Source: a virus | DNA length: 64,000 bases | IMG/VR virus record: IMGVR_UViG_3300035181_002522 | Span: 100,332-164,331 of that record | Reading direction: 5' to 3' (one strand) | In this document: positions 1 through 64,000 of the stretch, one piece after another | Numbering within the stretch: the stretch's first letter is position 1 | How the letters are laid out: the number at the start of each line of letters is the position of its first letter | Position numbers and translations under genes: made by a program | Notes under the pieces: model-generated | Databases searched by the model: none | Told to the model about the DNA's origin: nothing | What the model saw: the letters and a program-made list of their open reading frames with translations, nothing else

Positions 1-1
1 A

Positions 2-193
2 CTTGAATTTATTAAAGCTGATGGCCAGGTGAGGTTAATGACTTGCACCTTAAGACCAGAGCTCATAGAACTAGAGCCAACATCAGCAACGCCAAGAAGA
101 GTAAATGATGAGGTGATTAGGGTGTTTGACCTTGACCTTAAAGAATGGCGATCATTTAGGATTGATCGCTTAAAATCAACAAAATTACTATAA
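2..193 (+). CDS. 3' part of a WYL-like/SH3 beta-barrel phage protein (partial)
   Basis: Manual translation LEFIKADGQVRLMTCTL...VFDLDLKEWRSFRIDRL*, matching the FxKxDG...WRSF pattern. Confidence 0.7.
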   Translation, partial: LEFIKADGQVRLMTCTLRPELIELEPTSATPRRVNDEVIRVFDLDLKEWRSFRIDRLKSTKLL

Positions 194-199
194 AAAATC

Positions 200-680
200 A
201 AATTGTAGTTCATCATAAGTGAATTAACTTATAATAGATTATTATATAATTACATATTTGCTGTGAACGATGTATCAGAAAAACTGTTTGAAAAAGTAAT
301 AAATCAACATTATGCTCGTTGATATTTGAAATTTATTGAAAGTGTTAATGAGTCTGGTGGGAAGATAAAAACACCACATTCTACCAAAAGCTAAAGATAT
401 GTGGCCAGAGTTTAGTTCTTTAAAAGAACATAAATGGAATTAGTGCAATAAAATTAAATTGAATAAAATAGTAAGATTTATGAAAAGTTACACAATTAGC
501 AATTGAACGTATAGTTGCACAAAAATGATTTAAATTGGAAAGCTACAGTTGGAGTTGAAATGAGTAAAAAGATGTCAGAGAAAACAGTCCCCCGAATACA
601 AAATGTTATATCATCAAACATGTGAACGGTGTGGTAAAACATTAGATAAGTTAAATTTTAATAGATGGCATGGTAACAAA
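200..680 (+). pseudogene. Decayed HNH-type homing endonuclease remnant
   Basis: Broken frames with HIL/PKAKDMWPEFSSFKEHKWN-like fragments and multiple stops. Confidence 0.4.
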
Positions 681-702
681 CACAAATTAAATAGGAGAAA
701 TA

Positions 703-1080
703 ATGAAAAAAATACTATTGATATCAATGATCCCAATCTTAACGAACTGCAGTTCAATAATTTATGATGCATTGCAATACGACAGATTTATTACGCTCCA
801 AGAAAAATTAGAGCAGTTAAAACCTATTTGTGGTAAGGACGATGCATTAGCTAAAATTAAAGATTTGAAAGTTTATGTTGACCATATGGACCATTATGCA
901 TCACATCGTGTAAATGCTCCAGAAGTTGCCTCAGCTACTGCTTCAATAAATTCAATGGTGACAGAGTTAGCTTCTCAATATGATGCTAATAATAGTCCGA
1001 CTTTAGCATATTGTCAAGTAAAAGTTGATAATATTACGGCTGGAGTTGCCACAATAATCTCAGGTTTAGGAGCACAATAA
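703..1080 (+). CDS. Putative lipoprotein
   Basis: GGAGA RBS; signal peptide with lipobox-like LTNC. Confidence 0.6.
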   Translation: MKKILLISMIPILTNCSSIIYDALQYDRFITLQEKLEQLKPICGKDDALAKIKDLKVYVDHMDHYASHRVNAPEVASATASINSMVTELASQYDANNSPTLAYCQVKVDNITAGVATIISGLGAQ

Positions 1081-1081
1081 C

Positions 1082-1324
1082 ATGGAGTTAAATGACTTTT
1101 TATTATCGCCAATTCGTGAAGTTAAAGATTTGGCTGAATGCGCTCAGAATATTGAAAACCTTTATACCAAAGGTGAATTAACTAAAGAAGAAGCAGCTGA
1201 ACTTTTAGCTGACTTATTAAAGTTGAAAGACATTAACACTGAGATGGTTGACATCGAAACTCAACGCGAATTATGGCAGCTAGTTAAACTACTTCAAACT
1301 ATGAAGTTCTTCACAAGTCTCTAA
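1082..1324 (+). CDS. Hypothetical protein
   Basis: ORF directly following the previous gene. Confidence 0.65.
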   Translation: MELNDFLLSPIREVKDLAECAQNIENLYTKGELTKEEAAELLADLLKLKDINTEMVDIETQRELWQLVKLLQTMKFFTSL

Positions 1325-1573
1325 GCTAAAAGATGTTAATCTCCAAAGTTTGAATTTATAATTAAATTTTGAACTTTGGAGATACTACGATAACAGTTGT
1401 TTTTTCTCACTCTATCACTACTCACTACTCAATAATCAACTCAAGATGCAACTGTAAAGGCGCAATCTTTTGATACAGTTACAATTGGCTATATTGTCAT
1501 TTTAGTCGTTTATCTCATTGAGCGTTATCTTATTCACGATAATTCAAAGTAATTTTTTTGCATAATAATTCAT

Positions 1574-1819
1574 ATGCCATACATACCTATAATTTCAAAC
1601 CTACAACAAACAACAACACCTGTTGTTCAAGTCGACGATGGTCAGCAATGTTCAGCTGGTTCAATTGAATGTACTCCTTGCATGTTAGCTCCAATTTTAT
1701 TGGGCATTCTTGTTTTAGGAATTGTATTTTTAGTGTTAGCTAATTCACTTCAAGGCTTTACATTTAAACGTAAAGCTAAAAAATCTATTCAGAAGCCATT
1801 TGATTTGACAAAACATTAA
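1574..1819 (+). CDS. Hypothetical membrane protein
   Basis: One hydrophobic segment followed by a basic tail. Confidence 0.5.
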   Translation: MPYIPIISNLQQTTTPVVQVDDGQQCSAGSIECTPCMLAPILLGILVLGIVFLVLANSLQGFTFKRKAKKSIQKPFDLTKH

Positions 1820-1863
1820 TCACTTTCCAAAATAAATATCATTTTTTGCAATGGAGTAAAATA

Positions 1864-2244
1864 ATGAAAAAAATTGCTTTATTAATCATTACCTTAGTGA
1901 TGGTTGGTTGCGCACAAACCACAGGTTATCGTCCAACCATTGATGCTTATGGCGATCAACGTTATCAATATATCAATCAAGATGCTGCCGATTGTGAAGC
2001 AATAGCAGGTCAATCAAGCGTTGGTAAAGGTATTGCGACTGATGGCTTTGTTGGGGCTTTAGTTGGAGCGGCTGGTGGTGCGGCGTTAGGCGCAGTCATT
2101 GGCAATCCAGCTACTGGGGCGGCAATTGGCGCGGCGGCCGGTGGCATTGGTGGTGGTGCAAAAGGTGGTATTGAAGCAGACCAAACATACAAACGAATTT
2201 TTCGTAATTGCATGCAAAATAGGGGACATAGGACGTTAAACTAA
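1864..2244 (+). CDS. Glycine-zipper lipoprotein
   Basis: MKKIALL...MVGC lipobox; GALVGAAGGAALGAVIG repeats; C-terminal CMQNRG; GGAG RBS before 1864. Confidence 0.8.
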   Translation: MKKIALLIITLVMVGCAQTTGYRPTIDAYGDQRYQYINQDAADCEAIAGQSSVGKGIATDGFVGALVGAAGGAALGAVIGNPATGAAIGAAAGGIGGGAKGGIEADQTYKRIFRNCMQNRGHRTLN

Positions 2245-2313
2245 AACAAGTTGTTTACAATAAAGAGAAAAGGTGTTAAAATTTATCAACCTTCAAATAA
2301 ATCGCGAGGAAAA

Positions 2314-2754
2314 ATGTCTCTATTAGAACAAATTAGAGCAGCTTCATTGGCCGCTCGTAAAGCAAAGTCAGCTAACGCAAGCTTTTTAATTACCTTGTTG
2401 GGTGAGGCAACTCGTCCTGGTAAAGACAATGGTAATCGCGAGAGCACTGATGAAGAAGTGTTTAAGGTCATAAACAAATTTAAGGCCGGCCTTGATGAAA
2501 GCATTAAGGCAATGCAAGCTAGAAATGACGAAGCTGGCCTTCAAAAGTTAAATAATGAAATGGCCGCGTTAACTCCATTTTTGCCACAACTTTTAACAGA
2601 ATCAGAACTTCGTAACATTATTGAAGCGCTCATTTCTGGTTCACCAAGTCCTAGCATTGGTCAAATTTTTGGCGCTTTGAAAAAATCATATGGTGGCAAA
2701 TTTGATGGAGAAATGGCCTCAGCAATCATTAAAGAGACATTAAGTCATGGCTGA
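2314..2754 (+). CDS. GatB/YqeY domain protein
   Basis: MSLLEQIRAASLAARKAK...FLPQLLTESEL...GKFDG YqeY-like pattern; GAGG RBS. Confidence 0.8.
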   Translation: MSLLEQIRAASLAARKAKSANASFLITLLGEATRPGKDNGNRESTDEEVFKVINKFKAGLDESIKAMQARNDEAGLQKLNNEMAALTPFLPQLLTESELRNIIEALISGSPSPSIGQIFGALKKSYGGKFDGEMASAIIKETLSHG

Positions 2755-2956
2755 AAAACCAGATGGTAAGTTAGTCTTTATAGTTGCTCTTATCGGCGGC
2801 GTAATAATTGCAGGTGCATCATATCAGGTCATTCATTCGTTTAAACCTAACCCTGACCCACAGTGTCTTGCGGCTTTAGTCGTAACATCAGATAATTGGT
2901 GGGAGCAATCGCCTGAACCAGAATGTACGCCAAACTTTGTTGATAATAAACACTGA
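2747..2956 (+). CDS. Hypothetical membrane protein
   Basis: Overlaps previous stop; one TM segment. Confidence 0.55.
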   Translation: MAEKPDGKLVFIVALIGGVIIAGASYQVIHSFKPNPDPQCLAALVVTSDNWWEQSPEPECTPNFVDNKH

Positions 2957-3074
2957 CTTTGTAAGCTCATGGGTAGAGCTCCCATACGAGGGTAGGAGTT
3001 GGTTCAATTCCAATGAAAGAATGGTTCCCGTAAATCCGCAATGGGGAGAGTAGGTTCGAATCCTACCAAAGTCA
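2955..3074 (+). ncRNA. tRNA-like RNA with two T-arms
   Basis: Acceptor GACTTTG/CAAAGTC, D-arm GCTCATGGGTAGAGC, T-arms GTTGG-TTCAATT-CCAAT and GTAGG-TTCGAAT-CCTAC. Confidence 0.65.
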
Positions 3075-3096
3075 ACAATATTGAAGAGAAAGAAAT

Positions 3097-4502
3097 ATGC
3101 AAAATGCGTTAAATTATATCTACATGGGCATTATCGCGTCAATTATTCTTATTGTAATTGGCTTTTTTGGCTATAAGCTTTACGAACGAGATGAATTCTA
3201 TCGTAAATGCGAAGATAAAGATGGCACGGTAATTAAAAATGAACTTGACGAAAGTTTTTGCTTTAGGCCATCGCAAATAGGGGAACACACTTGATAAATC
3301 AATACTTTGATTTATGGCCTAATGAAACTGGTCTACCATTTCATATTTTTATTGGAGATATGAAATTAGTTGAAGGTAATCCACAGTTTTTAGCTCCAAC
3401 TGAAGAGCAGTTAGCTCAAGGCAGTTTCAATCTTAAAGATTGCCAAGTTGTTAAGTTAACCACTGGTATTGAATGTATTTCTACGACTCGCGATATGCAA
3501 TTACAATTTTTCTTAAATGAAAATTGCCAACAGCTTATGAAATATTGTACTGGTGAAATTTCGATTGTTGAATTAAAACAGACACTTTCTACGGAGTATG
3601 TTACATGGCTTTAGCAGATTTAAATACACCAGCAGTTCAAAAAATCCCACTTGACCAGCGCAAAGAAATTTGGCTCAAAATTTGGGCAGCTTTAGTTACA
3701 ACTGACGGTCTATCTTCACCAATCTTCATTTCGGAATGGGCAGATGAATGTTTAGCTCATTATGCCGAACGTTTTTATGCTACTGATGAAGGCGTTCAGA
3801 ATTTATTCGAAGAAATTGATGAAGCTAAAAATGTCTAAATACGTCATCTTTGGAGTTATCATTGGAACCATCATCGGTGTTTCTCTGGGATTAAATCATT
3901 ATCAGTTCAAGCTACAAGCTGATAAATTTACCAAAGAATGCCATGCTCAAAAGGGTGTCGTTATAGAAGAATATGACACTGGTAATTTACTCTGTTTTCC
4001 GGCCGATGCGTAATTTATATAAATTAGTTAAAGTGCTTGCATTCATCGCGGCATTTATTGTGTTTACGTTTATCATTGGCATGGTTAAATATCAATACGA
4101 TGTAGCTGAATATCGAGATAAAATTAATTGTTCAGCTGCTGGTGGTGCCTTTAAGCTTAATGAGCAGACAGGTGAAAAAAAATGTGTAGTTTCTACAGGA
4201 GAGTTACAATGGAAAAAATGATGTTGGTTTTATTGCTAGCTTTTCCAATGCTAGCCCAAGCGAGTTCGCCGAGCTTTTATATTCAAGCCCCAGGTTTTTC
4301 CTTTGGCTATTCTCAACCAAGTTGGTATCCAGTTCAACCATACCCATACGCCGTTGTGCCACGATATCCATATCCACAGCAATATAACATTGTAGTTCCG
4401 CCAAGGTTTGAATACCACGAATATCGTCAATGGCAAGATCGACACGATGATTATTACGAGCACGGTCATCACTTTGGTCATAGAGATCGCGACTGGCGTT
4501 AA
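3097..4502 (+). CDS. Run of six small hypothetical genes (3097-3294, 3291-3614, 3605-3838, 3831-4013, 4006-4221, 4209-4502), several membrane or secreted
   Basis: Abutting or overlapping ORFs; TM segments with paired Cys; last has a signal peptide and a Pro/Tyr/His-rich tail. Confidence 0.6.
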
Positions 4503-4509
4503 AGAATAC

Positions 4510-4583
4510 TGGCCTATAGCTCGAAGGTCGAACAGGCGGTTCATAACTGCTCGGTCCTGGTCCAATTCCATGCAGGCCCACCA
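4510..4583 (+). tRNA. tRNA-CAT (Ile2/Met), partly degenerate
   Basis: Anticodon arm GCGG-TTCATAA-CTGC; GGCCT/AGGCC acceptor; ACCA end. Confidence 0.75.
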
Positions 4584-4592
4584 ACTATAAAC

Positions 4593-4648
4593 CCATACAG
4601 TTTTACTTTTTATCATAAATACAAATTTAATAAAGTAAAACTGTATGG
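4593..4648 (+). promoter_or_regulatory. Late promoter inside a start-codon-sequestering hairpin
   Basis: Perfect 17-bp IR CCATACAGTTTTACTTT/AAAGTAAAACTGTATGG covering ATG 4645; TAAATA in the loop. Confidence 0.7.
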
Positions 4649-5505
4649 ATTATCAGAAGCATTATTCCGCTCTTATTGAACGGGCCAAAAATAGAATTAT
4701 TGATGGGTATACTGAACAACATCACATTATTCCAAATTGCTTTTTCAAAAACTCTTCTAGACGGAATACAAAACATTCGTCATTTGCTGGTTGGTTAGAT
4801 GGTAATCGGGATGATAAATCGAATTTAGTAAATTTGACACCAGAAGAACATTATGTTGCTCATCAATTATTAGTTAAAATATATCCGAATAATTTAGCAC
4901 TGTTATTTGCTGCTAATATGATGGGCAATACTAGAAAGGGAAATAAATGTTATGGTTGGTTAAAAAGAAAGCATTCTGATCGAATGAAAAATTTACCAAT
5001 TGAAATTAGATTAAAAATTTCAAAAGCTTTAAAAGGAAGAAAAGTTTCACCAGAAACACGTCAAAAAATTAGTAAATCTAAAAAGATCAATAATGCGATT
5101 AGAAAAAAATTGATATCAGAAGGCGTATTAGAAAAGCCTACACGCAAAACTTTCACACATTCTGAAGCCACAAAACTTAAATTTTCTAAAAATGCTAAAC
5201 AGTTACATCCAAATGGGCCCTTTTTTGGAAAAACTCATACTGAAGAAACAAAGCAAAAAATAAAACAAAGTAATACTAATTTTGTTCATACTGAAGAAAC
5301 AAAAGCTTATCTTTCTGAAATTAGAAAAGGTGAAAATAACCCAATGTTTGGCTCTATTGGGACGATGGCAGGAAGAACAGGAAGTTCACACCCAGCGTTT
5401 GGATCAAAATGGTATGTTAATACTATTACTGGAGAAATTAAAAAATTTCGACCTGAAGAAATAAATACTTTGTGTATAACATGGAAACCAGGAAGAAAAT
5501 TATGA
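4645..5505 (+). CDS. HNH homing endonuclease with NUMOD3 repeats
   Basis: YTEQHHIIP...NLVNLTPEEHYVAHQLL; HTEETKQKI and GENNPMFG motifs. Confidence 0.9.
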   Translation: MDYQKHYSALIERAKNRIIDGYTEQHHIIPNCFFKNSSRRNTKHSSFAGWLDGNRDDKSNLVNLTPEEHYVAHQLLVKIYPNNLALLFAANMMGNTRKGNKCYGWLKRKHSDRMKNLPIEIRLKISKALKGRKVSPETRQKISKSKKINNAIRKKLISEGVLEKPTRKTFTHSEATKLKFSKNAKQLHPNGPFFGKTHTEETKQKIKQSNTNFVHTEETKAYLSEIRKGENNPMFGSIGTMAGRTGSSHPAFGSKWYVNTITGEIKKFRPEEINTLCITWKPGRKL

Positions 5506-5777
5506 AACAACAATCTCCAACGTCTAAAGACGATAAATCACAAAATAACGTAAAACTCCAAGATGATATGGGAATTTTAGCTGATGGAAAAATAGATGCC
5601 GCTGATGTGAAACATATATTATCTTCAAAAACAGTTTGGGTAAATGTACTTGCATTTGTTGCATTTTTCTTGCAATCAAAATGGGGTTACGTTATGGATG
5701 AGGCTACTCAAGCTCAAGTATTAACAGTTGTTAATATTGGCTTGCGTTATGTTACACATGAACCTGTACGCTGGTAA
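5502..5777 (+). CDS. Small membrane protein, holin-like
   Basis: SKTVWVNVLAFVA...VNIGLRYVT two-TM pattern. Confidence 0.55.
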   Translation: MKQQSPTSKDDKSQNNVKLQDDMGILADGKIDAADVKHILSSKTVWVNVLAFVAFFLQSKWGYVMDEATQAQVLTVVNIGLRYVTHEPVRW

Positions 5778-6137
5778 TGATACCAAATCTAGATCAAAAG
5801 GTTCAATTCTTAGATAAAGTCAATAACATCCGAGATGGATTGTTATTGACTGAGCCTTTATCTAAATAAGAGCTTGCTCAGTTAATCACAAATACATCAT
5901 CAATTTTCCCAATCATAATAACATTCAACAAAAAATACTCAACCAACATTATTCAAAATGAACCAGAATCTCCAATTGATAGCATTGCTTTTAAACGATA
6001 TCTTACTGGGAAAGATTGGACATATTCTACTACTCTGAATACAGCAATAGAATACGATGGTTGGACCTACGATCTACCTCGGGATTGGTCCAAAATCAAA
6101 AAAATTAAATTTGGACAATTAGGTCAACTATAAACAT

Positions 6138-6323
6138 ATGAAATTTACAGAACTGTTTGAAACATACCTCACCAATTCCAGTGTTAGCGAACACCAAGCT
6201 AAATTTATTTGGAACCATGCAATTGAAGAAGCACATAAGCTGCTTCAAGATCAAGCCTCTAAAAAGAAACCATTCATACTTCACGTATTAAAGCAACCTA
6301 TCGATCTTGATAGTTATTTCTGA
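6138..6323 (+). CDS. Hypothetical protein
   Basis: Short ORF starting MKFTELFE. Confidence 0.5.
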   Translation: MKFTELFETYLTNSSVSEHQAKFIWNHAIEEAHKLLQDQASKKKPFILHVLKQPIDLDSYF

Positions 6324-6397
6324 TACGTTCTTCACACTTTTAATTTTCTTCTTTAATTAGATTGTGTTATAATTTTTCCTATCATTTAGGAGGAATT

Positions 6398-6450
6398 ACG
6401 CCAAAGATCTATACTGTAGGTGGTTGGGTTAGAGATACCTTGTTGAATGC
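6398..6450 (+). pseudogene. N-terminal remnant of a CCA-adding enzyme / tRNA nucleotidyltransferase
   Basis: GGAGG RBS, ACG in place of ATG, then PKIYTVGGWVRDTLL (class II NTase motif); similarity ends after about 16 codons. Confidence 0.6.
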
Positions 6451-6585
6451 AGTAAATGCGGTGACTGAACAATTTACACATGGTACTGGTCGTCATCAAC
6501 CTTTACATCAATTTTGGGACAGCTACTTCGGTGCCCAAGATCAAAACAAAAGCTTTATCAAAAGCACTGGAAATGGTAGCTTAAA

Positions 6586-7590
6586 ATGCTCATAGCAATA
6601 ACTGGTCGAATGGCGATTGGAAAATCAACCATTATTCAAAATATGTCACTGTCAGTACCGCACGTGAAATTTGACCTTGATAAAGCCGCGCACAAATATA
6701 GTCAAAGTGCTGATATTCAAGAATTTATTGAAAGCAATCGAAGTACTGTTGATCAGACAACCAAAGACATTTGTTGGAAAAATATTTTTAGTGAATCAAA
6801 CAAATATCGGCAGTTTTGCGCGTTATATGAACCATACCTAATAAAGGAAGTTCAGGAAATAATTCATTTTTATCAATTCAGTGACGCCATAAAGATTGTT
6901 GAAGCTTCAGCACTGTACGCATATCCAAAATTACGACAGCTGTTTGATGCTGTTATTGAACTTGGCACTACCGCAGAATCACGAGAAGAAAATATTGAAA
7001 GTCGAGCTGATTTAGCTAATGAACGGTTTAAAGTTGAAATTGCTGACGCGCTGTACGTCTCTTGTGGCACTGACTTTCTTAATATTGGGCTCGGAAAAAA
7101 TCCAAGTATGATTCTGAGTAAGCTAATCACAAAACTCTACAGAAGATTAAATGGACAACATGTTTCTAGAGCGTATTTTTGCGGCTCATTTGAACCAATG
7201 ACTATCGGCCATTATGATATTTACGAGCGGGCCTGTGAAATGTTCGATGAGGTTATCTTTGTAAAAGCTAAGAACCCCAGCAAGTCAGACACTCTCAGAG
7301 AATCGCCTAAATACTTACAGTTAGTTACTACAACCTATATTCCAACGTTGCTCAGAGGTGAGTCTGGTGTCACTAATCTAATACGTGGTGTAAGGACGGA
7401 AAAAGATTATGTCGAAGCGATAGAATGGTTTCGTTCAATTGAAATCATTGTTGGTAGTGGTAAAGTGGAATTGATATTGTTGCCTGCTTCTAAAGAGCTT
7501 GAAAATGTAAGTTCGACCTTTGTTAGAGCTCTTGAAAAATTATCTGAAAACGATGCGAAACGGTTTATTGTGCCTAATCATTTTGCCTAA
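6586..7590 (+). CDS. Dephospho-CoA kinase (CoaE-like) fused to phosphopantetheine adenylyltransferase (CoaD-like)
   Basis: N-terminal IAITGRMAIGKST P-loop; C-terminal YFCGSFEPMTIGH, LIRGVR and VSSTFVR motifs. Confidence 0.8.
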   Translation: MLIAITGRMAIGKSTIIQNMSLSVPHVKFDLDKAAHKYSQSADIQEFIESNRSTVDQTTKDICWKNIFSESNKYRQFCALYEPYLIKEVQEIIHFYQFSDAIKIVEASALYAYPKLRQLFDAVIELGTTAESREENIESRADLANERFKVEIADALYVSCGTDFLNIGLGKNPSMILSKLITKLYRRLNGQHVSRAYFCGSFEPMTIGHYDIYERACEMFDEVIFVKAKNPSKSDTLRESPKYLQLVTTTYIPTLLRGESGVTNLIRGVRTEKDYVEAIEWFRSIEIIVGSGKVELILLPASKELENVSSTFVRALEKLSENDAKRFIVPNHFA

Positions 7591-8028
7591 AGACCGAAAA
7601 GAGATATAGAAATCTCTAAATGTTATTTTGCTTCTTAGCAGTCTTTAGGTATTATGATTGTTCATGTTAAATTTCTCGGGGGGAGAAGAATTATGGGAAC
7701 TAAAGAATCATTTAAAAAATATAGTGGTTTTACAGAATTGGCATTATTAATAAATCTGTTCCCAGCGCTGATGACATTTTTCCTGTCGGCGATGTATAAT
7801 GAATCAGCAAAAGAACGTAAAATAATGTACATTATGAAAAAATAGTGTATAATATCTTTCGTGCTGAAGCGGTAAGGAATTCAAGATGAAAGAAAATATG
7901 TTTATTCATATAGCAAAGTTGATTATGTTAATCCAATTAAAGCGCAAAGCTATGCGGTTGTAGATATATCCATAGGATTCGTCGTTGTTATTGCTTTATT
8001 TGCAATTATAGCTACGAGGACTTGAAAA

Positions 8029-8244
8029 ATGAGTGACAGTATTTTAATGATGTTTGCTATGTTGTTAGCAATTACTTTTATTGCTAACATTGTTTTTTGT
8101 ATAATTGAGCTTCATAATCTATTGAAAGCCAAAGTTCAAAAAGCACGGTTGGAAGTCGATGAACTCTTACATTGTAAAAATAGAGAATTGGGAAAAATAT
8201 TCCTAACTTTTTGGGTCCGGTACGCGAATTGGTTCAGCGGGTAA
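8029..8244 (+). CDS. Hypothetical membrane protein (3' end runs into tRNA-like RNA)
   Basis: GAGG RBS; N-terminal TM segment. Confidence 0.45.
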   Translation: MSDSILMMFAMLLAITFIANIVFCIIELHNLLKAKVQKARLEVDELLHCKNRELGKIFLTFWVRYANWFSG

Positions 8245-8343
8245 AAACGTGGTTTGCATTTTTTGTCAGTAATGACCGCTCGTAAATCGTTATCGTGTCC
8301 GTAAAACACCTGTATGTGGGTTCGAGTCCCACCCGGCCCACCA
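8213..8343 (+). ncRNA. tRNA-ended RNA with conserved ~52-nt insert, copy A
   Basis: Acceptor GGGTCCGG/CCGGCCC-ACCA, D-arm, T-arm GTGGG-TTCGAGT-CCCAC, insert 8243-8294. Confidence 0.8.
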
Positions 8344-8349
8344 AATTAT

Positions 8350-8478
8350 GACACTATAGCTCAGTTGGTAGAGCACCTAAACATCGTTTTCAATTTTTTG
8401 CTAGAAATAGCCGACTAGAAAATGGTTATCGTCATTTGGAGACACTGTATGTGGGTTCGAGTCCCACCTGCCTTCTCA
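8350..8478 (+). ncRNA. tRNA-like RNA with conserved insert, copy B (chimeric acceptor)
   Basis: Canonical D-arm TAGCTCAGTTGGTAGAGC, insert 8379-8430, T-arm identical to copy A; acceptor strands do not pair. Confidence 0.7.
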
Positions 8479-8492
8479 ACTTTATTAAGCAT

Positions 8493-8831
8493 ATGCTAAT
8501 TACTGTTTTAAAATCAAAGCTACATCATGTTACCGTCACTGAAGCTGATATTAATTATGTTGGTTCATGTGCAATTGATGTAGAATTATTAGAAGCTGCT
8601 GAAATTCAAGAAAATGAGCAAATTCACATCTATAATGTGAATAATGGCGAACGTTTTACCACGTATGCCATCGCTTCTGCAATTCCTGGAATTATCTCAG
8701 TTAGGGGTTCCGCCACTAGAAAAGTAGTGGTTGGAGATACCTTGATAATTACCGCTTTTGGCCAAATTACCAAAGGCGAAATTTATAGACCAAATATCGT
8801 TTTTGTTAATAGTAAAAATCTCATAACATAA
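8493..8831 (+). CDS. panD: Aspartate 1-decarboxylase
   Basis: LKSKLHHVTVTEADINYVGSCAID (G-S cleavage site) and NGERFTTYAI; start at ATG 8493. Confidence 0.92.
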   Translation: MLITVLKSKLHHVTVTEADINYVGSCAIDVELLEAAEIQENEQIHIYNVNNGERFTTYAIASAIPGIISVRGSATRKVVVGDTLIITAFGQITKGEIYRPNIVFVNSKNLIT

Positions 8832-8844
8832 AAGAGGAATAGAA

Positions 8845-9609
8845 ATGCCTAAACTACATGAAGTGCTCGCAGTTGAAAAAACTCGTGCAAATGCAGCAAC
8901 AAAATTGCTCGACGAAACTGCAACAAAATTTCGTAAAGAACATTTTTTTGCTGGCCACATCAAAACTTTGAGAATGCTGGCTGATAGCCCTGCGAATGCT
9001 GCTATTGAAGCTGCATCTCGCGACGACAAAGCTTTGCCAACAACCGTTCCAGAAACTCTAGAATACGCTCTGAAATTCTGGGCAGATGCTGAAGACGTTA
9101 CATTCGCAAAAAATCGCACAAATCAAATCGCTAATGCTGATCTTCTGTTTCATGGCGCCGTTTTAGTTCCTAATGTTCCGGTTGACGAGTTGCTCGGCCT
9201 GGAAGTTCGTTTGGAAAAGTTGCGTCATGTTATCGATGCAATGCCAATCTTGGATGCTTCTAGAGAGTGGTCTCTTTCAAGCTCTGGTCGTAAAGGCGAA
9301 TATGTTTCAGTTACTTCCGAAGTAACCTCAAAAACTGAAAAAGTTTCTACTCCGGTTATCTTGTACGAAGCAACCGATCATCATCCCGCGCAAATCCAAG
9401 TTGTTAATACCGACAAAGTCGTTGGTACCTTTACCAAACTGTTAATCTCTGGTGCTGCATCTTCAAAACAAAAAGCAGATGCGATTTCCACCATTGACGA
9501 ATTGCTGGTAGAAGTAAAACAAGCACGTCAGCGTGCTAACAGCGTTGAAATCATCAACGAAAAAATCGGTTCAACCATCACCGATCTAATTTTGGCAGCG
9601 TTTAAATAA
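8845..9609 (+). CDS. Uncharacterised helical protein of a widespread family
   Basis: KLHEVLAVEK...VPVDELLGLE...LYEATDHHPAQI...VKQARQRAN pattern; GAGG RBS; codon usage of a highly expressed gene. Confidence 0.8.
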   Translation: MPKLHEVLAVEKTRANAATKLLDETATKFRKEHFFAGHIKTLRMLADSPANAAIEAASRDDKALPTTVPETLEYALKFWADAEDVTFAKNRTNQIANADLLFHGAVLVPNVPVDELLGLEVRLEKLRHVIDAMPILDASREWSLSSSGRKGEYVSVTSEVTSKTEKVSTPVILYEATDHHPAQIQVVNTDKVVGTFTKLLISGAASSKQKADAISTIDELLVEVKQARQRANSVEIINEKIGSTITDLILAAFK

Positions 9610-9830
9610 TGAAAGAGCTATCGTTACCGCAAGGAACTAAAATTCTCTGCGGTAACGGGCATTTAGTTGCTGTATTGAATAGGTCTCTTTATCGAGGAGA
9701 CACTGATTACAGTGATGCTTTTGATTATGCTGAAGGTCAAATGCTTCCAACAAAAGGTCAATTATGTCCACTTCATTGTCATTGTGGAAGTGTATGGCTT
9801 GACAAATTTAAATGCGTTAAAATTGAATAA
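9609..9830 (+). CDS. Small Cys-rich protein
   Basis: CGNGH...CHCGS possible metal ligands; start overlaps previous stop. Confidence 0.6.
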   Translation: MKELSLPQGTKILCGNGHLVAVLNRSLYRGDTDYSDAFDYAEGQMLPTKGQLCPLHCHCGSVWLDKFKCVKIE

Positions 9831-9880
9831 AACAGTTTCTTTTTGAATGCTATTGTGATAATATAGCTTCAAGTTAAAAG

Positions 9881-10083
9881 TTTGAGCCATCCTTATAATT
9901 ATTTTTATTTTGAAATTGCGTTAAATTGCCTGCTGGTTCGAGTCCAGCTCCACATACAGAGAGCTTAATAAGTTTTCTGTATGTGGATAGGAGAATTGGT
10001 ATATCCCAAGATCTTTAAGAACTCATATGGAGTCGATCTTGTGTAATTTAAAGTGAGCCTTTTTAATCTTCGTATCGCTCAAC
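9881..10083 (+). ncRNA. Circularly permuted tRNA-mimic RNA 1 (YrlA-like architecture)
   Basis: T-arm 9932-9948, 18-bp closed acceptor-like hairpin 9949-9987, then D-arm; termini TTGAGC/GCTCAA pair. Confidence 0.75.
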
Positions 10084-10101
10084 ATACGTAGACTAGAAGT
10101 A

Positions 10102-10281
10102 AAGTTTTAACAACAAATACGGTCTTCTCATTCATTAAATGAGAACTGGAAGTCGCGGGTTCAAATCCCGTCCCGACGGCAATTGATTTTAGAAATAGAG
10201 TTAATTGCCGTCGGGTAGCTCAGTGGTTAGAGTGCCAGTAAAATAACATCGTCATCATCGTAGGTTGTTTGATTAAAACTT
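10102..10281 (+). ncRNA. Circularly permuted tRNA-mimic RNA 2 (YrlA-like architecture)
   Basis: T-arm 10155-10171, 20-bp acceptor-like hairpin closed by GAAA 10172-10215, D-arm TAGCTCAGTGGTTAGAGT; ACTGG/CCAGT helix; termini AAGTTTTAA/TTAAAACTT pair. Confidence 0.82.
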
Positions 10282-10513
10282 GAAAGAATATCATTCTTAA
10301 TGCCCGCCTAGAATATAGGAAATTTGGACTTTGCGGGCATTCTATAAAAGAGCTTTTAACTGAAAGTTTTTTTATAGAATGATAACATTAAGGATATAAT
10401 ATGTCAATATTACGAATTGCTACAGCACTTATATAAGTGCTGTATGGTTTGATGGCATACATTTTTAATATTGACGTTAAGAAACAAGCTGAAAAAGAAG
10501 AGAAAAAATAATT

Positions 10514-10639
10514 GCCGGTATAGTTTAATGGTAGAACTGCCAAAAAACATCGTTTACATTTTTTGTTAGCAATAACCGCTAGTAAATGGTTATCCATTCC
10601 AAGGGGAAGATCGTGGTTCGATTCCACGTGCCGGCTCCA
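10514..10639 (+). ncRNA. tRNA-ended RNA with conserved insert, copy C (Gly-like)
   Basis: Acceptor GCCGGTA/TGCCGGC-TCCA; insert 10542-10594; ATTCCAA loop; T-arm CGTGG-TTCGATT-CCACG. Confidence 0.82.
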
Positions 10640-10662
10640 CTTTTTAAGATGAGAGAATTATT

Positions 10663-10920
10663 ATGAACATTGACAGCCATATGGCATATGATAGAAAAAT
10701 ATTCATTCAGCACTCTGTTGCTGAAATAGCAAAACAAGATAAAGCAGCACAAAGCGTCTTTTTGCAGCGCCTTAAAAATCTACGAATGTTTAATGATTTG
10801 TTCAATGATAATCTCCCTAAAAACAATTGGGATTTACGTTATACTGCAATGAGATGTAAGTCAACAAGGTTCATTAAGATGGATCTTGTTCTAATGCAAA
10901 TTAGATACCTAATGTGTTAG
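10663..10920 (+). CDS. Hypothetical protein
   Basis: ORF with purine-rich RBS. Confidence 0.5.
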   Translation: MNIDSHMAYDRKIFIQHSVAEIAKQDKAAQSVFLQRLKNLRMFNDLFNDNLPKNNWDLRYTAMRCKSTRFIKMDLVLMQIRYLMC

Positions 10921-11093
10921 GCGGTAAAAGTGCGAATTATTAAAATTGTGAATGAAACAAATTTTTTTGGTTTACTTTATAATGGTACTATTGTACTATG
11001 TACAAAAGTTGAAGCTGATTATTGTGCAACAGTTAGATTTGGAAAAGCTGGGCGAATGTCGGTATTTGCAATGAGAACTAATTAGGAGCTGTT

Positions 11094-11291
11094 ATGACAT
11101 TTTTGTGGTTGCTTTTCACGACAACTATTGGTGCTATTGCCGGTGGAATGGTTTATGCTTCGCCATGGATTGGCAGTGCAATAGGATTTGTTGTTGGGTT
11201 CATTCTTAATATGATAATAAAAAGTGCTACCGGCAATTTTGGTTTTTTTGGGGAAGACCCTTTCAATTTTGATGGTGGTTATGGAGACTAA
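11094..11291 (+). CDS. Small membrane protein
   Basis: AGGAG RBS; two TM segments. Confidence 0.6.
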   Translation: MTFLWLLFTTTIGAIAGGMVYASPWIGSAIGFVVGFILNMIIKSATGNFGFFGEDPFNFDGGYGD

Positions 11292-11293
11292 AT

Positions 11294-11740
11294 GTGGAAA
11301 TCATAATTCTAAGGTTGCCTTTTGGCTCAACTGTTAGAGATCTTGAAATCTTTATTGAACCCGCTCTAAAGGTATGCTGGTTCATCAATAAACGATCTCT
11401 GATCGACAGATTAAAGATCAAGGTTTATATTGATCGAAAAGTCGACGGCATCGAACTGCATGGTCATATCTTTACTAAAGATGAACATCTTGGCAGACAG
11501 CTGTGTAAGAAGCTAAATGGAAAATACTTCAAAAATGAAAAACCAGTCGCGGTCAGAGAATATCAAATCCGTAGTTGGCAAAATGATCGTCGTAGACCAA
11601 CTCTTGAAAAAGTTGATGTACTTGGCACTGGTTCAAGACAAGGAGAACGCCGTCGTGGAAAACAACTCGATGAGATAACCGATGCTAACGCCAACGTGCT
11701 TTTCATTGGTGTTAAAAATTTTAATCGGAAACAATTTTAA
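11294..11740 (+). CDS. RRM-fold-like RNA-binding protein
   Basis: IIILRLP...HGHI...KKLNGKYF..PVAVREYQIRSWQNDRR pattern recalled from Methylococcales RNA-binding proteins. Confidence 0.55.
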   Translation: MEIIILRLPFGSTVRDLEIFIEPALKVCWFINKRSLIDRLKIKVYIDRKVDGIELHGHIFTKDEHLGRQLCKKLNGKYFKNEKPVAVREYQIRSWQNDRRRPTLEKVDVLGTGSRQGERRRGKQLDEITDANANVLFIGVKNFNRKQF

Positions 11741-11972
11741 TAGTTTACAAATCGAGAGTTTATATTATAATAACTCTCGTATTTTTATTATAAATGAAAT
11801 TTTATTTGTATTAAATTGAAAATTTACTTAATAAAAATGAGAAAAACAGATAGTTAATAGCATATTTGTTAATAGTGAAAATACCTATAATTTAATGATA
11901 GATGGCATTTTAATAATTGTAAATTTAAAATGCAAATTTAAGGGATGTTGAAAATCTACTAAATAAAATATC

Positions 11973-12090
11973 GGGATAGTGACGGAATTGGTATACGTAC
12001 AAGACTTTTTCAAGAACTTGAAACTATTCAAGTTCTTCTGAAAATCTTGCGGCTTCGGCCATGTGGGTTCGAGTCCCACCTATCCCACCA
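11973..12090 (+). tRNA. tRNA-Leu with 33-nt hairpin insertion in the anticodon loop
   Basis: Acceptor GGGATAG/CTATCCC-ACCA, Leu-type D-loop and variable arm GGCTTCGGCC; 40 nt between CAAGA and TCTTG. Confidence 0.85.
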
Positions 12091-12647
12091 AATTTATAAT
12101 GCATTTACGACAAAACCAAACATTTTAGAGTTAATAAACTCTAACAGAGATCATTTACGTCAATTAGAAAAGTTTTCTATTGGCGTTTCTGTTGTTATAA
12201 TTGTCAGTGAAGATGAATACACTCCATCTATTCGTACTGCTATTGGTCATGTTATCGGATTTGCTCCAGGTCGATTGACCATTGGAGATGACATTAGAGT
12301 AATTGTTCAAACTGCAGCTGGTAGTAAACGTTCAATAACTCCAGAAAATTTAATGTTGCTGAGTGAAACATGAACATTATTCCACAACCACCACTCACGA
12401 GAATAATTAGAGAAGGTAGCACTAGGTTTTGTCCTTTTTTGCGGAAGTAGCTTAGTGATAAATGTTCTTGGAAAATCACAAGGATGTTTATAACCAGAGT
12501 GTCATAACTTCCACCAATTGTCTGGTAGAGCAGTTGAGGCATTAAGTACTATTGAACAAGTTAAGCAGATTAAAGCAGATTATGATGTTAGTCTTAATGA
12601 AGCTAAGCGTATTTTTGCATGCCTTATTGAATATGTTGTTCAGAAAT

Positions 12648-12718
12648 GACCTCTAATTGGTTTACATTGAGATTCTAAAACTCATTGTGTCAGAGTTCAA
12701 CTCTCTGAGACGTCACCA
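12648..12718 (+). tRNA. Degenerate tRNA with CTA (amber) anticodon
   Basis: TGAGA-TTCTAAA-ACTCA arm, T-arm CAGAG-TTCAACT-CTCTG, ACCA end; D-arm partly deleted. Confidence 0.5.
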
Positions 12719-13101
12719 AAATGTCACAATCAAAACAAGAATTAATTAGCCAGCTTCAACAACTTATTGATAGTTGGACTGCGGAATTAGAATCGTTAGA
12801 TGATGGCGGCAAAAGTAAAGAATTTGAACGCTTAAGAGAATTGTTAAATGCAAATTACGACAATAAAAGCTAAATCTCGTAAACTAGCTTGCAGATTGGA
12901 CTATTGAATTAATTGAACAAGTTCTTGAACAAGAATTGCTAGTGGAAAGTGAATTAAGAGAGAACCTTGCTGAGGAAATTAAACAAGAAATTGATAATCA
13001 CATTATTGACACTATCATTTTACGAGCTGAATATGAAAGAGTTAAACATCTTACTAAAGATTGTGATAATATAAAATCTTCTTAAATTATTCGAGAATCA
13101 A

Positions 13102-13410
13102 ATGATAAACGCGAATATTATTGATGTTGGCCCTGATGTTGACAGAACTCCATCTGAACATGTTCAATCAGTGTTAGCTGCCCTTAGCCAAGGCACTCGA
13201 TTTAAAAATACGGTTGAACTTATTGGCTGCATAACTTCATCGATTGGGCAAATTGTTGAAAGTTTTGCAGTTGGTTGTGAATTTGTCTTCTTGGCATTTC
13301 ATAACAGCGATATCGTATTTGTTCGCACTGATAACCAACTATACCATCGTATAGTTTGGTATGCCAACGAGTTAGATACTGCCGAAAAAATTGAGATAGT
13401 CATTGACTAA
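13102..13410 (+). CDS. Hypothetical protein
   Basis: 102-aa ORF. Confidence 0.55.
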   Translation: MINANIIDVGPDVDRTPSEHVQSVLAALSQGTRFKNTVELIGCITSSIGQIVESFAVGCEFVFLAFHNSDIVFVRTDNQLYHRIVWYANELDTAEKIEIVID

Positions 13411-13719
13411 TGCTGAAGTGTTTGAGGCGTCTTTTAAGTGGCCGAAGAATTACTTTCATCTACCTTCAAAAGTATAGTGGCAAATTGATGCAAATCTTTG
13501 GCATTTTGGATTGGGAAGGCGAGGCTTTAATGGCTGAGGAATTAAAAAGATTTAAGGAGCATTATCATGAAAATAACAGGTAAAGTGAGTTAAGAAATTG
13601 ATGTACATCCGGCAGAGTTGATTGAAGCAGTTTCCAGGTTATGTTACGACTAAAGCTGAAGCATTAACTTTTTTTACAGCTGCTTTACTTGCTGATAATA
13701 GTAAAGTTACTGACTTAAC

Positions 13720-14194
13720 GTAACAAACCAGAATTGTTGTTGCTAAACCAAAGGAAATTCTTGCTAAATGGCGTTGGTTTATTGTTGGTGGTAAAGTAAT
13801 CTCTGGTTCAATGTATCGCTTTAAAGGCGCAATACACCAAGAAGAAGAGTTAGATGCATGCGTTATCGCTGAAGCACAATGGTTAGCAGATGTATGGTTA
13901 CCATCTCAATGCTGCGTTATGGATACAGTGCTTGTCGGAAGTGACGTTAAAGTTGTAGAATTTAACTGCATCAACTGTTCAGGTTTTTATGACAGTGATG
14001 TTGATAAGATTTTTATGGCTCTTTGGGAATGGCAAACTTTGGGCAATGTTAAAATAACGGCAGAGCTTGAAGCCGATTTAAATGGAATGTTTCAGTTGGA
14101 TGCAGTTGCTGAACTAGAGCAGATTCGAAAAGACAAATACGAAGTTGATTTAGAAAATTTTAACTTCAAGTATGGATTAGTCAATTACCAGTGA
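13720..14194 (+). pseudogene. C-terminal fragment of an ATP-grasp (R2K-like) protein
   Basis: KPKEILAKWRWFIVGGKVISGSMY...VMD...KVVEFNCINCSGFY; N-terminal half missing. Confidence 0.65.
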
Positions 14195-14311
14195 GTAGTA
14201 GGATGTTACCGAATCCACCGGTACATAATAGTGGACCAATAATTCTACTATGATATAATTTTAGAATAATTGTATTGAAAATGTGATATAATTATATCAT
14301 AATAGAATTTT

Positions 14312-14369
14312 AGGACTATAACTCAGCTGGTTAGAGCACTCGCCTGATAAGTGGTGGGTCAGTGGTCCA
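14312..14369 (+). pseudogene. Truncated tRNA-Ile(GAT)
   Basis: D-arm and CTGATAA loop present; T-loop and 3' acceptor missing. Confidence 0.65.
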
Positions 14370-14435
14370 TTGTTTACAAAATTAGGTATTGATATTTTTA
14401 CTTTTTCAAACGGAAAAATATAAAGAGTCCAAAGT

Positions 14436-14508
14436 CGGGGTTTAGCTGAGCTTGGTTTAGCACACCATTTGGGGTGGTGAGACGTAGGTTCGAATCCTAC
14501 AATCCCGA
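14436..14508 (+). tRNA. tRNA-Pro(TGG), CCA not encoded
   Basis: CACCA-TTTGGGG-TGGTG arm; canonical T-arm. Confidence 0.9.
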
Positions 14509-14629
14509 CTTTGGGCTTTTAAAATTATTATACCTTTTCAAAAAATTAATATACAATTTCTCTAAGTTGAAACACTGGAGATAAGAAGATGAAAACGAAA
14601 GCTGAAAAAGAAGTACTTGGTTTGAAATA

Positions 14630-14706
14630 GTTCTCATTGTCTACGGTGGTCAGGACTCCGCCCTCTCAAGGCGGCAAATTGGGTTCGACCCCCAATGAGA
14701 ACACCA
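14630..14706 (+). tRNA. tRNA-Glu(CTC)
   Basis: CCGCC-CTCTCAA-GGCGG; acceptor GTTCTCA/TGAGAAC-ACCA. Confidence 0.9.
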
Positions 14707-14719
14707 ACTTTGAGCTGAT

Positions 14720-15359
14720 ATGTATCTAATAAAGTTAGAGAATACTGGATTTGAAGATAATGATGAAACCTTAGATGCTGAGTTTTTAAAATTGACTCAC
14801 CTTCTAGGGCTACAAGATTATGATTCAACCACGTTATGTCTGTATTCTGGAAATGCACATATGTATGAAGATTATAGTGATGAGTTTACTTGTTCTTCTT
14901 GTATAAGGATTGCTAAAGAGTTTTTTCACAAGTATAAAAAGAAAGATTTTAAAAACCTTTAGGATAATTATGGAATACGCAGTTTATCGAGCTAATTATA
15001 CTGATAAAGTTTTTCATGGAAGTCCTGAACAATTTTCGTTAGACCATAACATTCAAGTCAGTGCCGGGTATTCTAATTTTTGTAAGGCTGTTCAACAAAT
15101 ATTTGGACCAATCACTACTGTTGCTGTAACGTATAACAATGTTGGTCCAGAAAGTAAGGTTGGAGATAAATGTATGTTCATTTTTGCCAATGAACAACAA
15201 ATAAGATGGGGCAATTGTGATGATCCTAACGGAAGATTGGTTGAAAATGAGACATATGAAATTGTAGAAATTTTAGTATTTTCAATGCATACAAAAATAG
15301 TTTTAAAAGGTTTTGAAGATTATAAATTTCCAGCATCAGCTTTCATGGTACTGGATTAA
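14720..15359 (+). CDS. Two hypothetical proteins (14720-14962, 14970-15359)
   Basis: Consecutive ORFs; AGGA RBS before the second. Confidence 0.55.
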
Positions 15360-15368
15360 GGTTAATTT

Positions 15369-15457
15369 ATGTAGTCTGTCCTGACGGCGGAAGGGCAACT
15401 GGCTGTAATCCAGTCACACAGAAACACAGGGGGGTTCGAATCCCTCACTACTTACCA
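15369..15457 (+). tRNA. tRNA-Tyr(GTA), imperfect acceptor
   Basis: ACTGG-CTGTAAT-CCAGT, long variable region, TTCGAAT T-loop, ACCA end. Confidence 0.75.
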
Positions 15458-16100
15458 AATTTTAGGATAATGAATATTTACTTTTACGCTATAAAAATTC
15501 AAATGTAAATTTTGTGGAATATTGAGTATAGAACATAAAGCTGTTTATGTCAAATTAGTAAAAATGGCTACCGTAACAATTGTGTATAAGATAGTCGATG
15601 AATTTAAAGATGGTGAATTTAGGCAAGAAATTTTAGACATGTTTGATATGTCTTAATTGGACTATTGTTAATGGCTTCTAACCATGTTGATGAAAAGTTT
15701 GAAATTGGTGATTTGGATGATGAATATGCTGCTTACATAATGGAGCATGCCATTGGTGATAGGATTATTTGCAATGGACATACATTGCTAGCTGCAATGG
15801 AAGATGGTTATCTTTCTGAAGAATTTGAAGAAATTTACAAACATTGGTTAACTACTTGAAACTTGGTTTTGGGCAAGTGACTTGATTACGGCATGTAGAA
15901 CATCGTATGAGCAAAAGTAAGATACTGTTATTCGACGTTGAACTACGTCATTAATATCGCACAGTCCGTCAATTATCAGGTGCTCCTGAGGCTGAGGTGG
16001 TATTATAGTGCTAAGATAGAGAGGGATGCTACCGGAGTTGATCACCTGGAACGTTCTGAGAACTTGGTTGAAACGCTTACAATTCTACAAGATTTTTTAT

Positions 16101-16108
16101 TATAAATA
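16101..16108 (+). promoter_or_regulatory. T4-type late promoter TATAAATA
   Basis: Exact consensus just upstream of a tube-like gene; core TAAATA recurs before structural genes. Confidence 0.65.
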
Positions 16109-16131
16109 TTTTCTTTTATAGGAGATATCAT

Positions 16132-16551
16132 ATGAATACAAAAAGCAACATTGGTGTTGGTATTTTACATCCAATGATTTCAAACAGATTTTTTGTGACA
16201 TTTGATGAAATTGTTAATAGCACTTTATCAAATCAAATAGTAAAAGTTGAAGTAGATTTGCTGTCAAAGCAAATTTCATTTACAATTGAATTACCGCTAA
16301 ATTGTGAAAAATTGTTTAACGAGATTGACTTTATTAAAAATAGACAATTTAATTTAGTTGTTTCAATCTTAGAAGGGGATAAATCACTTAGCCCCGTTTT
16401 TGGTTTAACGAATACTGAAGTAAAAGCTGCTTCGTTCGATTTAGATTATTCTAAAAATGAAACAGCAAAAATAAAAATGATATGCTCATTTGAAAAAATT
16501 TCATCAGCTACAAATATTAAAATAGTAAATGAAAAAGTACGAGCTGCTTAA
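16132..16551 (+). CDS. Divergent tail-tube-like paralogue
   Basis: GVGILHPMISNRF and DLDYS match GNGILHPKHKNRF and DLDYS of 57828-58454. Confidence 0.7.
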   Translation: MNTKSNIGVGILHPMISNRFFVTFDEIVNSTLSNQIVKVEVDLLSKQISFTIELPLNCEKLFNEIDFIKNRQFNLVVSILEGDKSLSPVFGLTNTEVKAASFDLDYSKNETAKIKMICSFEKISSATNIKIVNEKVRAA

Positions 16552-16628
16552 CCAGTGGTTAAGAGGTACTACCTGCAATCGAGATAAGATTAATGTGAAG
16601 TAGCTGATTTAGCAGCTGGAGAAAGTAT

Positions 16629-17114
16629 TTGATATTTCGATCAGCAATCGTAAAAAGGGTAAAAGAGCAATTTGCTCTCAATCTTTACGGAATTCATGGT
16701 TTACCTCATTGGTCTAGGGTGTTAAACCACGGGTTGATGCTTGGCAAAGCTGAAGGCGGAGATTTAGAAGTCATTACGTTATTTGCATTGCTTCATGATG
16801 CAAAACGAGTTATTGACGGCTTCGATCCAGAGCATGGTGATCGAGCGGCAGATTTAGCTGTGGTGTTCAGAAGTGATTTATTTCACGTGTCTGATAAACA
16901 AATGGACCTATTGACTACCGCATTAAAGTTGCACAGCGATGGTCTGACTAACTCAGACATAACTGTTATGTGTTGTTGGGATGCTGATAGATTAGACCTT
17001 GGTAGATGTGGAACAGTTCCAAGTCCTGAGTACTTGTGTACTGCTACAGCTAAACAACCAGCAATTATAAATCAAGCTGTTTTTTGGGCAACGTTTGGAA
17101 GAAAACGTTGGTAA
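16629..17114 (+). CDS. HD-domain phosphohydrolase
   Basis: HGLPHWSRV...LLHD...HG...H...WDADRLDLGR. Confidence 0.85.
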   Translation: MIFRSAIVKRVKEQFALNLYGIHGLPHWSRVLNHGLMLGKAEGGDLEVITLFALLHDAKRVIDGFDPEHGDRAADLAVVFRSDLFHVSDKQMDLLTTALKLHSDGLTNSDITVMCCWDADRLDLGRCGTVPSPEYLCTATAKQPAIINQAVFWATFGRKRW

Positions 17115-17468
17115 AAATGATAAGTCAATCAAAAATAAAGATGCACTTATCTTAAAAATAGAGTATAATCTCTCTAAGTTGAAAAGATTGATGGAGAATA
17201 AGATGATTGGTTTAGACACACTAGCAAGTTTAGTAATGAAAATGTACAGGGTTTTATTTGATGATTCTCCTGACGGTTTGAAAAAAAGTGCTTTGGCGAA
17301 TGAGCCGCGATAATAAATCAGTTGCATTGCAAATTGCGACAAAATATTGTTCAAATTACAACGGCTTTGATGCTGTTTCAGCTGAAGAATTTGAAGAAAT
17401 TTTTGATATGGCTTGTGCAGCCATGAATAATGGTATTGAAGTAGAGTGGTTGAGTTAAGAGGTGGGTT

Positions 17469-17684
17469 ATGGACATTGTAAGTATTTCAGTTGCAGAGTA
17501 TGATGACAAGTTTGTATCAGCAACATTGTTTACTAATTTGCCTGATCCAACATATCCGTCGTTAGATTTGTTATTACAAATTACTTTACCAAAAAATACC
17601 GCCGCTGTTTATTTGAGGGATAATTTCCCTGATGTGGAAGTTGAATATTTAGTTGATTTACCAAATATGGGGTTAGAAGATTAA
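17469..17684 (+). CDS. Hypothetical protein
   Basis: GAGGTGG RBS. Confidence 0.55.
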   Translation: MDIVSISVAEYDDKFVSATLFTNLPDPTYPSLDLLLQITLPKNTAAVYLRDNFPDVEVEYLVDLPNMGLED

Positions 17685-18210
17685 GTCTTATTAGTTCTGG
17701 TATGGACAAAACGAAAACCGAAAGGCTTTATTGATCACTTAGCTGAGTAGGATGCAGATAGCCTAGTTGAAAATTTAATAATCGTGAGTGTTAAATTAGT
17801 AAGTTAGATTTATCTCGAAAATGTCTCCCTCTGTGGCAGAGGGAGAGTGCTCAGGTGAGTTAGTGGAACTAATAAGATTTGGACAGTTAAAATGGGTAAA
17901 AAACTGTTGCCGTTTTAAATGCTCGGGAATGGTTATAAATTTGCAAATTAGATGTTTGCTTCGTCGCAAAAAGCTTCGAAATGGAGCTAATAAATAAATG
18001 TATAAATACATCATATTGATGTATAATAGTTTAAAAGTAAAAACCGCTGTTAATGGGTTATCATGATTAGATATAAACCCCATAAACCTTTTTTGTTTTT
18101 ACTTTAACAAGTTTTGAAGAACCATTCAATCTTGGTTATCCGATATAAAATCAGACTAATTCCAAGATTATCATTTTGTTTTACAATTATTTCCTATGGG
18201 GAATATTAAG

Positions 18211-18408
18211 ATGACATTTAAAATTTTAGTAACAGATGTTATTTCTTCTGACGGTGGCAATGGTTCTGCAATTTCACAAGTCGTTATTGACTTTGAACGA
18301 TTGGTTGATGCTCAAGCTGCTTATGATAAGCTTAAAGATAGCACATATCAGTTAGACGCTCCAGGTCATAATATGACAATGGGTCGAACGGTTACAAAAT
18401 TGTTTTAA
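18211..18408 (+). CDS. Hypothetical protein
   Basis: Short ORF with GGGG RBS. Confidence 0.5.
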   Translation: MTFKILVTDVISSDGGNGSAISQVVIDFERLVDAQAAYDKLKDSTYQLDAPGHNMTMGRTVTKLF

Positions 18409-18545
18409 GATTAAGTCATAATGCCATAAAGCTAGCTAAATTTAGCCAGCTTATATCGGTTTTATGCACAGGTTTGACAAACTGCTTGAAGTTGATTATC
18501 TTTTATGGAAAAAGAGTCGTGGGTTCAACTCCCACCTTGAATCCA
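18409..18545 (+). ncRNA. Degenerate tRNA-like RNA with large internal domain
   Basis: T-arm GTGGG-TTCAACT-CCCAC, CCA end, GATTAAG/CTTGAATC pairing, internal hairpins. Confidence 0.4.
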
Positions 18546-18838
18546 TAATGGAACTTTAACTCAACTTTGTTTTTTGTTTGTCTCTCACTTTGGAGCACCT
18601 CCTTGTCGGCGCTTATATCAAATAGACAAGGGACTAATTATGAATGAATGTCGTCAAAAATTCTGCTTAGGAAAACAAAAAGAATTTAAACGCCAAGGTG
18701 GATGGATGAGTGGATACGTTCTTCCTGTTGGAAGAACGTGGAAATGAATGGCCAACAAAAAGGTTCGACATTCAGCTGTTGCTTCCGGTGGAGCATATAA
18801 AAAGAGTTGGGAATTTTTTGAATGGTGTTAAAATATTA

Positions 18839-18913
18839 GCCTGCGTAGCTCAATGGTAGAGCGCTGTACTGTCACTGCAGAGGCCACGGGATCGTTCCCC
18901 GTCGTCGTCGCCA
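18839..18913 (+). tRNA. tRNA-Asp(GTC), mismatched acceptor
   Basis: CTGTA-CTGTCAC-TGCAG; D-arm; GCCA end. Confidence 0.75.
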
Positions 18914-18932
18914 AATTTACGAATATTGAACC

Positions 18933-19553
18933 ATGAAAATAAAAGAAGTTACGTTAGAAATGGTTCAACGAATTCCAGCAGTTAAGTTGCAACTTGAAGA
19001 TGTCGCTAAAAATAAAAAAGTCTTTAAGAAAATAACTCAGTTTACGTCAAAAGCTAAATTGGTTCAACATTTTGATACTGGAATTAAATTATTCCAATTA
19101 GATAAAGGTAAAGAAACTGAGTTTTTTGGAGTAGATGAAGAGCAAGAACTTATTGCGTATTATTTACGATATGAAATTCAAGATGTTGATTTTTTAGATA
19201 CGAGTTGGGTTACGCAAGTTATGGTTTGGCGAGGTCATTTATCCTCAAATAAATCAGAGGGAATTGCTAAGCGTATTTTTTACGATTTCGTTTTGGCGAA
19301 ATTTGGAACTGCTATAACTGATGGTGAACAAACTGCTGATGGCGAACGATTTTGGAAACAGCGAATTATTGAAGCTTTTTCTAATGAAAAATTGAAAGTT
19401 TACATTTTAGATTTTCATCAAAAACAATGTAAGCGTTTACTAAAAGACCAGTATATTAAGTTGCTTAATACTAAAAATGATCCTTGGGGAAATAGTGCTT
19501 GGCATAAAGGAATTAGATTAGCAATCTCTGATTTTGATTTAGTTCAAGAATGA
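18933..19553 (+). CDS. Phage protein of unknown function (paralogue of 26504-27150)
   Basis: QVMVWR...AITDGEQTADGERFW shared with QSLVWR...IITDSKQTWNGRSFW. Confidence 0.7.
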   Translation: MKIKEVTLEMVQRIPAVKLQLEDVAKNKKVFKKITQFTSKAKLVQHFDTGIKLFQLDKGKETEFFGVDEEQELIAYYLRYEIQDVDFLDTSWVTQVMVWRGHLSSNKSEGIAKRIFYDFVLAKFGTAITDGEQTADGERFWKQRIIEAFSNEKLKVYILDFHQKQCKRLLKDQYIKLLNTKNDPWGNSAWHKGIRLAISDFDLVQE

Positions 19554-19559
19554 TAAATG

Positions 19560-19765
19560 ATTGTCGGAAGATTACTGTAATCGAAGGTGCGAACGGTCAA
19601 TAATATGTGGCATTTAGCAGGAATAGTAAATTATGCTACTTGCATAGGTCAGGTTCAGTCACAAGAAGAAAAACGAAAAAGAAAAGATACTTTAGCGGCC
19701 ATTGGACATCAACAAGGTGAAAATATTCCAGACGGATGGATAAAAGGTCGAAAAATGAAAAATAA
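19560..19765 (+). pseudogene. Homing endonuclease C-terminal remnant
   Basis: GHQQGENIPDGWIKGRKM tail typical of such endonucleases; no intact N-terminus. Confidence 0.5.
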
Positions 19766-19766
19766 T

Positions 19767-19840
19767 GCGGGTTTGGTCTAGTGTCTGGGCCCCAGCCTTC
19801 CAAGCTGGAGAGGCGGGATAGTTCCCCGCAACCCGCTCCA
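19767..19840 (+). tRNA. tRNA-Gly(TCC)
   Basis: GCGGGTT/AACCCGC-TCCA; CCAGC-CTTCCAA-GCTGG; atypical T-loop. Confidence 0.85.
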
Positions 19841-19848
19841 ATTTTAAT

Positions 19849-19926
19849 TCTCTGACCTTAGCTACGGGGCGAGGTGACTGGCCGGCCAGCTAAAAAAGGG
19901 AAGTTCGATTCTTCCTCAGAGAGCCA
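19849..19926 (+). ncRNA. tRNA-like RNA with palindromic middle arm, copy 1
   Basis: TCTCTGA/TCAGAGA-GCCA, T-arm GGAAG-TTCGATT-CTTCC, palindrome CTGGCCGGCCAG. Confidence 0.65.
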
Positions 19927-20586
19927 AACATTCAGGTGAGATACTTCGTGGAGATTTTGTAATTTTATTACAGGTTTTTCTATACGAGTCACACTCTTTC
20001 AAATTGTACAAGAAATGTGTTCAGCTCCGATATTGTTATTGTGGTGGCTTAAAAATATTCCTGAAGAAAAGCAAGAAGAAGTAGCTGATAAGTTACGAGC
20101 ATGGTTAAAGACCGCGCCAAACCGATTAGATATGGTGCATTGTGGCGATTGACAAAATAAAAGAGGTTTCATTCGAAACTCTTACACAATAGAAGGGTTA
20201 GCCCTTACTCCAGAAAAAGCATAGAGCTTTACAACTTTCTCAATAAACCAGTTATCATAGTAGAGCATTTTGCCTATCTAATAAGTGGCTCATTTATGCG
20301 TGAAACAAATTGTCTAGACACTTCTACATATAATATAGAAAAAGTAGAATGAAACTAACTTGCAGTCACTGCGGAACTGATTATGATGGTATTGATAACC
20401 ACTGTGAAAGTGGTATAGGTCACTGGGAATATGTAGACACTGCTGACGGCATTTGGGAGATTTGGTATTGTTGCTAATAATGAACCCCGCAAGACATTTT
20501 TCTCCGCTGAGCTAAAACTTTTATTGTTCAATTAATGAATTGGTGATATAATAATTTTTTTATTGTAGTCACTGAGGAGTTGAAAA

Positions 20587-21231
20587 ATGTCTGAACTTAA
20601 TGTTAAAGAAACTATTCATAACGCTGCAGAAATCAGAATTGGAATAAGGGCAACATACAAAAAATATCGAAACCTTCAAAAGGTTTTCAATATCATCTTT
20701 ACCGATGAAGTTTCAGTGCTTAAGTCTTTGATCGATGGTATCTACTACTTAGGTGGTGGTTATCCTGCTGAAAATAGTCCTGGTCGATTCGAATTTGCTA
20801 TCGAGAAAGCAGCAAAGTATGCAAGGTATTACTCATTTATTGGAAAGCAGGATTTAATAATTTCCGAATTCAAAAAGTATGGTATTACCATAAGCATTGA
20901 CAATGAACTACAAGATACCCTTCTTTCTACAAACGAGTTGCAACTCATTAAAGAAGTATTGCCAAATGAACAGTTGATGTCTCGTCGCGACCTTTTGAAC
21001 CGATTGATTGAAATTGGTTGCGATTATCAGCGATCCATCTGCAAAAACGCCGACATCATTAAGTTAGACTTGAAACCACGAGTCTTAGAGTCTAGTGGTA
21101 TGCACGTTCATGAATTTAGCAAGGCTTTAGAATTGGAAATTGATTCTGTCAACACGAAATCATCAAAATTCACTAAAAAGAAGCAGACTTTTATGAAAAG
21201 TATCTTAAATTTCCAACAGTTGGTGAAATAA
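20587..21231 (+). CDS. Hypothetical protein
   Basis: 214-aa ORF; GAGGAG RBS. Confidence 0.75.
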   Translation: MSELNVKETIHNAAEIRIGIRATYKKYRNLQKVFNIIFTDEVSVLKSLIDGIYYLGGGYPAENSPGRFEFAIEKAAKYARYYSFIGKQDLIISEFKKYGITISIDNELQDTLLSTNELQLIKEVLPNEQLMSRRDLLNRLIEIGCDYQRSICKNADIIKLDLKPRVLESSGMHVHEFSKALELEIDSVNTKSSKFTKKKQTFMKSILNFQQLVK

Positions 21232-21287
21232 AACTTAAAACCAGTGCAAAAATGTTAACTCGTTAACAAAAATTTAAGCTTGAACCA

Positions 21288-21316
21288 TTTACACATAGTT
21301 AAAAAAAGAGTATTAT
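21288..21316 (+). promoter_or_regulatory. Sigma70-like early promoter
   Basis: TTTACA-17 bp-TATTAT with AT-rich upstream sequence. Confidence 0.6.
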
Positions 21317-21379
21317 TATCTCACATTCGGAAAACACCGAATCGAAGTTGAAAATCTTACTTTAATTACCTATGAGGAA

Positions 21380-21853
21380 ATGACCATGAGAACTACTACT
21401 TATGCAGAAAAATTCAATGCCAAAACCATAGCTTACAATGCCTTGGTCAAATTGAACGCTGAACTGGAAGTTGCTCGTAAAGCAAAACGCGATGCAAAAG
21501 CGAATGGCGAAACCGAAGGTGCGGTATTTACCACTTACACTGTTGTTAAAGATGCTCAAAAAGCAGCTTACGGCCAACTGGTCGACTTGAACGCTGAATT
21601 GAAAGCAATGCGTACCAGTGGCACAGCCTTTGAAAAGGGTGAATCAAAACAGCGCGGTCGTAAACCAGCAAAACCTGTTGAACCACATAACTTGGCCGAA
21701 TTGAAAGCAATCCTGGAAACCTCCGGCATTGAATTCAAAAATAAAGGTATCATGTTGGACATTGCCGGTAAACATGTAACATTTGCGGCTGGCCGTTTCG
21801 TAGTTGACAAAGTCAAATTTGGTCCTGCTGAAATCATGGGTGCTCTGAAATAA
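21380..21853 (+). CDS. Basic hypothetical protein, probably highly expressed
   Basis: GAGG RBS; host-like codon choice; Lys/Ala rich with a RGRKP motif. Confidence 0.75.
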   Translation: MTMRTTTYAEKFNAKTIAYNALVKLNAELEVARKAKRDAKANGETEGAVFTTYTVVKDAQKAAYGQLVDLNAELKAMRTSGTAFEKGESKQRGRKPAKPVEPHNLAELKAILETSGIEFKNKGIMLDIAGKHVTFAAGRFVVDKVKFGPAEIMGALK

Positions 21854-21871
21854 GGGCACCCACCCTTTACC

Positions 21872-21954
21872 CCCACGACCATTAAGGTGATATGGTGATA
21901 AGCTAGTTGGCCAACTAGCTTAAAAACGGAAGTTCAACTCTTTCTCGTGGGCCA
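21872..21954 (+). ncRNA. tRNA-like RNA with palindromic middle arm, copy 2
   Basis: CCCACGA/TCGTGGG-CCA, T-arm GGAAG-TTCAACT-CTTTC, 24-nt palindrome 21899-21922. Confidence 0.7.
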
Positions 21955-21976
21955 ACTTTCAACTAGCTATAAAATT

Positions 21977-22207
21977 ATGTCTTATTCATTAAAATTTACT
22001 GGATTTAAAACTCAAGCAGAAGCAGAAACTTTCGCTAAGTGGTATGAAGGACAAGGCGAACAAGATGCTGCAGTGTGGTTTGAGTGTTGTAAAGATGATG
22101 GCATAATTAATACCGATTTTATGCCAGTTGATGTGCATACCCCATTTGAATGGGACGATGACACTCTAGTTGTTAAGTTGGATATATCACACGAAGATGA
22201 TGAATGA
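21977..22207 (+). CDS. Small acidic phage protein
   Basis: GFKTQAEAETFAKWYEGQGEQD motif. Confidence 0.6.
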   Translation: MSYSLKFTGFKTQAEAETFAKWYEGQGEQDAAVWFECCKDDGIINTDFMPVDVHTPFEWDDDTLVVKLDISHEDDE

Positions 22208-22571
22208 TTTGTTGTGTTTGTAATAACATTTCAGATCGACAGATTATCAGTGCCATTAACGCTGGGTATAATAAAAAACAGATAGTTAATGAATTTCGTA
22301 TTGGTAAAAAATGTGGAAAATGTGTTTTATACACTAAACAGCTAATTAAAAAAACTCAAGAGGATAAAAATGGTTAGCATATTCACTATTGTCGCTGGGC
22401 TATTAATTGTTTATGGTTTGTATCGACTTTTTAAAGGCGCTTATCGTGAAGGTGCAACTGAGATTATTATCGGTATCGCTGAGTTGATTGGACAACTGTT
22501 GGTCACTCTGCTGTAAATGTATCTACTGGTTCAAATAAATACATTTTTAAATTCGCATTTGGGGTATTCAA

Positions 22572-23174
22572 ATGATATTGGTTGAACTATTAAGCATTAT
22601 GGAAGCTCGTAAAGCTGAGCTTTCTTATGAAGAGAAAAAAGTAAAAGGTGCATTAGATCGTGTTATCTTGTCATTGCAAGGTAATCAATCAGGTAAGTTC
22701 ACCAAGCTAATCTCTAATTACAAAAAAATTCAAAAAGCAGTTGAAGCTCTTGCCAAAAAACAAGGCGAGCTTAATGCCCATTTGAAAGAAGAAGTTGAAG
22801 ATCTATTTGATGCCGAAGATGAAGTTTACACGCGTGTAGTTGATACCATTTCAGCGACACTGACTTTGTCTAAAAAACAAAGTGTAACTACGACTAAAAT
22901 TGATTATGAAGCCATTTTGGCTAAAATCACAGAGTTGCAGCCAGAGCTTGAAGAAAAAATTAAAGAGTTGACTACTGAATTTACAAAGGTGACAACTGCT
23001 GAAAAATCTCCAGCTCTTCGTACAATGATTAAAGAAGCTGAAAGTTTGGAAGAAGGCTTAAAAGAACTTGCTAAATATGTTAAAGATATTGCAAAAGCTG
23101 CCTTGTCTGCAATTAAAGGTTGGGGCAAATCTTATGACAAAAAACTTGAAAAGATTGTAGCAGAGCTAAAATAA
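22572..23174 (+). CDS. Coiled-coil late protein, possible virion component
   Basis: TAAATA at 22536; IME/IKE/LEE candidate prohead-protease sites. Confidence 0.65.
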   Translation: MILVELLSIMEARKAELSYEEKKVKGALDRVILSLQGNQSGKFTKLISNYKKIQKAVEALAKKQGELNAHLKEEVEDLFDAEDEVYTRVVDTISATLTLSKKQSVTTTKIDYEAILAKITELQPELEEKIKELTTEFTKVTTAEKSPALRTMIKEAESLEEGLKELAKYVKDIAKAALSAIKGWGKSYDKKLEKIVAELK

Positions 23175-23186
23175 CTTTTAAAACTG

Positions 23187-23687
23187 GTGATAGCATTGGA
23201 ACTTCCAAATATTAAACGGGCTTTTGATAAAGCTCGTTCTCGCAACTGGGCCTTAATGTACTGGGCCATCGACATTCATGAAACAATTTTAAGACCGACG
23301 TATTCTACGGAGTGGAGTACTGAGTTCTATCCAAATGCGAAGAAAGCGTTGCAGCTGCTGTCTAAACGTCGAGATTGTAAGTTGATTCTTTGGTCATCAA
23401 TGACTAACTCTCAAATTCCGGATTATCTTCAATTCTTCGAAGATAACAAAATCATATTTGACCATGTCAATGGTAACTGTGATGTACGTGATACCAAATA
23501 TGCAAGCTTTAAAGAAAAATTCTACTTTAATGTCTTGATAGACAATAAAGCTGGATTTGATGCTGAGACACAATGGAATGATGTTATATATTCTTTGAAA
23601 CTTCAGCCAGAATTGTGTTATAATAAGAACTTTAAAGCTGAGACAACTAATGAAAACGATAATTGCTGGCGGCCGAACTGTCACTAA
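23187..23687 (+). CDS. HAD-superfamily protein
   Basis: AIDIHETI, LILWSS, KFYFNVLIDNKAGF. Confidence 0.75.
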   Translation: MIALELPNIKRAFDKARSRNWALMYWAIDIHETILRPTYSTEWSTEFYPNAKKALQLLSKRRDCKLILWSSMTNSQIPDYLQFFEDNKIIFDHVNGNCDVRDTKYASFKEKFYFNVLIDNKAGFDAETQWNDVIYSLKLQPELCYNKNFKAETTNENDNCWRPNCH

Positions 23688-23991
23688 TCCAATTCTTCTT
23701 TTAGAAGCTGTTAATATTGCTGGATTTACAATAACTGAAGTTGTCTGTGGTAAAGCATGTGGTGCTGATACTCTTGGCGAAGAATGGGCTAAAGAAAGAA
23801 ATATCCCTATCACATATTTTCCAGCTGATTGGGCAAAGCATGGTAAGTCCGCTGGATTTATTAGAAATGCTCAAATGGCGGATCACGCAGAAGCTTTAAT
23901 AGCTCTTTGGGACGGTTCTTCTAAAGGCACTGGCAATATGATTGAGCTAGCAAAGAAAAAGGGCTTAAAAATTTACATTCACTACATTTAA
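23650..23991 (+). CDS. SLOG/YspA-like nucleotide-binding protein
   Basis: IIAGGR...GADTLGEEWA...FPADW..HGKSAGFIRNAQM...WDGSSKGT. Confidence 0.88.
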   Translation: MKTIIAGGRTVTNPILLLEAVNIAGFTITEVVCGKACGADTLGEEWAKERNIPITYFPADWAKHGKSAGFIRNAQMADHAEALIALWDGSSKGTGNMIELAKKKGLKIYIHYI

Positions 23992-23992
23992 A

Positions 23993-24822
23993 ATGAAACC
24001 AATCTTTTCGCCAACAGATTTTGTCAAAGCGACTGTCATAAAGCATCCATCATTATATGCTTCAGCGAACTTTGAGACAACACAGTTTAAAGTGTTTGAC
24101 CATGTGTTTAATACTATTGGGAATGGGATAAGAGGTCAACGTGGCTTTAATGAAAAACTTGCTATTTTGCGAGGAGTTGATGACTGGAAGCTATTGTCAA
24201 TATCATACGATTGGAAAGCCGCAACGCATTCAAAATTGGAATGTGTATGTCGCAATCGGTTTAAACGATTCATCGACGAAGAAAAGAGAGATTTATTCTT
24301 GAAATGATATGCGATTGTTAGCGAAGCCGCTACGGTTCATATTTACATTTAAGGTGAAATGATGGAACTAATTGTATATGTCAATCGATATAGTTACTGG
24401 AATATGTATTTTGGAATGACATTTGTTCCATCAATTAATGGACGTTCATTGTCAGATGAATTCATTAACATTTTCTTTTTAGATAATGACCCTAATCGAA
24501 TTAAAGAGTTTTGGGATCTTCCAGAAGAAGTTATTGAGTCATATGTTGAAAAAACTTTGCAATGGACTCCTAGGCCTGAAAAATCATTTAACGAAGAAGG
24601 CTTTGAATTTACCGCGTTTAGTAAAATATTATGAATAAATTGCTTGCCCAATTAATAAATTGCCGAAGCGAAATAGATCAGCTAATAGCAAAACGAGATT
24701 TTTTAAAAATGAATAATGTGGCTGGTTCTTTTACGTCACTCATTTCAAATTATGACTTTTCAATTATGGTAAATAAACAGAGAGAACAATCAATAGTGAG
24801 GTTCTTGAATTTTTTATCATAG
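23993..24822 (+). CDS. Three hypothetical proteins (23993-24307, 24359-24634, 24631-24822)
   Basis: Consecutive + strand ORFs. Confidence 0.5.
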
Positions 24823-24831
24823 GAGGAAAGC

Positions 24832-25011
24832 ATGATTTCAACAGGAAGTGTAGTACAACTTTTAACCGGCGGTTCTAAAATGACAGTACAACAGGTTAAT
24901 GGTTCAATTGTAACAACTCAGTGGTTTGAAGGAGACCAGTTGAAAACTCAACAGTTCCAGCTTAAATCACTAAAAGAAGCTCAATTAACCGAGCAAATTT
25001 TATTTGGCTAA
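24832..25011 (+). CDS. YodC-like small protein (not in ORF track)
   Basis: AGGAGG RBS; GSVVQLLTGGSKMTV...TQWFEG. Confidence 0.7.
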   Translation: MISTGSVVQLLTGGSKMTVQQVNGSIVTTQWFEGDQLKTQQFQLKSLKEAQLTEQILFG

Positions 25012-25026
25012 ACATAAGGGGAAAAC

Positions 25027-25607
25027 ATGGCAGCAAAAAAACCAGTGGTACAACAAGAAAAAGTTCGTAAATCTCATGGTCGTAGTACCGTAAAGATTCC
25101 AAAGCAAGTGACTTCTTCTCCAGATAAAATCTGGCGCCGTGCAATGATCGCTGCAATTCATGAGCGAGCAGCTCGAGCGAGACATTCAAATGTCTTGTTG
25201 GACAAAGACAAAGAATAATGGCTTATCACGGTTTAAATTCACCATTAGATTATGAGGAAAATACGATGATGGTAAAACCATTTTCACCAGATGAAGCAGC
25301 AAAAGCTGCTCTTGGGCAAATCCCAGGATTTGTGATTGAAGCAGTTAATGAGTTAATTGTTGAAAACTTTGGCACTGGCAACAATATTATTGTTCTGCAA
25401 GACGACATCAAAGCTAGAGCAACTAAAAAAATGCTAGTCGAAGTGCATCATACTGATGGTGACCATCCCGTTCCAGAACCTGAATTCAATATGCAATGGC
25501 TTAATTTTGAGTCATTGTACATTGCTCAAGGCTGGCAAGTTTGGTACGAAAAGAAGCGTATTGGAGATACCTTCGACAGTCACTTTGTGTTTTCAATTAG
25601 GGGATAA
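25027..25607 (+). CDS. Two hypothetical proteins (25027-25218, 25218-25607)
   Basis: Coupled ORFs; the first is very basic. Confidence 0.65.
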
Positions 25608-25979
25608 ATGAAAGACGGTCATTATTCTAAGCTGCAGGTTTTAAAATCTGCAGCTGGTTTTTACGTTGGAAGATTGTTTAGATACTTAAATGGAGATGAA
25701 ACTCCAGGTTCTCGTGATTCAGAGTATTTTAGCACTAAAGAAGAAGCTGAAGAAGCTTTAGCTGAAATGCAAGGATTTAGACAATTGTGTACTGGTGTAG
25801 ATGAAGTTAAAATAGCTGAACTTATTGCTGAAATATTAGAAGATGAACCAGAAATGGTTCATGATACTAAAGCTATCATTAGACAAGTGATGGCAACTAC
25901 ACGAGGAAGATGGAATCCAGTGGCGATTACGCAGATTGTCGAAGATTACATCGAAATGCTAAAGTTTCAAAAGCTATAA
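25608..25979 (+). CDS. Phage protein fused to a GatB C-terminal-like domain
   Basis: LKSAAGFYVG...SRDSEYF N-terminus; IIRQVMATTRGRWNP resembles GatB GQVMKxxxGxANP. Confidence 0.6.
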   Translation: MKDGHYSKLQVLKSAAGFYVGRLFRYLNGDETPGSRDSEYFSTKEEAEEALAEMQGFRQLCTGVDEVKIAELIAEILEDEPEMVHDTKAIIRQVMATTRGRWNPVAITQIVEDYIEMLKFQKL

Positions 25980-26041
25980 ATAAAGATGTACTTTTTGAAA
26001 AAAGGTGATAGAATAATTCTTTGATTTAAAGTATTATTTGC

Positions 26042-26113
26042 TCCGCGCAATGCACAAGGTGTGCAGCCGGACTGTTAATCCGTGTGAGCGGGGTTCGATT
26101 CCCTGGGGCGGAG
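26042..26113 (+). tRNA. tRNA-Asn(GTT), CCA not encoded
   Basis: CGGA-CTGTTAA-TCCG; D-arm and T-arm present. Confidence 0.85.
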
Positions 26114-26160
26114 CAAATAATATTTGAAAAATTATTTTAACAATTCTTTGAGTAGTAGAA

Positions 26161-26532
26161 ATGAAAACTTCAGGTTTTGACGAATTGATAACTAAGCTTG
26201 ATGTCGAAGCTGAGAGAGATCCTGAAGTTAAAGCTTCTTTAGAAGAAGGCAGAGCTTGGGCAAAGCAAGTTGTTGATAATTTGTTGAAAGATTTAGTAAA
26301 AAGACATCGAAGCTTTAGACGAAGATATGCGATGCAAATTGCAGATAGGTCTTTAAAACTGTTTAAGAGCAATTTAACTAGAATACCTAAACCTAAATTT
26401 TGGTATCCAGTCGAAAAATCTTCTTATTCAAAAAGCTTAAGTCGATATCCTCGATATGATAAGTTGATAGGTTGGCATAAGCAATGTATTAAGACTTGTA
26501 GAATTGGTGTTTGGTTATATACTAAACGCTAG
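26161..26532 (+). CDS. Hypothetical basic protein
   Basis: 123-aa ORF. Confidence 0.5.
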   Translation: MKTSGFDELITKLDVEAERDPEVKASLEEGRAWAKQVVDNLLKDLVKRHRSFRRRYAMQIADRSLKLFKSNLTRIPKPKFWYPVEKSSYSKSLSRYPRYDKLIGWHKQCIKTCRIGVWLYTKR

Positions 26533-27150
26533 GAACAATAGTGAAATTAGAAGATCTTTTCGAAATGTTGCCAAAAAAAATGAACCATTAGATTGGTTTG
26601 AATTGAATGATCCAGAGCAAAATCGAAAAGAATATACTAAAAGATTGCGTGGAAATTTTAGATATAAAAAGATTATATTAAAAATCTCTGAAACTGCTGC
26701 AATTTATAAACATGGCAGTGAATTTTTTTTGTATGGATGCAAAATTACAACGCATCACATACTATATGTCTTATGAAGTTGCACGACATAAAACTATTGG
26801 TGATTATGTTTGGCAAAGTTTAGTTTGGAGATATCAACCTTTAGCTAGAGAGTATTTAGAAAAAATTCCAGCAAAAATATTTTGGGAACAATTATTTCCT
26901 AAATTTAGCACTATTATTACTGATAGTAAGCAAACTTGGAATGGTAGAAGCTTTTGGGAATTATTGATAGCAGAAGCTCTCAAAAAGAACTCAATGCTTA
27001 TTATTTTGATTTTGCAAAAAATCAACTAGAAAAGCTGAAAGATTTGATGAATTAAGAATTTTTCAATAGAAGTACAATATTTGTGGAGATCAAAATGCAA
27101 ATGCGTTAAGACGAATGTTGATTACTTCAAAAGATTTAAAAACGTATAAA
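26504..27150 (+). pseudogene. Frameshifted paralogue of 18933-19553
   Basis: Similarity spread across at least three frames; the shift near 26723-26730 falls in a T run. Confidence 0.65.
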
Positions 27151-27367
27151 TAAAGTTGTACAAATTAAAAACGATAGAACAATTATATTCTATCATTTAA
27201 ACAAATTTCATCTAACACTAACGGACAAAGAAAATGAAGCATTTTACAAAGCGACATCGATTTTGGCAAGTTCAAAGGAGCTTGGTAAAACGTTAGTGTC
27301 ATCTTAAACTCCGTTCAAGTTGGTTTAAGGTGGCACGGTAAATCACCTTAAACTTGAAAACATGAAT

Positions 27368-27442
27368 GGAGCTGTCGTACAAAGGTTAGTATACCGGATT
27401 TTTAATCCGGGTATCTAGGTTTGAATCCCAGCCGCTCCACCA
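27368..27442 (+). tRNA. tRNA-Lys(TTT)
   Basis: CCGGA-TTTTTAA-TCCGG; ACCA end. Confidence 0.85.
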
Positions 27443-27466
27443 AATAATTACCAAGTGATAATTGGT

Positions 27467-27543
27467 GTGAAGGTAGCTTAACTAGGTAAAGTTCTTAGCT
27501 GTGAACTAAGAGGATGCGAGTTCAAATCTCGTTCTTCACCCCA
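27467..27543 (+). tRNA. tRNA-His(GTG)
   Basis: CTTAG-CTGTGAA-CTAAG; CCCA end. Confidence 0.88.
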
Positions 27544-27569
27544 ATTATCATTTAAACAAAATAAAATTA

Positions 27570-27645
27570 GGGTCTCTGGCAGTGATGGTTCATGCGCCGG
27601 ACTGAAAATCCGAGGATACTGGTTCGATCCCAGTGGGGCCCACCA
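27570..27645 (+). tRNA. tRNA-Phe(GAA)
   Basis: CGGA-CTGAAAA-TCCG; ACCA end. Confidence 0.9.
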
Positions 27646-27655
27646 AATATAAAAT

Positions 27656-27730
27656 AGGTCTCAAGTGTTGTTGGTGGCACGACGGTCTCCAAAACCGCCG
27701 GGTGGAGTTCGAATCTCCAGAGGCCTGCCA
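27656..27730 (+). tRNA. tRNA-Trp(CCA)
   Basis: CGGT-CTCCAAA-ACCG; AGGTCTC/GAGGCCT-GCCA. Confidence 0.9.
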
Positions 27731-28299
27731 TTTTTGACAAAGGTACAAATATGAAAGCTGAAAACTTGAAAGAAGAATTGACATAATTTAGTACTTTGAT
27801 GATTGGAAGGTTGTTAGAGCTGTTGCGTACTTTACCAGTGGATAAATTGTGTTGTGGATTCGGTGAACTGCATGCTTATTGTGGTTATCACAATCAAGTT
27901 TCATTTCAGTTTGCGTATAACAAAACAGTTGCTCAATTAATTTAGCATGTATTGGAAGCACTTGACCATGCATTCGAAGGATGGAAAGGTGGTGATAAGG
28001 TTAGGACGTATCGATTTCAAGATGATAAAGTATTTAATCGTGAGACAAATAAGGCTACTCAGTGTAGTAAGGTACTTAGAGGGCATTTTGATTTATTTTG
28101 GAAAGAATGATAAAATGTTTAACATTGTGATATAATGTTTTCGGTACCTTTGTTAGGTATGTGGAGATTTCAAGTGGAGAATAACAAATGGGTGTTACTA
28201 ACATTATAGTGGCGCGAATTACTAAAACTGTTAACTAGTTATAAAATTCGGTGAATTAATTTGATATGATAGTTAGTATCAATTTTTAAAGAGGTTCTT

Positions 28300-29199
28300 A
28301 TGCAGACACAGTTTAGTTTTCCCCAAGGGTTGGGCAGTTTGCATTTTAATGTATTTGAACGAATTTTTGATTGCTTAGAAGGGTTAATGATTACGGACAT
28401 TGATGGTAATATCATCCGTGTCAATAAGTCATTTTCAAGCATTACTGGATATTCACCGGCTGAGGTGTTAGGTAAAAAACCTAACATCTTATCCTCTGGG
28501 CAGCACACTAAAGAATTCTACCAGCACATGTGGTCAGAGCTAAAGGAAACTGGCAAATGGACGGGTGAGATATGGAATCGTCGAAAGGATGGAAGTATCT
28601 ATCCACAGTGGTCCTTTTTGTCAGCGGTTAAAAATGATGATGGACATACGATAAATTATGTTGCTATGATATTGGATATTTCAGCTGAAAAAGCTCAAGA
28701 AGAACAACTTAAGGAAATGTCGTATAAAGACCCTTTAACTGGGTTAATAAATCGAAGAAAATTGATTGAAAATTTAAAGCTTGCACATTCAAGCTATGTT
28801 CGAGCTCAAACTAATTTTGTGGTATTGTTTTTAGATTTAAATGGTTTTAAGAAAGTTAATGACGAGTTTGGTCATAACATTGGTGATGAAGTATTGAAGA
28901 CTGTAGCAAATCGATTAAAAGATTTGACTCGTGGCTCTGATTATGTTTCTCGGCTTGGTGGTGATGAATTTGTGGTCGTTTTAAATAATCTTCCGCATAA
29001 TCGAGTTGCGGCAAAAAGAAGCGCTCAATTAGTATCACGTAAGATTGAACTTGCGATTAAAAAACCAATGGTTATTGGAACGCATAACATTGAAATTGGA
29101 ACCAGTATTGGAATTTATGTTTCGTGTGAACGTGTAACTGTTGACCAAATTTTAGAAAAAGCTGATGCGGCAATGTACCAACATAAGCGAAAGCATTAA
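28300..29199 (+). CDS. PAS-GGDEF diguanylate cyclase
   Basis: PAS/PAC domain (VNKSFSSITGYS...WTGEIWNRRKDG); DPLTGLINR; DLNGFKKVNDEFGH; RGSD I-site; GGDEF. Confidence 0.93.
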   Translation: MQTQFSFPQGLGSLHFNVFERIFDCLEGLMITDIDGNIIRVNKSFSSITGYSPAEVLGKKPNILSSGQHTKEFYQHMWSELKETGKWTGEIWNRRKDGSIYPQWSFLSAVKNDDGHTINYVAMILDISAEKAQEEQLKEMSYKDPLTGLINRRKLIENLKLAHSSYVRAQTNFVVLFLDLNGFKKVNDEFGHNIGDEVLKTVANRLKDLTRGSDYVSRLGGDEFVVVLNNLPHNRVAAKRSAQLVSRKIELAIKKPMVIGTHNIEIGTSIGIYVSCERVTVDQILEKADAAMYQHKRKH

Positions 29200-29304
29200 A
29201 CAAAATTAGTTATGCTGTGTTAGTTAAGCACTGTGAAGAATTAATGTCTAAAGAAATTGAAAATGGTATTTCATTTGAAATTTCAGTTGAAATGGTAGAA
29301 CTAA

Positions 29305-29462
29305 TTTAGTTCTTTCAGGGAGGTTTGCCGGTGATCGAGTCCGGCTTATCGATAATGTGGGCGAAGTGATGGTTCTCTTTACTAGCATATTCGGGATTAT
29401 AATATACAGAAACTGACCAACTGTTGCTGGTGTAAACCCAGTGCCTCCCTGAAAGAGTTAAA
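29305..29462 (+). ncRNA. Structured tRNA-like RNA with ~20-bp terminal stem
   Basis: TCTTTCAGGGAGGT/GCCTCCCTGAAAGA stem; GCCGG..CCGGC hairpin; T-arm-like GCTGG-TGTAAAC-CCAGT next to the 3' strand. Confidence 0.6.
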
Positions 29463-29660
29463 TAATTAAAAGGAATTGGAAATAATAACAGCAAAAGAAG
29501 CAAGTTTTCTTGCTGAAGAAAGTGATGTAGCAATACAAGCGGGCTTAAAAATAATTAGCGATGAAGTTAAATTGGTGGCTGGCATGAGGTTCGGCCCCTC
29601 GTAGGGGTACCTTTTTTGTAGATTTTTTCATAAATATTTCTTTTAAATGAAGGAAGTGTT

Positions 29661-29909
29661 ATGAAAATACATGAATTATTTGAACCAAGCCAGATACTCG
29701 AACGTGCTCCAGAAGATAATGAGTATGCATGGCACCAAGAAGTATCGGATAGAGTTGCTAATTCAGCGCAACAGAAAGTTTGGCGAGTAGTTGATGCAAA
29801 GGGCAGAGAGATATTTCACCAACTTGATTTAGCTACAGCGAAAAAAGCAGCAATGAATCCAAACTTTATTAAAAAGTTTGGTAAATTAAAAGTCGAAAAA
29901 ATGAAATAA
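29661..29909 (+). CDS. Small late protein (MKIHELFE N-terminus)
   Basis: TAAATA at 29631 and RBS hairpin. Confidence 0.65.
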   Translation: MKIHELFEPSQILERAPEDNEYAWHQEVSDRVANSAQQKVWRVVDAKGREIFHQLDLATAKKAAMNPNFIKKFGKLKVEKMK

Positions 29910-30594
29910 TGAAAGATTTTTAAACAGATGTAAGAAAGCTCTCATAGAGGATATAATTGTTGTTATTGGTAGTATTGCAATTTATTTTATTGCACAAGCT
30001 TTATCCTCATAAGAGGAAGTAAAAATGTCTGATTTTCTTTTATCATATTTGATTTGTCTAGTATATTGCTGGATAGAATTCATTTATGTATATCGGTATG
30101 ATATTCATAAAGGTTATACAACAAAACTTGCTGATGCTGGTCCTTTTATTTTTGCTTTAGTTCCATTTGTCAATGTTGCAAAAACTTAATGACTCAAGTT
30201 TCAAATGGATTTACGGTCCCTCCAGTAAAAGATAAAAGATAAAAGATGGCATGGTTTTCAAAAGTTAAAAACATTTTTTAAAACTAAATATGAACCTGGA
30301 GAAGTAAAGAGGCAAATATTTGCTTCATTACACGCTGATTTAAATATTGATAACTTTATTGACTCGTATGATTAGATAAAATGAGGTCATTTCAAAATAA
30401 AAACTATTTACCGAGGAAAATATGACTATACAATTAAATTGTGAAAAAACGATGTTTATCGCTGACCTTGTTAAGCTGGCAAAAGAGTACGGTCGGTATG
30501 GCGATTACGTGGAAGTTCGTGAATTTGTTAGCTATGTGATTGAAGAGCAAGGCTTTAATTATGATGATTTCGATTTAGAATCGAGCAATTAATT

Positions 30595-30942
30595 ATGCTG
30601 CCACCATCAAAAGAACAAATTGAGCGTCTATGTTTGCTTAATGCTGAGTTAAGAGCATTTGAAAATCCAAAGTTAGACCCATTAACTCCAGAGCTATTAG
30701 CAGCGTTGATAAGAAATGTCAATAGTAATTGGCAATTCATAAAGCACTATAGTGGTCCGCAGCAAAAGCCGACATTTGAAGAAACTTTATTTCGCCAAAG
30801 TATTAGCAGCTTTTGCGGGTGTATTGGTCCTATAGATGGCGACCCATATTGTGGCTGTCTTATGTCGCAATACCGATACGAATATCGATATGAGATTGCT
30901 CTCTCATTAATTGAGCAGAATTTTGCTCCTATAGTTCAGTAG
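30595..30942 (+). CDS. Hypothetical protein with Cys motif
   Basis: CGCIGPIDGDPYCGC. Confidence 0.6.
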   Translation: MLPPSKEQIERLCLLNAELRAFENPKLDPLTPELLAALIRNVNSNWQFIKHYSGPQQKPTFEETLFRQSISSFCGCIGPIDGDPYCGCLMSQYRYEYRYEIALSLIEQNFAPIVQ

Positions 30943-31000
30943 GTAGAGTACTTCCTTGGTAAGGAAGTGGTCACGTGTTCGATTCACATTAGGAGCTTCA
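30925..31000 (+). tRNA. tRNA-Thr(GGT)
   Basis: GCTCCTA/TAGGAGC; CTTCC-TTGGTAA-GGAAG; ends TTCA. Confidence 0.85.
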
Positions 31001-31015
31001 AATTAAGGGACTATA

Positions 31016-31433
31016 ATGAATATGATAGAATTAAGTGAAAAATCAATAACAGTTCTAGACAAACTAGAACTGGATGAAAATAAAATTTTAGTTGTATCGG
31101 TTGATGTCGGAACATTTCCAAAGGAAAAAGCAAAGCAATTTATGGCAGCCGTTGGGAATGCTTTTGAAAAACAACTAAACTGCCATACAATAGTGATGCC
31201 ATCTTCTATTAAACTTTCAGTTATCGATAAACAAAATGAACCTGAATAAAAAGTTTGATGACCTAAAAGAACCACAGCGGTTTTTAGTATTCATCACAGT
31301 ATTCACTACAATTATGTTGTTATTAAATGTCGGTTTCACATTTTCACAGCTATGGTTAAGTGGTATAATGTTAATTCTCATTGGTGTAATTGGCATATCA
31401 AGAGTGTGCTATATGTCTCATTTGGAGAAGTAA
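31016..31433 (+). CDS. Two small proteins (31016-31249; 31236-31433 membrane)
   Basis: Overlapping ORFs; VDVGTFPKEKAKQFM recalls a T4 portal segment. Confidence 0.55.
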
Positions 31434-31499
31434 CTTAACTGGTAGAGCAAGTCCTTCATATGGACAAGGTCAAGGGTTTGAGTCCCTTTTTCTCCACCA
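31424..31499 (+). tRNA. tRNA-CAT (Met/Ile)
   Basis: GGAGAAG/TTTCTCC-ACCA; GTCC-TTCATAT-GGAC. Confidence 0.8.
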
Positions 31500-31513
31500 A
31501 ACATTTTATTTTT

Positions 31514-31747
31514 ATGGACCTACTTTTAACAATTTATGTAGTAAGCACTATTTTGGTTTTCGCTATTGGGTTTTGCGCACTTTTGCTGGACATGTGGAAT
31601 GGTTATAGCTTTAGAGAAGTTTTCTGTCTAGAAAATCTTTATTACTTAGCGGTAATGTCATTTATGCCAATCCTGAATACTTGGATTTGCTGTTCAGTAA
31701 TCGTTGTCGGTATTGTTTATTTGGGCCAGTTAATTTTTTGTAAATAA
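31514..31747 (+). CDS. Small membrane protein
   Basis: Two hydrophobic segments. Confidence 0.55.
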   Translation: MDLLLTIYVVSTILVFAIGFCALLLDMWNGYSFREVFCLENLYYLAVMSFMPILNTWICCSVIVVGIVYLGQLIFCK

Positions 31748-32127
31748 AAGTTTTACTTTTTCGTAAAATTTGATATGATTACTCCTTGAATTTAGTGGAG
31801 ACATAAAGATGAAAGCCTTACAGTCATAATGAAGTGGTTGGCTTGCATAGTGTAGATGATATCTACTCTGATAAAGTTGATTTGATTTTTTTGGGTGATG
31901 CACTTGCTAATAGAAGTAAATGTATGACATGTCATTTGCAATGCAAAACGAACCATTAGAAGAGAGATTGACGATGACTAAGCCAATAACCAAATTGAAA
32001 AATGCCTATAAAAATAGGCTTTTAAAGTTTCATTTTGAAAATCAAAAGTTTTCAATTTGAATTTTGCTCAATAACAAATTGAGCAAAACATTGTGAAGTT
32101 GTATTTTAATTAAACTGGGGGGATATA

Positions 32128-32871
32128 ATGAAGAAATTCATGATTGTGCTGTTGTGTGGCGCGCTTAGCTTAGTATCAGTTAGTGCAAGTGCATCTGTTT
32201 TTGACATCTTAACAGCGCATGCTGGAGATTTTTCATTTACTGGGACTACTTATGTCAATACTGGAACGGGAGCTGTTGGTTCAACTCAGCGTGGAATTGG
32301 AGTGATCACTTCTATTTCTGATAGTGCTGGTAATATTATCTGGAGTTCTGGTGATGTTGGGTCTTATTTGTATTATGTTTTTGATGACTACAAAATAACA
32401 TCTGCAATAACGCTTGGAACAAAAACTTTGTTTTCAGATACTGGTGGTAAAGTAGATTTTTACTTTAATCCAAGTAGTATTTTTACTCCGACTGGTAAAT
32501 TTGAAAAAGATGCATTGACGATAACTGATAATCCACAGTCAGAGTTATTCTTAAAAACTGTGGCTGTAGCTGATGCTAATGGAGTTACCGTAGAAGGCAT
32601 TAAATCTTCATCTGGGACTGGACCATTTAGTGTTTCTGGTGGATTGCTAAATGTAGTTGGTGGAATCTATGCCTATCTGTTTAATACAAATGGAATCTTC
32701 GGCGCAGATATGACCTTTGATATTTCAGGTAATACTGTAAATACTGCAGGCTATACTTCTAGAGGAAGTGTTAGTGGCGCTGGTTTAACAACTATACCAT
32801 TGGTAGAATCATCATGGTTAATGCTAAGTGGCTTTTTAGTTTTGCTTTTTAGTTTAAGACGTAAAACATAA
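32128..32871 (+). CDS. PEP-CTERM/VPLPA-CTERM-like exported protein
   Basis: Signal peptide; Gly/Ser/Thr-rich body; C-terminal TIPLVESSWLMLSGFLVLLFSLRRK sorting-like tail. Confidence 0.75.
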   Translation: MKKFMIVLLCGALSLVSVSASASVFDILTAHAGDFSFTGTTYVNTGTGAVGSTQRGIGVITSISDSAGNIIWSSGDVGSYLYYVFDDYKITSAITLGTKTLFSDTGGKVDFYFNPSSIFTPTGKFEKDALTITDNPQSELFLKTVAVADANGVTVEGIKSSSGTGPFSVSGGLLNVVGGIYAYLFNTNGIFGADMTFDISGNTVNTAGYTSRGSVSGAGLTTIPLVESSWLMLSGFLVLLFSLRRKT

Positions 32872-32951
32872 GTTATGTTAAATGAACTGCTAATTTAATT
32901 AGTAGTTCATTTAAAAACAATGCACAAAATTAATAGAATAATTTAAATTTT

Positions 32952-33023
32952 GTCATCGTGGCCTAATGGTAGGGCAAAGGTCTGCAAAACCTTAGATTGC
33001 TGGTTCAAGTCCAGTCGATGACT
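32952..33023 (+). tRNA. tRNA-Cys(GCA), CCA not encoded
   Basis: GTCATCG/CGATGAC; AAGGT-CTGCAAA-ACCTT. Confidence 0.88.
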
Positions 33024-33084
33024 CATTTGTCATTTTTGTACTTTTTTGATAACTAGATTAAATTCTTTTTTAGAAAAATACAAA

Positions 33085-33300
33085 AGTGCGGAAACAAAAG
33101 AAATACCATTACATCTACAAAACAACTAATCTTATCAAGGGATATTCCTACTTAGGAATGCATTCAACTGATAATTTAGAAGATGGTTATATTGGTAATG
33201 GTAGGTGATTAAGATATTCCATACAAAAATATGGTATAGAAAATCACCTAGAAGGTAAAACATTTCAGATTGCAGGTTTAGTGGGTGAAGCAGATAGGCA
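33085..33300 (+). pseudogene. GIY-YIG homing endonuclease remnant
   Basis: YHYIYKTTNL...GMHSTDNLEDGYIGNG fragments across frames. Confidence 0.65.
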
Positions 33301-33433
33301 ATGGGTACTTGCTCTGTTTCATCGCCCTCCTGTCTATTTGGATGGAAGAAGCTCTTTAAGCGATATTAGTTTTTGTTTTACTAGAAAAGAATTAATAGAG
33401 CTTAAAGAAATTAAAACTTAAATTAGAGATAAT

Positions 33434-33697
33434 ATGAAATTTGTAGCATTATTTTTTATAGTATTTTTAACTAGTTGTGCATCAGTTACTAATATTGATC
33501 GTGTAGAAAGACAGGTAGATGCTCTCCAGTTTAGAGTTTCTAAGTTAGAAACTCAAATTAGTGATACAAATCATATCGCAAAAGAAGCTTTAGTACAAGC
33601 AGAATTCGCAAGACTTGCTGCAGATAAAGCAGCTCAAACTGCTGAAGATACTAATAAGAAAGTCGATAAGTTATTCGAGCTTTTTCAAAAGAAATAG
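33434..33697 (+). CDS. Lpp/OprI-like alanine-zipper lipoprotein
   Basis: LTSC lipobox; coiled coil; AADKAAQTAEDTNKKVDKLF; terminal Lys. Confidence 0.75.
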   Translation: MKFVALFFIVFLTSCASVTNIDRVERQVDALQFRVSKLETQISDTNHIAKEALVQAEFARLAADKAAQTAEDTNKKVDKLFELFQKK

Positions 33698-33702
33698 TTT
33701 AT

Positions 33703-33780
33703 TGCAATGTAGCTCAGTTGGTAGAGCAGCAGGTTTTGATCTTATGCGTCGTAGGGGGCCGAATCCCTGCACTATTGCCA
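33703..33780 (+). pseudogene. Degenerate tRNA (Gln TTG-like)
   Basis: Canonical D-arm, TTTTGAT loop, broken T-arm, GCCA end. Confidence 0.55.
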
Positions 33781-33945
33781 ATTTTTGATATAATGAATAT
33801 TGCTGATTCAGAAGGATTTTGACAAAGCGAAGATGGCGAGATCATTGAAGTATATGATCTCGAACAAGTTGGAGTTTTGGGCATATGTTTCTTTATCAAG
33901 ATAGATATGGACGAAAATTTCTAATTTAATTATCTGAGGACTACA

Positions 33946-34596
33946 ATGTTTGCAATTGAGCACTTATTATCAATCATCGATTTACTCTTTTTCTCTGGGG
34001 TATGGTCAACAGTTTTATCGGTCAGCTTTATCGTTTTATCATTAATTTTGGTTTCATATGAAAAGTATGGAATTGAATATTTTCTGTTAGCCATTGCAAC
34101 TCTCGGCCTTCAATATTTCACTGAAGTTCAACCAATTACATTTATTTGGAATCATCCTGTTGAAGCTCTAACATATGGTGGTAGCTATCTTGCAATCGGT
34201 GGTATCTACTCTATCATTAAGTATTGGACTTTCGTAAGAGAGGTTTTAAAGGAAGTGCAAGAGCTTAAAGTTAAATTTATTGCACATTATGATTTGCCGA
34301 TTACGGTGACTGATGAAATTCCAGAAGATTGCAAGTCAGAATGGAAGTGGAAGCTTAAAGTTGAAATGACAAGTATCAATGGTTGTGAATTTATCAATGG
34401 TGGTATTAGCCCAGCTAATCAAAAGGCCAGATTGACTAATTGGATAGCTTTTTGGCCTTTCTCCGCAATTGGTTTGTTCTTAGCCGACCCAATCAAACAT
34501 GGCATAATTTTAATTCGCAAATTGTTAACTGAAATATACGAATTGACATTTACTCGATTGGTCAAACGATATATTCACCCATCAGACATCAGTTAG
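33946..34596 (+). CDS. Multi-pass membrane protein
   Basis: Several TM segments; NWIAFWPFS motif. Confidence 0.75.
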   Translation: MFAIEHLLSIIDLLFFSGVWSTVLSVSFIVLSLILVSYEKYGIEYFLLAIATLGLQYFTEVQPITFIWNHPVEALTYGGSYLAIGGIYSIIKYWTFVREVLKEVQELKVKFIAHYDLPITVTDEIPEDCKSEWKWKLKVEMTSINGCEFINGGISPANQKARLTNWIAFWPFSAIGLFLADPIKHGIILIRKLLTEIYELTFTRLVKRYIHPSDIS

Positions 34597-34639
34597 TCAA
34601 TGATAAATATCTCCTTTATAATACATAAAGGAGATAATC

Positions 34640-34783
34640 GTGGGTGTTAGAATTGAAAAACACGGGAAAACAGTTGCAAGTTTTTCAACTGAAAATTTGA
34701 AAAAGCAGTTGGGTAGCAACAAAAAGAAAAATGCAAAAATCAAGAAAGAATTAACACGACGTGGAGTTTTGTTAGAAGATTAA
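34640..34783 (+). CDS. 47-aa basic late peptide (not in ORF track)
   Basis: TAAATA at 34604; AAGGAG RBS inside a 12-bp hairpin; GTG start; followed by a terminator. Confidence 0.6.
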   Translation: MGVRIEKHGKTVASFSTENLKKQLGSNKKKNAKIKKELTRRGVLLED

Positions 34784-34801
34784 TAGCTGATAATGCTAAA
34801 G

Positions 34802-34829
34802 AAAAAGGAGGTTTAATGCCTCCTTTTTT
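34802..34829. terminator. Rho-independent terminator
   Basis: AAAAAGGAGG-TTTAATG-CCTCCTTTTT. Confidence 0.75.
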
Positions 34830-34878
34830 GTGTACGAAGCATGGGCTGTTTGATATAATTTATCAATCGGAGGTTCAT

Positions 34879-35124
34879 ATGACATTTTTTATTAGAGATA
34901 AAAACACAGTATATGCTGGTTTAACTGGACATTGGTCAGCACCGGTAATTGATACTGACGAAATCACTCCAACTACTTCAGACGTAAAAGTAGTGGCTTT
35001 TACCACCCGCCATGCTGCGCAAATGCAGATATACAACATTAGCGCGATTGATACTGAAAATCGACAATGGACAACTTCAAATAATCTAGACTTTATTTCA
35101 TTACCAAATGAAACAATAAAGTGA
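34879..35124 (+). CDS. Hypothetical protein
   Basis: GGAGG RBS before MTFFIRD. Confidence 0.6.
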   Translation: MTFFIRDKNTVYAGLTGHWSAPVIDTDEITPTTSDVKVVAFTTRHAAQMQIYNISAIDTENRQWTTSNNLDFISLPNETIK

Positions 35125-35380
35125 GTGTTTATTTAGACATCTGTAAAAAAGCTGAAAAAGAAGAAACTTCTTATAAGCATGGCGCTTTTGGTAAATGTGA
35201 AGTATATGTTGACAGAGTAACCAGCACATATGATGTCTATAGAGAAACGGTTCTTGAATCTCTGAACATATTAAATTGAAGCAGATAATAAGTTCAATCA
35301 TCAATGAAGCTAAACATCGCTTAGTTAAACATTTTGACATAGCACTTTAATTTTTAGGGATTATTTTTAGGAATAAAAAC

Positions 35381-35893
35381 GTGACAAAGATAATTAATCT
35401 CTTCGGGGCACCTTGCTCTGGTAAATCTACACATCGTGCTCGCATATTTGCAGAGATGAAGATTGCAGGCTATCATGTAGAAGAAGTTACAGAATATGCA
35501 AAAGACATCATTTGGGAAGATAGAGAGAACTTGTTTGAAGACCAGCTCTATATCTTAGCAAAACAAAATCGACGTATCTCAAGGTTAATTGATAAGGTTG
35601 ATTACGTGGTGACTGATAGTCCGTTGTTAATGAATGTGGTATATGCAAATCCACAGACGCCATATCGTGAAGCGCTAAAAAGCTTGACTATTGAAATTGC
35701 TGGACATTACAACAACATCAATTTCTTCTTGAACCGAACTCACGAATTTCAGCAATATGGTCGAGTTCATGGTGAAGAGCACTCTAATGATTTAGCTGAA
35801 CAGATTAAATGTGCACTTCATAATAATGGTGTAATATTTCATGAGTATAATTCAAATGAATTTGATTTTAATCAGTTGAAACAATTTTTATGA
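35381..35893 (+). CDS. NadR-like P-loop nucleoside/nucleotide kinase
   Basis: IINLFGAPCSGKST, EYAKD, VVTDSPL. Confidence 0.8.
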   Translation: MTKIINLFGAPCSGKSTHRARIFAEMKIAGYHVEEVTEYAKDIIWEDRENLFEDQLYILAKQNRRISRLIDKVDYVVTDSPLLMNVVYANPQTPYREALKSLTIEIAGHYNNINFFLNRTHEFQQYGRVHGEEHSNDLAEQIKCALHNNGVIFHEYNSNEFDFNQLKQFL

Positions 35894-36357
35894 TAGTTGA
35901 AGTTTGGCTTGACCTTGAAGAAACGATAATTGACAATTGGCATGATGGTCAGTTTAAATATTGCAACATTGTCAAGATTAAAAGCTTTTTAGCAAATTTA
36001 CCAAAACAGCCAGAGCACTTAAACATTTGGTCTCATGCGATATATGATGAAGCTGATAAACAGCACTTTGATAAGTATATGCGCGAATCACTTGAGCGTG
36101 AGCTTGGTTATTTGATAAAAGAGTTCCCAAGTGTCAAAGAGCAAATGCAAATTGCTAAAGAGTTTGAAAATTTCAAATATGACGATATGCATGAATTTAT
36201 GCAATTTAATGGCAAGAATTTATCATTCATGAAGATGGGGTTTTTGAAAAAAGACACTACACTTTATTTGATTGATGATTCCGCAATGTCAATTTCAATT
36301 CACGTCCATAAAAATAATGTTATAATGAATTTGCTCAATATCGATACTGATTTTTAA
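35890..36357 (+). CDS. HAD-like protein
   Basis: WLDLEETI...IWS...LIDD. Confidence 0.6.
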   Translation: MIVEVWLDLEETIIDNWHDGQFKYCNIVKIKSFLANLPKQPEHLNIWSHAIYDEADKQHFDKYMRESLERELGYLIKEFPSVKEQMQIAKEFENFKYDDMHEFMQFNGKNLSFMKMGFLKKDTTLYLIDDSAMSISIHVHKNNVIMNLLNIDTDF

Positions 36358-36591
36358 TAACAAGGACACTTGATGGAAAAATAAATTTCATCATAATTGC
36401 AGTTATACTTTTTTCTTTGCTTAACTTTGGCGTTCATTTTTGTTAGAATAACTGAACAAAACAAAAAGTTTGTTGAAAGCCGGTTTACAAGATTGCTCTT
36501 TTACTTTACCTGGGCATGCTGGTGTTCAAACAAACTGGCAAAAAGATTGTCAACCACAACCTAACTAATTTTTAAACCAATAGGAAAACAA

Positions 36592-37263
36592 ATGAAGAAA
36601 ATTGTCTTTATGATACCATTGTTACTTGCGCTGGTTGGCTGCAATCATTCGTATGATGCAAATACTGTGGCTGCAGTTCAACCTTGCATGGCCCAAGGCT
36701 ACAATATCGATCAGTGCGTTGCTACATATCATCAGTTTGGTCAAAGCTATGCCAACAATAATGAATGGATAAATTATGCCGCGGCATTTGCAGCCGGTGC
36801 GGCGGCAAATCATTTCTGGAACAGAAATCAATACACGTACAATCCCAACTATTGGGACACTCATCCACGAGTAATGTATAACAATACCACTATTTACCAA
36901 GGAGCTCCTGCTCAGCAATCAGCTCCACAACAAAGACAATCTATTGGATACGTTCAACCAGCTCAAGCTGAAAAAACTCTGGTCATAAATAAACAAGAGT
37001 TGATATCAAATCAAAAAGTTCAACCATTGTTTAAGCCTAATGTAATTGCACCAAATTTGGCGACGCAACCTGCTCAACAGGCGGCAAATCCAGCTTTTCA
37101 GCCGATTCAAGTGCAGGCCCCGAAAGCTCAAACTAGTGGGTTTGCACCAATTCAGGTACAAACACCGAAAGTATCAACTCCAGCGTTTCAGCCGGCTAAA
37201 TCCGCTCCAGTAGCAAAAGCGCCGGCTTTTAAACCAGTTCAAGTAGCTAAACCAAAAAAATAA
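36592..37263 (+). CDS. Lipoprotein with low-complexity Pro/Ala/Gln tail
   Basis: LVGC lipobox; repeated PAFQP/FAPIQVQ units. Confidence 0.75.
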   Translation: MKKIVFMIPLLLALVGCNHSYDANTVAAVQPCMAQGYNIDQCVATYHQFGQSYANNNEWINYAAAFAAGAAANHFWNRNQYTYNPNYWDTHPRVMYNNTTIYQGAPAQQSAPQQRQSIGYVQPAQAEKTLVINKQELISNQKVQPLFKPNVIAPNLATQPAQQAANPAFQPIQVQAPKAQTSGFAPIQVQTPKVSTPAFQPAKSAPVAKAPAFKPVQVAKPKK

Positions 37264-37503
37264 ATGCAAGAATCTTTGAATTACTTAACGAAAGGCAAAC
37301 TTAATAGACTAAATGATACTTGTCTAAAGTACACTAACTTTACAACTTTTGAAGAGTTATTGACTACTACGAACTATAGACCAGTTCTTTATTATGACCA
37401 ATCGTTGAGTAATTCAGTTCGTCGAGATTTAAATGAATTAGCTGATGCGTATGATGATTATATGCAACGTCAGGATGATGTAAGAAGAGTTTATCGTCAA
37501 TGA
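37264..37503 (+). CDS. Hypothetical protein
   Basis: Abutting ORF. Confidence 0.55.
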   Translation: MQESLNYLTKGKLNRLNDTCLKYTNFTTFEELLTTTNYRPVLYYDQSLSNSVRRDLNELADAYDDYMQRQDDVRRVYRQ

Positions 37504-38198
37504 AAAATTTGTTTTTATTTGCCCTAGTTTTATTTTGCTCAGCAGTTGAAGCTAAAGGAGTAGGTCATGGCAGAGTCAATATGTCTAAGCTGTTCAAAAG
37601 CTTAGATGATCATTATCATAACCAGCTTGGCTTAACATCCGAGCTGGATGTGTATAGAGCCACTGGCTATATCACCCCAATTTTTTCAATTACAACTCCA
37701 TCAAAATTTAATGCTTTTGTGAGTTCACAAAATTTATTAGCTTGGGGTCAAAGCGCTCAAAACTATGAAGGTGATACTTTTATTGGTGCCTCAAAATTTT
37801 TTACACTTAATAATTATTTTGCCTTAATTGCTGGCGTGCAAGCTGGCTATTCTTTGATTAGTGGGACAAAATATTTTCAGACATTTGATTATCTCGATCT
37901 CAGAATAAGGCCGCTTAAATGGTTAATTTTTCATGGTGGTCCTTATTATGTCAACCAAGCATTAAGTACAACATACAGTTATGTTGGTGTTCAAACTGGA
38001 GTTGAATTTAATTTTCCAATGTATAAGTTAAATTTTGATTATATTGGTGGGCATTCGAATGTATCTGGCGCGACAGCAACATTAACAAATAAGTGGTCTC
38101 AATATTTTAACTCTTACCTAGGAGTTGGTGTTCCAGAGACAAAGTCTGGAAATGAATTTTATGGGATTATCGGAATAAACTTCAATATGGATATTTGA
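37500..38198 (+). CDS. Putative outer-membrane beta-barrel protein
   Basis: Signal peptide; amphipathic beta strands; C-terminal YGIIGINF. Confidence 0.6.
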   Translation: MKNLFLFALVLFCSAVEAKGVGHGRVNMSKLFKSLDDHYHNQLGLTSELDVYRATGYITPIFSITTPSKFNAFVSSQNLLAWGQSAQNYEGDTFIGASKFFTLNNYFALIAGVQAGYSLISGTKYFQTFDYLDLRIRPLKWLIFHGGPYYVNQALSTTYSYVGVQTGVEFNFPMYKLNFDYIGGHSNVSGATATLTNKWSQYFNSYLGVGVPETKSGNEFYGIIGINFNMDI

Positions 38199-38199
38199 T

Positions 38200-38517
38200 A
38201 TGCGAAATGAACATAAGACTTTAATGCTGCTTCAAGAAGAAGCAGCAGAGCTAATTGAGCAACTCATCCTAGTTAGAGCCGCTCGAACTATTCAACTTGC
38301 ATCCAAATCTTTACGGTTTGGACCACATAGTAAAAACCCATATGAGCCTCATTCGCTATCTAATAAAGACGCACTCACTATGGAGCTTGGTGATTTTTTA
38401 GCGTTAATTGAGGTGCTTACGCTAGAAACTTCTTATCCAATAACCATGGAAGAAATTTTATTAGCTAAAGAACGAAAGTTTAAAAAACTGGAAACTTGGT
38501 TTCCACGTGAGCCATAA
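38200..38517 (+). CDS. MazG-like NTP pyrophosphohydrolase
   Basis: LQEEAAELI...SKSLRFG...ELGDFL. Confidence 0.75.
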   Translation: MRNEHKTLMLLQEEAAELIEQLILVRAARTIQLASKSLRFGPHSKNPYEPHSLSNKDALTMELGDFLALIEVLTLETSYPITMEEILLAKERKFKKLETWFPREP

Positions 38518-38732
38518 TGCTATCATGTGACCACCCTATAATCCATTTGATAACTGATTAACAGTTTGAGTAATTGTGGATGTTATTTTCTACAAAAAGG
38601 ATTACTATATCTACCAAGTTAAGCTACTTTATAACTTAACTTGCAAACTTTTCAAACATTGCTAGAATAAGTTGGAAACGATTAGTTTGCTTATCTAGCT
38701 TAAAATATGAGGTGATTGTCATGTTAAAAAGT

Positions 38733-40070
38733 AAAAAAATGGTATTTGCGGCCACAATTGCAACAATGTTTACCACGGCCTCAGTAGCAGCTGATTTTAC
38801 TGGCACCGCTGAAAAGGTTGTTGACGGTAAGGTGATTTGGTCGATTCACACCTATCAAGTTGGTAAAACTTTTAGCCCAATATCTCATACGAGTGAACCT
38901 ATTCCGGCTGAATATGCTGACTTATATTCTAGCGGGATATCAACTGTCAATTTAGACTCAGCGATTTTATTTGCATTGCCAATCGGTGAATTAGCAAACA
39001 TTAGCCTATTCGATCGTCACTTTGCATTGGTGCATGAAAGAGACATTTCACATTCAAATGGCGATAAAACATGGATTGGCTCCGTTGATGGTGATGGACG
39101 CGCCATTATTACCTTCGGTAAAGATGGTTCAGCGTTTGGTACAATCACTGAAGCTGATGGTAGATCATATTCTATTGAAACAGCAAATAATGGTTCATCA
39201 ATTGCAATTGACAACGAATCAGCAGGCCGCATCATGCCTTCTCTTGAACATGACATGCTTAGTGGTGACAGCCATGCAATGTTAAACGCGGCAGCAAATC
39301 AAGCGGCTAGCATTGCTACAACAATTTCAAATACCGCTCTTGCAGCAGGCATAACAACTACTCCAAAAACCGTAATTGATTTGCTGATTGTTTACAGTTC
39401 AACTTTGCCAAACGCGGCTACGCGCATCAATCAGCTTGTTGCAACCACTAATCAAGCTTATGCCGATAGTGGTTTGACCGATATTTCAGTTAGAGTGGTG
39501 TATTCTTACAGCATTACTTATGCTGATGCAAATGCGAACTCTTCAGCTTTAACATTATTTGCCACAAACTCCGGCGTCTTCAAAGATGTAAATTCTACAA
39601 AAGCGAAATATGGTGCAGACGTTGCAATTTACCTGAGACCGCTGAAGGCTGTTGCACAGGGTTCTTGTGGTGTTTCATATGCTAATGGTGCTAATGGTAC
39701 TTTGCTGCAAGCTTCTAAAGGTTATGCTGTCGTAAGTGATGGAACCGATGGCTCTTATTATTGCTATAACACAACATTGGCACATGAAATTGGCCATGTT
39801 CTTGGCGCTGTACATGATGTTGAACACTCAGGCGGGGTAAAAGGTGCATTCCCATATGCATTTGGTTATGGCATCAATAATGCTTATGGCGATATCATGA
39901 GCTATTACAATCCACAAATTGCCAAGTTCGCAACACCAACATTAGTAGCCATGACTAATGCAAAAGGTGTAAAATATTACCTTGGCGCTGATGGCACTGC
40001 TGATATAGTTAGAACATTTAAACAAACCGCTCCAATAGTTGCCGCATTTGCACCTTCAATCACAAAATAA
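38733..40070 (+). CDS. Secreted reprolysin-like (M12) zinc metalloprotease
   Basis: Signal peptide, prodomain, LAHEIGHVLGAVHD zinc motif, DIMSY Met-turn. Confidence 0.88.
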   Translation, partial: KKMVFAATIATMFTTASVAADFTGTAEKVVDGKVIWSIHTYQVGKTFSPISHTSEPIPAEYADLYSSGISTVNLDSAILFALPIGELANISLFDRHFALVHERDISHSNGDKTWIGSVDGDGRAIITFGKDGSAFGTITEADGRSYSIETANNGSSIAIDNESAGRIMPSLEHDMLSGDSHAMLNAAANQAASIATTISNTALAAGITTTPKTVIDLLIVYSSTLPNAATRINQLVATTNQAYADSGLTDISVRVVYSYSITYADANANSSALTLFATNSGVFKDVNSTKAKYGADVAIYLRPLKAVAQGSCGVSYANGANGTLLQASKGYAVVSDGTDGSYYCYNTTLAHEIGHVLGAVHDVEHSGGVKGAFPYAFGYGINNAYGDIMSYYNPQIAKFATPTLVAMTNAKGVKYYLGADGTADIVRTFKQTAPIVAAFAPSITK

Positions 40071-40088
40071 ACAACTTCACTCTAATAC

Positions 40089-40112
40089 AAGGGAGCTTCG
40101 GCTCCCTTTTTT
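40089..40112 (+). terminator. Rho-independent terminator
   Basis: AAGGGAGC-TTCG-GCTCCCTT followed by a T run. Confidence 0.85.
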
Positions 40113-40129
40113 ATTTTAAGGAAATAAAA

Positions 40130-40492
40130 ATGAGATTTTACTTTTTTGTTAATGGGTATCAGACACCCTCTGAGAACCTTCACGCAGTAGCCAATATGAT
40201 TCAATATGCTGAGAGTTCAAATGTCCCAGAAGTGACCTCGTGGGCAAAATGGTTTAAAACTATACGAATTTACGATGGTGGTAGCCCAGCTATCTTAACT
40301 AAGCTGTATTCTACAGTTGAAAAGCTGAATGTTGGAATTATCAAAACTAAATTCTGTGATACTGGTGGTGTGATTCAGGCTTTTGGGATATTGCTATCAA
40401 AAAATGAATATGACATATCATTACAACCAACTGGGGACTTGATAACCCTTCATAAAATTTTGAATACTTTTGAATCTTTTTTGGACCAATGA
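40130..40492 (+). CDS. Possible PTH2-fold (peptidyl-tRNA hydrolase-like) phage protein, degenerate
   Basis: MRFYFFVN.Y...HA...WA...KTI...GG pattern. Confidence 0.45.
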   Translation: MRFYFFVNGYQTPSENLHAVANMIQYAESSNVPEVTSWAKWFKTIRIYDGGSPAILTKLYSTVEKLNVGIIKTKFCDTGGVIQAFGILLSKNEYDISLQPTGDLITLHKILNTFESFLDQ

Positions 40493-40829
40493 ACTACTAT
40501 GAAAACTGACAGACTAAGGGTCTTGTCTCTGTCTCTGCGCATTTCTCTCAGTTTTTCTAAAACGTAGCGTTTTTGAAAATCACTTCTATGCAATTTTAAA
40601 ATTCAGCAAATAGGTTCATTTATAATTTCAATTAAAATTGCACAGAAGTGACCTGCGTCATTCAGATGAACTGAATTTCTTTTTTCTATTTTAACTTGTC
40701 TCTGCGCATTTCTCTCAGCTTTTTAAAAACGTAGTGTTTTTTGTATCAATGAACTACTACGAAAACTGACAGACTAAGGGTCTTGTCTGCGTCTCGCAAT
40801 ATTTTTTCTCGTCTTTTTGAAAACGTAGC
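40487..40829. repeat. Non-coding repeat cluster: 42-bp direct repeat x2, ~45-bp repeat x3, 20-bp inverted repeat
   Basis: 40487-40528 matches 40747-40788 with one mismatch; 40530, 40697 and 40790 units similar; IR 40580-40599/40632-40651. Confidence 0.9.
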
Positions 40830-40835
40830 ACTCAT

Positions 40836-40864
40836 AAAAAAGGAGGCAATTAAGCCTCCTTTTT
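40836..40864. terminator. Bidirectional terminator downstream of the sheath gene
   Basis: AAAAAGGAGGC-AATTAA-GCCTCCTTTTT. Confidence 0.8.
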
Positions 40865-40879
40865 CTTTTTGACTAATAT

Positions 40880-42775
40880 TTAATTAGTTCCCATCTTTGC
40901 ACCAGTGCTTAAAACTCTTATTGCGATATACATAAACTCAACTGCTTTTACAGGTTTCAATGCGACATCTAACCACATTTCATTTCTATCAATTCGAGTT
41001 GGAGTGTTATTTGAGCTGTCGCAAAGAGTTACGAAGTCATACAATCCACGACGAAGCATGATATCTCCTAAGAAACCATCGGCCATCGATTTCAAATCGT
41101 CACGAGTGATTTGATCGTTTGGTTCAAAAATAAATGGGAAAGAAGCTTTACGTAAAGACCTACGAATGTAGCAAAGCAAACGTTCTACATTAATACGATC
41201 ACGAGCTGAAGCAGCCGGTGAAGCGGTTTTTTGTCCCCAAATGATTAAACCACGACCTGGGAAATAAACAATCGGGTTAATGTTTTTGTAGAACTCATAC
41301 AAATTATCACGTTGAGGTTGACTCAAATTAACTAACTTATAGGTTGTTGGCAAACCTAACGTGCCAGTCACATAACCAACAGATGAAACACCAGTAACAA
41401 CCCCACGACGAGCACCTGCAGGTGCTTTCCAAAGTTCACCAGCATTATCAGAATAAGCATAGGTTCTCAATGCAATACCTGAAGGTGCAACCAAAACATC
41501 TTTACCGTCAAGGTTAGATGCTAAACCCCATGGATAATAGTAAGCTACATCAACATGACTAAAATGTTCATTTGAGGTTGCCCAATTTGCCGCCTGTTCA
41601 GGACTCTTGGTAGCTGGAACATCCCCGATAACAAAAGCTTCATTACCAATACCATCAGAAAGAGCTAACATCTCATCGACAACTTCATGGTAGCCAGGAG
41701 CCAAAATCAAATTGTATTCATAAGCTTCTGAACGAACATCTTGGTTGCTATTAATCGAAGCTTGAAGAGCTGTCACGATTGCAGAGCGTTTTTGAGCATC
41801 ATTTGCTCCAAGAGCATTAAAGTTTTGAATTTGAACTAAGCTAAAGTCAAACTCATCACCAGCGACAAATGCTGTAGTTCCAGCAGTAATCAAAAATGAA
41901 ACTTTACCAGATACTTCATTAAACTGAGTTCCTACTGTACCAACTTGAGGTGGAGTAGTGACAGCAGCAGTGATTGGATTCGTGCCTGTGACCGTGAAAC
42001 TAGTAGCTGAAGTGAATACAACAGTGAAGTCTTCTTGAATTGCGGTTGTGCCAGGAACTAAATCAATTAGTGTACCATTACCAGTTCCGGTAAATGAAGT
42101 TGGAACATATGCAGTTGCAAATTCAAAATAATCACCAGCTGAAAATTCAATTGAACCTTCAGTGATAGTTAAATGAATTGCATTATTAACAAATGCAGTA
42201 CCAGCTTTTGCTACGCCAACTAATCCAGATTTTGTACCGGTGATAGTAAAGGAGTTTACAGTTTCATTAGTTAATTTACCAATACAAACGACCGTAAATG
42301 CTTCTGGTTCTTTTAATTGAGATGGAACACTTATTGATGTTAATGTTCCATTACCAATACCAACATACTGATATGATGTACTATCATATTGCGGAATGCT
42401 AGCTGAATAGAAAGTTACTGGAGCATCAGTCAAATCAATATTCGCACGAACAACAAACGCACGATTACCAATTCCCAAAAATTGATTAAGAGCAAACAAA
42501 CCAGTCTCATTTCGACAATCGCCGTATTGTTGAGCGCCTGAGCCATCTTCCCAGAAATATGGGACACCATAAGTTTGAACTGATTGGCCAATAGAAGTAA
42601 TGGTACGAACAACTGAATGCTCATTTGTACCATCAGCTATGCTTACTCCATCAGGTTGAAACTTATGCGCACGGGTCGCAATAAAAAATAACGGAACGGT
42701 AGGTGCTGATGCCGGAATATAAAAAGATTCGTCAGTAACCGTTACGCTAACACCAGGTGAAACTAATGTTCCCAT
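40880..42775 (-). CDS. Tail sheath protein (T4 gp18-like)
   Basis: LVSPGVSVTVTDES; WKAPAG.RRG; INPI...IWGQKT; RINVERL; FEPND. Confidence 0.95.
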   Translation of the reverse strand: MGTLVSPGVSVTVTDESFYIPASAPTVPLFFIATRAHKFQPDGVSIADGTNEHSVVRTITSIGQSVQTYGVPYFWEDGSGAQQYGDCRNETGLFALNQFLGIGNRAFVVRANIDLTDAPVTFYSASIPQYDSTSYQYVGIGNGTLTSISVPSQLKEPEAFTVVCIGKLTNETVNSFTITGTKSGLVGVAKAGTAFVNNAIHLTITEGSIEFSAGDYFEFATAYVPTSFTGTGNGTLIDLVPGTTAIQEDFTVVFTSATSFTVTGTNPITAAVTTPPQVGTVGTQFNEVSGKVSFLITAGTTAFVAGDEFDFSLVQIQNFNALGANDAQKRSAIVTALQASINSNQDVRSEAYEYNLILAPGYHEVVDEMLALSDGIGNEAFVIGDVPATKSPEQAANWATSNEHFSHVDVAYYYPWGLASNLDGKDVLVAPSGIALRTYAYSDNAGELWKAPAGARRGVVTGVSSVGYVTGTLGLPTTYKLVNLSQPQRDNLYEFYKNINPIVYFPGRGLIIWGQKTASPAASARDRINVERLLCYIRRSLRKASFPFIFEPNDQITRDDLKSMADGFLGDIMLRRGLYDFVTLCDSSNNTPTRIDRNEMWLDVALKPVKAVEFMYIAIRVLSTGAKMGTN

Positions 42776-42930
42776 GGGAACCTCCTTTACGCAAATTAAA
42801 TAACAAGTTATCGTTACTGATATTTATGAGGCAAGGCGGTTTTCAGAACCATTTCTATCACACTTTCCCTTAAGAAGCATTCAAAATAAATACACATTAG
42901 TGCATTAGATTACCCACAAAAAGGATAAAA

Positions 42931-43767
42931 ATGAAATTAGAAGATTTATTAGAAGCTCCAATAAAAAAGAGCTCTCAAAAGAATAGTTCAGTGAAAACTG
43001 AGGTTCAATCCTATATGTTTCAGACTAAAGAAGAGATTGAAGCATGGATGAAACAGCATTATATTAAGGGAATGGTTAGCAGAGAGTTAACCATCCATGT
43101 GACAGATACGCGGGTAACAATCTCTAGATTTGGAGTTAAAAAAGAAGACATTTTAATTCAGCATAATGGTAAGTGGGTTTTACCTGTTCAATTCTATATA
43201 GTGAGTAAATTTGACATTAGTGGTTTAAGTGTTGGTAGCTTTATTGGTTTTCCATATGTTATCAGCGAGGAATTAAAGATAGCCGATAGTGTAATCTCTG
43301 ATTTTACTGGCGTCCCAAAGGTCTGCCCAAAGATTGATGGTGATTCTCTAGAAAGAATGACTAGCTTTAGCGGATTAGAAGAAACTAATTGCAAATCACT
43401 TTACTGGAACTGCAAATCTGGAATAGACAATCTGCAAGGTTTACCTGAAACCCTACAAGAACTTTACCTAGGCATCAATAATTCTACAGTTGACATTGCT
43501 GAAATATTAGCTCAATGCCCAAAGCTCTATCAACTTAAAATTGCCGCTATGGAAGGTTCAAAGATTAAAAATGGACTTTCTTCAATCTTCAAGCACGAGC
43601 CTTTTAAAAATCCAAACACTGATATTTGGTTGAGGTCTGACCATTATACAAATGCTCAAAATAAAGAAGCAAATGAAATAATTAATGGTCATCTCCATGG
43701 CGATCACAATATGTCAAAATGTCAAACTGACTTATTTAAAGCGGGCTTTAAAGAACTTTGCCGTTAA
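42931..43767 (+). CDS. LRR-like array paralogue 1
   Basis: Degenerate LRRs; C-terminus CQTDLFKAGFKELCR; TAAATA upstream. Confidence 0.85.
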   Translation: MKLEDLLEAPIKKSSQKNSSVKTEVQSYMFQTKEEIEAWMKQHYIKGMVSRELTIHVTDTRVTISRFGVKKEDILIQHNGKWVLPVQFYIVSKFDISGLSVGSFIGFPYVISEELKIADSVISDFTGVPKVCPKIDGDSLERMTSFSGLEETNCKSLYWNCKSGIDNLQGLPETLQELYLGINNSTVDIAEILAQCPKLYQLKIAAMEGSKIKNGLSSIFKHEPFKNPNTDIWLRSDHYTNAQNKEANEIINGHLHGDHNMSKCQTDLFKAGFKELCR

Positions 43768-44513
43768 CCATTTACTGTTGTAGTACTATACACATCGGTG
43801 AATGGTGATAATGTTCCATCAGCTCCAACTTCATATGTTCCAAAATTGTCTAAACTACCAAGTCGAATATTGATTTGTTCGACGTAGTTCTTTTTTAGGT
43901 CCATTGGTGGAGTTAGATAAATTGGCATTACAAAATTTAATGACCAAACTAGAATTCTTTTATCCTGGCCAATCGGATAATTTTCTTCATTGTTGATTCC
44001 AGTTAGTTCAATATGAGTAATTTTAGTCCAATCAAATGGCGCATCAGATATTTGAATTTGAAGTACTGGGTCAAAGATTAACAATATCTGTTCTAATATC
44101 TGGTGTAGTTGGTCAGTGTTGCTTGCATAAATTGAAAGTTCAAAATTGGCATTATACGGAATTGGCATAATACGATATACGACTGACAAATCATCAGGAA
44201 ATACCCCATTGGTTGGAAAGTATGTTTTGCGATCAATAACTCCAATACCTTTTCTTCTTTCTGGCGCAAGTTCAATTCCTTGCAAATTTGCTGACATTGA
44301 TGGAAGAGCAATTGGTGAATTTTGAGTATTTCCTTGAATAAGAGCTGAAACAACTCTATCTCTATTACCAACTAAACATGGCACTGGCTGAGCGATTATA
44401 TTTCCATCTTCTCCTTTGCCAGTTCTAACTTGCATACCCGCAAATACAGAAACAAACTGCAAAATATAAGCTCTGAGCTGGCGGTCATAAAAATATTCTC
44501 CTGTAAATGCCAT
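43764..44513 (-). CDS. Tail sheath stabiliser / terminator (T4 gp15-like)
   Basis: YFYDRQLR...MPIPYNANFEL...QILEQILLIFDP. Confidence 0.85.
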   Translation of the reverse strand: MAFTGEYFYDRQLRAYILQFVSVFAGMQVRTGKGEDGNIIAQPVPCLVGNRDRVVSALIQGNTQNSPIALPSMSANLQGIELAPERRKGIGVIDRKTYFPTNGVFPDDLSVVYRIMPIPYNANFELSIYASNTDQLHQILEQILLIFDPVLQIQISDAPFDWTKITHIELTGINNEENYPIGQDKRILVWSLNFVMPIYLTPPMDLKKNYVEQINIRLGSLDNFGTYEVGADGTLSPFTDVYSTTTVNG

Positions 44514-44562
44514 ATTTCGATTTTCCTTTACAAATAATTGGAAATTATTAGAAAAAAGACTA

Positions 44563-46341
44563 TCATAAGTCCGATTTCAATGATTTACTTGTTAAACTTT
44601 GAAGTGCGTTTCTTAATGAAGGTTTCAAAGAACTATATTGTTGACGACGATCACTTTCAATGTAAATCCATTTACCTTTCAGCAAGCTAAATTTATATAA
44701 TCGTGGTGCAATTTTTGTAGAATCTGGATAATACAGCCTGAAATAATCACCATCATTTGCCGTTAACGCATCTGGTAATTTATATCCTTCTCCATAAGGT
44801 AATCCATTCGGCGGCATACCATCTTCAACATAGGCTTGCCCAATAAAATTGTTTCCAACTGCTGGCGCCTGTGGAACTTCTTGCGCTATCTCACTTACAT
44901 CACTCCCAGTTTCAGTTACTGCATCTTGAGCTTCAACTTTATTTTTCTCAGTTATAGTGATTGGGCTAGTTGGAACCTGGTTATTAAACTTGCTAAAGAA
45001 ATCACCATCTGAAACCGTCTGAAGCTCTTCTACTGGAGTTTTAATGATGTCTCTTGTTTCAGTCGATGGAATAAGTTGTGAACCTTGGAATCTATATAGC
45101 GTAGGCGTCCACTGTGGAGTAAAACCTTCAGCTGACCAACCACAATCGATAACTTCAACAAATTTTTTCACTGGTAATAAATTTCTGTCATACATCATTT
45201 CCGGAGTTACCTCTAAGATATCTCCAACTACAATAGGTCTTCCAAGAAGTTCAACCATTCGCGCAAATGAACAAGTAAAAACATACTGATCCATAACTGA
45301 AAAACCAAACTTACCAGCATCACCAATTGAATCAAATGGCTGATATGAACATTTCAAGGTGATAGAACTCGATGCATAATCTCTATCTCTATTTTCTAAA
45401 AATAAAGTATCCTGAATATTGTCTAAACTCGTTGCTTCATAATCCATTAATTCAAGTTTGACTACTTCCCATGGTTCATTTGCGGCAACACCATTAAACA
45501 AAATTGGAATTATACGCCAATATGCGGCCGGCGCCGAAGGTGTAACTGAAACTGTCTCTAAATTACCAGTATCTGGTAAATTAACAACAGCCGACCTTTT
45601 CCAAATTAAAGAAGTGCTTATTGTAAAGGTATCGCCAACTGAAAATGAAATTGAGCCAGTATCAATTGAGAATTTCATATCTTCATCTGCAAAAGCTTGG
45701 CCGACCGTCAAATTAGGACGTGGCCCAAGGCGTTCGTTTAAGACGGCGAATGAAGTAGCAGATACAGCAATCAAATGAATTGTTGTCTCATGTGGGTCGT
45801 AGCCAGGCTGTAAATTAATAATTTTCCCATTCCCACTACCAACAAATATTGGTTCATTAGCAATCAATTCACCAGAAGCTCTTTCGATTCGTGCTTGAAT
45901 TGCTCTTCGCAATGGATTTGCCGATTGTTGAATCTTTATGGTGGTTATATGTTTTGAAACATACTCTTGTTTACCATACTTATTTGTTCCAAATGAAGTT
46001 TTTTTATAGCCAAAGTTATAGCCAAGATATGAACCATTGACTACAGCGACTCCAAGCTGAACTGAAATCCAACTTGACGGAGATATATCAAAGGCATTAG
46101 TCGCATCAGAGCCAGCTCCAGCTCCACTGTGATAAGGAGTTCCATTACCAGTAAGGTCAGTTAAAAGTCCTTGTTCATGAACGCCAAGTAGTTTAAATAC
46201 GTTGATTTTTGCTCCACTGATTTCAATACTTTCCGCGATATAATTTTGAATCGTTGTTGAATCAGCGTTTTCAGTGCACTCATTTTGAATGGTCCAATCG
46301 CCAATGCAAACTTGTGGTGCTGTATATTTTAAATCAGCCAT
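44563..46341 (-). CDS. Neck / head-closure protein (T4 gp14-like) with inserted domains
   Basis: NIQDTLFLENRDRDY, KFG, GRPIVVGDILE motifs; position next to gp15-like gene. Confidence 0.75.
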   Translation of the reverse strand: MADLKYTAPQVCIGDWTIQNECTENADSTTIQNYIAESIEISGAKINVFKLLGVHEQGLLTDLTGNGTPYHSGAGAGSDATNAFDISPSSWISVQLGVAVVNGSYLGYNFGYKKTSFGTNKYGKQEYVSKHITTIKIQQSANPLRRAIQARIERASGELIANEPIFVGSGNGKIINLQPGYDPHETTIHLIAVSATSFAVLNERLGPRPNLTVGQAFADEDMKFSIDTGSISFSVGDTFTISTSLIWKRSAVVNLPDTGNLETVSVTPSAPAAYWRIIPILFNGVAANEPWEVVKLELMDYEATSLDNIQDTLFLENRDRDYASSSITLKCSYQPFDSIGDAGKFGFSVMDQYVFTCSFARMVELLGRPIVVGDILEVTPEMMYDRNLLPVKKFVEVIDCGWSAEGFTPQWTPTLYRFQGSQLIPSTETRDIIKTPVEELQTVSDGDFFSKFNNQVPTSPITITEKNKVEAQDAVTETGSDVSEIAQEVPQAPAVGNNFIGQAYVEDGMPPNGLPYGEGYKLPDALTANDGDYFRLYYPDSTKIAPRLYKFSLLKGKWIYIESDRRQQYSSLKPSLRNALQSLTSKSLKSDL

Positions 46342-46343
46342 TA

Positions 46344-47002
46344 TTAATTCTCATTGTTAATTTCATAAAAACATTTCCAATTTTTATGATGGTTGCGTTT
46401 GCCGTTAGCTACGGCACACATTGCACTTGTATTTAATTTTTCTTTTTTACAAAAATCAGAAATACCTTTTATAATAAATTCAGCACCATTTAGATCAATA
46501 ATTTTATAAGTTTTTTGAAGACTTTGTTTATGTTTTAATCTATTGTCCGGAGAATTAAATTTAGAATTTGGATCATTCCAGTAACTTTTTATCATATTTT
46601 TCCAATTTTCTTGGTATTCACTAGAATTATAAATTGATTGATCATTTTCCCAATGAAGTTTCATTGCCTCTGACAATTTGGCTTTTACATCTAAGGTCAT
46701 GCTTTCTTGAATAGTCTTTTTTAACTTTGTTCTATACTCTTCGGAATTATAAGCATGATCTTTATTTTCTCGATGTTTTTGTTTATATTCAGCAGATTGA
46801 TATTTGGTATTTTAAAGTGATGTTGTGTCCAAGCTCTTTTGCCATGACCTTTACCAATATAGTAAGGAGTTCCAGCTTTTGCTGTATTACTATCGTTTTG
46901 GCGAACATACGCATAAATATAAAAAATAGGCTGTCCATTATCGTGCTTTTGATTCTTAAAGCAAAGACCAAGAGCTTGATAAATACTTGATGACGCCGTC
47001 AT
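46344..47002 (-). pseudogene. Disrupted GIY-YIG homing endonuclease
   Basis: FYIYAYVR...PYYIGKG in one frame; NUMOD1-like tail (FCKKEKLNTSAM...HKNWKC) in another. Confidence 0.7.
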
Positions 47003-47054
47003 TATTATCACTTTGAAAATATAATAATGATATTTATTGATTACCTGTAAGGAA

Positions 47055-47768
47055 ATGAAATTGTATGAGGTGCTTGACCAGTCCCATGATGTTAATAGGT
47101 GATTAGCACGATATGAAAGAAAAATACATAATTTAACATCTGAAACTTTTGAGCCAGGAGTATTCAATGTCAATGAAGTCTCATTTACTAACATTGCAGT
47201 ATTCAAAAAACCAATTCCAGTTCATTTTCGTACTGTTAAAATTTATTCAGTTCGTGAATGTCCAAACGTTACTAGTCTAACCCAACTGAATGTAGAAAAA
47301 ACAGATTCATTAAGTGTGCAAAATTCTGGCATTACTGATTGTGAAGGTTGTCCGGAAGCTAATATCTTAAGTTTAGATTATAATTTTAAGTTAAATTCTC
47401 TAAAAGGAATAACTCCAACTGTGACAACTTTGAATTTATTGAACTGTACTGCATTACATACGATCGACGCCGATTTGCCAAATTGTACAACTCTTAGGCT
47501 ATCTTTTTCTGGTATTGAAACGCTTTCAGGAATTCATAAACATTGTCCTAAGCTTGAATCAATCAATTTAACTTGGTATGATAATCTTAAAGCTGGATTG
47601 CTTGGATTACTAAGAATTCCAAGTTTAAAATTAGTTGAAGCAAGTACTGGCCCTGATGAGCTACTTATTGCAGTTGGACTTATCAATAAACACTTAAAAG
47701 ATAAAAATATTGGTGCGTGTCAAACAGATTTATTTAAAAGCGGATTAAAAGAATATGCTAAGCTTTAA
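47055..47768 (+). pseudogene. LRR array paralogue 2 with in-frame TGA at codon 16
   Basis: AAGGA RBS, ATG 47055, TGA 47100-47102, then open frame aligning with paralogue 3; C-terminus CQTDLFKSGLKEYAKL. Confidence 0.75.
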
Positions 47769-48516
47769 AGAGTATTTAAAAGAGGCAGAATTGACAAGAG
47801 ATGAAGTCTTACAATGGGCTCATGAAAATGATAATAAATTTCCACAGTCTATTATTACTGACGTTAATGTTGGGAAGGAACCACCTTTTTTAATTAGTGT
47901 TCACACAGTAAATTTTAATAATTTAAAAATATTCAAAAAGCCATTACCAGTTCAATTTGGTTACATTAAATTCTATTTGGCTAATGAGTGCGAATATCTA
48001 ACTGATTTAAGTCAATTGAGAGTACAAACGGCTGATTCACTTCAAATAAATGGAACTGCCATAACATCATTCAAAAATTGCCCAGAGATATTTGCCTTAA
48101 GAGCTCAAAAACTAAGAAAATTAACTACATTAGAAGGTATTTCTAAAGAAGTTAATAAAGTTGAATTAATTGGCGCTGAAAACTTAACATCAATTGATGA
48201 TGAAATGCCAAATGTAACAAGCTTTTTAGCTCCAGTCTGTGGGATTACTTCGCTAAAAGACATTCATAAGTATTTGCCAAAATTAGAAGTATTACAAATA
48301 AATTCTAATCCAATTGTTGCATCTATTTTGGGGTTATTGAAATTACAAAATCTACGAATGATGATATTTGAAAATTCTCCCAATTCACCAGCACCAAATG
48401 ATTTTATTGCGGCAATGAGAATAGTTAATGAATTTGTTATGGCTAAAAATTACAATATCTCAGAATGTCAAACCCGCTTGTTTAAGGCAGGTTTGAAAGA
48501 CTTTGCAAAACTTTAA
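47755..48516 (+). CDS. LRR array paralogue 3
   Basis: MLSFKEYLKE start; LRRs; C-terminus CQTRLFKAGLKDFAKL. Confidence 0.88.
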   Translation: MLSFKEYLKEAELTRDEVLQWAHENDNKFPQSIITDVNVGKEPPFLISVHTVNFNNLKIFKKPLPVQFGYIKFYLANECEYLTDLSQLRVQTADSLQINGTAITSFKNCPEIFALRAQKLRKLTTLEGISKEVNKVELIGAENLTSIDDEMPNVTSFLAPVCGITSLKDIHKYLPKLEVLQINSNPIVASILGLLKLQNLRMMIFENSPNSPAPNDFIAAMRIVNEFVMAKNYNISECQTRLFKAGLKDFAKL

Positions 48517-50060
48517 CCCATTAAGAAACACACATTACCTACTGGGTTTAGGTTACCTGCCTCAAAATCATTAATTTGTCGTTGCAGTTCAGTAAACATT
48601 GTTTCGGCCTTAGTAATGAGCATATCGCCATTTAGAGCTAAACCACCATTTGCGCCAGGCAAGTTAGCGTATTTGCTTCTTATCATACCCGTCATCTCTA
48701 AGCATTTTGCAAATGCCCAATCCCTTATCCATGGCTCACACCATCTATCAGTAAGCAACTCTTGTTCAGTTCGCTCCATATAGCACTCTAAAACTACACG
48801 TTCATCTTTATACAACTTTCTTAACATCTTTAATTCTCGTTTTGCTTCATCCCATTCAAATACCAATGTGCCAGCAAAGATTTTTTCAAACTCTTCAGCC
48901 ATTGAGTTAGCTAAATGAATTGACAAAATATCAATCATTGAGCCATAAAAGAATTGATTATAGAATATTTGAGCATATACTCCATTATCACCACCAAGTA
49001 CATTCATACCAATCGTACTAACACGATGAATCTTTTGAATGTCGACAATCTTATCAGTTCCAGACACTGGGTCATTAAGAAAGTAAGTCGACTGACCTGC
49101 TTTTAAAGTAAACAAAATATGACGACGATTATAAGCGCTATCTGAACGCCTTCTAAATTCGGCTAAAGCAATATTAATTGCAGTTTCAAAATTTTCTTCT
49201 TTTAACTCTGTACAAACCGCAGGATAGCCAAGTTGCGCCTTAATTGAATTTACTAGCTTGGCCCTAGAATCTAAATCACCAGTTGTTCCAACACCAATTT
49301 TTTCATAGGTTGGTGTTCCAACTTCTTCAGTATTTGCCGTCTTCCATTGAGTTCCAGTCCAAATATATAGAATATGAATATCAGTTCGATAGAAAAAATC
49401 ACCTGGATTTGGAGTTGTTGGGAATACTTTACCAGAGATTATTGTGTTGCCTGCCGCTCCATCTAATGTAGCTGAACTTGAAACATTTTGAGTAGCATTT
49501 GCTGGAATCCAAATTGCTCCATTCCACATTTGAATTGAATTTGTGGTTGGATTATAATAAACATAACCAACAGCTGGATTAGTCGGAGGAGTTGAATTTC
49601 TTGGAATATTGCCTGTATACCCTTGAACTTCAACGGATAATGGTGCTGCTTCTAAAGCATATGATTTGCAACCATATTGATAATACTGCAGTACGTTAGA
49701 GCAAGGATGTAAACTAGCATAATAAATTAGGTTTGGGTCGGCACCTGTCACTAAAACTGAGGTTGCGGTTAATGAATCTCCGAACGCCCCATATACTGCA
49801 TTGACAACCTGGGCTCCTCCAATAGTATCAGCTGGAGCTGTTAAATCGGTAGAAGCAGTATAACGAACTGAATCGACCGGTTGATGGTCAGCGGTAAGTT
49901 GCTTGGCTGCTACGACAATAACATGCCCATTATATGCCGCTGGAGTCGCTGGTAAATTCCAAGTTAGGGTAAATGAAGTTGGACTTGTTCTAACAAGCGA
50001 AAGTTGAATTGTTTGTGCTTCAGCCCAAAGGTTGGCCGTAGTGATTGGTAAATCGGTCAT
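48513..50060 (-). CDS. Neck protein (T4 gp13-like) with N-terminal extension
   Basis: IKAQLGYPAVCTEL...WIRDWAFAKC...GMIRSKY..LPGANGGLALNG. Confidence 0.85.
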   Translation of the reverse strand: MTDLPITTANLWAEAQTIQLSLVRTSPTSFTLTWNLPATPAAYNGHVIVVAAKQLTADHQPVDSVRYTASTDLTAPADTIGGAQVVNAVYGAFGDSLTATSVLVTGADPNLIYYASLHPCSNVLQYYQYGCKSYALEAAPLSVEVQGYTGNIPRNSTPPTNPAVGYVYYNPTTNSIQMWNGAIWIPANATQNVSSSATLDGAAGNTIISGKVFPTTPNPGDFFYRTDIHILYIWTGTQWKTANTEEVGTPTYEKIGVGTTGDLDSRAKLVNSIKAQLGYPAVCTELKEENFETAINIALAEFRRRSDSAYNRRHILFTLKAGQSTYFLNDPVSGTDKIVDIQKIHRVSTIGMNVLGGDNGVYAQIFYNQFFYGSMIDILSIHLANSMAEEFEKIFAGTLVFEWDEAKRELKMLRKLYKDERVVLECYMERTEQELLTDRWCEPWIRDWAFAKCLEMTGMIRSKYANLPGANGGLALNGDMLITKAETMFTELQRQINDFEAGNLNPVGNVCFLMG

Positions 50061-50153
50061 AATATAACCCTTAAAACATTAATTAATAGAGTTATTTATG
50101 AGGCCAAAATAAATAACTGTAGTTAACTCACACGCAGTATAGGACTCCTAACA

Positions 50154-51311
50154 ATGAAAATAGCAGAATTATTCGAAAATTATGAAACTGAAACCTTAGA
50201 AGAACACCTTGGCAACTTAGCCGTTGTTGATAAAAAATTCTTAAAGCTTTTAAAAACAGCGGTTGAATATAAGTACAATGGCAATAATGCACAAATGCAA
50301 AGCAAGTATGTCCAGCGTATGCCAGTTTACTTAGGTTCAAAATCAAAAGTCGATTCATACGAAACGAAATCTGGAGCTGAAGCTTATCGTCAATTAGTTG
50401 AAGATGATACCGCAAAAGCTATCGTCATCAACCATGATACTGAACAGGTTTTTGTGGCATTCAAAATTCCAGCTGACAATAGTAGAGAAAATTTTGCTTA
50501 TCTTTGGACTGCCGACATTGTTCATTTGCTTGGTCACTCAGAGCATAATGAACAATTTGAAGAAGCTAAAGCCAAGCTAGAAAAAGCAAAAATTAAAGCT
50601 TATGATAGTCCAACTGATGGTATAGTTCGTGGGAATGCTAAAGAGCTCTACGCAGCATTGACAACAATTTTTAAACTTTCTAAAGAGCTTGGACATAAGA
50701 CCGTTGATTTACATGTTATCCATGTTGATGAAGAAAGAGCTGCTACTAAAATACAGCGAGCTGCACGTAAGAAAACCCCAAACTGGTTTGAGCAAATTCC
50801 AGCTGAAATTCCAGTAAGATTAAAAAAAGATAAAGAGTTTTGGAGCAAATATGCTAAAGATGCTTTACAGTCTCGTTTGATTGATTTTAAGACGAACAAT
50901 GCTAAGGAAGCAAATACCCCAGAAGAAATGTTTAAATTGATACAAAACCATGGGTTTTTGGATAGAATAAAAGTGAATGGTTTTGTGTACAGGGTTGATT
51001 CAAGTAATTTACAATTTGACAGATTGATTAAAGCAGCTCGTGGAACAGCGGAAGAAAAAAGCCGTTATAAAGATGATAATTATATCGAATATGGTATGGA
51101 TTATCTTAATTCTGAAAATGACATAAAACAAGCTAAAATTAAAAAGCAGCTTGAAATAATGACAAAAGGTGATAAAGACCGTATGAAACAGCTTGCTAGT
51201 CAATATTTACCACCTTACAAAATTAAAGTTTATTTAAAATTAGATAAAGCTTCTATCGTTGTTGACCATGTAGATGCTGATAAGTGGATTCGCAAATTAA
51301 ATATCAAATAA
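50154..51311 (+). CDS. Late protein, possible internal head protein
   Basis: TAAATA at 50110; MKIAELFE...TLEE propeptide-like N-terminus. Confidence 0.7.
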   Translation: MKIAELFENYETETLEEHLGNLAVVDKKFLKLLKTAVEYKYNGNNAQMQSKYVQRMPVYLGSKSKVDSYETKSGAEAYRQLVEDDTAKAIVINHDTEQVFVAFKIPADNSRENFAYLWTADIVHLLGHSEHNEQFEEAKAKLEKAKIKAYDSPTDGIVRGNAKELYAALTTIFKLSKELGHKTVDLHVIHVDEERAATKIQRAARKKTPNWFEQIPAEIPVRLKKDKEFWSKYAKDALQSRLIDFKTNNAKEANTPEEMFKLIQNHGFLDRIKVNGFVYRVDSSNLQFDRLIKAARGTAEEKSRYKDDNYIEYGMDYLNSENDIKQAKIKKQLEIMTKGDKDRMKQLASQYLPPYKIKVYLKLDKASIVVDHVDADKWIRKLNIK

Positions 51312-51890
51312 TAAATTTAAACAAAAACCTTTATATCTAAATTTCCATGCTTAAGAATTGTTCAGCAAACAGATTTTTCTTGGGAGTTAAGTACACTTAT
51401 TGTCGCCGATAAAGTATTAAAAGACTATTTCGGCGACAATATTGAAATCATAATTAATGATGAAATGACTTACATTTACGTAGATTATTTCTTTGATGAA
51501 TTTAACTGTTCGTCAAAGAAATTAATCTCCATTGAAATACAGGTACAAGAATTATTGAGATTGAACAACTGTTCATCTTCTATTATTTTCAATGGCATGC
51601 CGGCTGAAAAGTTTAAATTGGATTCTTGTCGAATGCTTTCTATACACATACCGGATGAGCCAACGTCAATTAGTAAATTGAACGAATGTAACGTACTAAC
51701 CATTATTAATGCTCATCAGATATTAGGTGGTGTTTTAAGCATCTTGAAGATTAAAAATTTAGTCTCATTTACTGGTAATCGAACTGATTTTCCATGGATT
51801 GAAATTATTCAGCAATATGATTCATCAACAATTTCACAAGCGTAAACTGCTCTCTTTAATACTAGGTTTGGAAAGTTAATAACTCTATGA
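51310..51890 (+). pseudogene. Array paralogue 4 with nonsense codon in the C-terminal tag
   Basis: GGVLSILKIKNL motif; ISQA*TALFNTRFGKLITL* with TAA at the conserved Gln; start lost. Confidence 0.7.
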
Positions 51891-52084
51891 CTATAACCTA
51901 TGTCCCGTTCTGTTTCATGCCAGGGCATACAATTAATGCAATTGTAAGGGCAAAGAACTTTTATGTTGAAGGTGAGAAACTTGAAGAGCTAATCCAATTG
52001 TTTAATGAAGCAAATGATTTTGAAGTTCCTAAATTAGGTAAAAGTTACTTGGTGCCAGTAGATGACGACCTTAAACCAACTTAG
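51887..52084 (+). CDS. Small LysM-like protein
   Basis: PGHTINAIV...N...PKLGKSYLVP. Confidence 0.45.
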   Translation: MTITYVPFCFMPGHTINAIVRAKNFYVEGEKLEELIQLFNEANDFEVPKLGKSYLVPVDDDLKPT

Positions 52085-52736
52085 TCATGTAGATTATCCG
52101 TGTCTTAATATTATTTTTTCGTTGACTGAACGAAATTGTATATCTTATACTATGCAACCGTTGGGCGCAATCATTAAATTGATTGATGAAACTCTAAAAA
52201 AAGAAATTCCTAACTATAAATTCTCCGTTGGATTTGATGGTTTAGATAATTTAAGAGTTTTATATCATTTGACTCGTGAAAATGAGTGTGATTCTATCAA
52301 TTTGACTGATGTGCGAGCTGAACTTGTCAATGTGATTTATAAATTAATGGAAACATTATTTGTTGATGTAGCTGATTTTACGATTAAAGATACTTACATT
52401 TCTATGTTTTCTATTGTTCAATATAAAATTAACTATGAAAAAATAGTTTTCTTTGCTTGTGGTATGCACGGAATTTCACTTTCTGGTTTGCATAATTTTA
52501 TCGACTGCACCGTGCTTAAAATAATAACTCCTGGTAATGTCACTGGCGGAGTTTTATCGTTGTTGAAAATACCAAGCCTTCAAGCAATGTCTTTCGACAT
52601 CTTCAATTATGATGATAATCCCGAACTTATGCAGTGGACTTCTATCATTTCTTCAGAGCTTGCAGGAGAAAAAAATGTGGCAAGAGCTCAAACTCAATTG
52701 CTACGCGCTGGTCTAAAAAAGTTCGCTACTCTATAA
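52062..52736 (+). CDS. Array paralogue 5
   Basis: ISLSGLH, GGVLSLLKI, C-terminus AQTQLLRAGLKKFATL. Confidence 0.85.
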   Translation: MTTLNQLSHVDYPCLNIIFSLTERNCISYTMQPLGAIIKLIDETLKKEIPNYKFSVGFDGLDNLRVLYHLTRENECDSINLTDVRAELVNVIYKLMETLFVDVADFTIKDTYISMFSIVQYKINYEKIVFFACGMHGISLSGLHNFIDCTVLKIITPGNVTGGVLSLLKIPSLQAMSFDIFNYDDNPELMQWTSIISSELAGEKNVARAQTQLLRAGLKKFATL

Positions 52737-52793
52737 CAATTCGTTAATTTCTATTAAATATTCAATTAGCAATACACACAAGTCTAATTGGAT

Positions 52794-53450
52794 ATGTCAA
52801 TCTCATTCAAACAATTTTTAACTGAAGCTGGCGAGCCAGAGGTATCTTTAACAATACATTTTGCTCCAGGCGAATCAAAATTCAAAATACTAACAACAGA
52901 AAAAGATGAGCGTAGAGATGAACTTGAAGCTGCCATTAGTCAACTCGGCTTTAAAGTTGATGTCAACTATTTTGGTGCTGACGCTATTGAATTAAGTGTA
53001 TTAATGCTTAAAGAAGAATTTTATACTGATCCAGTTAAAATACAAGCCTTCATTAATGAAATAAAACAATATTGCGAATTGCATTTTGGCTCATCAAAAA
53101 GACCTATCATTAATGATGAATCTTCTTGGTCAATTTTAAAATTTACGACACTTCCTTCTAAATTAGTCGTCTGGGATTATATTGAAGTTGCTCCACACAT
53201 CACTAAATCAATATCTTTGTCTGGTATATATAAAGTACTTCAACCAAAAGAAACACTACTTATTGCACATTTACATGCAATTGATGATTCTATATTAGGA
53301 CTGTTTAAATTTGATAAAGAAATTGACATTTATCTAAATGGTAATAGTACCTGGTCTACAATAGTTAGAAAATATCTAAAAACTCGAGATATTACAAAAT
53401 GTCAAACCGAACTCATGAAAAATGGACTTAAACAATATGCAAAACTTTAG
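52794..53450 (+). CDS. Array paralogue 6
   Basis: MSISFKQFLTE; C-terminus CQTELMKNGLKQYAKL. Confidence 0.88.
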   Translation: MSISFKQFLTEAGEPEVSLTIHFAPGESKFKILTTEKDERRDELEAAISQLGFKVDVNYFGADAIELSVLMLKEEFYTDPVKIQAFINEIKQYCELHFGSSKRPIINDESSWSILKFTTLPSKLVVWDYIEVAPHITKSISLSGIYKVLQPKETLLIAHLHAIDDSILGLFKFDKEIDIYLNGNSTWSTIVRKYLKTRDITKCQTELMKNGLKQYAKL

Positions 53451-54123
53451 GGAATATTACGAATCAGAAGTAGAATATGGAAAGCTCTTTTATAGCATCC
53501 AATTCTTTGTTAATGTCAAATTACAATCTTTAACTGCTGCTGCCGGACAACGTGAAAATTTAGCAGTAATAAGAAACCAAATTAAAAATGCCCTTAAAGA
53601 GGTTGGTTTAGCAAGAGATACTTTTAGCTCGAATGATACTAATAAGCAATCTTTTTTTACACTAGATGTAAAGTTAGAAAATAAAAAATGGTCAAAGGCT
53701 GAATTACTAGCAGTTAAAGAGAAAACAATTAAGGCAATAAAATCTGTTCCGCAATTCAAAGACAAAGAATTTGAATTTGATAGCGACTGTATAGTTGTCA
53801 CTGGGACTTTGCATCCTAGTTCTAGTATTGAATGGGATAATGTTGATTTGGTTTATACTACTAATGAAATTTCTTTAGTTAATATTGACAAACAACTTAA
53901 AAATGTCAAACACTTGAAGATATTTTTATCATCATCTGTTTCCGTATTAGAAGGTGGTTTAGGTATCTTAAAGATGACATCTTTAAAGAGCTTCATTATT
54001 GAACTGCCAAGACCACCAGAATGGTTGAAAATAATAAAAGCACATTTTGACGCTGATAAAAATATTAGTAAAGCGCAAACTGAATTATTTAAAAACGGAT
54101 TTAAAGAATATGCAAAGCTTTAA
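53437..54123 (+). CDS. Array paralogue 7
   Basis: MQNFREYYESE; C-terminus AQTELFKNGFKEYAKL; 14-nt overlap with previous gene. Confidence 0.88.
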   Translation: MQNFREYYESEVEYGKLFYSIQFFVNVKLQSLTAAAGQRENLAVIRNQIKNALKEVGLARDTFSSNDTNKQSFFTLDVKLENKKWSKAELLAVKEKTIKAIKSVPQFKDKEFEFDSDCIVVTGTLHPSSSIEWDNVDLVYTTNEISLVNIDKQLKNVKHLKIFLSSSVSVLEGGLGILKMTSLKSFIIELPRPPEWLKIIKAHFDADKNISKAQTELFKNGFKEYAKL

Positions 54124-54751
54124 GCAATTCCTACAAGAAGAAATGAAACCAAGTGTCGTATTATTTTTAGAGCTAAGTATTAATCTTGCACTCTCAGAAA
54201 ATGCTAGTAAGTGGGAAAAAATGATTAAGACTTTATTGACTCCCAAATTCAAAGTTCAAAAAGTAACACTAACTGGTCAAAATAATAGTGTGGTGGTGCT
54301 CTTAGATGAAAGCAATAAGCATTTTACATCAGCAGAAGTTTATAAAATAGCAAAAGAAGTAAAAGAAGAATTAATTTATGATGCATCTATTGGCAGTAAA
54401 TTTCCAGAAGCTCCACTCTCTGAAATTAAACTAATAGTCAAAAATACTTTACCAAAAAATGTGACGTTAGAATTTAATACAATCTTATTGAATTTTCATG
54501 AAGCAACAAATGTTTCGTTATTGGGAATTCATGATCAATTAAAAACTGACAATGTTCACATAATTGATGTATCATCTGTTACTTCAGGTGGTTTAGGCTT
54601 AATGAAATTTAAAAAGCTGACGATTAACACATCTGGAAAGCAACCTAGTTGGGTTACCATTATAGAAAACTGCCATAAAGAAGGCAAATCGATTGCAGCG
54701 TGTCAAACAGAATTAATGAAAAATGGATTTAAAGAATATGCAAAGCTTTAA
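54110..54751 (+). CDS. Array paralogue 8
   Basis: MQSFKQFLQEE; C-terminus CQTELMKNGFKEYAKL; 14-nt overlap. Confidence 0.88.
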   Translation: MQSFKQFLQEEMKPSVVLFLELSINLALSENASKWEKMIKTLLTPKFKVQKVTLTGQNNSVVVLLDESNKHFTSAEVYKIAKEVKEELIYDASIGSKFPEAPLSEIKLIVKNTLPKNVTLEFNTILLNFHEATNVSLLGIHDQLKTDNVHIIDVSSVTSGGLGLMKFKKLTINTSGKQPSWVTIIENCHKEGKSIAACQTELMKNGFKEYAKL

Positions 54752-55499
54752 GCAATTTCTTGTAGAAAATAAAATGCCAGTTAATTCAGCGCCTTGGCAT
54801 TTAAAAACTGAAGAAGAAGTTGCTAAATTTGTCATTGATAGAAATTTACATGAAGATGGTTTCCATTCTACTTTTATTCGAAATGAAGATGGCTCATATG
54901 ACATAAAGCAATCTATAACTTTAATGCTCAATGATAATTATTTTGTAGACATTCCAGGTGGTGGGAAAGGTTTACCTTTCCCTTTTCATAGATGTCGCGA
55001 TTTTTATATTGGTGGCAATATCACAGATTTGACTGGTTTCCCTCAACACTTAGATAAAATCACCACGGTACTAATCAATGCGCCAAAGTTGAAATCATTA
55101 AAGCCTGTCCAAATTAAAACTCCAATTAACAGCATATCATTTAACTGCAATCACCTTGAAGAGTTTGGCGCATCAATTGCTATGGTTGACAGTGTTTATT
55201 TTACTGCAAATTTGATACAATTAGCTACAATGGATATTATAAAAGGTTTTACTTGCATAAATAAATCAGTTACGTTTAGCAATGAACCAGCATTCGAATC
55301 ATTTATTAAACATACTCTTACTTGGTGTAAATTAAAAGACTCGTCTGGTCATCGACCAGCATTTCATACTCTTGGCATTGCTGGCTCTACAGATGCATTT
55401 AGTGCACTTGATGTTATTAATGCGAATAGAGATAAAAACATTTCACAGCTTCAAACTTTCTTATTAAAAAACGGTCTTAAAGAATATACAAACTTATAA
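54738..55499 (+). CDS. Array paralogue 9
   Basis: MQSFKQFLVE; C-terminus LQTFLLKNGLKEYTNL; 14-nt overlap. Confidence 0.88.
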   Translation: MQSFKQFLVENKMPVNSAPWHLKTEEEVAKFVIDRNLHEDGFHSTFIRNEDGSYDIKQSITLMLNDNYFVDIPGGGKGLPFPFHRCRDFYIGGNITDLTGFPQHLDKITTVLINAPKLKSLKPVQIKTPINSISFNCNHLEEFGASIAMVDSVYFTANLIQLATMDIIKGFTCINKSVTFSNEPAFESFIKHTLTWCKLKDSSGHRPAFHTLGIAGSTDAFSALDVINANRDKNISQLQTFLLKNGLKEYTNL

Positions 55500-55718
55500 T
55501 GTTGACAAATAAAGATGAGATAAAGCAGTACTTAACCCTCCTAAAGGCTGGTCATTAGGTTTTCTTCGAATCGAAGGTACCTTTCTTCTCAAAAAGACTT
55601 CATCTAAAGCAAGTGTCGATCTGCAAAGAGCAACGATCATTTAATATGTGGACGTAATGTTGGTAAATGTCAATTAGACCTTTTTAAAAATGGCTTGAAA
55701 CAATTCGCTTCATTATAA
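55500..55718 (+). pseudogene. Array paralogue 10 remnant
   Basis: Manual translation ends RNVGKCQLDLFKNGLKQFASL*. Confidence 0.7.
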
Positions 55719-55757
55719 ATATCTTCATCCAAGCTTAACTCTATTGAAGAATATTAC

Positions 55758-57479
55758 ATGGAACTGAATCAATTAAGACAAATCACCGGCGTATCTTTCG
55801 CCCCAACCGTTCAACAACCAATCATTGTATTTGAAGACATTGAGCTGCCAACTGATTTAGTTGAAGTTCTCAGCGACTTTGCAATTGAGCTCCAAGCTAT
55901 TAGCATGTTAACTGAAGATATTCAATTAAGTTATAAGCAGATTGACCAGTTATTTCAAGATATCGAAAGTTATTTAAATAGTGATGATACCCGCGTTTCA
56001 AATAAAACTTTTTGGGGTCGTGGCATTGAAGCAATTAAGCGCAAGTTAAAGACTTTATTCGATTTAAAAGACAAAGCTAAAGTTGGACCAGTTAAAAATT
56101 ATGATAAAGTTAAAGTTGAAGCTGATAGTAAGATTGAAAAAGCTAATTTGCCACAAGAACAGCAAAATATGGCTCTTAAAACAATAGACACTCTTTATAA
56201 AGCTGGAAAACTTCACCCGTTTGCTCAAAAGTTTACAACTCAGCTCATTGGTGGTTTAGTAGCTTCTACGACATCGACAAATGCAGTAAGAAAGATTGTT
56301 ATTCCTGCCATTACTAATCAAACAAGAAAATTATTAAATGATGAATCTGGTTTAAATGGTTTAATTGAGCTTTTATTTACCGAAGCTGAAGGTCAATTGT
56401 CTGATACTTTGACAACTTTTGATGAAGTACACGCTAAATCAACAATAAAAGAAGCATTTGAAGATAACACACAATTAGCAAAAGCGATTCATAAGTATTC
56501 TAAGAAAATTGCTATTGCAACTGAAAAAGTAAAAGATAAAGTCGTTATTTCATCAATCTTTGCCTATCAGTCAGGTGATAAAATGTGGGAAGCAGCTAGA
56601 AAGAAAGCAGAACGTTCTGATAATAAGTTCTTTGTTTGGAAAAATGGCGTCTATTACGCAGGTGATGTGCAAGACATTATGGAATTAACCTTTGAACAGG
56701 TTGCTGAAAAGGTTAAAGGAATGACTGGTTCAATTTCAGAATCAATTGAACTAAATGAAAACTTTATCACGGACTTCTTTGGAAAGCTTAAAGATAAAGT
56801 TAAAAGTTGGCAAGCTAAAAAAGGTGATACCAACAATTTTTCTAGCATCATTACGTATGATAAGATTGAAAGAGCTTGGGTTAAAGCAGGTAAACCTCGT
56901 GACCTGACTGAATTACAAGATTTTTTAAGTGGTTATTTGACTAAAGCTTACGGGTCAAGTCATCATCTTGCAATTCATACAATGTTAGATAATTTCTTTG
57001 AGGAACTCCGAGATAAACTTGATGGAAAACAGCCTAATAAAGCTAATGCTGAAGAATCAAGTACAACTGATAAAGAAACTGATTCAACTGATAGTGAGCA
57101 AGAGACAACATCTACTCCGGCTGGCGCAAGCAAAGAGTTTCACCCAAGTGAAAATGATGAGGCAACTGATTCTTCCGCAACAGAAGAACCGGCTGACGTA
57201 GAATTGTCTAATGATGAAAAATCAATCTTAAAGCAGCTTTTTTATGCAATTAAGAAAGGTGCGGTTGATAAAACTTTAGCTCAAAATCCTCACAAACAAA
57301 AAGTGCTTATGAAAGCTTTACCTAAACTTTACGCAAAGCATGGAGTAGAGCTAAAAGAAGATATAAGTCAATTCAGCAAAACAATGATATTAGAGACAAT
57401 AAGAACTAAAGCTGGGTTACCAAGTACCGAACATTCTAAGCTGTTAGCAATCTTAGAAAGAGAAGTAAAATTCTTTTAG
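55758..57479 (+). CDS. Large late protein, possible internal head protein
   Basis: TATAAATA at 55714; several L/I-x-E sites (LTE, IKE, LNE, LKE); acidic linker. Confidence 0.7.
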   Translation: MELNQLRQITGVSFAPTVQQPIIVFEDIELPTDLVEVLSDFAIELQAISMLTEDIQLSYKQIDQLFQDIESYLNSDDTRVSNKTFWGRGIEAIKRKLKTLFDLKDKAKVGPVKNYDKVKVEADSKIEKANLPQEQQNMALKTIDTLYKAGKLHPFAQKFTTQLIGGLVASTTSTNAVRKIVIPAITNQTRKLLNDESGLNGLIELLFTEAEGQLSDTLTTFDEVHAKSTIKEAFEDNTQLAKAIHKYSKKIAIATEKVKDKVVISSIFAYQSGDKMWEAARKKAERSDNKFFVWKNGVYYAGDVQDIMELTFEQVAEKVKGMTGSISESIELNENFITDFFGKLKDKVKSWQAKKGDTNNFSSIITYDKIERAWVKAGKPRDLTELQDFLSGYLTKAYGSSHHLAIHTMLDNFFEELRDKLDGKQPNKANAEESSTTDKETDSTDSEQETTSTPAGASKEFHPSENDEATDSSATEEPADVELSNDEKSILKQLFYAIKKGAVDKTLAQNPHKQKVLMKALPKLYAKHGVELKEDISQFSKTMILETIRTKAGLPSTEHSKLLAILEREVKFF

Positions 57480-57802
57480 CCTTTAGCTATATCATTTAAG
57501 AAATCAATTTCAACTTGTACTTTATTTCTTTCGAGTACAAGTTGATTTACGATTTGGTCGGTCATTAGCGGACCAAAAATCCTCGCGTAATAATTAAATT
57601 TCTCTCTGACATATCCTAGTTTTTCGCTTAAGTATTCATACTCAGCGATTGCTGCCATCAAACGTTCTTCAGTGTTCAAAATTTCCAAATTATCTCTCCT
57701 TGACAAAATGTCTCTATTTATTTGAAAAATTAGTTTTTTAAAACTCACTTTTATTGATATTTGGGTAATTAATGCTAAATAGCTATGACTAATTTTTAAC
57801 AT
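57476..57802 (-). CDS. Hypothetical protein (start uncertain)
   Basis: Stop overlaps the convergent gene; helical C-terminal half. Confidence 0.4.
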   Translation of the reverse strand: MLKISHSYLALITQISIKVSFKKLIFQINRDILSRRDNLEILNTEERLMAAIAEYEYLSEKLGYVREKFNYYARIFGPLMTDQIVNQLVLERNKVQVEIDFLNDIAKG

Positions 57803-57827
57803 TATATCACAATTTAAGGAGAAAAAT

Positions 57828-58454
57828 ATGGCTACTCTTAGTCAAGTGGGCATTCCAGGTTCTGGTAATGGCATTTTGCATCCCAAACATAAAAATCGCT
57901 TTCAATTGGTATTCCAAGGATTATCTACTGCTGGCACAAACTTAACCGCCCAGGTTGTTTCAACTAACCGTCCGCAATTAGAGTTTGAAGAAATTCAATT
58001 ACATCGTTATAACTCAGTTGCGTTTGTTGCTGGTAAACACCAATTCTCAGACTTGCAGATTACCATTGAAGATGATTTGACTGGCTTGGCTTCAATCGTT
58101 GTTCAACAACAATTAGAAAGACAACAACGTTTAATCGGTTCAGATAATGCAAATGGTAATTGGTTGAATGCAGCAGCTACCGCCTCAGCTTACAAATTTT
58201 CAGCTCGTTTAGAGATGTTAGATGGTAATGAAGTGGTTACTGAAAGCTGGCAATTAGAAGGTTGCTGGATTAAATCAGTTGAATACGGTGACCTTGATTA
58301 CTCAGCATCAGAAGCGGTCACAATATCACTGACTGTTCGTTATGACCATGCTTGGCAAATTCTTAACTCTGCCGCTAATGGTTCAGCTGGTAAACAAGCT
58401 ATTGCTGGTTTCCAAAGTTCAGCTCCAGATTTTTCAGCAACATCAGCTGGTTAA
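57828..58454 (+). CDS. Tail tube protein (T4 gp19-like)
   Basis: HPKHKNRFQLVF; RP...YNS...AGKH; W.LEGCWI..V.YGDLDY; LTVRYD. Confidence 0.9.
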   Translation: MATLSQVGIPGSGNGILHPKHKNRFQLVFQGLSTAGTNLTAQVVSTNRPQLEFEEIQLHRYNSVAFVAGKHQFSDLQITIEDDLTGLASIVVQQQLERQQRLIGSDNANGNWLNAAATASAYKFSARLEMLDGNEVVTESWQLEGCWIKSVEYGDLDYSASEAVTISLTVRYDHAWQILNSAANGSAGKQAIAGFQSSAPDFSATSAG

Positions 58455-58464
58455 ATTTGATAAT

Positions 58465-58488
58465 AAAGGCCCTTCATTGGGCCTTTAT
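58465..58488. terminator. Terminator hairpin
   Basis: TAAAGGCCC-TTCATT-GGGCCTTTA. Confidence 0.65.
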
Positions 58489-58534
58489 AGTATTCAAAGC
58501 ACGATGCATAAATAAACTAAAATAGGAGTTTTTT

Positions 58535-59686
58535 ATGACAGCAGTCGATTTTGGCAGCATTTTAAGTGGAGCAGGCGTTAACGCTCAGCAGCAGGTGTTT
58601 GATTCATTTGGGTTGGCAGTTGATCAATTCACTAATCGGTCTTTATCTGATTTTGTTGGTGGAGTGTCTGGTTCAAATGAAGGAGCCAACCCGTATATAC
58701 CTGGCGAATGGAATGGAACTAATTATGCTGAAGATTTAATCAAATATCAGCCGAAACATCACTTTATGTTTCGTGTTCTATTTGATGTTGACCCAGAATT
58801 TTCAAATTTGGTTCAAGGTCGTAAAGATGTTTTTCAATATGTCATTAAAAAAATTGGAAGACCAAAAATTAGCTTTGAGTATGAGCCTGTAAATTATTAC
58901 AATTTTAAAACACAGGTATTAAAGACAATTGATTTCGATCCAATCGATATTACCATGATTGATGATATTCAAGACACCTTTCATAACTTTGTAAGAACTT
59001 TCTTGATGTCACATTCGCCTATCGCAAGGTCTTGGAATAATAGTCAAAGTGTTAGCCAATTAGAAGAAGGTGGTTTCAATTTTTCAGATGCACCAAATGC
59101 TGGGCAAGATAGTGCTCTAAGAGGTGTGTTAGCTGGTGGTAAAATTAATCCGCTAAAATCAATTAGGTTGATTCAATATTTTGGACATGGTTCAGCTCAA
59201 AATACATTTGTATTTGTTAATCCAAAGATTTTAGACATCTCATACGATGAGGTTCACCATGAAAATGGTGAGCCAAACCATGCTTCAATTAGGTTTGATT
59301 ATGATGCTCTTTATATCGAAAATGCTGAACAAGCATATGGGAGATCACCATATGCTGTACCTGGTAGAGATATGTTCACTGGTATTACAAATGATTATAT
59401 TAGCAATGGAGACCCTTATTTTGATGGTTCATTAGGAGGGGGGTTAAGCTCGCTGTTTGGTGGCTTAAGAAGTTTAGGCGGTAATATTGCATCAACGATA
59501 TCGTCTCAAGCATTAAGTGGAGTATCAAACCCATATTTAAATAGAGCTTTAGGAAATATAAGCAGAAATACAATTTATAGCACAACGACATCATCAAGAA
59601 ATACTCTGTTTAGTACAATTAGCGGACCTGGTGTCAACTATAATGTCATCAATTCTAACAGCAATCCAATAACAATAGAGAATTAA
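58535..59686 (+). CDS. Tube-fold baseplate protein (gp48/gp54-like)
   Basis: PKHHFMFRVLF, RPKISFE...YYN, FVNPKI, IRFDYD; follows the tube gene. Confidence 0.7.
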   Translation: MTAVDFGSILSGAGVNAQQQVFDSFGLAVDQFTNRSLSDFVGGVSGSNEGANPYIPGEWNGTNYAEDLIKYQPKHHFMFRVLFDVDPEFSNLVQGRKDVFQYVIKKIGRPKISFEYEPVNYYNFKTQVLKTIDFDPIDITMIDDIQDTFHNFVRTFLMSHSPIARSWNNSQSVSQLEEGGFNFSDAPNAGQDSALRGVLAGGKINPLKSIRLIQYFGHGSAQNTFVFVNPKILDISYDEVHHENGEPNHASIRFDYDALYIENAEQAYGRSPYAVPGRDMFTGITNDYISNGDPYFDGSLGGGLSSLFGGLRSLGGNIASTISSQALSGVSNPYLNRALGNISRNTIYSTTTSSRNTLFSTISGPGVNYNVINSNSNPITIEN

Positions 59687-59687
59687 G

Positions 59688-60224
59688 ATGGCAAAAGGAA
59701 GATTTGTCCCAAAACACCCAGAAAAATATTTGGGAAATCCAAACAATATCATATTCAGAAGCTCTTGGGAGCTCTCATGTTGTAAATTTTTTGATAGCTC
59801 GAACGCCGTAACTCGTTGGGCTTCTGAAGAAATTGCGATACCATATGTCAGTCCGTTAGATGCCAGAATACATCGCTACTTTCCAGATTTTATCGCTAAG
59901 ATAACCGATTCTAGTGGAACGACCGACACTTGGTTAATTGAGGTTAAACCACTTCATCAAACTGATATGAAATATGCTAAAAATGTTCAACAAAAGATGG
60001 AGGTGGCAAAAAATGAAGCAAAGTGGAAAGCAGCAACAAACTTTGCTGCTTTAAATAATATGAAATTTAAAGTGCTTACTGAATTAGACATTTACGCTTT
60101 AGACCCTGATAGAGGAAAAGTAAAGCGAGCAAAACCTAGTAATGCGGCAAAAATTAAAGCTAGGAAGCCAAGAGCTAAAACGATAAAATCAACTACGGTT
60201 AGACCCAAGGAGAGTAAAAAATGA
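59688..60224 (+). CDS. Head completion nuclease (T4 gp4 / TnsA-like)
   Basis: GRFVPKHPEKYLG..IIFRSSWE; WASEEIAIPY; YFPDF; IEVKP; NEAKWKAA. Confidence 0.93.
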   Translation: MAKGRFVPKHPEKYLGNPNNIIFRSSWELSCCKFFDSSNAVTRWASEEIAIPYVSPLDARIHRYFPDFIAKITDSSGTTDTWLIEVKPLHQTDMKYAKNVQQKMEVAKNEAKWKAATNFAALNNMKFKVLTELDIYALDPDRGKVKRAKPSNAAKIKARKPRAKTIKSTTVRPKESKK

Positions 60225-60682
60225 CAACACTGACACACCCATTAGAAACTGTGTTTAATATAGCGCCAGGTTCAACAAAAAATTTACCTGCAGAGTATGA
60301 ATCCCAAAATCTTGCAGAATATACTGAGATTCCTGCTGAGGTAGTTGCCCAGGACCATAAGGATGACGCTGAGGACATTGATATTAATGATAAGATAGAA
60401 ACCATTTATGAATTTGCATTGACTGCCTATGAGAACCAGACCGCCTTTGCCGAGATAGCAGAACCACGCTATGCTGCTCGTAATGCTGAAGTAGCAGCTC
60501 AATACTTAAATGCAGCGTTAAGTGCGGTGGCATTGAAGTCAAGAAACAAGAGTGATAAGCGTAAAAGCAAGCAGTTTATTCCGTTTAACACGAACATCTC
60601 AAATAGCAATGTAGTTGTTACTGATCGAAACAGTATCATGCAAATGATCGCTGAAAAGAAAAAAATGCAAGAAGGTTCATAA
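60221..60682 (+). CDS. Probable terminase small subunit (T4 gp16-like)
   Basis: EPRYAARNAEVAAQYLNAA and NSNVVVTDRNSI; position after gp4. Confidence 0.55.
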   Translation: MTTLTHPLETVFNIAPGSTKNLPAEYESQNLAEYTEIPAEVVAQDHKDDAEDIDINDKIETIYEFALTAYENQTAFAEIAEPRYAARNAEVAAQYLNAALSAVALKSRNKSDKRKSKQFIPFNTNISNSNVVVTDRNSIMQMIAEKKKMQEGS

Positions 60683-61710
60683 TGATAAGCTTTAAACAAT
60701 TTTTAAATGGGGTTAAAGAACAAATGAAGATATGTAATTTATTTGAACAGGAAATAGTTTATCATAATGATATTACGGTTCCAAAGTCATGTAAGTCGTT
60801 GTTCGAGTTAGTAAATTTGTTTCCTGGCTATCAGCCCGGCTGCAAAGTTAGTGGTAACTTTTCTTGTCATGGCTGTACATCTTTGACATCTCTAGAAGGA
60901 GCACCTAGTTCAGTTGGCGGTAACTTTTCTTGTTGGGATTGTACATCTCTGACATCTCTAGAAGGAGCTCCTAGCTCAGTTGGCGGTAACTTTTATTGCC
61001 ATCGCTGTACATCTCTGACATCTCTAGAAGGAGCACCTAGTTCAGTTAGTGGTGACTTTTTTTGTGGTGATTGTTCATCTTTGACATCTCTAAAAGGAGC
61101 TCCTAGTTCAGTTGGCGGTGACTTTTTTTGTGGTGATTGTTCATCTTTGACATCTCTAAAAGGAGCTCCTAGCTCAGTTGGCGGTAACTTTTCTTGCGCT
61201 GACTGTACATCTTTGACATCTCTAGAAGGAGCACCTAGTTCGATTAGTGGTGACTTTTCTTGTTATGGCTGTACATCTTTGACTTCTCTAGAAGGAGCTC
61301 CTAGTTCAGTTAGTGGTAACTTTTTTTGTTATGGCTGTAGATCTCTGACATCTCTAAAAGGAGCTCCTAGTTCAGTTAGTGGTAACTTTTCTTGTGCTAA
61401 CTGTACATCTTTGATATCTCTAGAAGGAGCACCTAGTTCAGTTGGCGGTAACTTTTCTTGTCACGGCTGTAGATCTCTGACATCTCTAGAAGGAGCTCCT
61501 AGTTCGATTGGCGGTGACTTTTCTTGTTATGGCTGTACATCTTTGAGAAAGCCAATCTTAAGTTTACTCAAAATAAAAAAATTAAAAAAAATAATCTACG
61601 ACAATGCGGATGTGCAAGCTATAGTAAATGGGCATATGCAAGACAAAAATATCGCAGCGTGTCAAACTGAATTAATGAAGAACGGATTTAAGGAATATGC
61701 AAAATTATGA
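60682..61710 (+). CDS. Tandem 22-aa LRR protein, copy 1 (11 CxxC units)
   Basis: GNFSCxxCTSLTSLEGAPSSVG repeats; MISFKQFL start; array C-terminal tag. Confidence 0.92.
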   Translation: MISFKQFLNGVKEQMKICNLFEQEIVYHNDITVPKSCKSLFELVNLFPGYQPGCKVSGNFSCHGCTSLTSLEGAPSSVGGNFSCWDCTSLTSLEGAPSSVGGNFYCHRCTSLTSLEGAPSSVSGDFFCGDCSSLTSLKGAPSSVGGDFFCGDCSSLTSLKGAPSSVGGNFSCADCTSLTSLEGAPSSISGDFSCYGCTSLTSLEGAPSSVSGNFFCYGCRSLTSLKGAPSSVSGNFSCANCTSLISLEGAPSSVGGNFSCHGCRSLTSLEGAPSSIGGDFSCYGCTSLRKPILSLLKIKKLKKIIYDNADVQAIVNGHMQDKNIAACQTELMKNGFKEYAKL

Positions 61711-62064
61711 TGAATACCAAAGCTGATATGACACATGATGAATATTTCACATTACCCGTTAGTAATCATTGTTGGTAATTTTGATAACAGCAACATGGTA
61801 GAAGCTGAAGAAGTGTATATCTCTAAAATAAAAATTAATTTACAAGGAATACAAAAGATGTTAAGATGTTCTAAGATTAAAATTTTGGACGCAAGAACAA
61901 TTGAAGCTGGAGCTCTATCGCTTCTAAAAATTCAAGGTTCACAACATATTTCATTTGGTGGAAGTACAAATAATAGACCAGAATGAACTAAGATTATTAT
62001 GAATCACTTGAATGTAGTGGTATGTCAAATTGAATTACTAAAAATGGGGTTAAAGAACAAATGA
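61707..62064 (+). pseudogene. Decayed array paralogue, spacer copy 1
   Basis: INLQGIQK, AGALSLLKI and CQIELLKMGLK fragments with frameshift and stops. Confidence 0.7.
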
Positions 62065-63518
62065 AGATATGTAATTTATTTGAACAGGAAATAGTTTATC
62101 ATAATGATATTACGGTTCCAAAGTTATGTAAGTCATTGTTCGAGTTAGTAAATTTGTTTCCTGGCTATCAGCCCGGCTGCAAAGTTAGTGGTAACTTTTC
62201 TTGTTATAACTGTACATCTTTGACATCTCTAGAAGGAGCTCCTAGTTCAGTTGGTGGTAACTTTTCTTGTTGGGATTGTACATCTCTGACATCTCTAGAA
62301 GGAGCACCTAGTTCAGTTGGCGGTAACTTTTCTTGTTATAACTGTACATCTTTAACATCTCTAGAAGGAGCTCCTAGTTCGATTAGTGGTAACTTTTCTT
62401 GTTATAACTGTACATCTTTAACATCTCTAGAAGGAGCTCCTAGTTCGATTAGTGGTAACTTTTCTTGTTGGGATTGTACATCTCTGACATCTCTAGAAGG
62501 AGCACCTAGTTCAGTTAGTGGTAACTTTTCTTGTGCTAACTGTACATCTCTGACATCTCTAGAAGGAGCACCTAGTTCAGTTAGTGGTGACTTTTTTTGT
62601 TATGGCTGTACATCTTTAACATCTCTAGAAGGAGCACCTAGTTCAGTTGGCGGTAACTTTTCTTGTTATAACTGTACATCTTTAACATCTCTAGAAGGAG
62701 CTCCTAGCTCAGTTGGCGGTAACTTTTCTTGTTATAACTGTACATCTTTAACATCTCTAGAAGGAGCTCCTAGTTCGATTAGTGGTAACTTTTCTTGTTG
62801 GGATTGTACATCTCTGACATCTCTAGAAGGAGCACCTAGCTCAGTTGGTGGTAACTTTTCTTGTTATGACTGTAGATCTCTGACATCTCTAGAAGGAGCT
62901 CCTAGTTCAGTTGGTGGTAACTTTTTTTGTTATGGCTGTACATCTTTAACATCTCTAGAAGGAGCACCTAGCTCAGTTAGTGGTAACTTTTCTTGTGCTA
63001 ACTGTACATCTTTGACATCTCTAGAAGGAGCACCTAGTTCGATTAGTGGTAACTTTTCTTGTTGGGATTGTACATCTCTGACATCTCTGACATCTCTAGA
63101 AGGAGCACCTAGTTCGCTTGGTGGTGACTTTTCTTGTCATGGCTGTACATCTCTGACATCTCTAGAAGGAGCACCTAGCTTGGTTGGCGGTGACTTTTCT
63201 TGTCATGGCTGTACATCTTTGACATCTCTAGAAGGAGCACCTAGCTTGGTTGGCGGTGACTTTTCTTGTCATGGCTGTACATCTTTGACATCTCTAGAAG
63301 GAACTCCTAGTTCGATTGGTGGTGACTTTTCTTGTCATGGCTGTACATCTTTGAGAAAGCCAATCTTACGTTTACTCAAAATAAAAAAATTAAAAAAAAT
63401 AATCTACGACAATGCAGATGTGCAAGCTATAGTAAATAGGCATATGCAAGACAAAAATATCGCAGCGTGTCAAACTGAATTAATGAAGAACGGATTTAAG
63501 GAATATGCAAAATTATGA
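62061..63518 (+). CDS. Tandem 22-aa LRR protein, copy 2 (18 CxxC units)
   Basis: Caps nearly identical to copy 1; seven extra repeats plus a TSL duplication. Confidence 0.92.
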   Translation: MKICNLFEQEIVYHNDITVPKLCKSLFELVNLFPGYQPGCKVSGNFSCYNCTSLTSLEGAPSSVGGNFSCWDCTSLTSLEGAPSSVGGNFSCYNCTSLTSLEGAPSSISGNFSCYNCTSLTSLEGAPSSISGNFSCWDCTSLTSLEGAPSSVSGNFSCANCTSLTSLEGAPSSVSGDFFCYGCTSLTSLEGAPSSVGGNFSCYNCTSLTSLEGAPSSVGGNFSCYNCTSLTSLEGAPSSISGNFSCWDCTSLTSLEGAPSSVGGNFSCYDCRSLTSLEGAPSSVGGNFFCYGCTSLTSLEGAPSSVSGNFSCANCTSLTSLEGAPSSISGNFSCWDCTSLTSLTSLEGAPSSLGGDFSCHGCTSLTSLEGAPSLVGGDFSCHGCTSLTSLEGAPSLVGGDFSCHGCTSLTSLEGTPSSIGGDFSCHGCTSLRKPILRLLKIKKLKKIIYDNADVQAIVNRHMQDKNIAACQTELMKNGFKEYAKL

Positions 63519-63812
63519 TGAATACCAAAGCTGATATGACACATGATGAATATTTCACATTACCCGTTAGTAATCATTGTTGGTAATTTTGATAACAGCA
63601 ACATGGTAGAAGCTGAAGCTGAAGCTGAAGCTGAAGCTGAAGCTGGAGCTCTATCGCTTCTAAAAATTCAAGGTTCACCACATATTTCATTTGGTGGAAG
63701 TACAAATAATAGACCAGAATGAACTAAGATTATTATGAATCACTTGAATGGCAACAAGAATGTAGTGGTATGTCAAACTGAATTACTAAAAATGGGGTTA
63801 AAGAACAAATGA
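63515..63812 (+). pseudogene. Decayed array paralogue, spacer copy 2, with (GAAGCT)6
   Basis: Near-identical to 61707-62064 apart from an internal replacement and a 9-nt indel. Confidence 0.7.
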
Positions 63813-64000
63813 AGATATGTAATTTATTTGAACAGGAAATAGTTTATCATAATGATATTATTGTTCCAAAGTCATGTAAGTCATTGTTCGAGTTAGTAAA
63901 TTTGTTTCCTGGCTATCAGCCCGGCTGCAAAGTTAGTGGTAACTTTTCTTGTTATAACTGTACATCTTTGACATCTCTAGAAGGAGCTCCTAGTTCAGTT
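63809..64000 (+). CDS. Tandem LRR protein, copy 3 (partial)
   Basis: MKICNLFEQEIVYHNDII... runs off the window. Confidence 0.88.
   Translation, partial: MKICNLFEQEIVYHNDIIVPKSCKSLFELVNLFPGYQPGCKVSGNFSCYNCTSLTSLEGAPSSV

Follow-up and report, generated by a model that had tools for sequence, protein, structure and literature searches.

Why should four gene boundaries in one viral genome carry the same short overlap, in which the end of one gene also spells the start of the next? We addressed this question in a window of 64,000 nucleotides (the whole stretch of DNA that was analysed) from a giant T4-like phage, whose relatives share the junction boundary and recombine at it. A pattern search over the entire 64-kb window returned four exact matches to ATGCWAARCTTTAR, all on the plus strand, at 47755, 53437, 54110 and 54738, compared with a mean of 0.01 matches in shuffled windows (0 of 100 shuffles reached four). 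Junction 1 (ATGCTAAGCTTTAA) spans 47755..47768, junction 2 (ATGCAAAACTTTAG) spans 53437..53450, and junctions 3 and 4 (both ATGCAAAGCTTTAA) span 54110..54123 and 54738..54751. When the frames are read directly, every copy encodes YAKL plus a stop, and the +1 frame of the same bases gives M(Q/L)(S/N)F(K/R). The upstream ORFs end with EYAKL or QYAKL and a stop at 47768, 53450, 54123 and 54751, and the downstream ORFs begin with MLSFK, MQNFR, MQSFK and MQSFK, respectively, their ATG lying 14 nt before the end of the stop codon. The ATG at 47755 is the sole possible start of its gene because a stop lies two codons upstream, and the genes at 53437 and 54738 have an alternative in-frame ATG 15 nt upstream, created by the codons for KNG. 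Conservation begins approximately 60 to 65 nt upstream of the stop and extends for about 15 nt beyond it, with near invariance over the last 45 nt or so. These results confirm the four identical overlaps and the dual reading that had been proposed from the sequence alone, and the accompanying estimate of a conserved junction of about 50 bp was about right. From the observed geometry, codon constraints, protein family, protease, mosaicism and virion-borne homologue described below, we consider it likely (probability of about 0.68) that a stereotyped, multiply coded boundary between genes recurs at the four sites, within tandem arrays of probably packaged proteins.

The family to which the junction genes belong has no match in Pfam or PHROG. 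At least 11 copies lie in the window, 10 recognized by a C-terminal motif and the eleventh by a hidden Markov model (HMM) of the C-terminal module; the 10 genes with the motif all lie within the final 17 kb of the record, whose first 100 kb contain no such gene. All the copies described here are on the plus strand. Gene A (47103..47768; HMM score of 72.8 bits) ends with EYAKL at junction 1; when aligned to gene B, it lacks the leader and approximately 45 N-terminal residues, and it adjoins a minus-strand ORF for a homing endonuclease. Gene B (47755..48516; 253 aa) starts with the leader MLSFKEYLKE, ends with DFAKL and has no overlapping gene at its 3' end. Gene C (52062..52736; 224 aa) ends with KFATL and has no recognizable leader, and the leader of gene D (52794..53450; 218 aa), MSISFKQFLTE, is not overlapped and uses different codons (TCA TTC AAA). 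From gene D, junctions 2 to 4 lead through gene E (53437..54123; 228 aa) and gene F (54110..54751; 213 aa, leader MQSFKQFLQE) to gene G (54738..55499; 253 aa, ending with EYTNL), which is the last intact gene of the overlapped chain. Genes B to G were identified by ORF reading and the HMM, and a structure model was made of gene F. Remnant H (55608..55718), identified by the motif and the HMM, is a 36-codon relic of the C-terminal module, whose stop overlaps a late-promoter-like box, TATAAATA.

The HMM detected further copies outside this chain. Gene I (60682..61710) is an LRR-rich member with a leader, MISFKQFL, that is not overlapped, and its 3' end overlaps the next ORF by ATGA; gene J (62061..63518), a recent duplicate of gene I, overlaps a decayed family member by ATGA at its start, which reads MKICNLFEQE. 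A truncated copy at 51465..51845 matches HMM positions 2-36 only and misses the last 25 or so positions of the module. An outlying member of 278 aa (42931..43767; 44.5 bits, also found by leader scan) has the leader MKLEDLLE and a diverged C-terminus, and sits between the genes for the tail sheath and the sheath stabiliser. The leader scan also returned a gene of 385 aa outside the family (50154..51311) that carries a second leader type, MKIAELFE, and gave no match to the C-terminal module HMM.

To characterize the family beyond the window, we searched public data with a profile of the last 80 aa and obtained 1108 clusters at 50% identity. The representatives are typically 200-230 aa long with the module at the extreme C-terminus, tandem copies number up to 12 or more per genome, and 101 out of 120 full-length representatives carry one of the two leader types, both of which are similar to the capsid-targeting sequence of T4. 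The C-terminal domain is conserved over approximately 60-75 aa and is predicted to be folded (pLDDT of 92-98 over the C-terminal 90 residues), with short beta-alpha turns ahead of a helical cap; the model of gene F predicts an alpha/beta N-terminal domain, LRR-like turns and a three-helix C-terminal cap. The Pfam profile LRR_4 scores 22.6 bits in gene A and 19.3 bits in gene B, below the cut-off of 27, and does not match other members. Each protein is composed of an N-terminal leader of about 10 residues (here with consensus M-x-S/N-F-K-x-F/Y-L-x-E), a variable body, LRR-like turns and a conserved helical C-terminal cap ending in CQxELxxNG(L/F)KEYAKL. The sequence-only reading had taken YAKL for a C-terminal tag. 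This does not hold, as YAKL is the end of a 60-75 aa domain with a predicted fold (pLDDT > 90) and is equally conserved at gene ends with no overlap.

The leader, which had been proposed as an N-terminal signal, is indeed portable and resembles a known one. The capsid-targeting sequence of T4 is MKTYQEFIAE, in which the aromatic residues 4 and 7, L/I at 8 and E at 10 are critical (PMC8442874, PMC9026906). The leaders in the window (MQSFKQFLQE, MQSFKQFLVE, MLSFKEYLKE and MSISFKQFLTE) match it at precisely these four functionally mapped positions, and residues 8 to 10 correspond to the L/I-x-E site at which the gp21 prohead protease clips T4 internal proteins. Among 42 representatives with MxSFK-type leaders, 35 have a [LIVMF]-x-E motif whose E is residue 10 or 11, and 12 have leaders that are incompatible with the overlap. 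Since the non-overlapped copies (gene D and these 12 representatives) use other codons, the leader is selected as a peptide. It is also found on unrelated enzymes and other proteins, namely a GNAT acetyltransferase, three neighbouring ORFs, the gene at 50154 and a gene with a PRTase domain in the related contig L007, as expected of a portable targeting signal.

A gp21-type prohead protease is present in the same phage (Peptidase_S77 at G000:C1:73619-74056, minus strand; 71.8 bits, cut-off 27) and in the Ralstonia jumbo phage RsoM2USA (103 bits), whose ORFs 88-90 are members of the family. The leader of RsoM2USA ORF89 (HMM score of 43 bits) reads MKTFKQFLSE, and this protein of 28.56 kDa was one of those that LC-MS/MS identified in abundant virion bands (PMC8504454). 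These proteomic data concern virion presence and a single homologue. Most likely, proteins of the family are loaded into the virion; by analogy with T4, they would be targeted to the head and cleaved after L-x-E. The leader could instead act in translation initiation, as a start region rich in A/U, in secretion or in assembly outside the head, and the proteins be cytoplasmic effectors or parts of the tail or baseplate. The array does have neck, sheath and tube genes as its neighbours, not head genes, LRR-like bodies would suit adhesins too, and the proteomics goes no further than placing ORF89 in virions. We consider this alternative unlikely, given the agreement with T4 at the mapped positions, the protease in both phages, the spread of the leader over unrelated enzymes and the selection on its peptide.

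We then surveyed the 3' ends of family genes in 61 contigs that are phylogenetically non-independent. Of the 79 non-redundant ends, 62 overlap the next, co-directional start by 14 or 4 nt. The 14-nt overlap occurs at 18 gene ends from 10 different contigs, always as TAT GC[A/T] AAR CTT TAR and always followed by an MxSFK leader. A 4-nt ATGA overlap occurs at 44 ends, with an MKIxEL-type leader (MKIxELFE) in 37 of them, and the remaining 17 ends have no overlap. In the 14-nt class, Tyr is encoded by TAT and Leu by CTT in 18 out of 18 cases, and Ala by GCA or GCT only, whereas the ATGA class shows free variation at both the Tyr/Phe and the Ala codons. The two classes also differ in their initiation signals: a Shine-Dalgarno (SD) core, spelled by the K-E codons of the upstream gene, is embedded in 32 of 44 ATGA junctions and in none of 21 junctions of the 14-nt class, and the same difference is detectable within single arrays (12/14 and 0/9, respectively). 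As fixed codons recur across 10 contigs, the junction is not a local accident, and these 18 non-redundant cases support its description as a selected, dual-coded element. The geometry suggests that translation of the downstream gene is coupled to that of the upstream one, and the 14-nt start most likely relies on ribosomes terminating upstream because this form has no SD core.

A simpler account is that the junctions are identical through recent tandem duplication and that the overlap is useful for compactness only. Arrays clearly grow in this way: genes I and J have a third copy at the end of the window, and genes g3-g5 of the related array L011 are tandem duplicates. Moreover, the junction genes of the window share 53 of 64 codons at module positions -22 to -5, as compared with 33.4 expected, which is what recent descent predicts and could result from recent duplication; the other family genes of the window share 30 of 56 (27 expected). 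Such a passive origin is nevertheless largely refuted by the recurrence of the same 14-mer, with the same fixed codons, in 10 contigs, and has a slim chance of being correct. The gene bodies flanking the four junctions share only 19-35% protein identity and cannot be aligned at the DNA level, and codon choice differs systematically with the class, as does the SD core even within single arrays. In addition, none of the three degenerate positions of ATGCWAARCTTTAR (W, R and R) alters the upstream protein, and each of them changes the amino acid in the leader frame.

A programmed +1 frameshift at a prfB-type CUU-UAA-G site, fusing successive cassettes (EYAKL-KQFLxE) before a protease cut at L-x-E, would fit the CTT-TAR of 21 out of 21 junctions of the 14-nt class, an open +1 frame that is the leader frame and an L-x-E site 4-6 residues past the shift point, but is very improbable. 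The SD-like stimulator 3 nt upstream of CUU is absent (0/21 have an SD core at a distance of up to 24 nt). The stop is TAA, or rarely TAG, with A or G as the next base; prfB uses UGA-C, whereas UAA before A or G terminates efficiently. The need for Phe-4 in the leader, a residue that non-overlapped leaders keep as well, accounts fully for the invariant CTT. The commoner ATGA class has no shifty site, and an in-frame ATG is always present.

In our preferred reading, the multiply coded boundary, the leader can slide onto a YAKL end because its TTT-AAR codons contain an out-of-frame TAA preceded by xTT, so that TAT GCA AAG CTT TAA doubles as ATG CAA AGC TTT AA. The overlap covers residues 1-5 of the leader only, and the example of T4 suggests that M1 and the aromatic residue 4 are the sole critical ones among them. 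The 14-nt geometry is one of two alternatives, the other being the ATGA overlap followed by an MKIxELFE leader. The C-terminal module and the leader form an island of 60-80 bp of nucleotide identity between paralogs that are otherwise unalignable. In relatives, paralogs use this island for gene conversion and for the replacement of cassettes, and any crossover there regenerates an intact end, stop, start and leader.

The sequence-only reading had supposed that recombination between junctions adds, drops or swaps complete cassettes. Relatives do differ in cassette content. The related arrays L011 and L023 differ by one replaced cassette, whose edges are 7 nt before the upstream stop (left) and 66 nt before its own stop (right); the terminal codons of the upstream gene switch along with the cassette (TTATGA and CTTTAA). 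The orthologs g10 and h9 are 89% identical in the body and 76% in the last 66 nt, whereas g10 and its paralogs g7 and g11 are 56-58% identical in the body and 92-94% in the last 66 nt. Judged from these identities, gene conversion in the related arrays is confined to the last 66 nt. The island that recombines is the whole C-terminal module of approximately 65 nt together with the leader, not the 14-mer. Where sequence is conserved throughout the family, breakpoints have no finer position than the conserved stretch, and their assignment to the junction is thus partly forced by the conservation itself. Not all rearrangements follow this rule: a deletion between L007 and L008 occurred through a 10-nt microhomology within a gene, and the unit boundary of the LRR duplications in genes I and J lies after the leader. 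The closest relative of the window, L005 (99.7% identical), has no cassette difference from it. The evidence on cassette swapping at junctions is mixed: the replacement and the conversion speak for it, and the deletion and the duplication used other sites. Promoter-like and terminator-like sites in the junction linkers are no more frequent than expected from shuffles (49 and 50.8, and 3 and 5.2, respectively).

We infer that recombination at the junction is selected for rather than merely tolerated. A bolder version, in which the junction is a recombinase-free, integron-like cassette linker for injected cargo and the overprinted 14-nt form has been selected for that role, is possible and at present doubtful. 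Were it true, any homologous exchange between two junctions, be it within one phage or during co-infection by several, would add, remove or replace a whole effector gene that is at once expressed and packageable, the ATGA form would also supply the ribosome-binding site, and the expression of each cassette would depend strictly on its neighbour.

T-even phages diversify their injected anti-defence proteins (IPI-III, with more than 30 variants) at two small loci, and to our knowledge the recruitment of new cargo in these phages is only partly understood. The present results point to a much larger, unannotated, cargo-like family of more than 1100 clusters in giant T4-related phages, in which the gene boundary itself would be a shuffling and expression device that comes in two interchangeable, multiply coded forms. 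The cultured phage RsoM2USA, with its ORFs 88-90, is an accessible system for asking whether the capsid-targeting principle reaches jumbo phages, and bears also on SD-less coupling at 14-nt overlaps and on coding-sequence linkers as drivers of cassette exchange. The junction is moreover a clean natural example of overprinting, with two conserved peptide motifs on common codons, and its geometry is a useful rule for annotating start codons in such arrays.

Among known systems, the arrays and their junctions come nearest to the T4 internal-protein loci and to linker-mediated shuffling. As in T4 IPI, IPII, IPIII and Alt, a leader of about 10 residues is portable onto unrelated proteins and coexists with a gp21-type protease; as at the T-even IP loci, many variable paralogs or variants are clustered in few loci, and a homologue is found in virions. 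However, T4 internal proteins share the leader only, whereas most members here also share the C-terminal domain of 60-75 aa and LRR-like turns, and T4 IP genes are separated by promoter/stem-loop elements, whereas the genes here overlap and the linker is coding. Promoter-early stem-loop (PeSL) cassettes drive the shuffling of modules in T4-type phages (Arbiol et al. 2010, PMC2839356), analogous elements occur at the IP loci of T-even phages (Repoila et al. 1994, as cited in PMC2839356), and the T4-type recombination machinery needs less than 50 bp of homology (as cited in PMC2839356). The likeness lies in a repeated element of tens of base pairs between variable genes, which provides homology for inserting, deleting or replacing whole genes and keeps the expression signals. 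PeSLs are intergenic promoter-terminator units, whereas the linker here codes in two frames and contains a stop and a start, to which the ATGA class adds an SD; the exchange is seen here in sequence comparisons, not through mini-circles or other intermediates. Translationally coupled stop-start overlaps (ATGA, TAATG) are known from bacterial and phage operons, and the ATGA class has their textbook form, with its SD inside the upstream coding sequence. The 14-nt form differs from ordinary overlaps in having no SD, and in carrying conserved peptide motifs in both frames on codons that are fixed across diverged genomes.

The degenerate 14-nt pattern ATGCWAARCTTTAR occurs exactly four times in the window, with 0.01 occurrences expected, and overlaps the gene boundaries 47755/47768, 53437/53450, 54110/54123 and 54738/54751. 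The common overlap described in the sequence-only reading is confirmed. We read both frames directly at each of the four junctions. The upstream ORFs all end in (E/Q)YAKL-stop, and the downstream ATG arises from TA[T G]CN to open ORFs starting with MLSFK, MQNFR, MQSFK and MQSFK, which confirms the dual coding of YAKL-stop and M(Q/L)(S/N)F(K/R). The three degenerate bases of the junction are synonymous in the upstream frame (GCA/GCT, AAA/AAG and TAA/TAG) and change residues in the leader frame (Q/L, N/S and K/R). Conservation reaches from approximately 60-65 nt 5' of the stop to approximately 15 nt 3' of it. We rejected an upstream ATG (MDLKNMQSF..) as the general true start of the downstream genes, since a stop is found there in gene B and in several relatives, and since free-standing leaders begin one or two residues before SFK. 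While this observation held, the interpretation previously attached to it, a junction supplying C-tag, translational coupling and N-signal together, between copies of which recombination could add, drop or swap cassettes, is partly supported.

Scanning viral and metagenome contigs with degenerate patterns gave 61 usable loci, and an HMM retrieved 79 non-redundant 3' ends of the family. The 14-nt overlap is present in 18 of these ends and is always followed by an MxSFK leader; its codons are invariably TAT, GCA or GCT, AAR and CTT, with TAA as the stop in 17 cases and TAG in one. In 44 ends the overlap is ATGA (Leu as TTA or CTA, followed by TGA); the next leader is MKIxEL (37 out of 44) or another MK.. 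start (7 out of 44), and the codons for Tyr/Phe and Ala are free to vary. The other 17 ends have no overlap. The 14-nt form, which recurs in ten different contigs, is therefore old and has been maintained.

The two classes also differ in a third coding layer, a Shine-Dalgarno (SD) core that lies in upstream codons -6/-5 (mostly K-E, AAG GAR), approximately 12 nt 5' of the ATG. This core is found in 32 out of 44 ATGA junctions and in none of 21 14-nt junctions, which have AAA GAA or other residues at these positions. The contrast holds within single arrays (L010, L011 and L023), where 12 out of 14 ATGA junctions have the core compared to 0 out of 9 of the 14-nt type. This difference suggests that a ribosome-binding site is built into the ATGA form, whereas the 14-nt form would rely on terminating ribosomes. 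Because residues -6/-5 in L011 and L023 are K-E at ATGA junctions and free at 14-nt junctions (RQ, SK, AK, HQ or NQ), the embedded SD may account for part of the 'KE' conservation. A prfB-type +1 frameshift is very improbable: the sequence CTT-TAA-G is identical to the shifty heptamer of prfB, and the leader frame is the +1 frame, but there is no SD nearby, the stop is strong, and the invariant CTT is explained by the need of the leader for Phe-4.

Across the entire record, a motif scan identified ten ORFs ending in ..CQxxLxxxG(L/F)Kxx(A/T)xL-stop, all within the last 17 kb, and the HMM added an outlier member at 42931-43767 and a shortened copy at 51465-51845. Outside the last ~70 residues, paralogs share 16-35% identity. 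Pfam and PHROG scans of ten genes gave no family match for the array genes, only a sub-threshold LRR_4, and neither megablast of window positions 47000-56000 nor tblastn of gene F matched INPHARED phages. A word-indexed homolog search with gene F returned only two proteins, which made a full HMM search necessary. A profile built on the 80 C-terminal residues, compared with 1.8 billion proteins, retrieved 1,108 representative clusters at 50% identity. The homologs are typically 200-230 aa long with the module at the extreme C-terminus, and apparent orthologs of genes B, D and G occur among many Logan-derived ones.

The AlphaFold model of gene F, whose mean pLDDT is 85 and lies at 92-98 in the 90 C-terminal residues, opens with a short helix, continues through a variable alpha/beta domain and LRR-like beta-alpha turns, and closes with a three-helix cap ending in YAKL. 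This model has no convincing match among solved structures: Foldseek against PDB returned nothing at E <= 0.001, and VIA-align matched the variable N-domain alone to a generic ferredoxin-like alpha/beta fold (Z <= 8.3). The ESM Atlas search gave no usable match. The best structural matches in BFVD were about ten viral proteins with neighboring UniProt accessions (A0A8D4G*/A0A8D4K*), probably a further paralog set of one sequenced virus. The proposed C-tag is thus the terminal stretch of a conserved domain that is folded in the model. The overlap does not cause the conservation of YAKL, which is kept equally in the ATGA class and in non-overlapped ends.

The leader of the downstream genes resembles the T4 capsid-targeting sequence (CTS), MKTYQEFIAE (PMC8442874), in which residues 4 and 7 serve mainly for targeting and 8 and 10 for processing by gp21, which cleaves after L/I-x-E (PMC9026906). 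The window leaders MQSFKQFLQE, MQSFKQFLVE, MLSFKEYLKE and MSISFKQFLTE match it at precisely residues 4, 7, 8 and 10. M-x-(S/N/T)-F-K-x-(F/Y)-L-x-E opens 49 and M-K-(I/L/V)-x-E-L-F-E opens 52 out of 120 full-length representatives, and the other 19 include several variants of these types. The motif is retained where no overlap is present: gene D has a non-overlapped leader that keeps the peptide motif with other codons (TCA TTC AAA), that of gene I, which comes after a non-family gene, is also non-overlapped, and the overlap could not be formed by 12 out of 42 MxSFK-type representatives, among them those with MKTFK and MHSFK. It is found also on proteins with no C-terminal module, such as the 385-aa gene at window position 50154. 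Four consecutive overlapping genes elsewhere on the record (29561-32512, minus strand; locus L071), one of them a GNAT acetyltransferase, likewise have no module and start with MKITELFE, MISFKQFL, MTSFKEYLQE and MTTFKEYLVE; they may constitute a second cargo locus. In contig L007, a phosphoribosyltransferase-domain gene (4650-5474), also without the module, has the leader-like start MNFKHYLS; it immediately follows the family array, with the large terminase as its next neighbor, and L008 and L006 have it too.

The window forms the terminal 64 kb of an AT-rich IMG/VR virus record (164 kb, 35.6% GC). This record is estimated to be 46% complete, corresponding to a genome of approximately 350 kb. 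It encodes a gp21-type prohead protease (Peptidase_S77, 71.8 bits) outside the window, and T4-type sheath, sheath stabilizer, tube, head-tail adaptor and head closure proteins within it. The T4-late-promoter-like TATAAATA has five copies in the window, all on the plus strand. The sole copy in 40-64 kb (55714-55721) overlaps the stop of a 36-codon family remnant 37 nt upstream of a 573-aa gene (55758), and the array is not downstream of it.

A cultured relative was reached through a consensus-like representative (P0100), which matched the Ralstonia jumbo phage RsoM2USA (343.8 kb) where the gene F query had given none. RsoM2USA has four module matches overall, including ORFs 88, 89 and 90 (43-59 bits), and also a Peptidase_S77 (103 bits). 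ORF89 starts with MKTFKQFLSE, close to the T4 CTS, and was identified by LC-MS/MS among the abundant virion bands (28.57 kDa; PMC8504454), in agreement with the 28.56 kDa that we computed. This is the sole experimental anchor, and it covers the virion presence of one homolog, neither head location nor cleavage. The boundary between ORFs 90 and 89, ..CTATGAAAACATTTAAACAATTC (ATGA overlap, MKTFKQF), also hints at how the 14-nt form could have originated. An out-of-frame TAA lies within the leader codons TTT AAR; if approximately 10 nt were lost, this TAA would come to lie on ..TATGCAAAR and the 14-nt form would result, with an overlap that would take in leader residues 1-5 only.

Cassette exchange at the junctions, also part of the sequence-only reading, found support in some relatives and not in others. 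No cassette differs between the window and its nearest relative, locus L005 (99.7% identity). In the metagenome/viral contigs L011 and L023, at least 12 family genes follow one another with both junction types mixed; the two arrays are 81-88% identical and mostly collinear. One cassette is replaced between them, a 119-aa gene with an MKI leader standing against a 250-aa gene with an MQSFK leader, and the two genes are mutually unalignable. Identity breaks off 7 nt ahead of the upstream stop and is restored 66 nt ahead of the stop of the cassette itself, and the terminal codons of the upstream gene change together with the cassette (TTATGA versus CTTTAA). Breakpoints inside the family-wide conserved sequence can be placed no more finely than that sequence. 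Copy number differs too (g3-g5 in L011 versus h3-h4 in L023). The orthologs g10 and h9 share 89% identity over the 300 nt before the module versus 76% in the last 66 nt, while g10 and its paralogs g7 and g11 share 56-58% before the module and 92-94% in the last 66 nt. This switch, with a similar pattern in g9/h8, is gene conversion limited to the module. Codon sharing in the window, over module codons -22..-5, exceeds expectation in junction genes (53 out of 64, 33.4 expected), compared to 30 out of 56 in non-junction genes (27 expected).

Other rearrangements occurred away from the junctions. L008:107-411, compared with L007:3548-4495, has a 626-nt deletion inside a family gene between two copies of GAAATTATT (10-nt microhomology); the gene then gained a frame break, and is a decaying cassette in a relative otherwise 99.7% identical. 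The boundary of the I/J/K duplication unit lies approximately 27 nt past the start of gene I. A decayed member (..GALSLLKIQG..CQIELLK..) lies between LRR genes at 61707-62060, its shortened end overlapping the next LRR gene by ATGA, and its second copy (63515-63800) has an expanded GAAGCT hexamer run at approximately 63608-63640. Gene A has no leader and lacks ~45 N-terminal residues. On the minus strand, an ORF with a GIY-YIG-like motif (..YIYAYV..YYIGKGHGKR..; 46721-47206) and an adjacent one matching a PHROG HNH/homing-endonuclease family (46344-46700) together have the appearance of a homing endonuclease that has been split or has decayed; the putative pair (46344-47206) overlaps the 5' end of gene A.

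Among the closest known systems are the T-even IP loci, whose many unrelated injected proteins have only the CTS in common (PMC3012670, PMC12373910). Also close is PeSL-mediated modular shuffling, in which exchangeable ORFs lie between conserved intergenic promoter/stem-loop units of ~100 bp and less than 50 bp of homology is enough (PMC2839356). The PeSL linker carries a promoter and stem-loop, whereas scans for sigma-70 promoters and terminators at the present junctions were at chance level; and while the PeSL linker is intergenic, the present one is coding in two frames.

Follow-up and report, generated by a model that had tools for sequence, protein, structure and literature searches.

Tandem leucine-rich repeat (LRR) genes, numbering two to three or more, follow directly after the small terminase gene on a T4-type jumbo phage contig, and the genome that hosts them is that of a giant T4-like phage. 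The explanation that we consider best, and in which we place moderate confidence, is that these are tandem leader-tagged genes with decayed mini-copies between them, whose products would be head-cargo binders changed by recombination and selection. As read from sequence, the genes are part of a large unstudied family of T4-type jumbo phages and the amplification of their LRR arrays is recent. A first-pass annotation of the window (the whole stretch of 64,000 nucleotides analysed here) had drawn attention to the repeats but did not place the LRR genes in this large phage family with its leader tags.

Gene layout, repeat units and predicted fold

All features described below lie on the plus strand. 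The small terminase-like gene (60221..60682; phrog_445, E 1.6e-4), a search with which found relatives, has a stop that overlaps the start of LRR copy 1 at 60682. Copy 1 (60682..61710; 342 aa) is composed of two tandem leaders (60682..60753), an N-cap, an array of 11 units of 66 bp or 22 aa (60844..61569), the final unit continuing into the C-cap, and a C-terminal module (61546..61710; LRKPILSLLKI ... CQTELMKNGFKEYAKL) common to at least seven other window genes. Its leaders, MISFKQFL.. (IP-like) and then MKICNLFEQE (Alt/gp24-like), each contain an (L/I)xE site, and their succession on one protein is odd for a simple tag. Copy 2 (62061..63518; 485 aa) has the leader MKICNLFEQE, an N-cap, 18 units (62181..63377) and the C-terminal module, with a triplication of the 9-bp ACATCTCTG at 63072-63097 giving a 3-residue TSL insertion in unit 14. 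Copy 3 (63809..64000) is an open frame interrupted by the contig end. Spacer 1 (61711..62060) holds a decayed mini-member of the same gene family, consisting of an ORF at 61735-61986, an in-frame TGA and then a ..CQIELLKMGLK.. remnant; in its homologue, spacer 2 (63519..63808), (GAAGCT)7 at 63609-63650 replaces the middle. The T4 late-promoter motif TATAAATA was found 5 times against 7 expected, which is no excess, and shorter TAAATA boxes stand upstream of some operon-first genes yet are not enriched.

The description of three LRR copies, two of them complete with 11 and 18 units, agrees with the ORFs present and with a count of units on the anchor G[ND]F.C..C. TRF places 66-bp arrays at 60846-61546 in copy 1 (10.6 copies, 85% matches) and at 62183-63354 in copy 2 (17.6 copies, 88% matches). 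The caps, reported as near-identical, share 97.5-98.3% DNA identity between copies, and mean unit DNA identity is 0.86 here compared with 0.70 and 0.49 in relatives' genes.

The LRR solenoid proposed from the letters is a high-confidence prediction on the basis of an AF2 model (pLDDT 92.6, pTM 0.84), which places a strand at F-x in each unit, and of VIA-align matches between that model and solved LRR proteins. VIA-align was used because a Foldseek search with the whole model returned LRR proteins throughout but with weak E-values and low TM-scores. The VIA-align matches to InlF, Roco, SDS22, RPP1, SspH2, YopM and InlJ reach Z 16-19 over 255-293 residues, with SspH2 at Z 18.6 (24% identity) and YopM at Z 17.6; SlrP scores Z 15.9. 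At the sequence level, Pfam LRR_5 scores 20.3 bits against copy 2 (cut-off 27.7), and copy 1 matches no LRR model. The unit V-[GS]-G-[ND]-F-x-C-x-x-C-x-x-L fills the L positions with Phe/Cys and the N position with Cys, and none of the 11 + 18 units departs from V, G, F, C, C and L at the LRR-defining positions. The "novel HCS" LRR class motif VxGxLxLxxN(x)xL allows exactly these residues, Phe/Cys at L and Cys at N positions (PMC8181103), and by motif the window units belong to this published VxGxLxLxxNxxL class, from which they differ in lying in phage genes with phage-specific caps and in being unusually homogeneous. Relatives with Asn have the 11-residue segment form and a 21-residue period. 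We also considered whether the CxxC ladder binds zinc or iron-sulfur and dropped the idea, since most relatives have Asn in place of the second Cys and the two cysteines occupy positions in the LRR core.

We judge it very unlikely that the genome holds one copy and that the copies and unit counts are an assembly artefact, drawn from a tangled short-read graph or from strung-together strain variants. For an artefact, the last site at which copies 2 and 3 differ lies exactly 127 bases before the contig end, the bases that follow it (63874-64000) being identical to 62126-62252, and the two C-caps and spacers are joined by an exact repeat of 180 bp, such that the link between copies 2 and 3 rests on the short-read graph. 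Strain variants do exist (L015, 99.65% identical), and the exact product of copy 2, with its 18-unit array, is not on record in any other assembly. Against an artefact, the copy 1 product recurs exactly in an independent assembly from sample 3300035182, with 1 DNA mismatch in 4,031 bp, and exact repeats inside an array reach 122 bp at most. In addition, spacer 1 is bounded by a C-cap and an N-cap, which requires two or more genes to lie side by side in some genome. Breaks at the repeat borders are found in three assemblies; those in two other assemblies lie either where the repeated N-cap begins or immediately beyond the C-cap, where true repeats should cause them.

Site-specific variation and module recombination

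Variation among units is concentrated at unit positions 9-10, the residue pair enclosed by the core cysteines, where column entropy is 2.1 and 1.75 bits; elsewhere it is at most 1.0 bits, and 11 of the 22 unit columns show no variation, bearing out the almost invariant scaffold described earlier. The nine dipeptides named by the annotation (HG, WD, HR, GD, AD, YG, AN, YN and YD) are precisely the set found in the units. Positions 9-10 are also the most variable across 961 units from 120 relatives. As for the ligand face, the variable residues do lie on x positions of the conserved segment, and the word "concave" may be applied to them in so far as it follows from the motif register and from strand positions in the model.

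At codons 9-10, pN is 0.48, or 2.8 times the scaffold pS of 0.17, and scaffold pN is 0.021, for a scaffold pN/pS of 0.12. This argument for selection leans on scaffold pS because the pair of hypervariable codons has a high pS of its own (0.485, few sites), and gene conversion could depress the scaffold value. At codons 3, 5, 7 and 12, pN is about equal to pS, as would be seen if the arrays were a neutral repeat expansion in dispensable genes, their variable positions reflecting relaxed constraint and no selection for diversity. The decayed family members in the spacers would suit such an expansion too, as would the fact that the variable positions are x positions that vary in all LRRs. We consider it improbable, given frames that are open across 1.0 and 1.5 kb, the conserved scaffold and hot-codon excess noted above, and a copy 1 that is identical in two samples.

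The units are mosaic. Four gametes were found at 59 of 105 site pairs among units, exact blocks of 122, 91 and 61 bp are shared within and between copies, and multi-unit blocks are reused, in agreement with the earlier observation that the same unit types recur in different orders. A copy from a sister sample (L051) has been rearranged: units are inserted and deleted, their order differs, and one type, HQ, is new. This pattern is the expected product of homologous recombination between 66-bp repeats. The proposal of combinatorial shuffling therefore holds as far as mosaic units, recurring blocks and rearrangement are concerned, and is not supported as a VLR-like or programmed system.

Module-like reuse of unit types in differing orders is what programmed diversification would also yield, whether by VLR-like cassette assembly or by a diversity-generating retroelement (DGR) rewriting the arrays, and to this we assign hardly any probability. 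No RVT_1 match to a reverse transcriptase was found in the 164 kb contig (~46% of the genome), nor was a template copy for a retroelement found elsewhere in it, and substitutions among units involve all four bases, with no adenine specificity; a DGR was rejected on these grounds. VLR-type somatic cassette assembly is not supported either: the LRR ORFs are complete in the germline with both caps, no donor or flanking partial cassettes were found, the spacers holding a decayed small paralog, and copy 1 is stable across two samples. As neither a reverse transcriptase nor donor cassettes nor any other diversifying machinery turned up in the 164 kb, ordinary recombination together with selection is the best reading. 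Under this reading, 66-bp units, and likewise gene copies, would exchange sequence through unequal crossing-over and gene conversion, ordinary recombination that alters the arrays while the binding positions are under diversifying selection; no dedicated diversifying machine would be involved.

The paralog family, its leaders and candidate head cargo

Family members start with a leader resembling the capsid-targeting tags of T4, continue with an LRR-like body and end in a constant C-terminal module (about 55 residues) with the motif ..LLKI...CQxELIxxGLxEYAKL. A profile of this module matched at least 2,489 clusters; among the best 150 of these, almost every match ends within 0-2 residues of the protein end. 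The C-terminal 70 residues are modelled as a small strand-helix module (pLDDT 81), for which no PDB chain scored above Z 2.9. Besides the LRR copies, the window contains at least seven further members with the same C-terminal module (47316-47768, 47755-48516, 52062-52736, 52788-53450, 53422-54123, 54047-54751 and 54723-55499) and a leader-bearing 385-aa protein (50154-51311). The paralog runs extend over 47316-55499 and 60682-64000, and neck, tail-tube and terminase genes surround them. Relatives have similar tandem runs in their structural/packaging region, with 9, 7, 9 and 13 paralogs in L016, L025, L056 and L057, respectively, and L051 has 5 paralogs between the LRR array and terL. Searches with non-array paralogs against Pfam, PHROGs and the ESM Atlas gave sub-threshold LRR_4 matches only, and tblastn of a non-array paralog against cultured phages gave no match, Ralstonia phage RsoM2USA being reached only with a more diverged relative's paralog. 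The exact N-cap pattern had no match in viral contigs, and an N-cap scan of metagenomes gave three distant matches only.

Leaders of the forms M.SFKQFL.E and MKI.ELFE are found here on 14 ORFs, a GNAT enzyme among them, and are like the starts of T4 proteins (NC_000866) over a span of 8-10 residues only: MKTYQEFIAE in IPII/III, MKTFKEF in IPI, MELITELFDE in Alt and MAKINELLRE in gp24. Of the family representatives, 79% have an [LI]xE site within their first 12 residues, compared with 4-10% in later stretches. The phage genome encodes a gp21-type protease (PF03420, E 4.5e-21) and a gp23-type capsid protein (PF07068, E 2.8e-94), in which L-M-E aligns with the T4 gp23 L-T-E65 cleavage site. RsoM2USA ORF89 (28.56 kDa, start MKTFKQFLSE) matches the C-terminal profile (hhalign probability 97.9%, E 4e-13) and is an abundant virion protein, one of ten major LC-MS/MS bands from purified virions (PMC8504454); these data establish presence in virions for a relative's protein and are silent on head location, clipping and ejection. 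Taken together, the likeness of the leaders, family membership and the virion protein of RsoM2USA suggest that the LRR proteins are probably head cargo delivered into the host.

Under such a mechanism, the leader would act like a T4 capsid-targeting sequence, the LRR protein would be built into the prohead, and cleavage by the gp21-type protease after (L/I)xE would remove the leader. The mature protein would then enter the host along with the DNA, where its variable LRR face would bind a host target, most plausibly one related to defence or takeover. More tentatively, T4-type jumbo phages may possess a heritable repertoire of LRR binders, packed into the capsid and co-injected with DNA, that neutralise or hijack host proteins, for example those of defence, with one member quickly re-tuned through 66-bp modules and selection on two contact residues per unit.

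The genes could instead encode parts of the virion surface (tail, baseplate or head decoration) that bind host receptors, the C-terminal module serving to dock and the LRR face setting host range. Receptor-binding proteins usually combine a constant docking end with a variable body, the genes lie among those for neck, tail tube and terminase, the relative is a virion protein, and a weak tblastn match falls on a cyanophage "putative tail protein". We nevertheless regard a surface role as unlikely, as the leaders match T4 tags for head loading and clipping rather than tail adaptors and the same leader occurs on the GNAT enzyme and other unrelated ORFs. Likewise, a fibre tip is less readily reconciled than bulk cargo with the 10-20 small paralogs that each genome has and with a band visible by Coomassie staining.

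If these proteins are indeed head cargo, at least ~2,500 clusters in uncultured T4-type jumbo phages would represent first-minute effectors on a programmable binding scaffold, and the window arrays would reveal how fast LRR binders can be re-tuned. The family would then offer concrete candidates for the study of phage counter-defence, starting with cultured RsoM2USA, and a natural example of LRR specificity evolving through module recombination. Should the cargo role prove false, the locus would still provide a clean case of recent concerted repeat amplification and site-specific diversification in a phage gene.

Comparison with known systems

The T4 internal proteins IPI, IPII and IPIII and Alt carry a capsid-targeting sequence and are clipped by the gp21 protease (PMC3012670). 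The window proteins are like them in their N-terminal 8-10 residues (MKT[YF][QK]EF.. and MELITELFDE compared with M.SFKQFL.E and MKI.ELFE), in the (L/I)xE site, in the type of protease and capsid, and in forming a diverse multigene set with the tag alone in common. Beyond the leader there is no sequence similarity: the window bodies are LRR solenoids with an extra C-terminal module, paralogs are far more numerous in the window's phage, and loading and clipping are here read from leader likeness.

SspH2, SlrP and YopM are bacterial short-LRR effectors injected by type III secretion. Their LRRs are likewise short (20-22 residues), they rank among the best structural matches to the window model and, if the window proteins are cargo, they would share with them the delivery of LRR binders into a target cell. 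They differ in their caps and delivery route, and the cysteine ladder is in the window proteins' core; the window LRR proteins have no Pfam match to an NEL E3 ligase or other enzyme domain.

Among cultured phages, the closest family members are RsoM2USA ORF88-90, which are in tandem, are annotated as hypothetical, and have leaders (MKTFKQFLSE, MSFKTFLES and MKLHEISE), an LRR-like body and the C-terminal module. They number only three, and their repeats are diverged and irregular, without a homogeneous 66-bp array. WXB48033.1 of Vibrio phage VB_VaC_SRILMA, a hypothetical protein, has eight near-identical short units of the same sequence class in the Asn form that the 21-residue relatives also have, is 57% identical to copy 2 and varies at the same x positions as the window units; it is a single gene adjoining a DnaB-like helicase, without leader, N-cap or C-terminal module.

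The VLRs of jawless vertebrates arise somatically, when donor cassettes are added to an incomplete gene. They resemble the window genes in their LRR modules, in variable residues at the x positions of the conserved segment and in a diversity that is partly modular, whereas the window genes are complete, inherited and stable between samples. If the more tentative reading given above is true, an injected LRR repertoire would be the virus-side counterpart to the LRR repertoires of immune receptors.

The LRR locus and its assembly

The 164,331-bp linear viral contig, which ends with the window as its final 64 kb, is 46% complete according to CheckV and carries T4-type genes for the capsid protein gp23, the prohead protease gp21, a tail tube, a gp2-like protein, the small terminase (terS), and gp15. 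Together with the presence of terS relatives on contigs of 340–390 kb, this gene content indicates that the contig derives from a T4-type jumbo phage. An ORF on the minus strand at window positions 46721–47206, containing ..FYIYAY..PYYIGKG.., resembles by eye the GIY-YIG homing endonuclease motif, with no Pfam match at E 0.01.

The LRR locus begins at the terS stop codon, with copy 1 at 60682–61710 (342 aa), a 350-bp spacer, copy 2 at 62061–63518 (485 aa), a 290-bp spacer, and copy 3 from 63809, which is cut at base 64000. TRF reports 66-bp arrays with 85–88% matches, and motif anchoring yields 11 units in copy 1 and 18 in copy 2, the same counts as those in the first-pass annotation. The two spacers are homologous, each holding a mini-member of the LRR gene family with an in-frame TGA (window 61735–62062 and 63543–63810; ..NNRPE-stop-TKIIMNHL..CQIELLKMGLKNK-stop), and in spacer 2 the middle of the mini-member is lost, with (GAAGCT)7 in its place. 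Because TGA is a normal stop here, being the stop codon of copy 1, these mini-members look like decayed genes.

Copies 2 and 3 stop differing exactly 127 bases before the contig ends, and a 180-bp exact repeat links both C-caps and spacers; these features resemble breaks that repeats induce in an assembly graph. Within an array, no exact repeat is longer than 122 bp. Assembly of sample 3300035182 gave copy 1 again, with a single mismatch over 4,031 bp, on a contig that stops 2 bp past the copy 1 stop codon, and a contig from a 99.65% identical strain in another sample (L015) ends 26 bp into copy 1, in the opening bases of the repeated N-cap. Since spacer 1 sits between a C-cap and an N-cap, at least two LRR genes must adjoin. 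The count of 18 units in copy 2 is provisional, as its exact product has no record elsewhere.

Repeat unit, predicted fold, and selection

The unit consensus is S-V-[G/S]-G-[N/D]-F-[S/F/Y]-C-x-x-C-[T/S/R]-S-L-T-S-L-[E/K]-G-A-P-S, with 11 of the 22 columns invariant. Entropy reaches 2.1 and 1.75 bits in the two x columns and at most 1.0 in every other column, and the nine dipeptides previously listed for the x columns are precisely the set present. The motif is that of a "novel" LRR segment already published, VxGxLxLxxNxxL, whose L places are open to Phe or Cys and whose N place is open to Cys (PMC8181103). Relatives with Asn for the second Cys have the segment in its 11-residue form and a period of 21 residues; the two unit cysteines are therefore core ladder residues. 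A metal site at these cysteines was rejected, given the Asn in most relatives and the core positions that both Cys occupy in the LRR segment.

An AlphaFold2 model (pLDDT 92.6, pTM 0.84) places a short strand at F-x in each unit. Foldseek matched LRR proteins only, with weak scores, while VIA-align gave Z values of 16–19 over 255–293 residues to InlF, Roco, SDS22, RPP1, SspH2 (24% identity), YopM, and InlJ. The hot residues directly follow the predicted strand, at positions 8–9 of the LRR segment, and this register, combined with general LRR knowledge, would put them on the predicted "concave face".

Among 26 core units, pN was 0.48 at codons 9–10, the two x positions (pS 0.485, from few sites), 0.18 at codons 3, 5, 7, and 12 (pS 0.17), and 0.021 at the remaining scaffold codons (pS 0.17). 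The scaffold is under purifying selection, and hot-codon change is 2.8 times that at scaffold silent sites. Across 961 units from 120 relatives, variability is likewise highest at these five positions (3.0–3.5 bits), so the variation follows the ordinary LRR pattern, here at an early stage after amplification. DNA identity between units averages 0.86 in the window vs 0.70 and 0.49 in the genes of two relatives, and none of the other genes compared has units as alike in DNA.

Turnover of the 66-bp units

Two blocks in copy 2, of 122 and 91 bp, recur exactly at distances of five and six units, an exact 61-bp block is common to copies 1 and 2, and all four gametes were found in 59 of 105 informative-site pairs. 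A contig from a sister sample (L051) begins within an array of copy 1-type units in a different order, with a new HQ type and a C-cap carrying three changes; this array is an additional copy of that locus, or else an allele. Downstream of it (638–5474) come a further four family members, then a 274-aa protein and terL, the gene for the large terminase, which places the paralog array between terS and terL.

The first-pass annotation had proposed that 66-bp modules are shuffled combinatorially. What it observed holds, and shuffling itself is supported by the recurring blocks, the four gametes, and the reordered L051 units. A programmed system resembling variable lymphocyte receptors is rejected, as the 164,331-bp contig contains neither a reverse transcriptase nor a template copy, and the LRR genes (copies 1 and 2) are complete, whole ORFs. 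Homologous recombination is very active in T4-type phages, and in its ordinary form it is enough to explain the module turnover.

A paralogous family with T4-like leaders

At least seven other window genes share the C-terminal module ..LLKI...CQTELMKNGFKEYAKL, and relatives have runs of 7–13 family genes, often directly after terS or near neck genes. A family profile built from the last 70 residues matches 2,489 clusters (formed at 50% identity), with E values no higher than 1e-10 for 952; in nearly all of the 150 best matches listed, the matched region reaches the last residue of the protein or stops a residue or two short of it. Most members begin MK[LIV]xELFE or MxxFKxFLxE, and only a minority have the cysteine-type array. 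At paralog junctions at window 47755, 53437, 54110, and 54738, a gene end overlaps the next start: the DNA ..GAATATGCAAAGCTTTAA encodes E-Y-A-K-L-stop and, one base on, M-Q-S-F-K. This dual coding physically couples the C-terminal tail to the leader of the next gene at these junctions. Also inside the paralog cluster is a 385-aa protein (50154–51311) that starts MKIAELFENYE, lacks the C-terminal module, and has no Pfam or PHROG match.

In T4 (NC_000866), IPII and IPIII start MKTYQEFIAE, IPI MKTFKEF, Alt MELITELFDE, and gp24 MAKINELLRE, and the internal proteins have only the capsid-targeting sequence in common (PMC3012670). Fourteen ORFs in the window's genome, one of them encoding a GNAT acetyltransferase, carry one of two T4-like leaders. 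Within the first 12 residues, [LI]xE occurs in 79% of family representatives vs 4–10% in later windows of residues, and the capsid protein retains L-M-E at the T4 gp23 Glu65 cut position. The cultured Ralstonia phage RsoM2USA has three tandem family members, one of which, ORF89 (start MKTFKQFLSE, 28.56 kDa, family profile match at 97.9% probability), accounts for one of the ten major bands identified by LC-MS/MS in purified virions (PMC8504454). Taken together, the leaders, [LI]xE, the capsid cleavage site, and this virion band make virion association of the family proteins likely and head loading with leader clipping plausible. These proteins form a large, unannotated, probably capsid-loaded phage family, of which the window holds a recently amplified, recombining LRR member.

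Outside the window, a minus-strand GNAT acetyltransferase gene (PF00583, 28.7 bits; G000:C1:30466–31134, locus L058:967–1635) has the leader MTSFKEYLQE, and the next two ORFs have MISFKQFL.. and MKITELFET. These ORFs are candidates for an enzyme cargo like T4 Alt. In the cultured Vibrio phage VB_VaC_SRILMA (196 kb), the 211-aa protein WXB48033.1 (L001:6037–6672) adjoins a DnaB-like helicase and has neither the family leader nor the C-terminal module, but its eight near-identical short units are of the same class as those of the window, in the Asn form.
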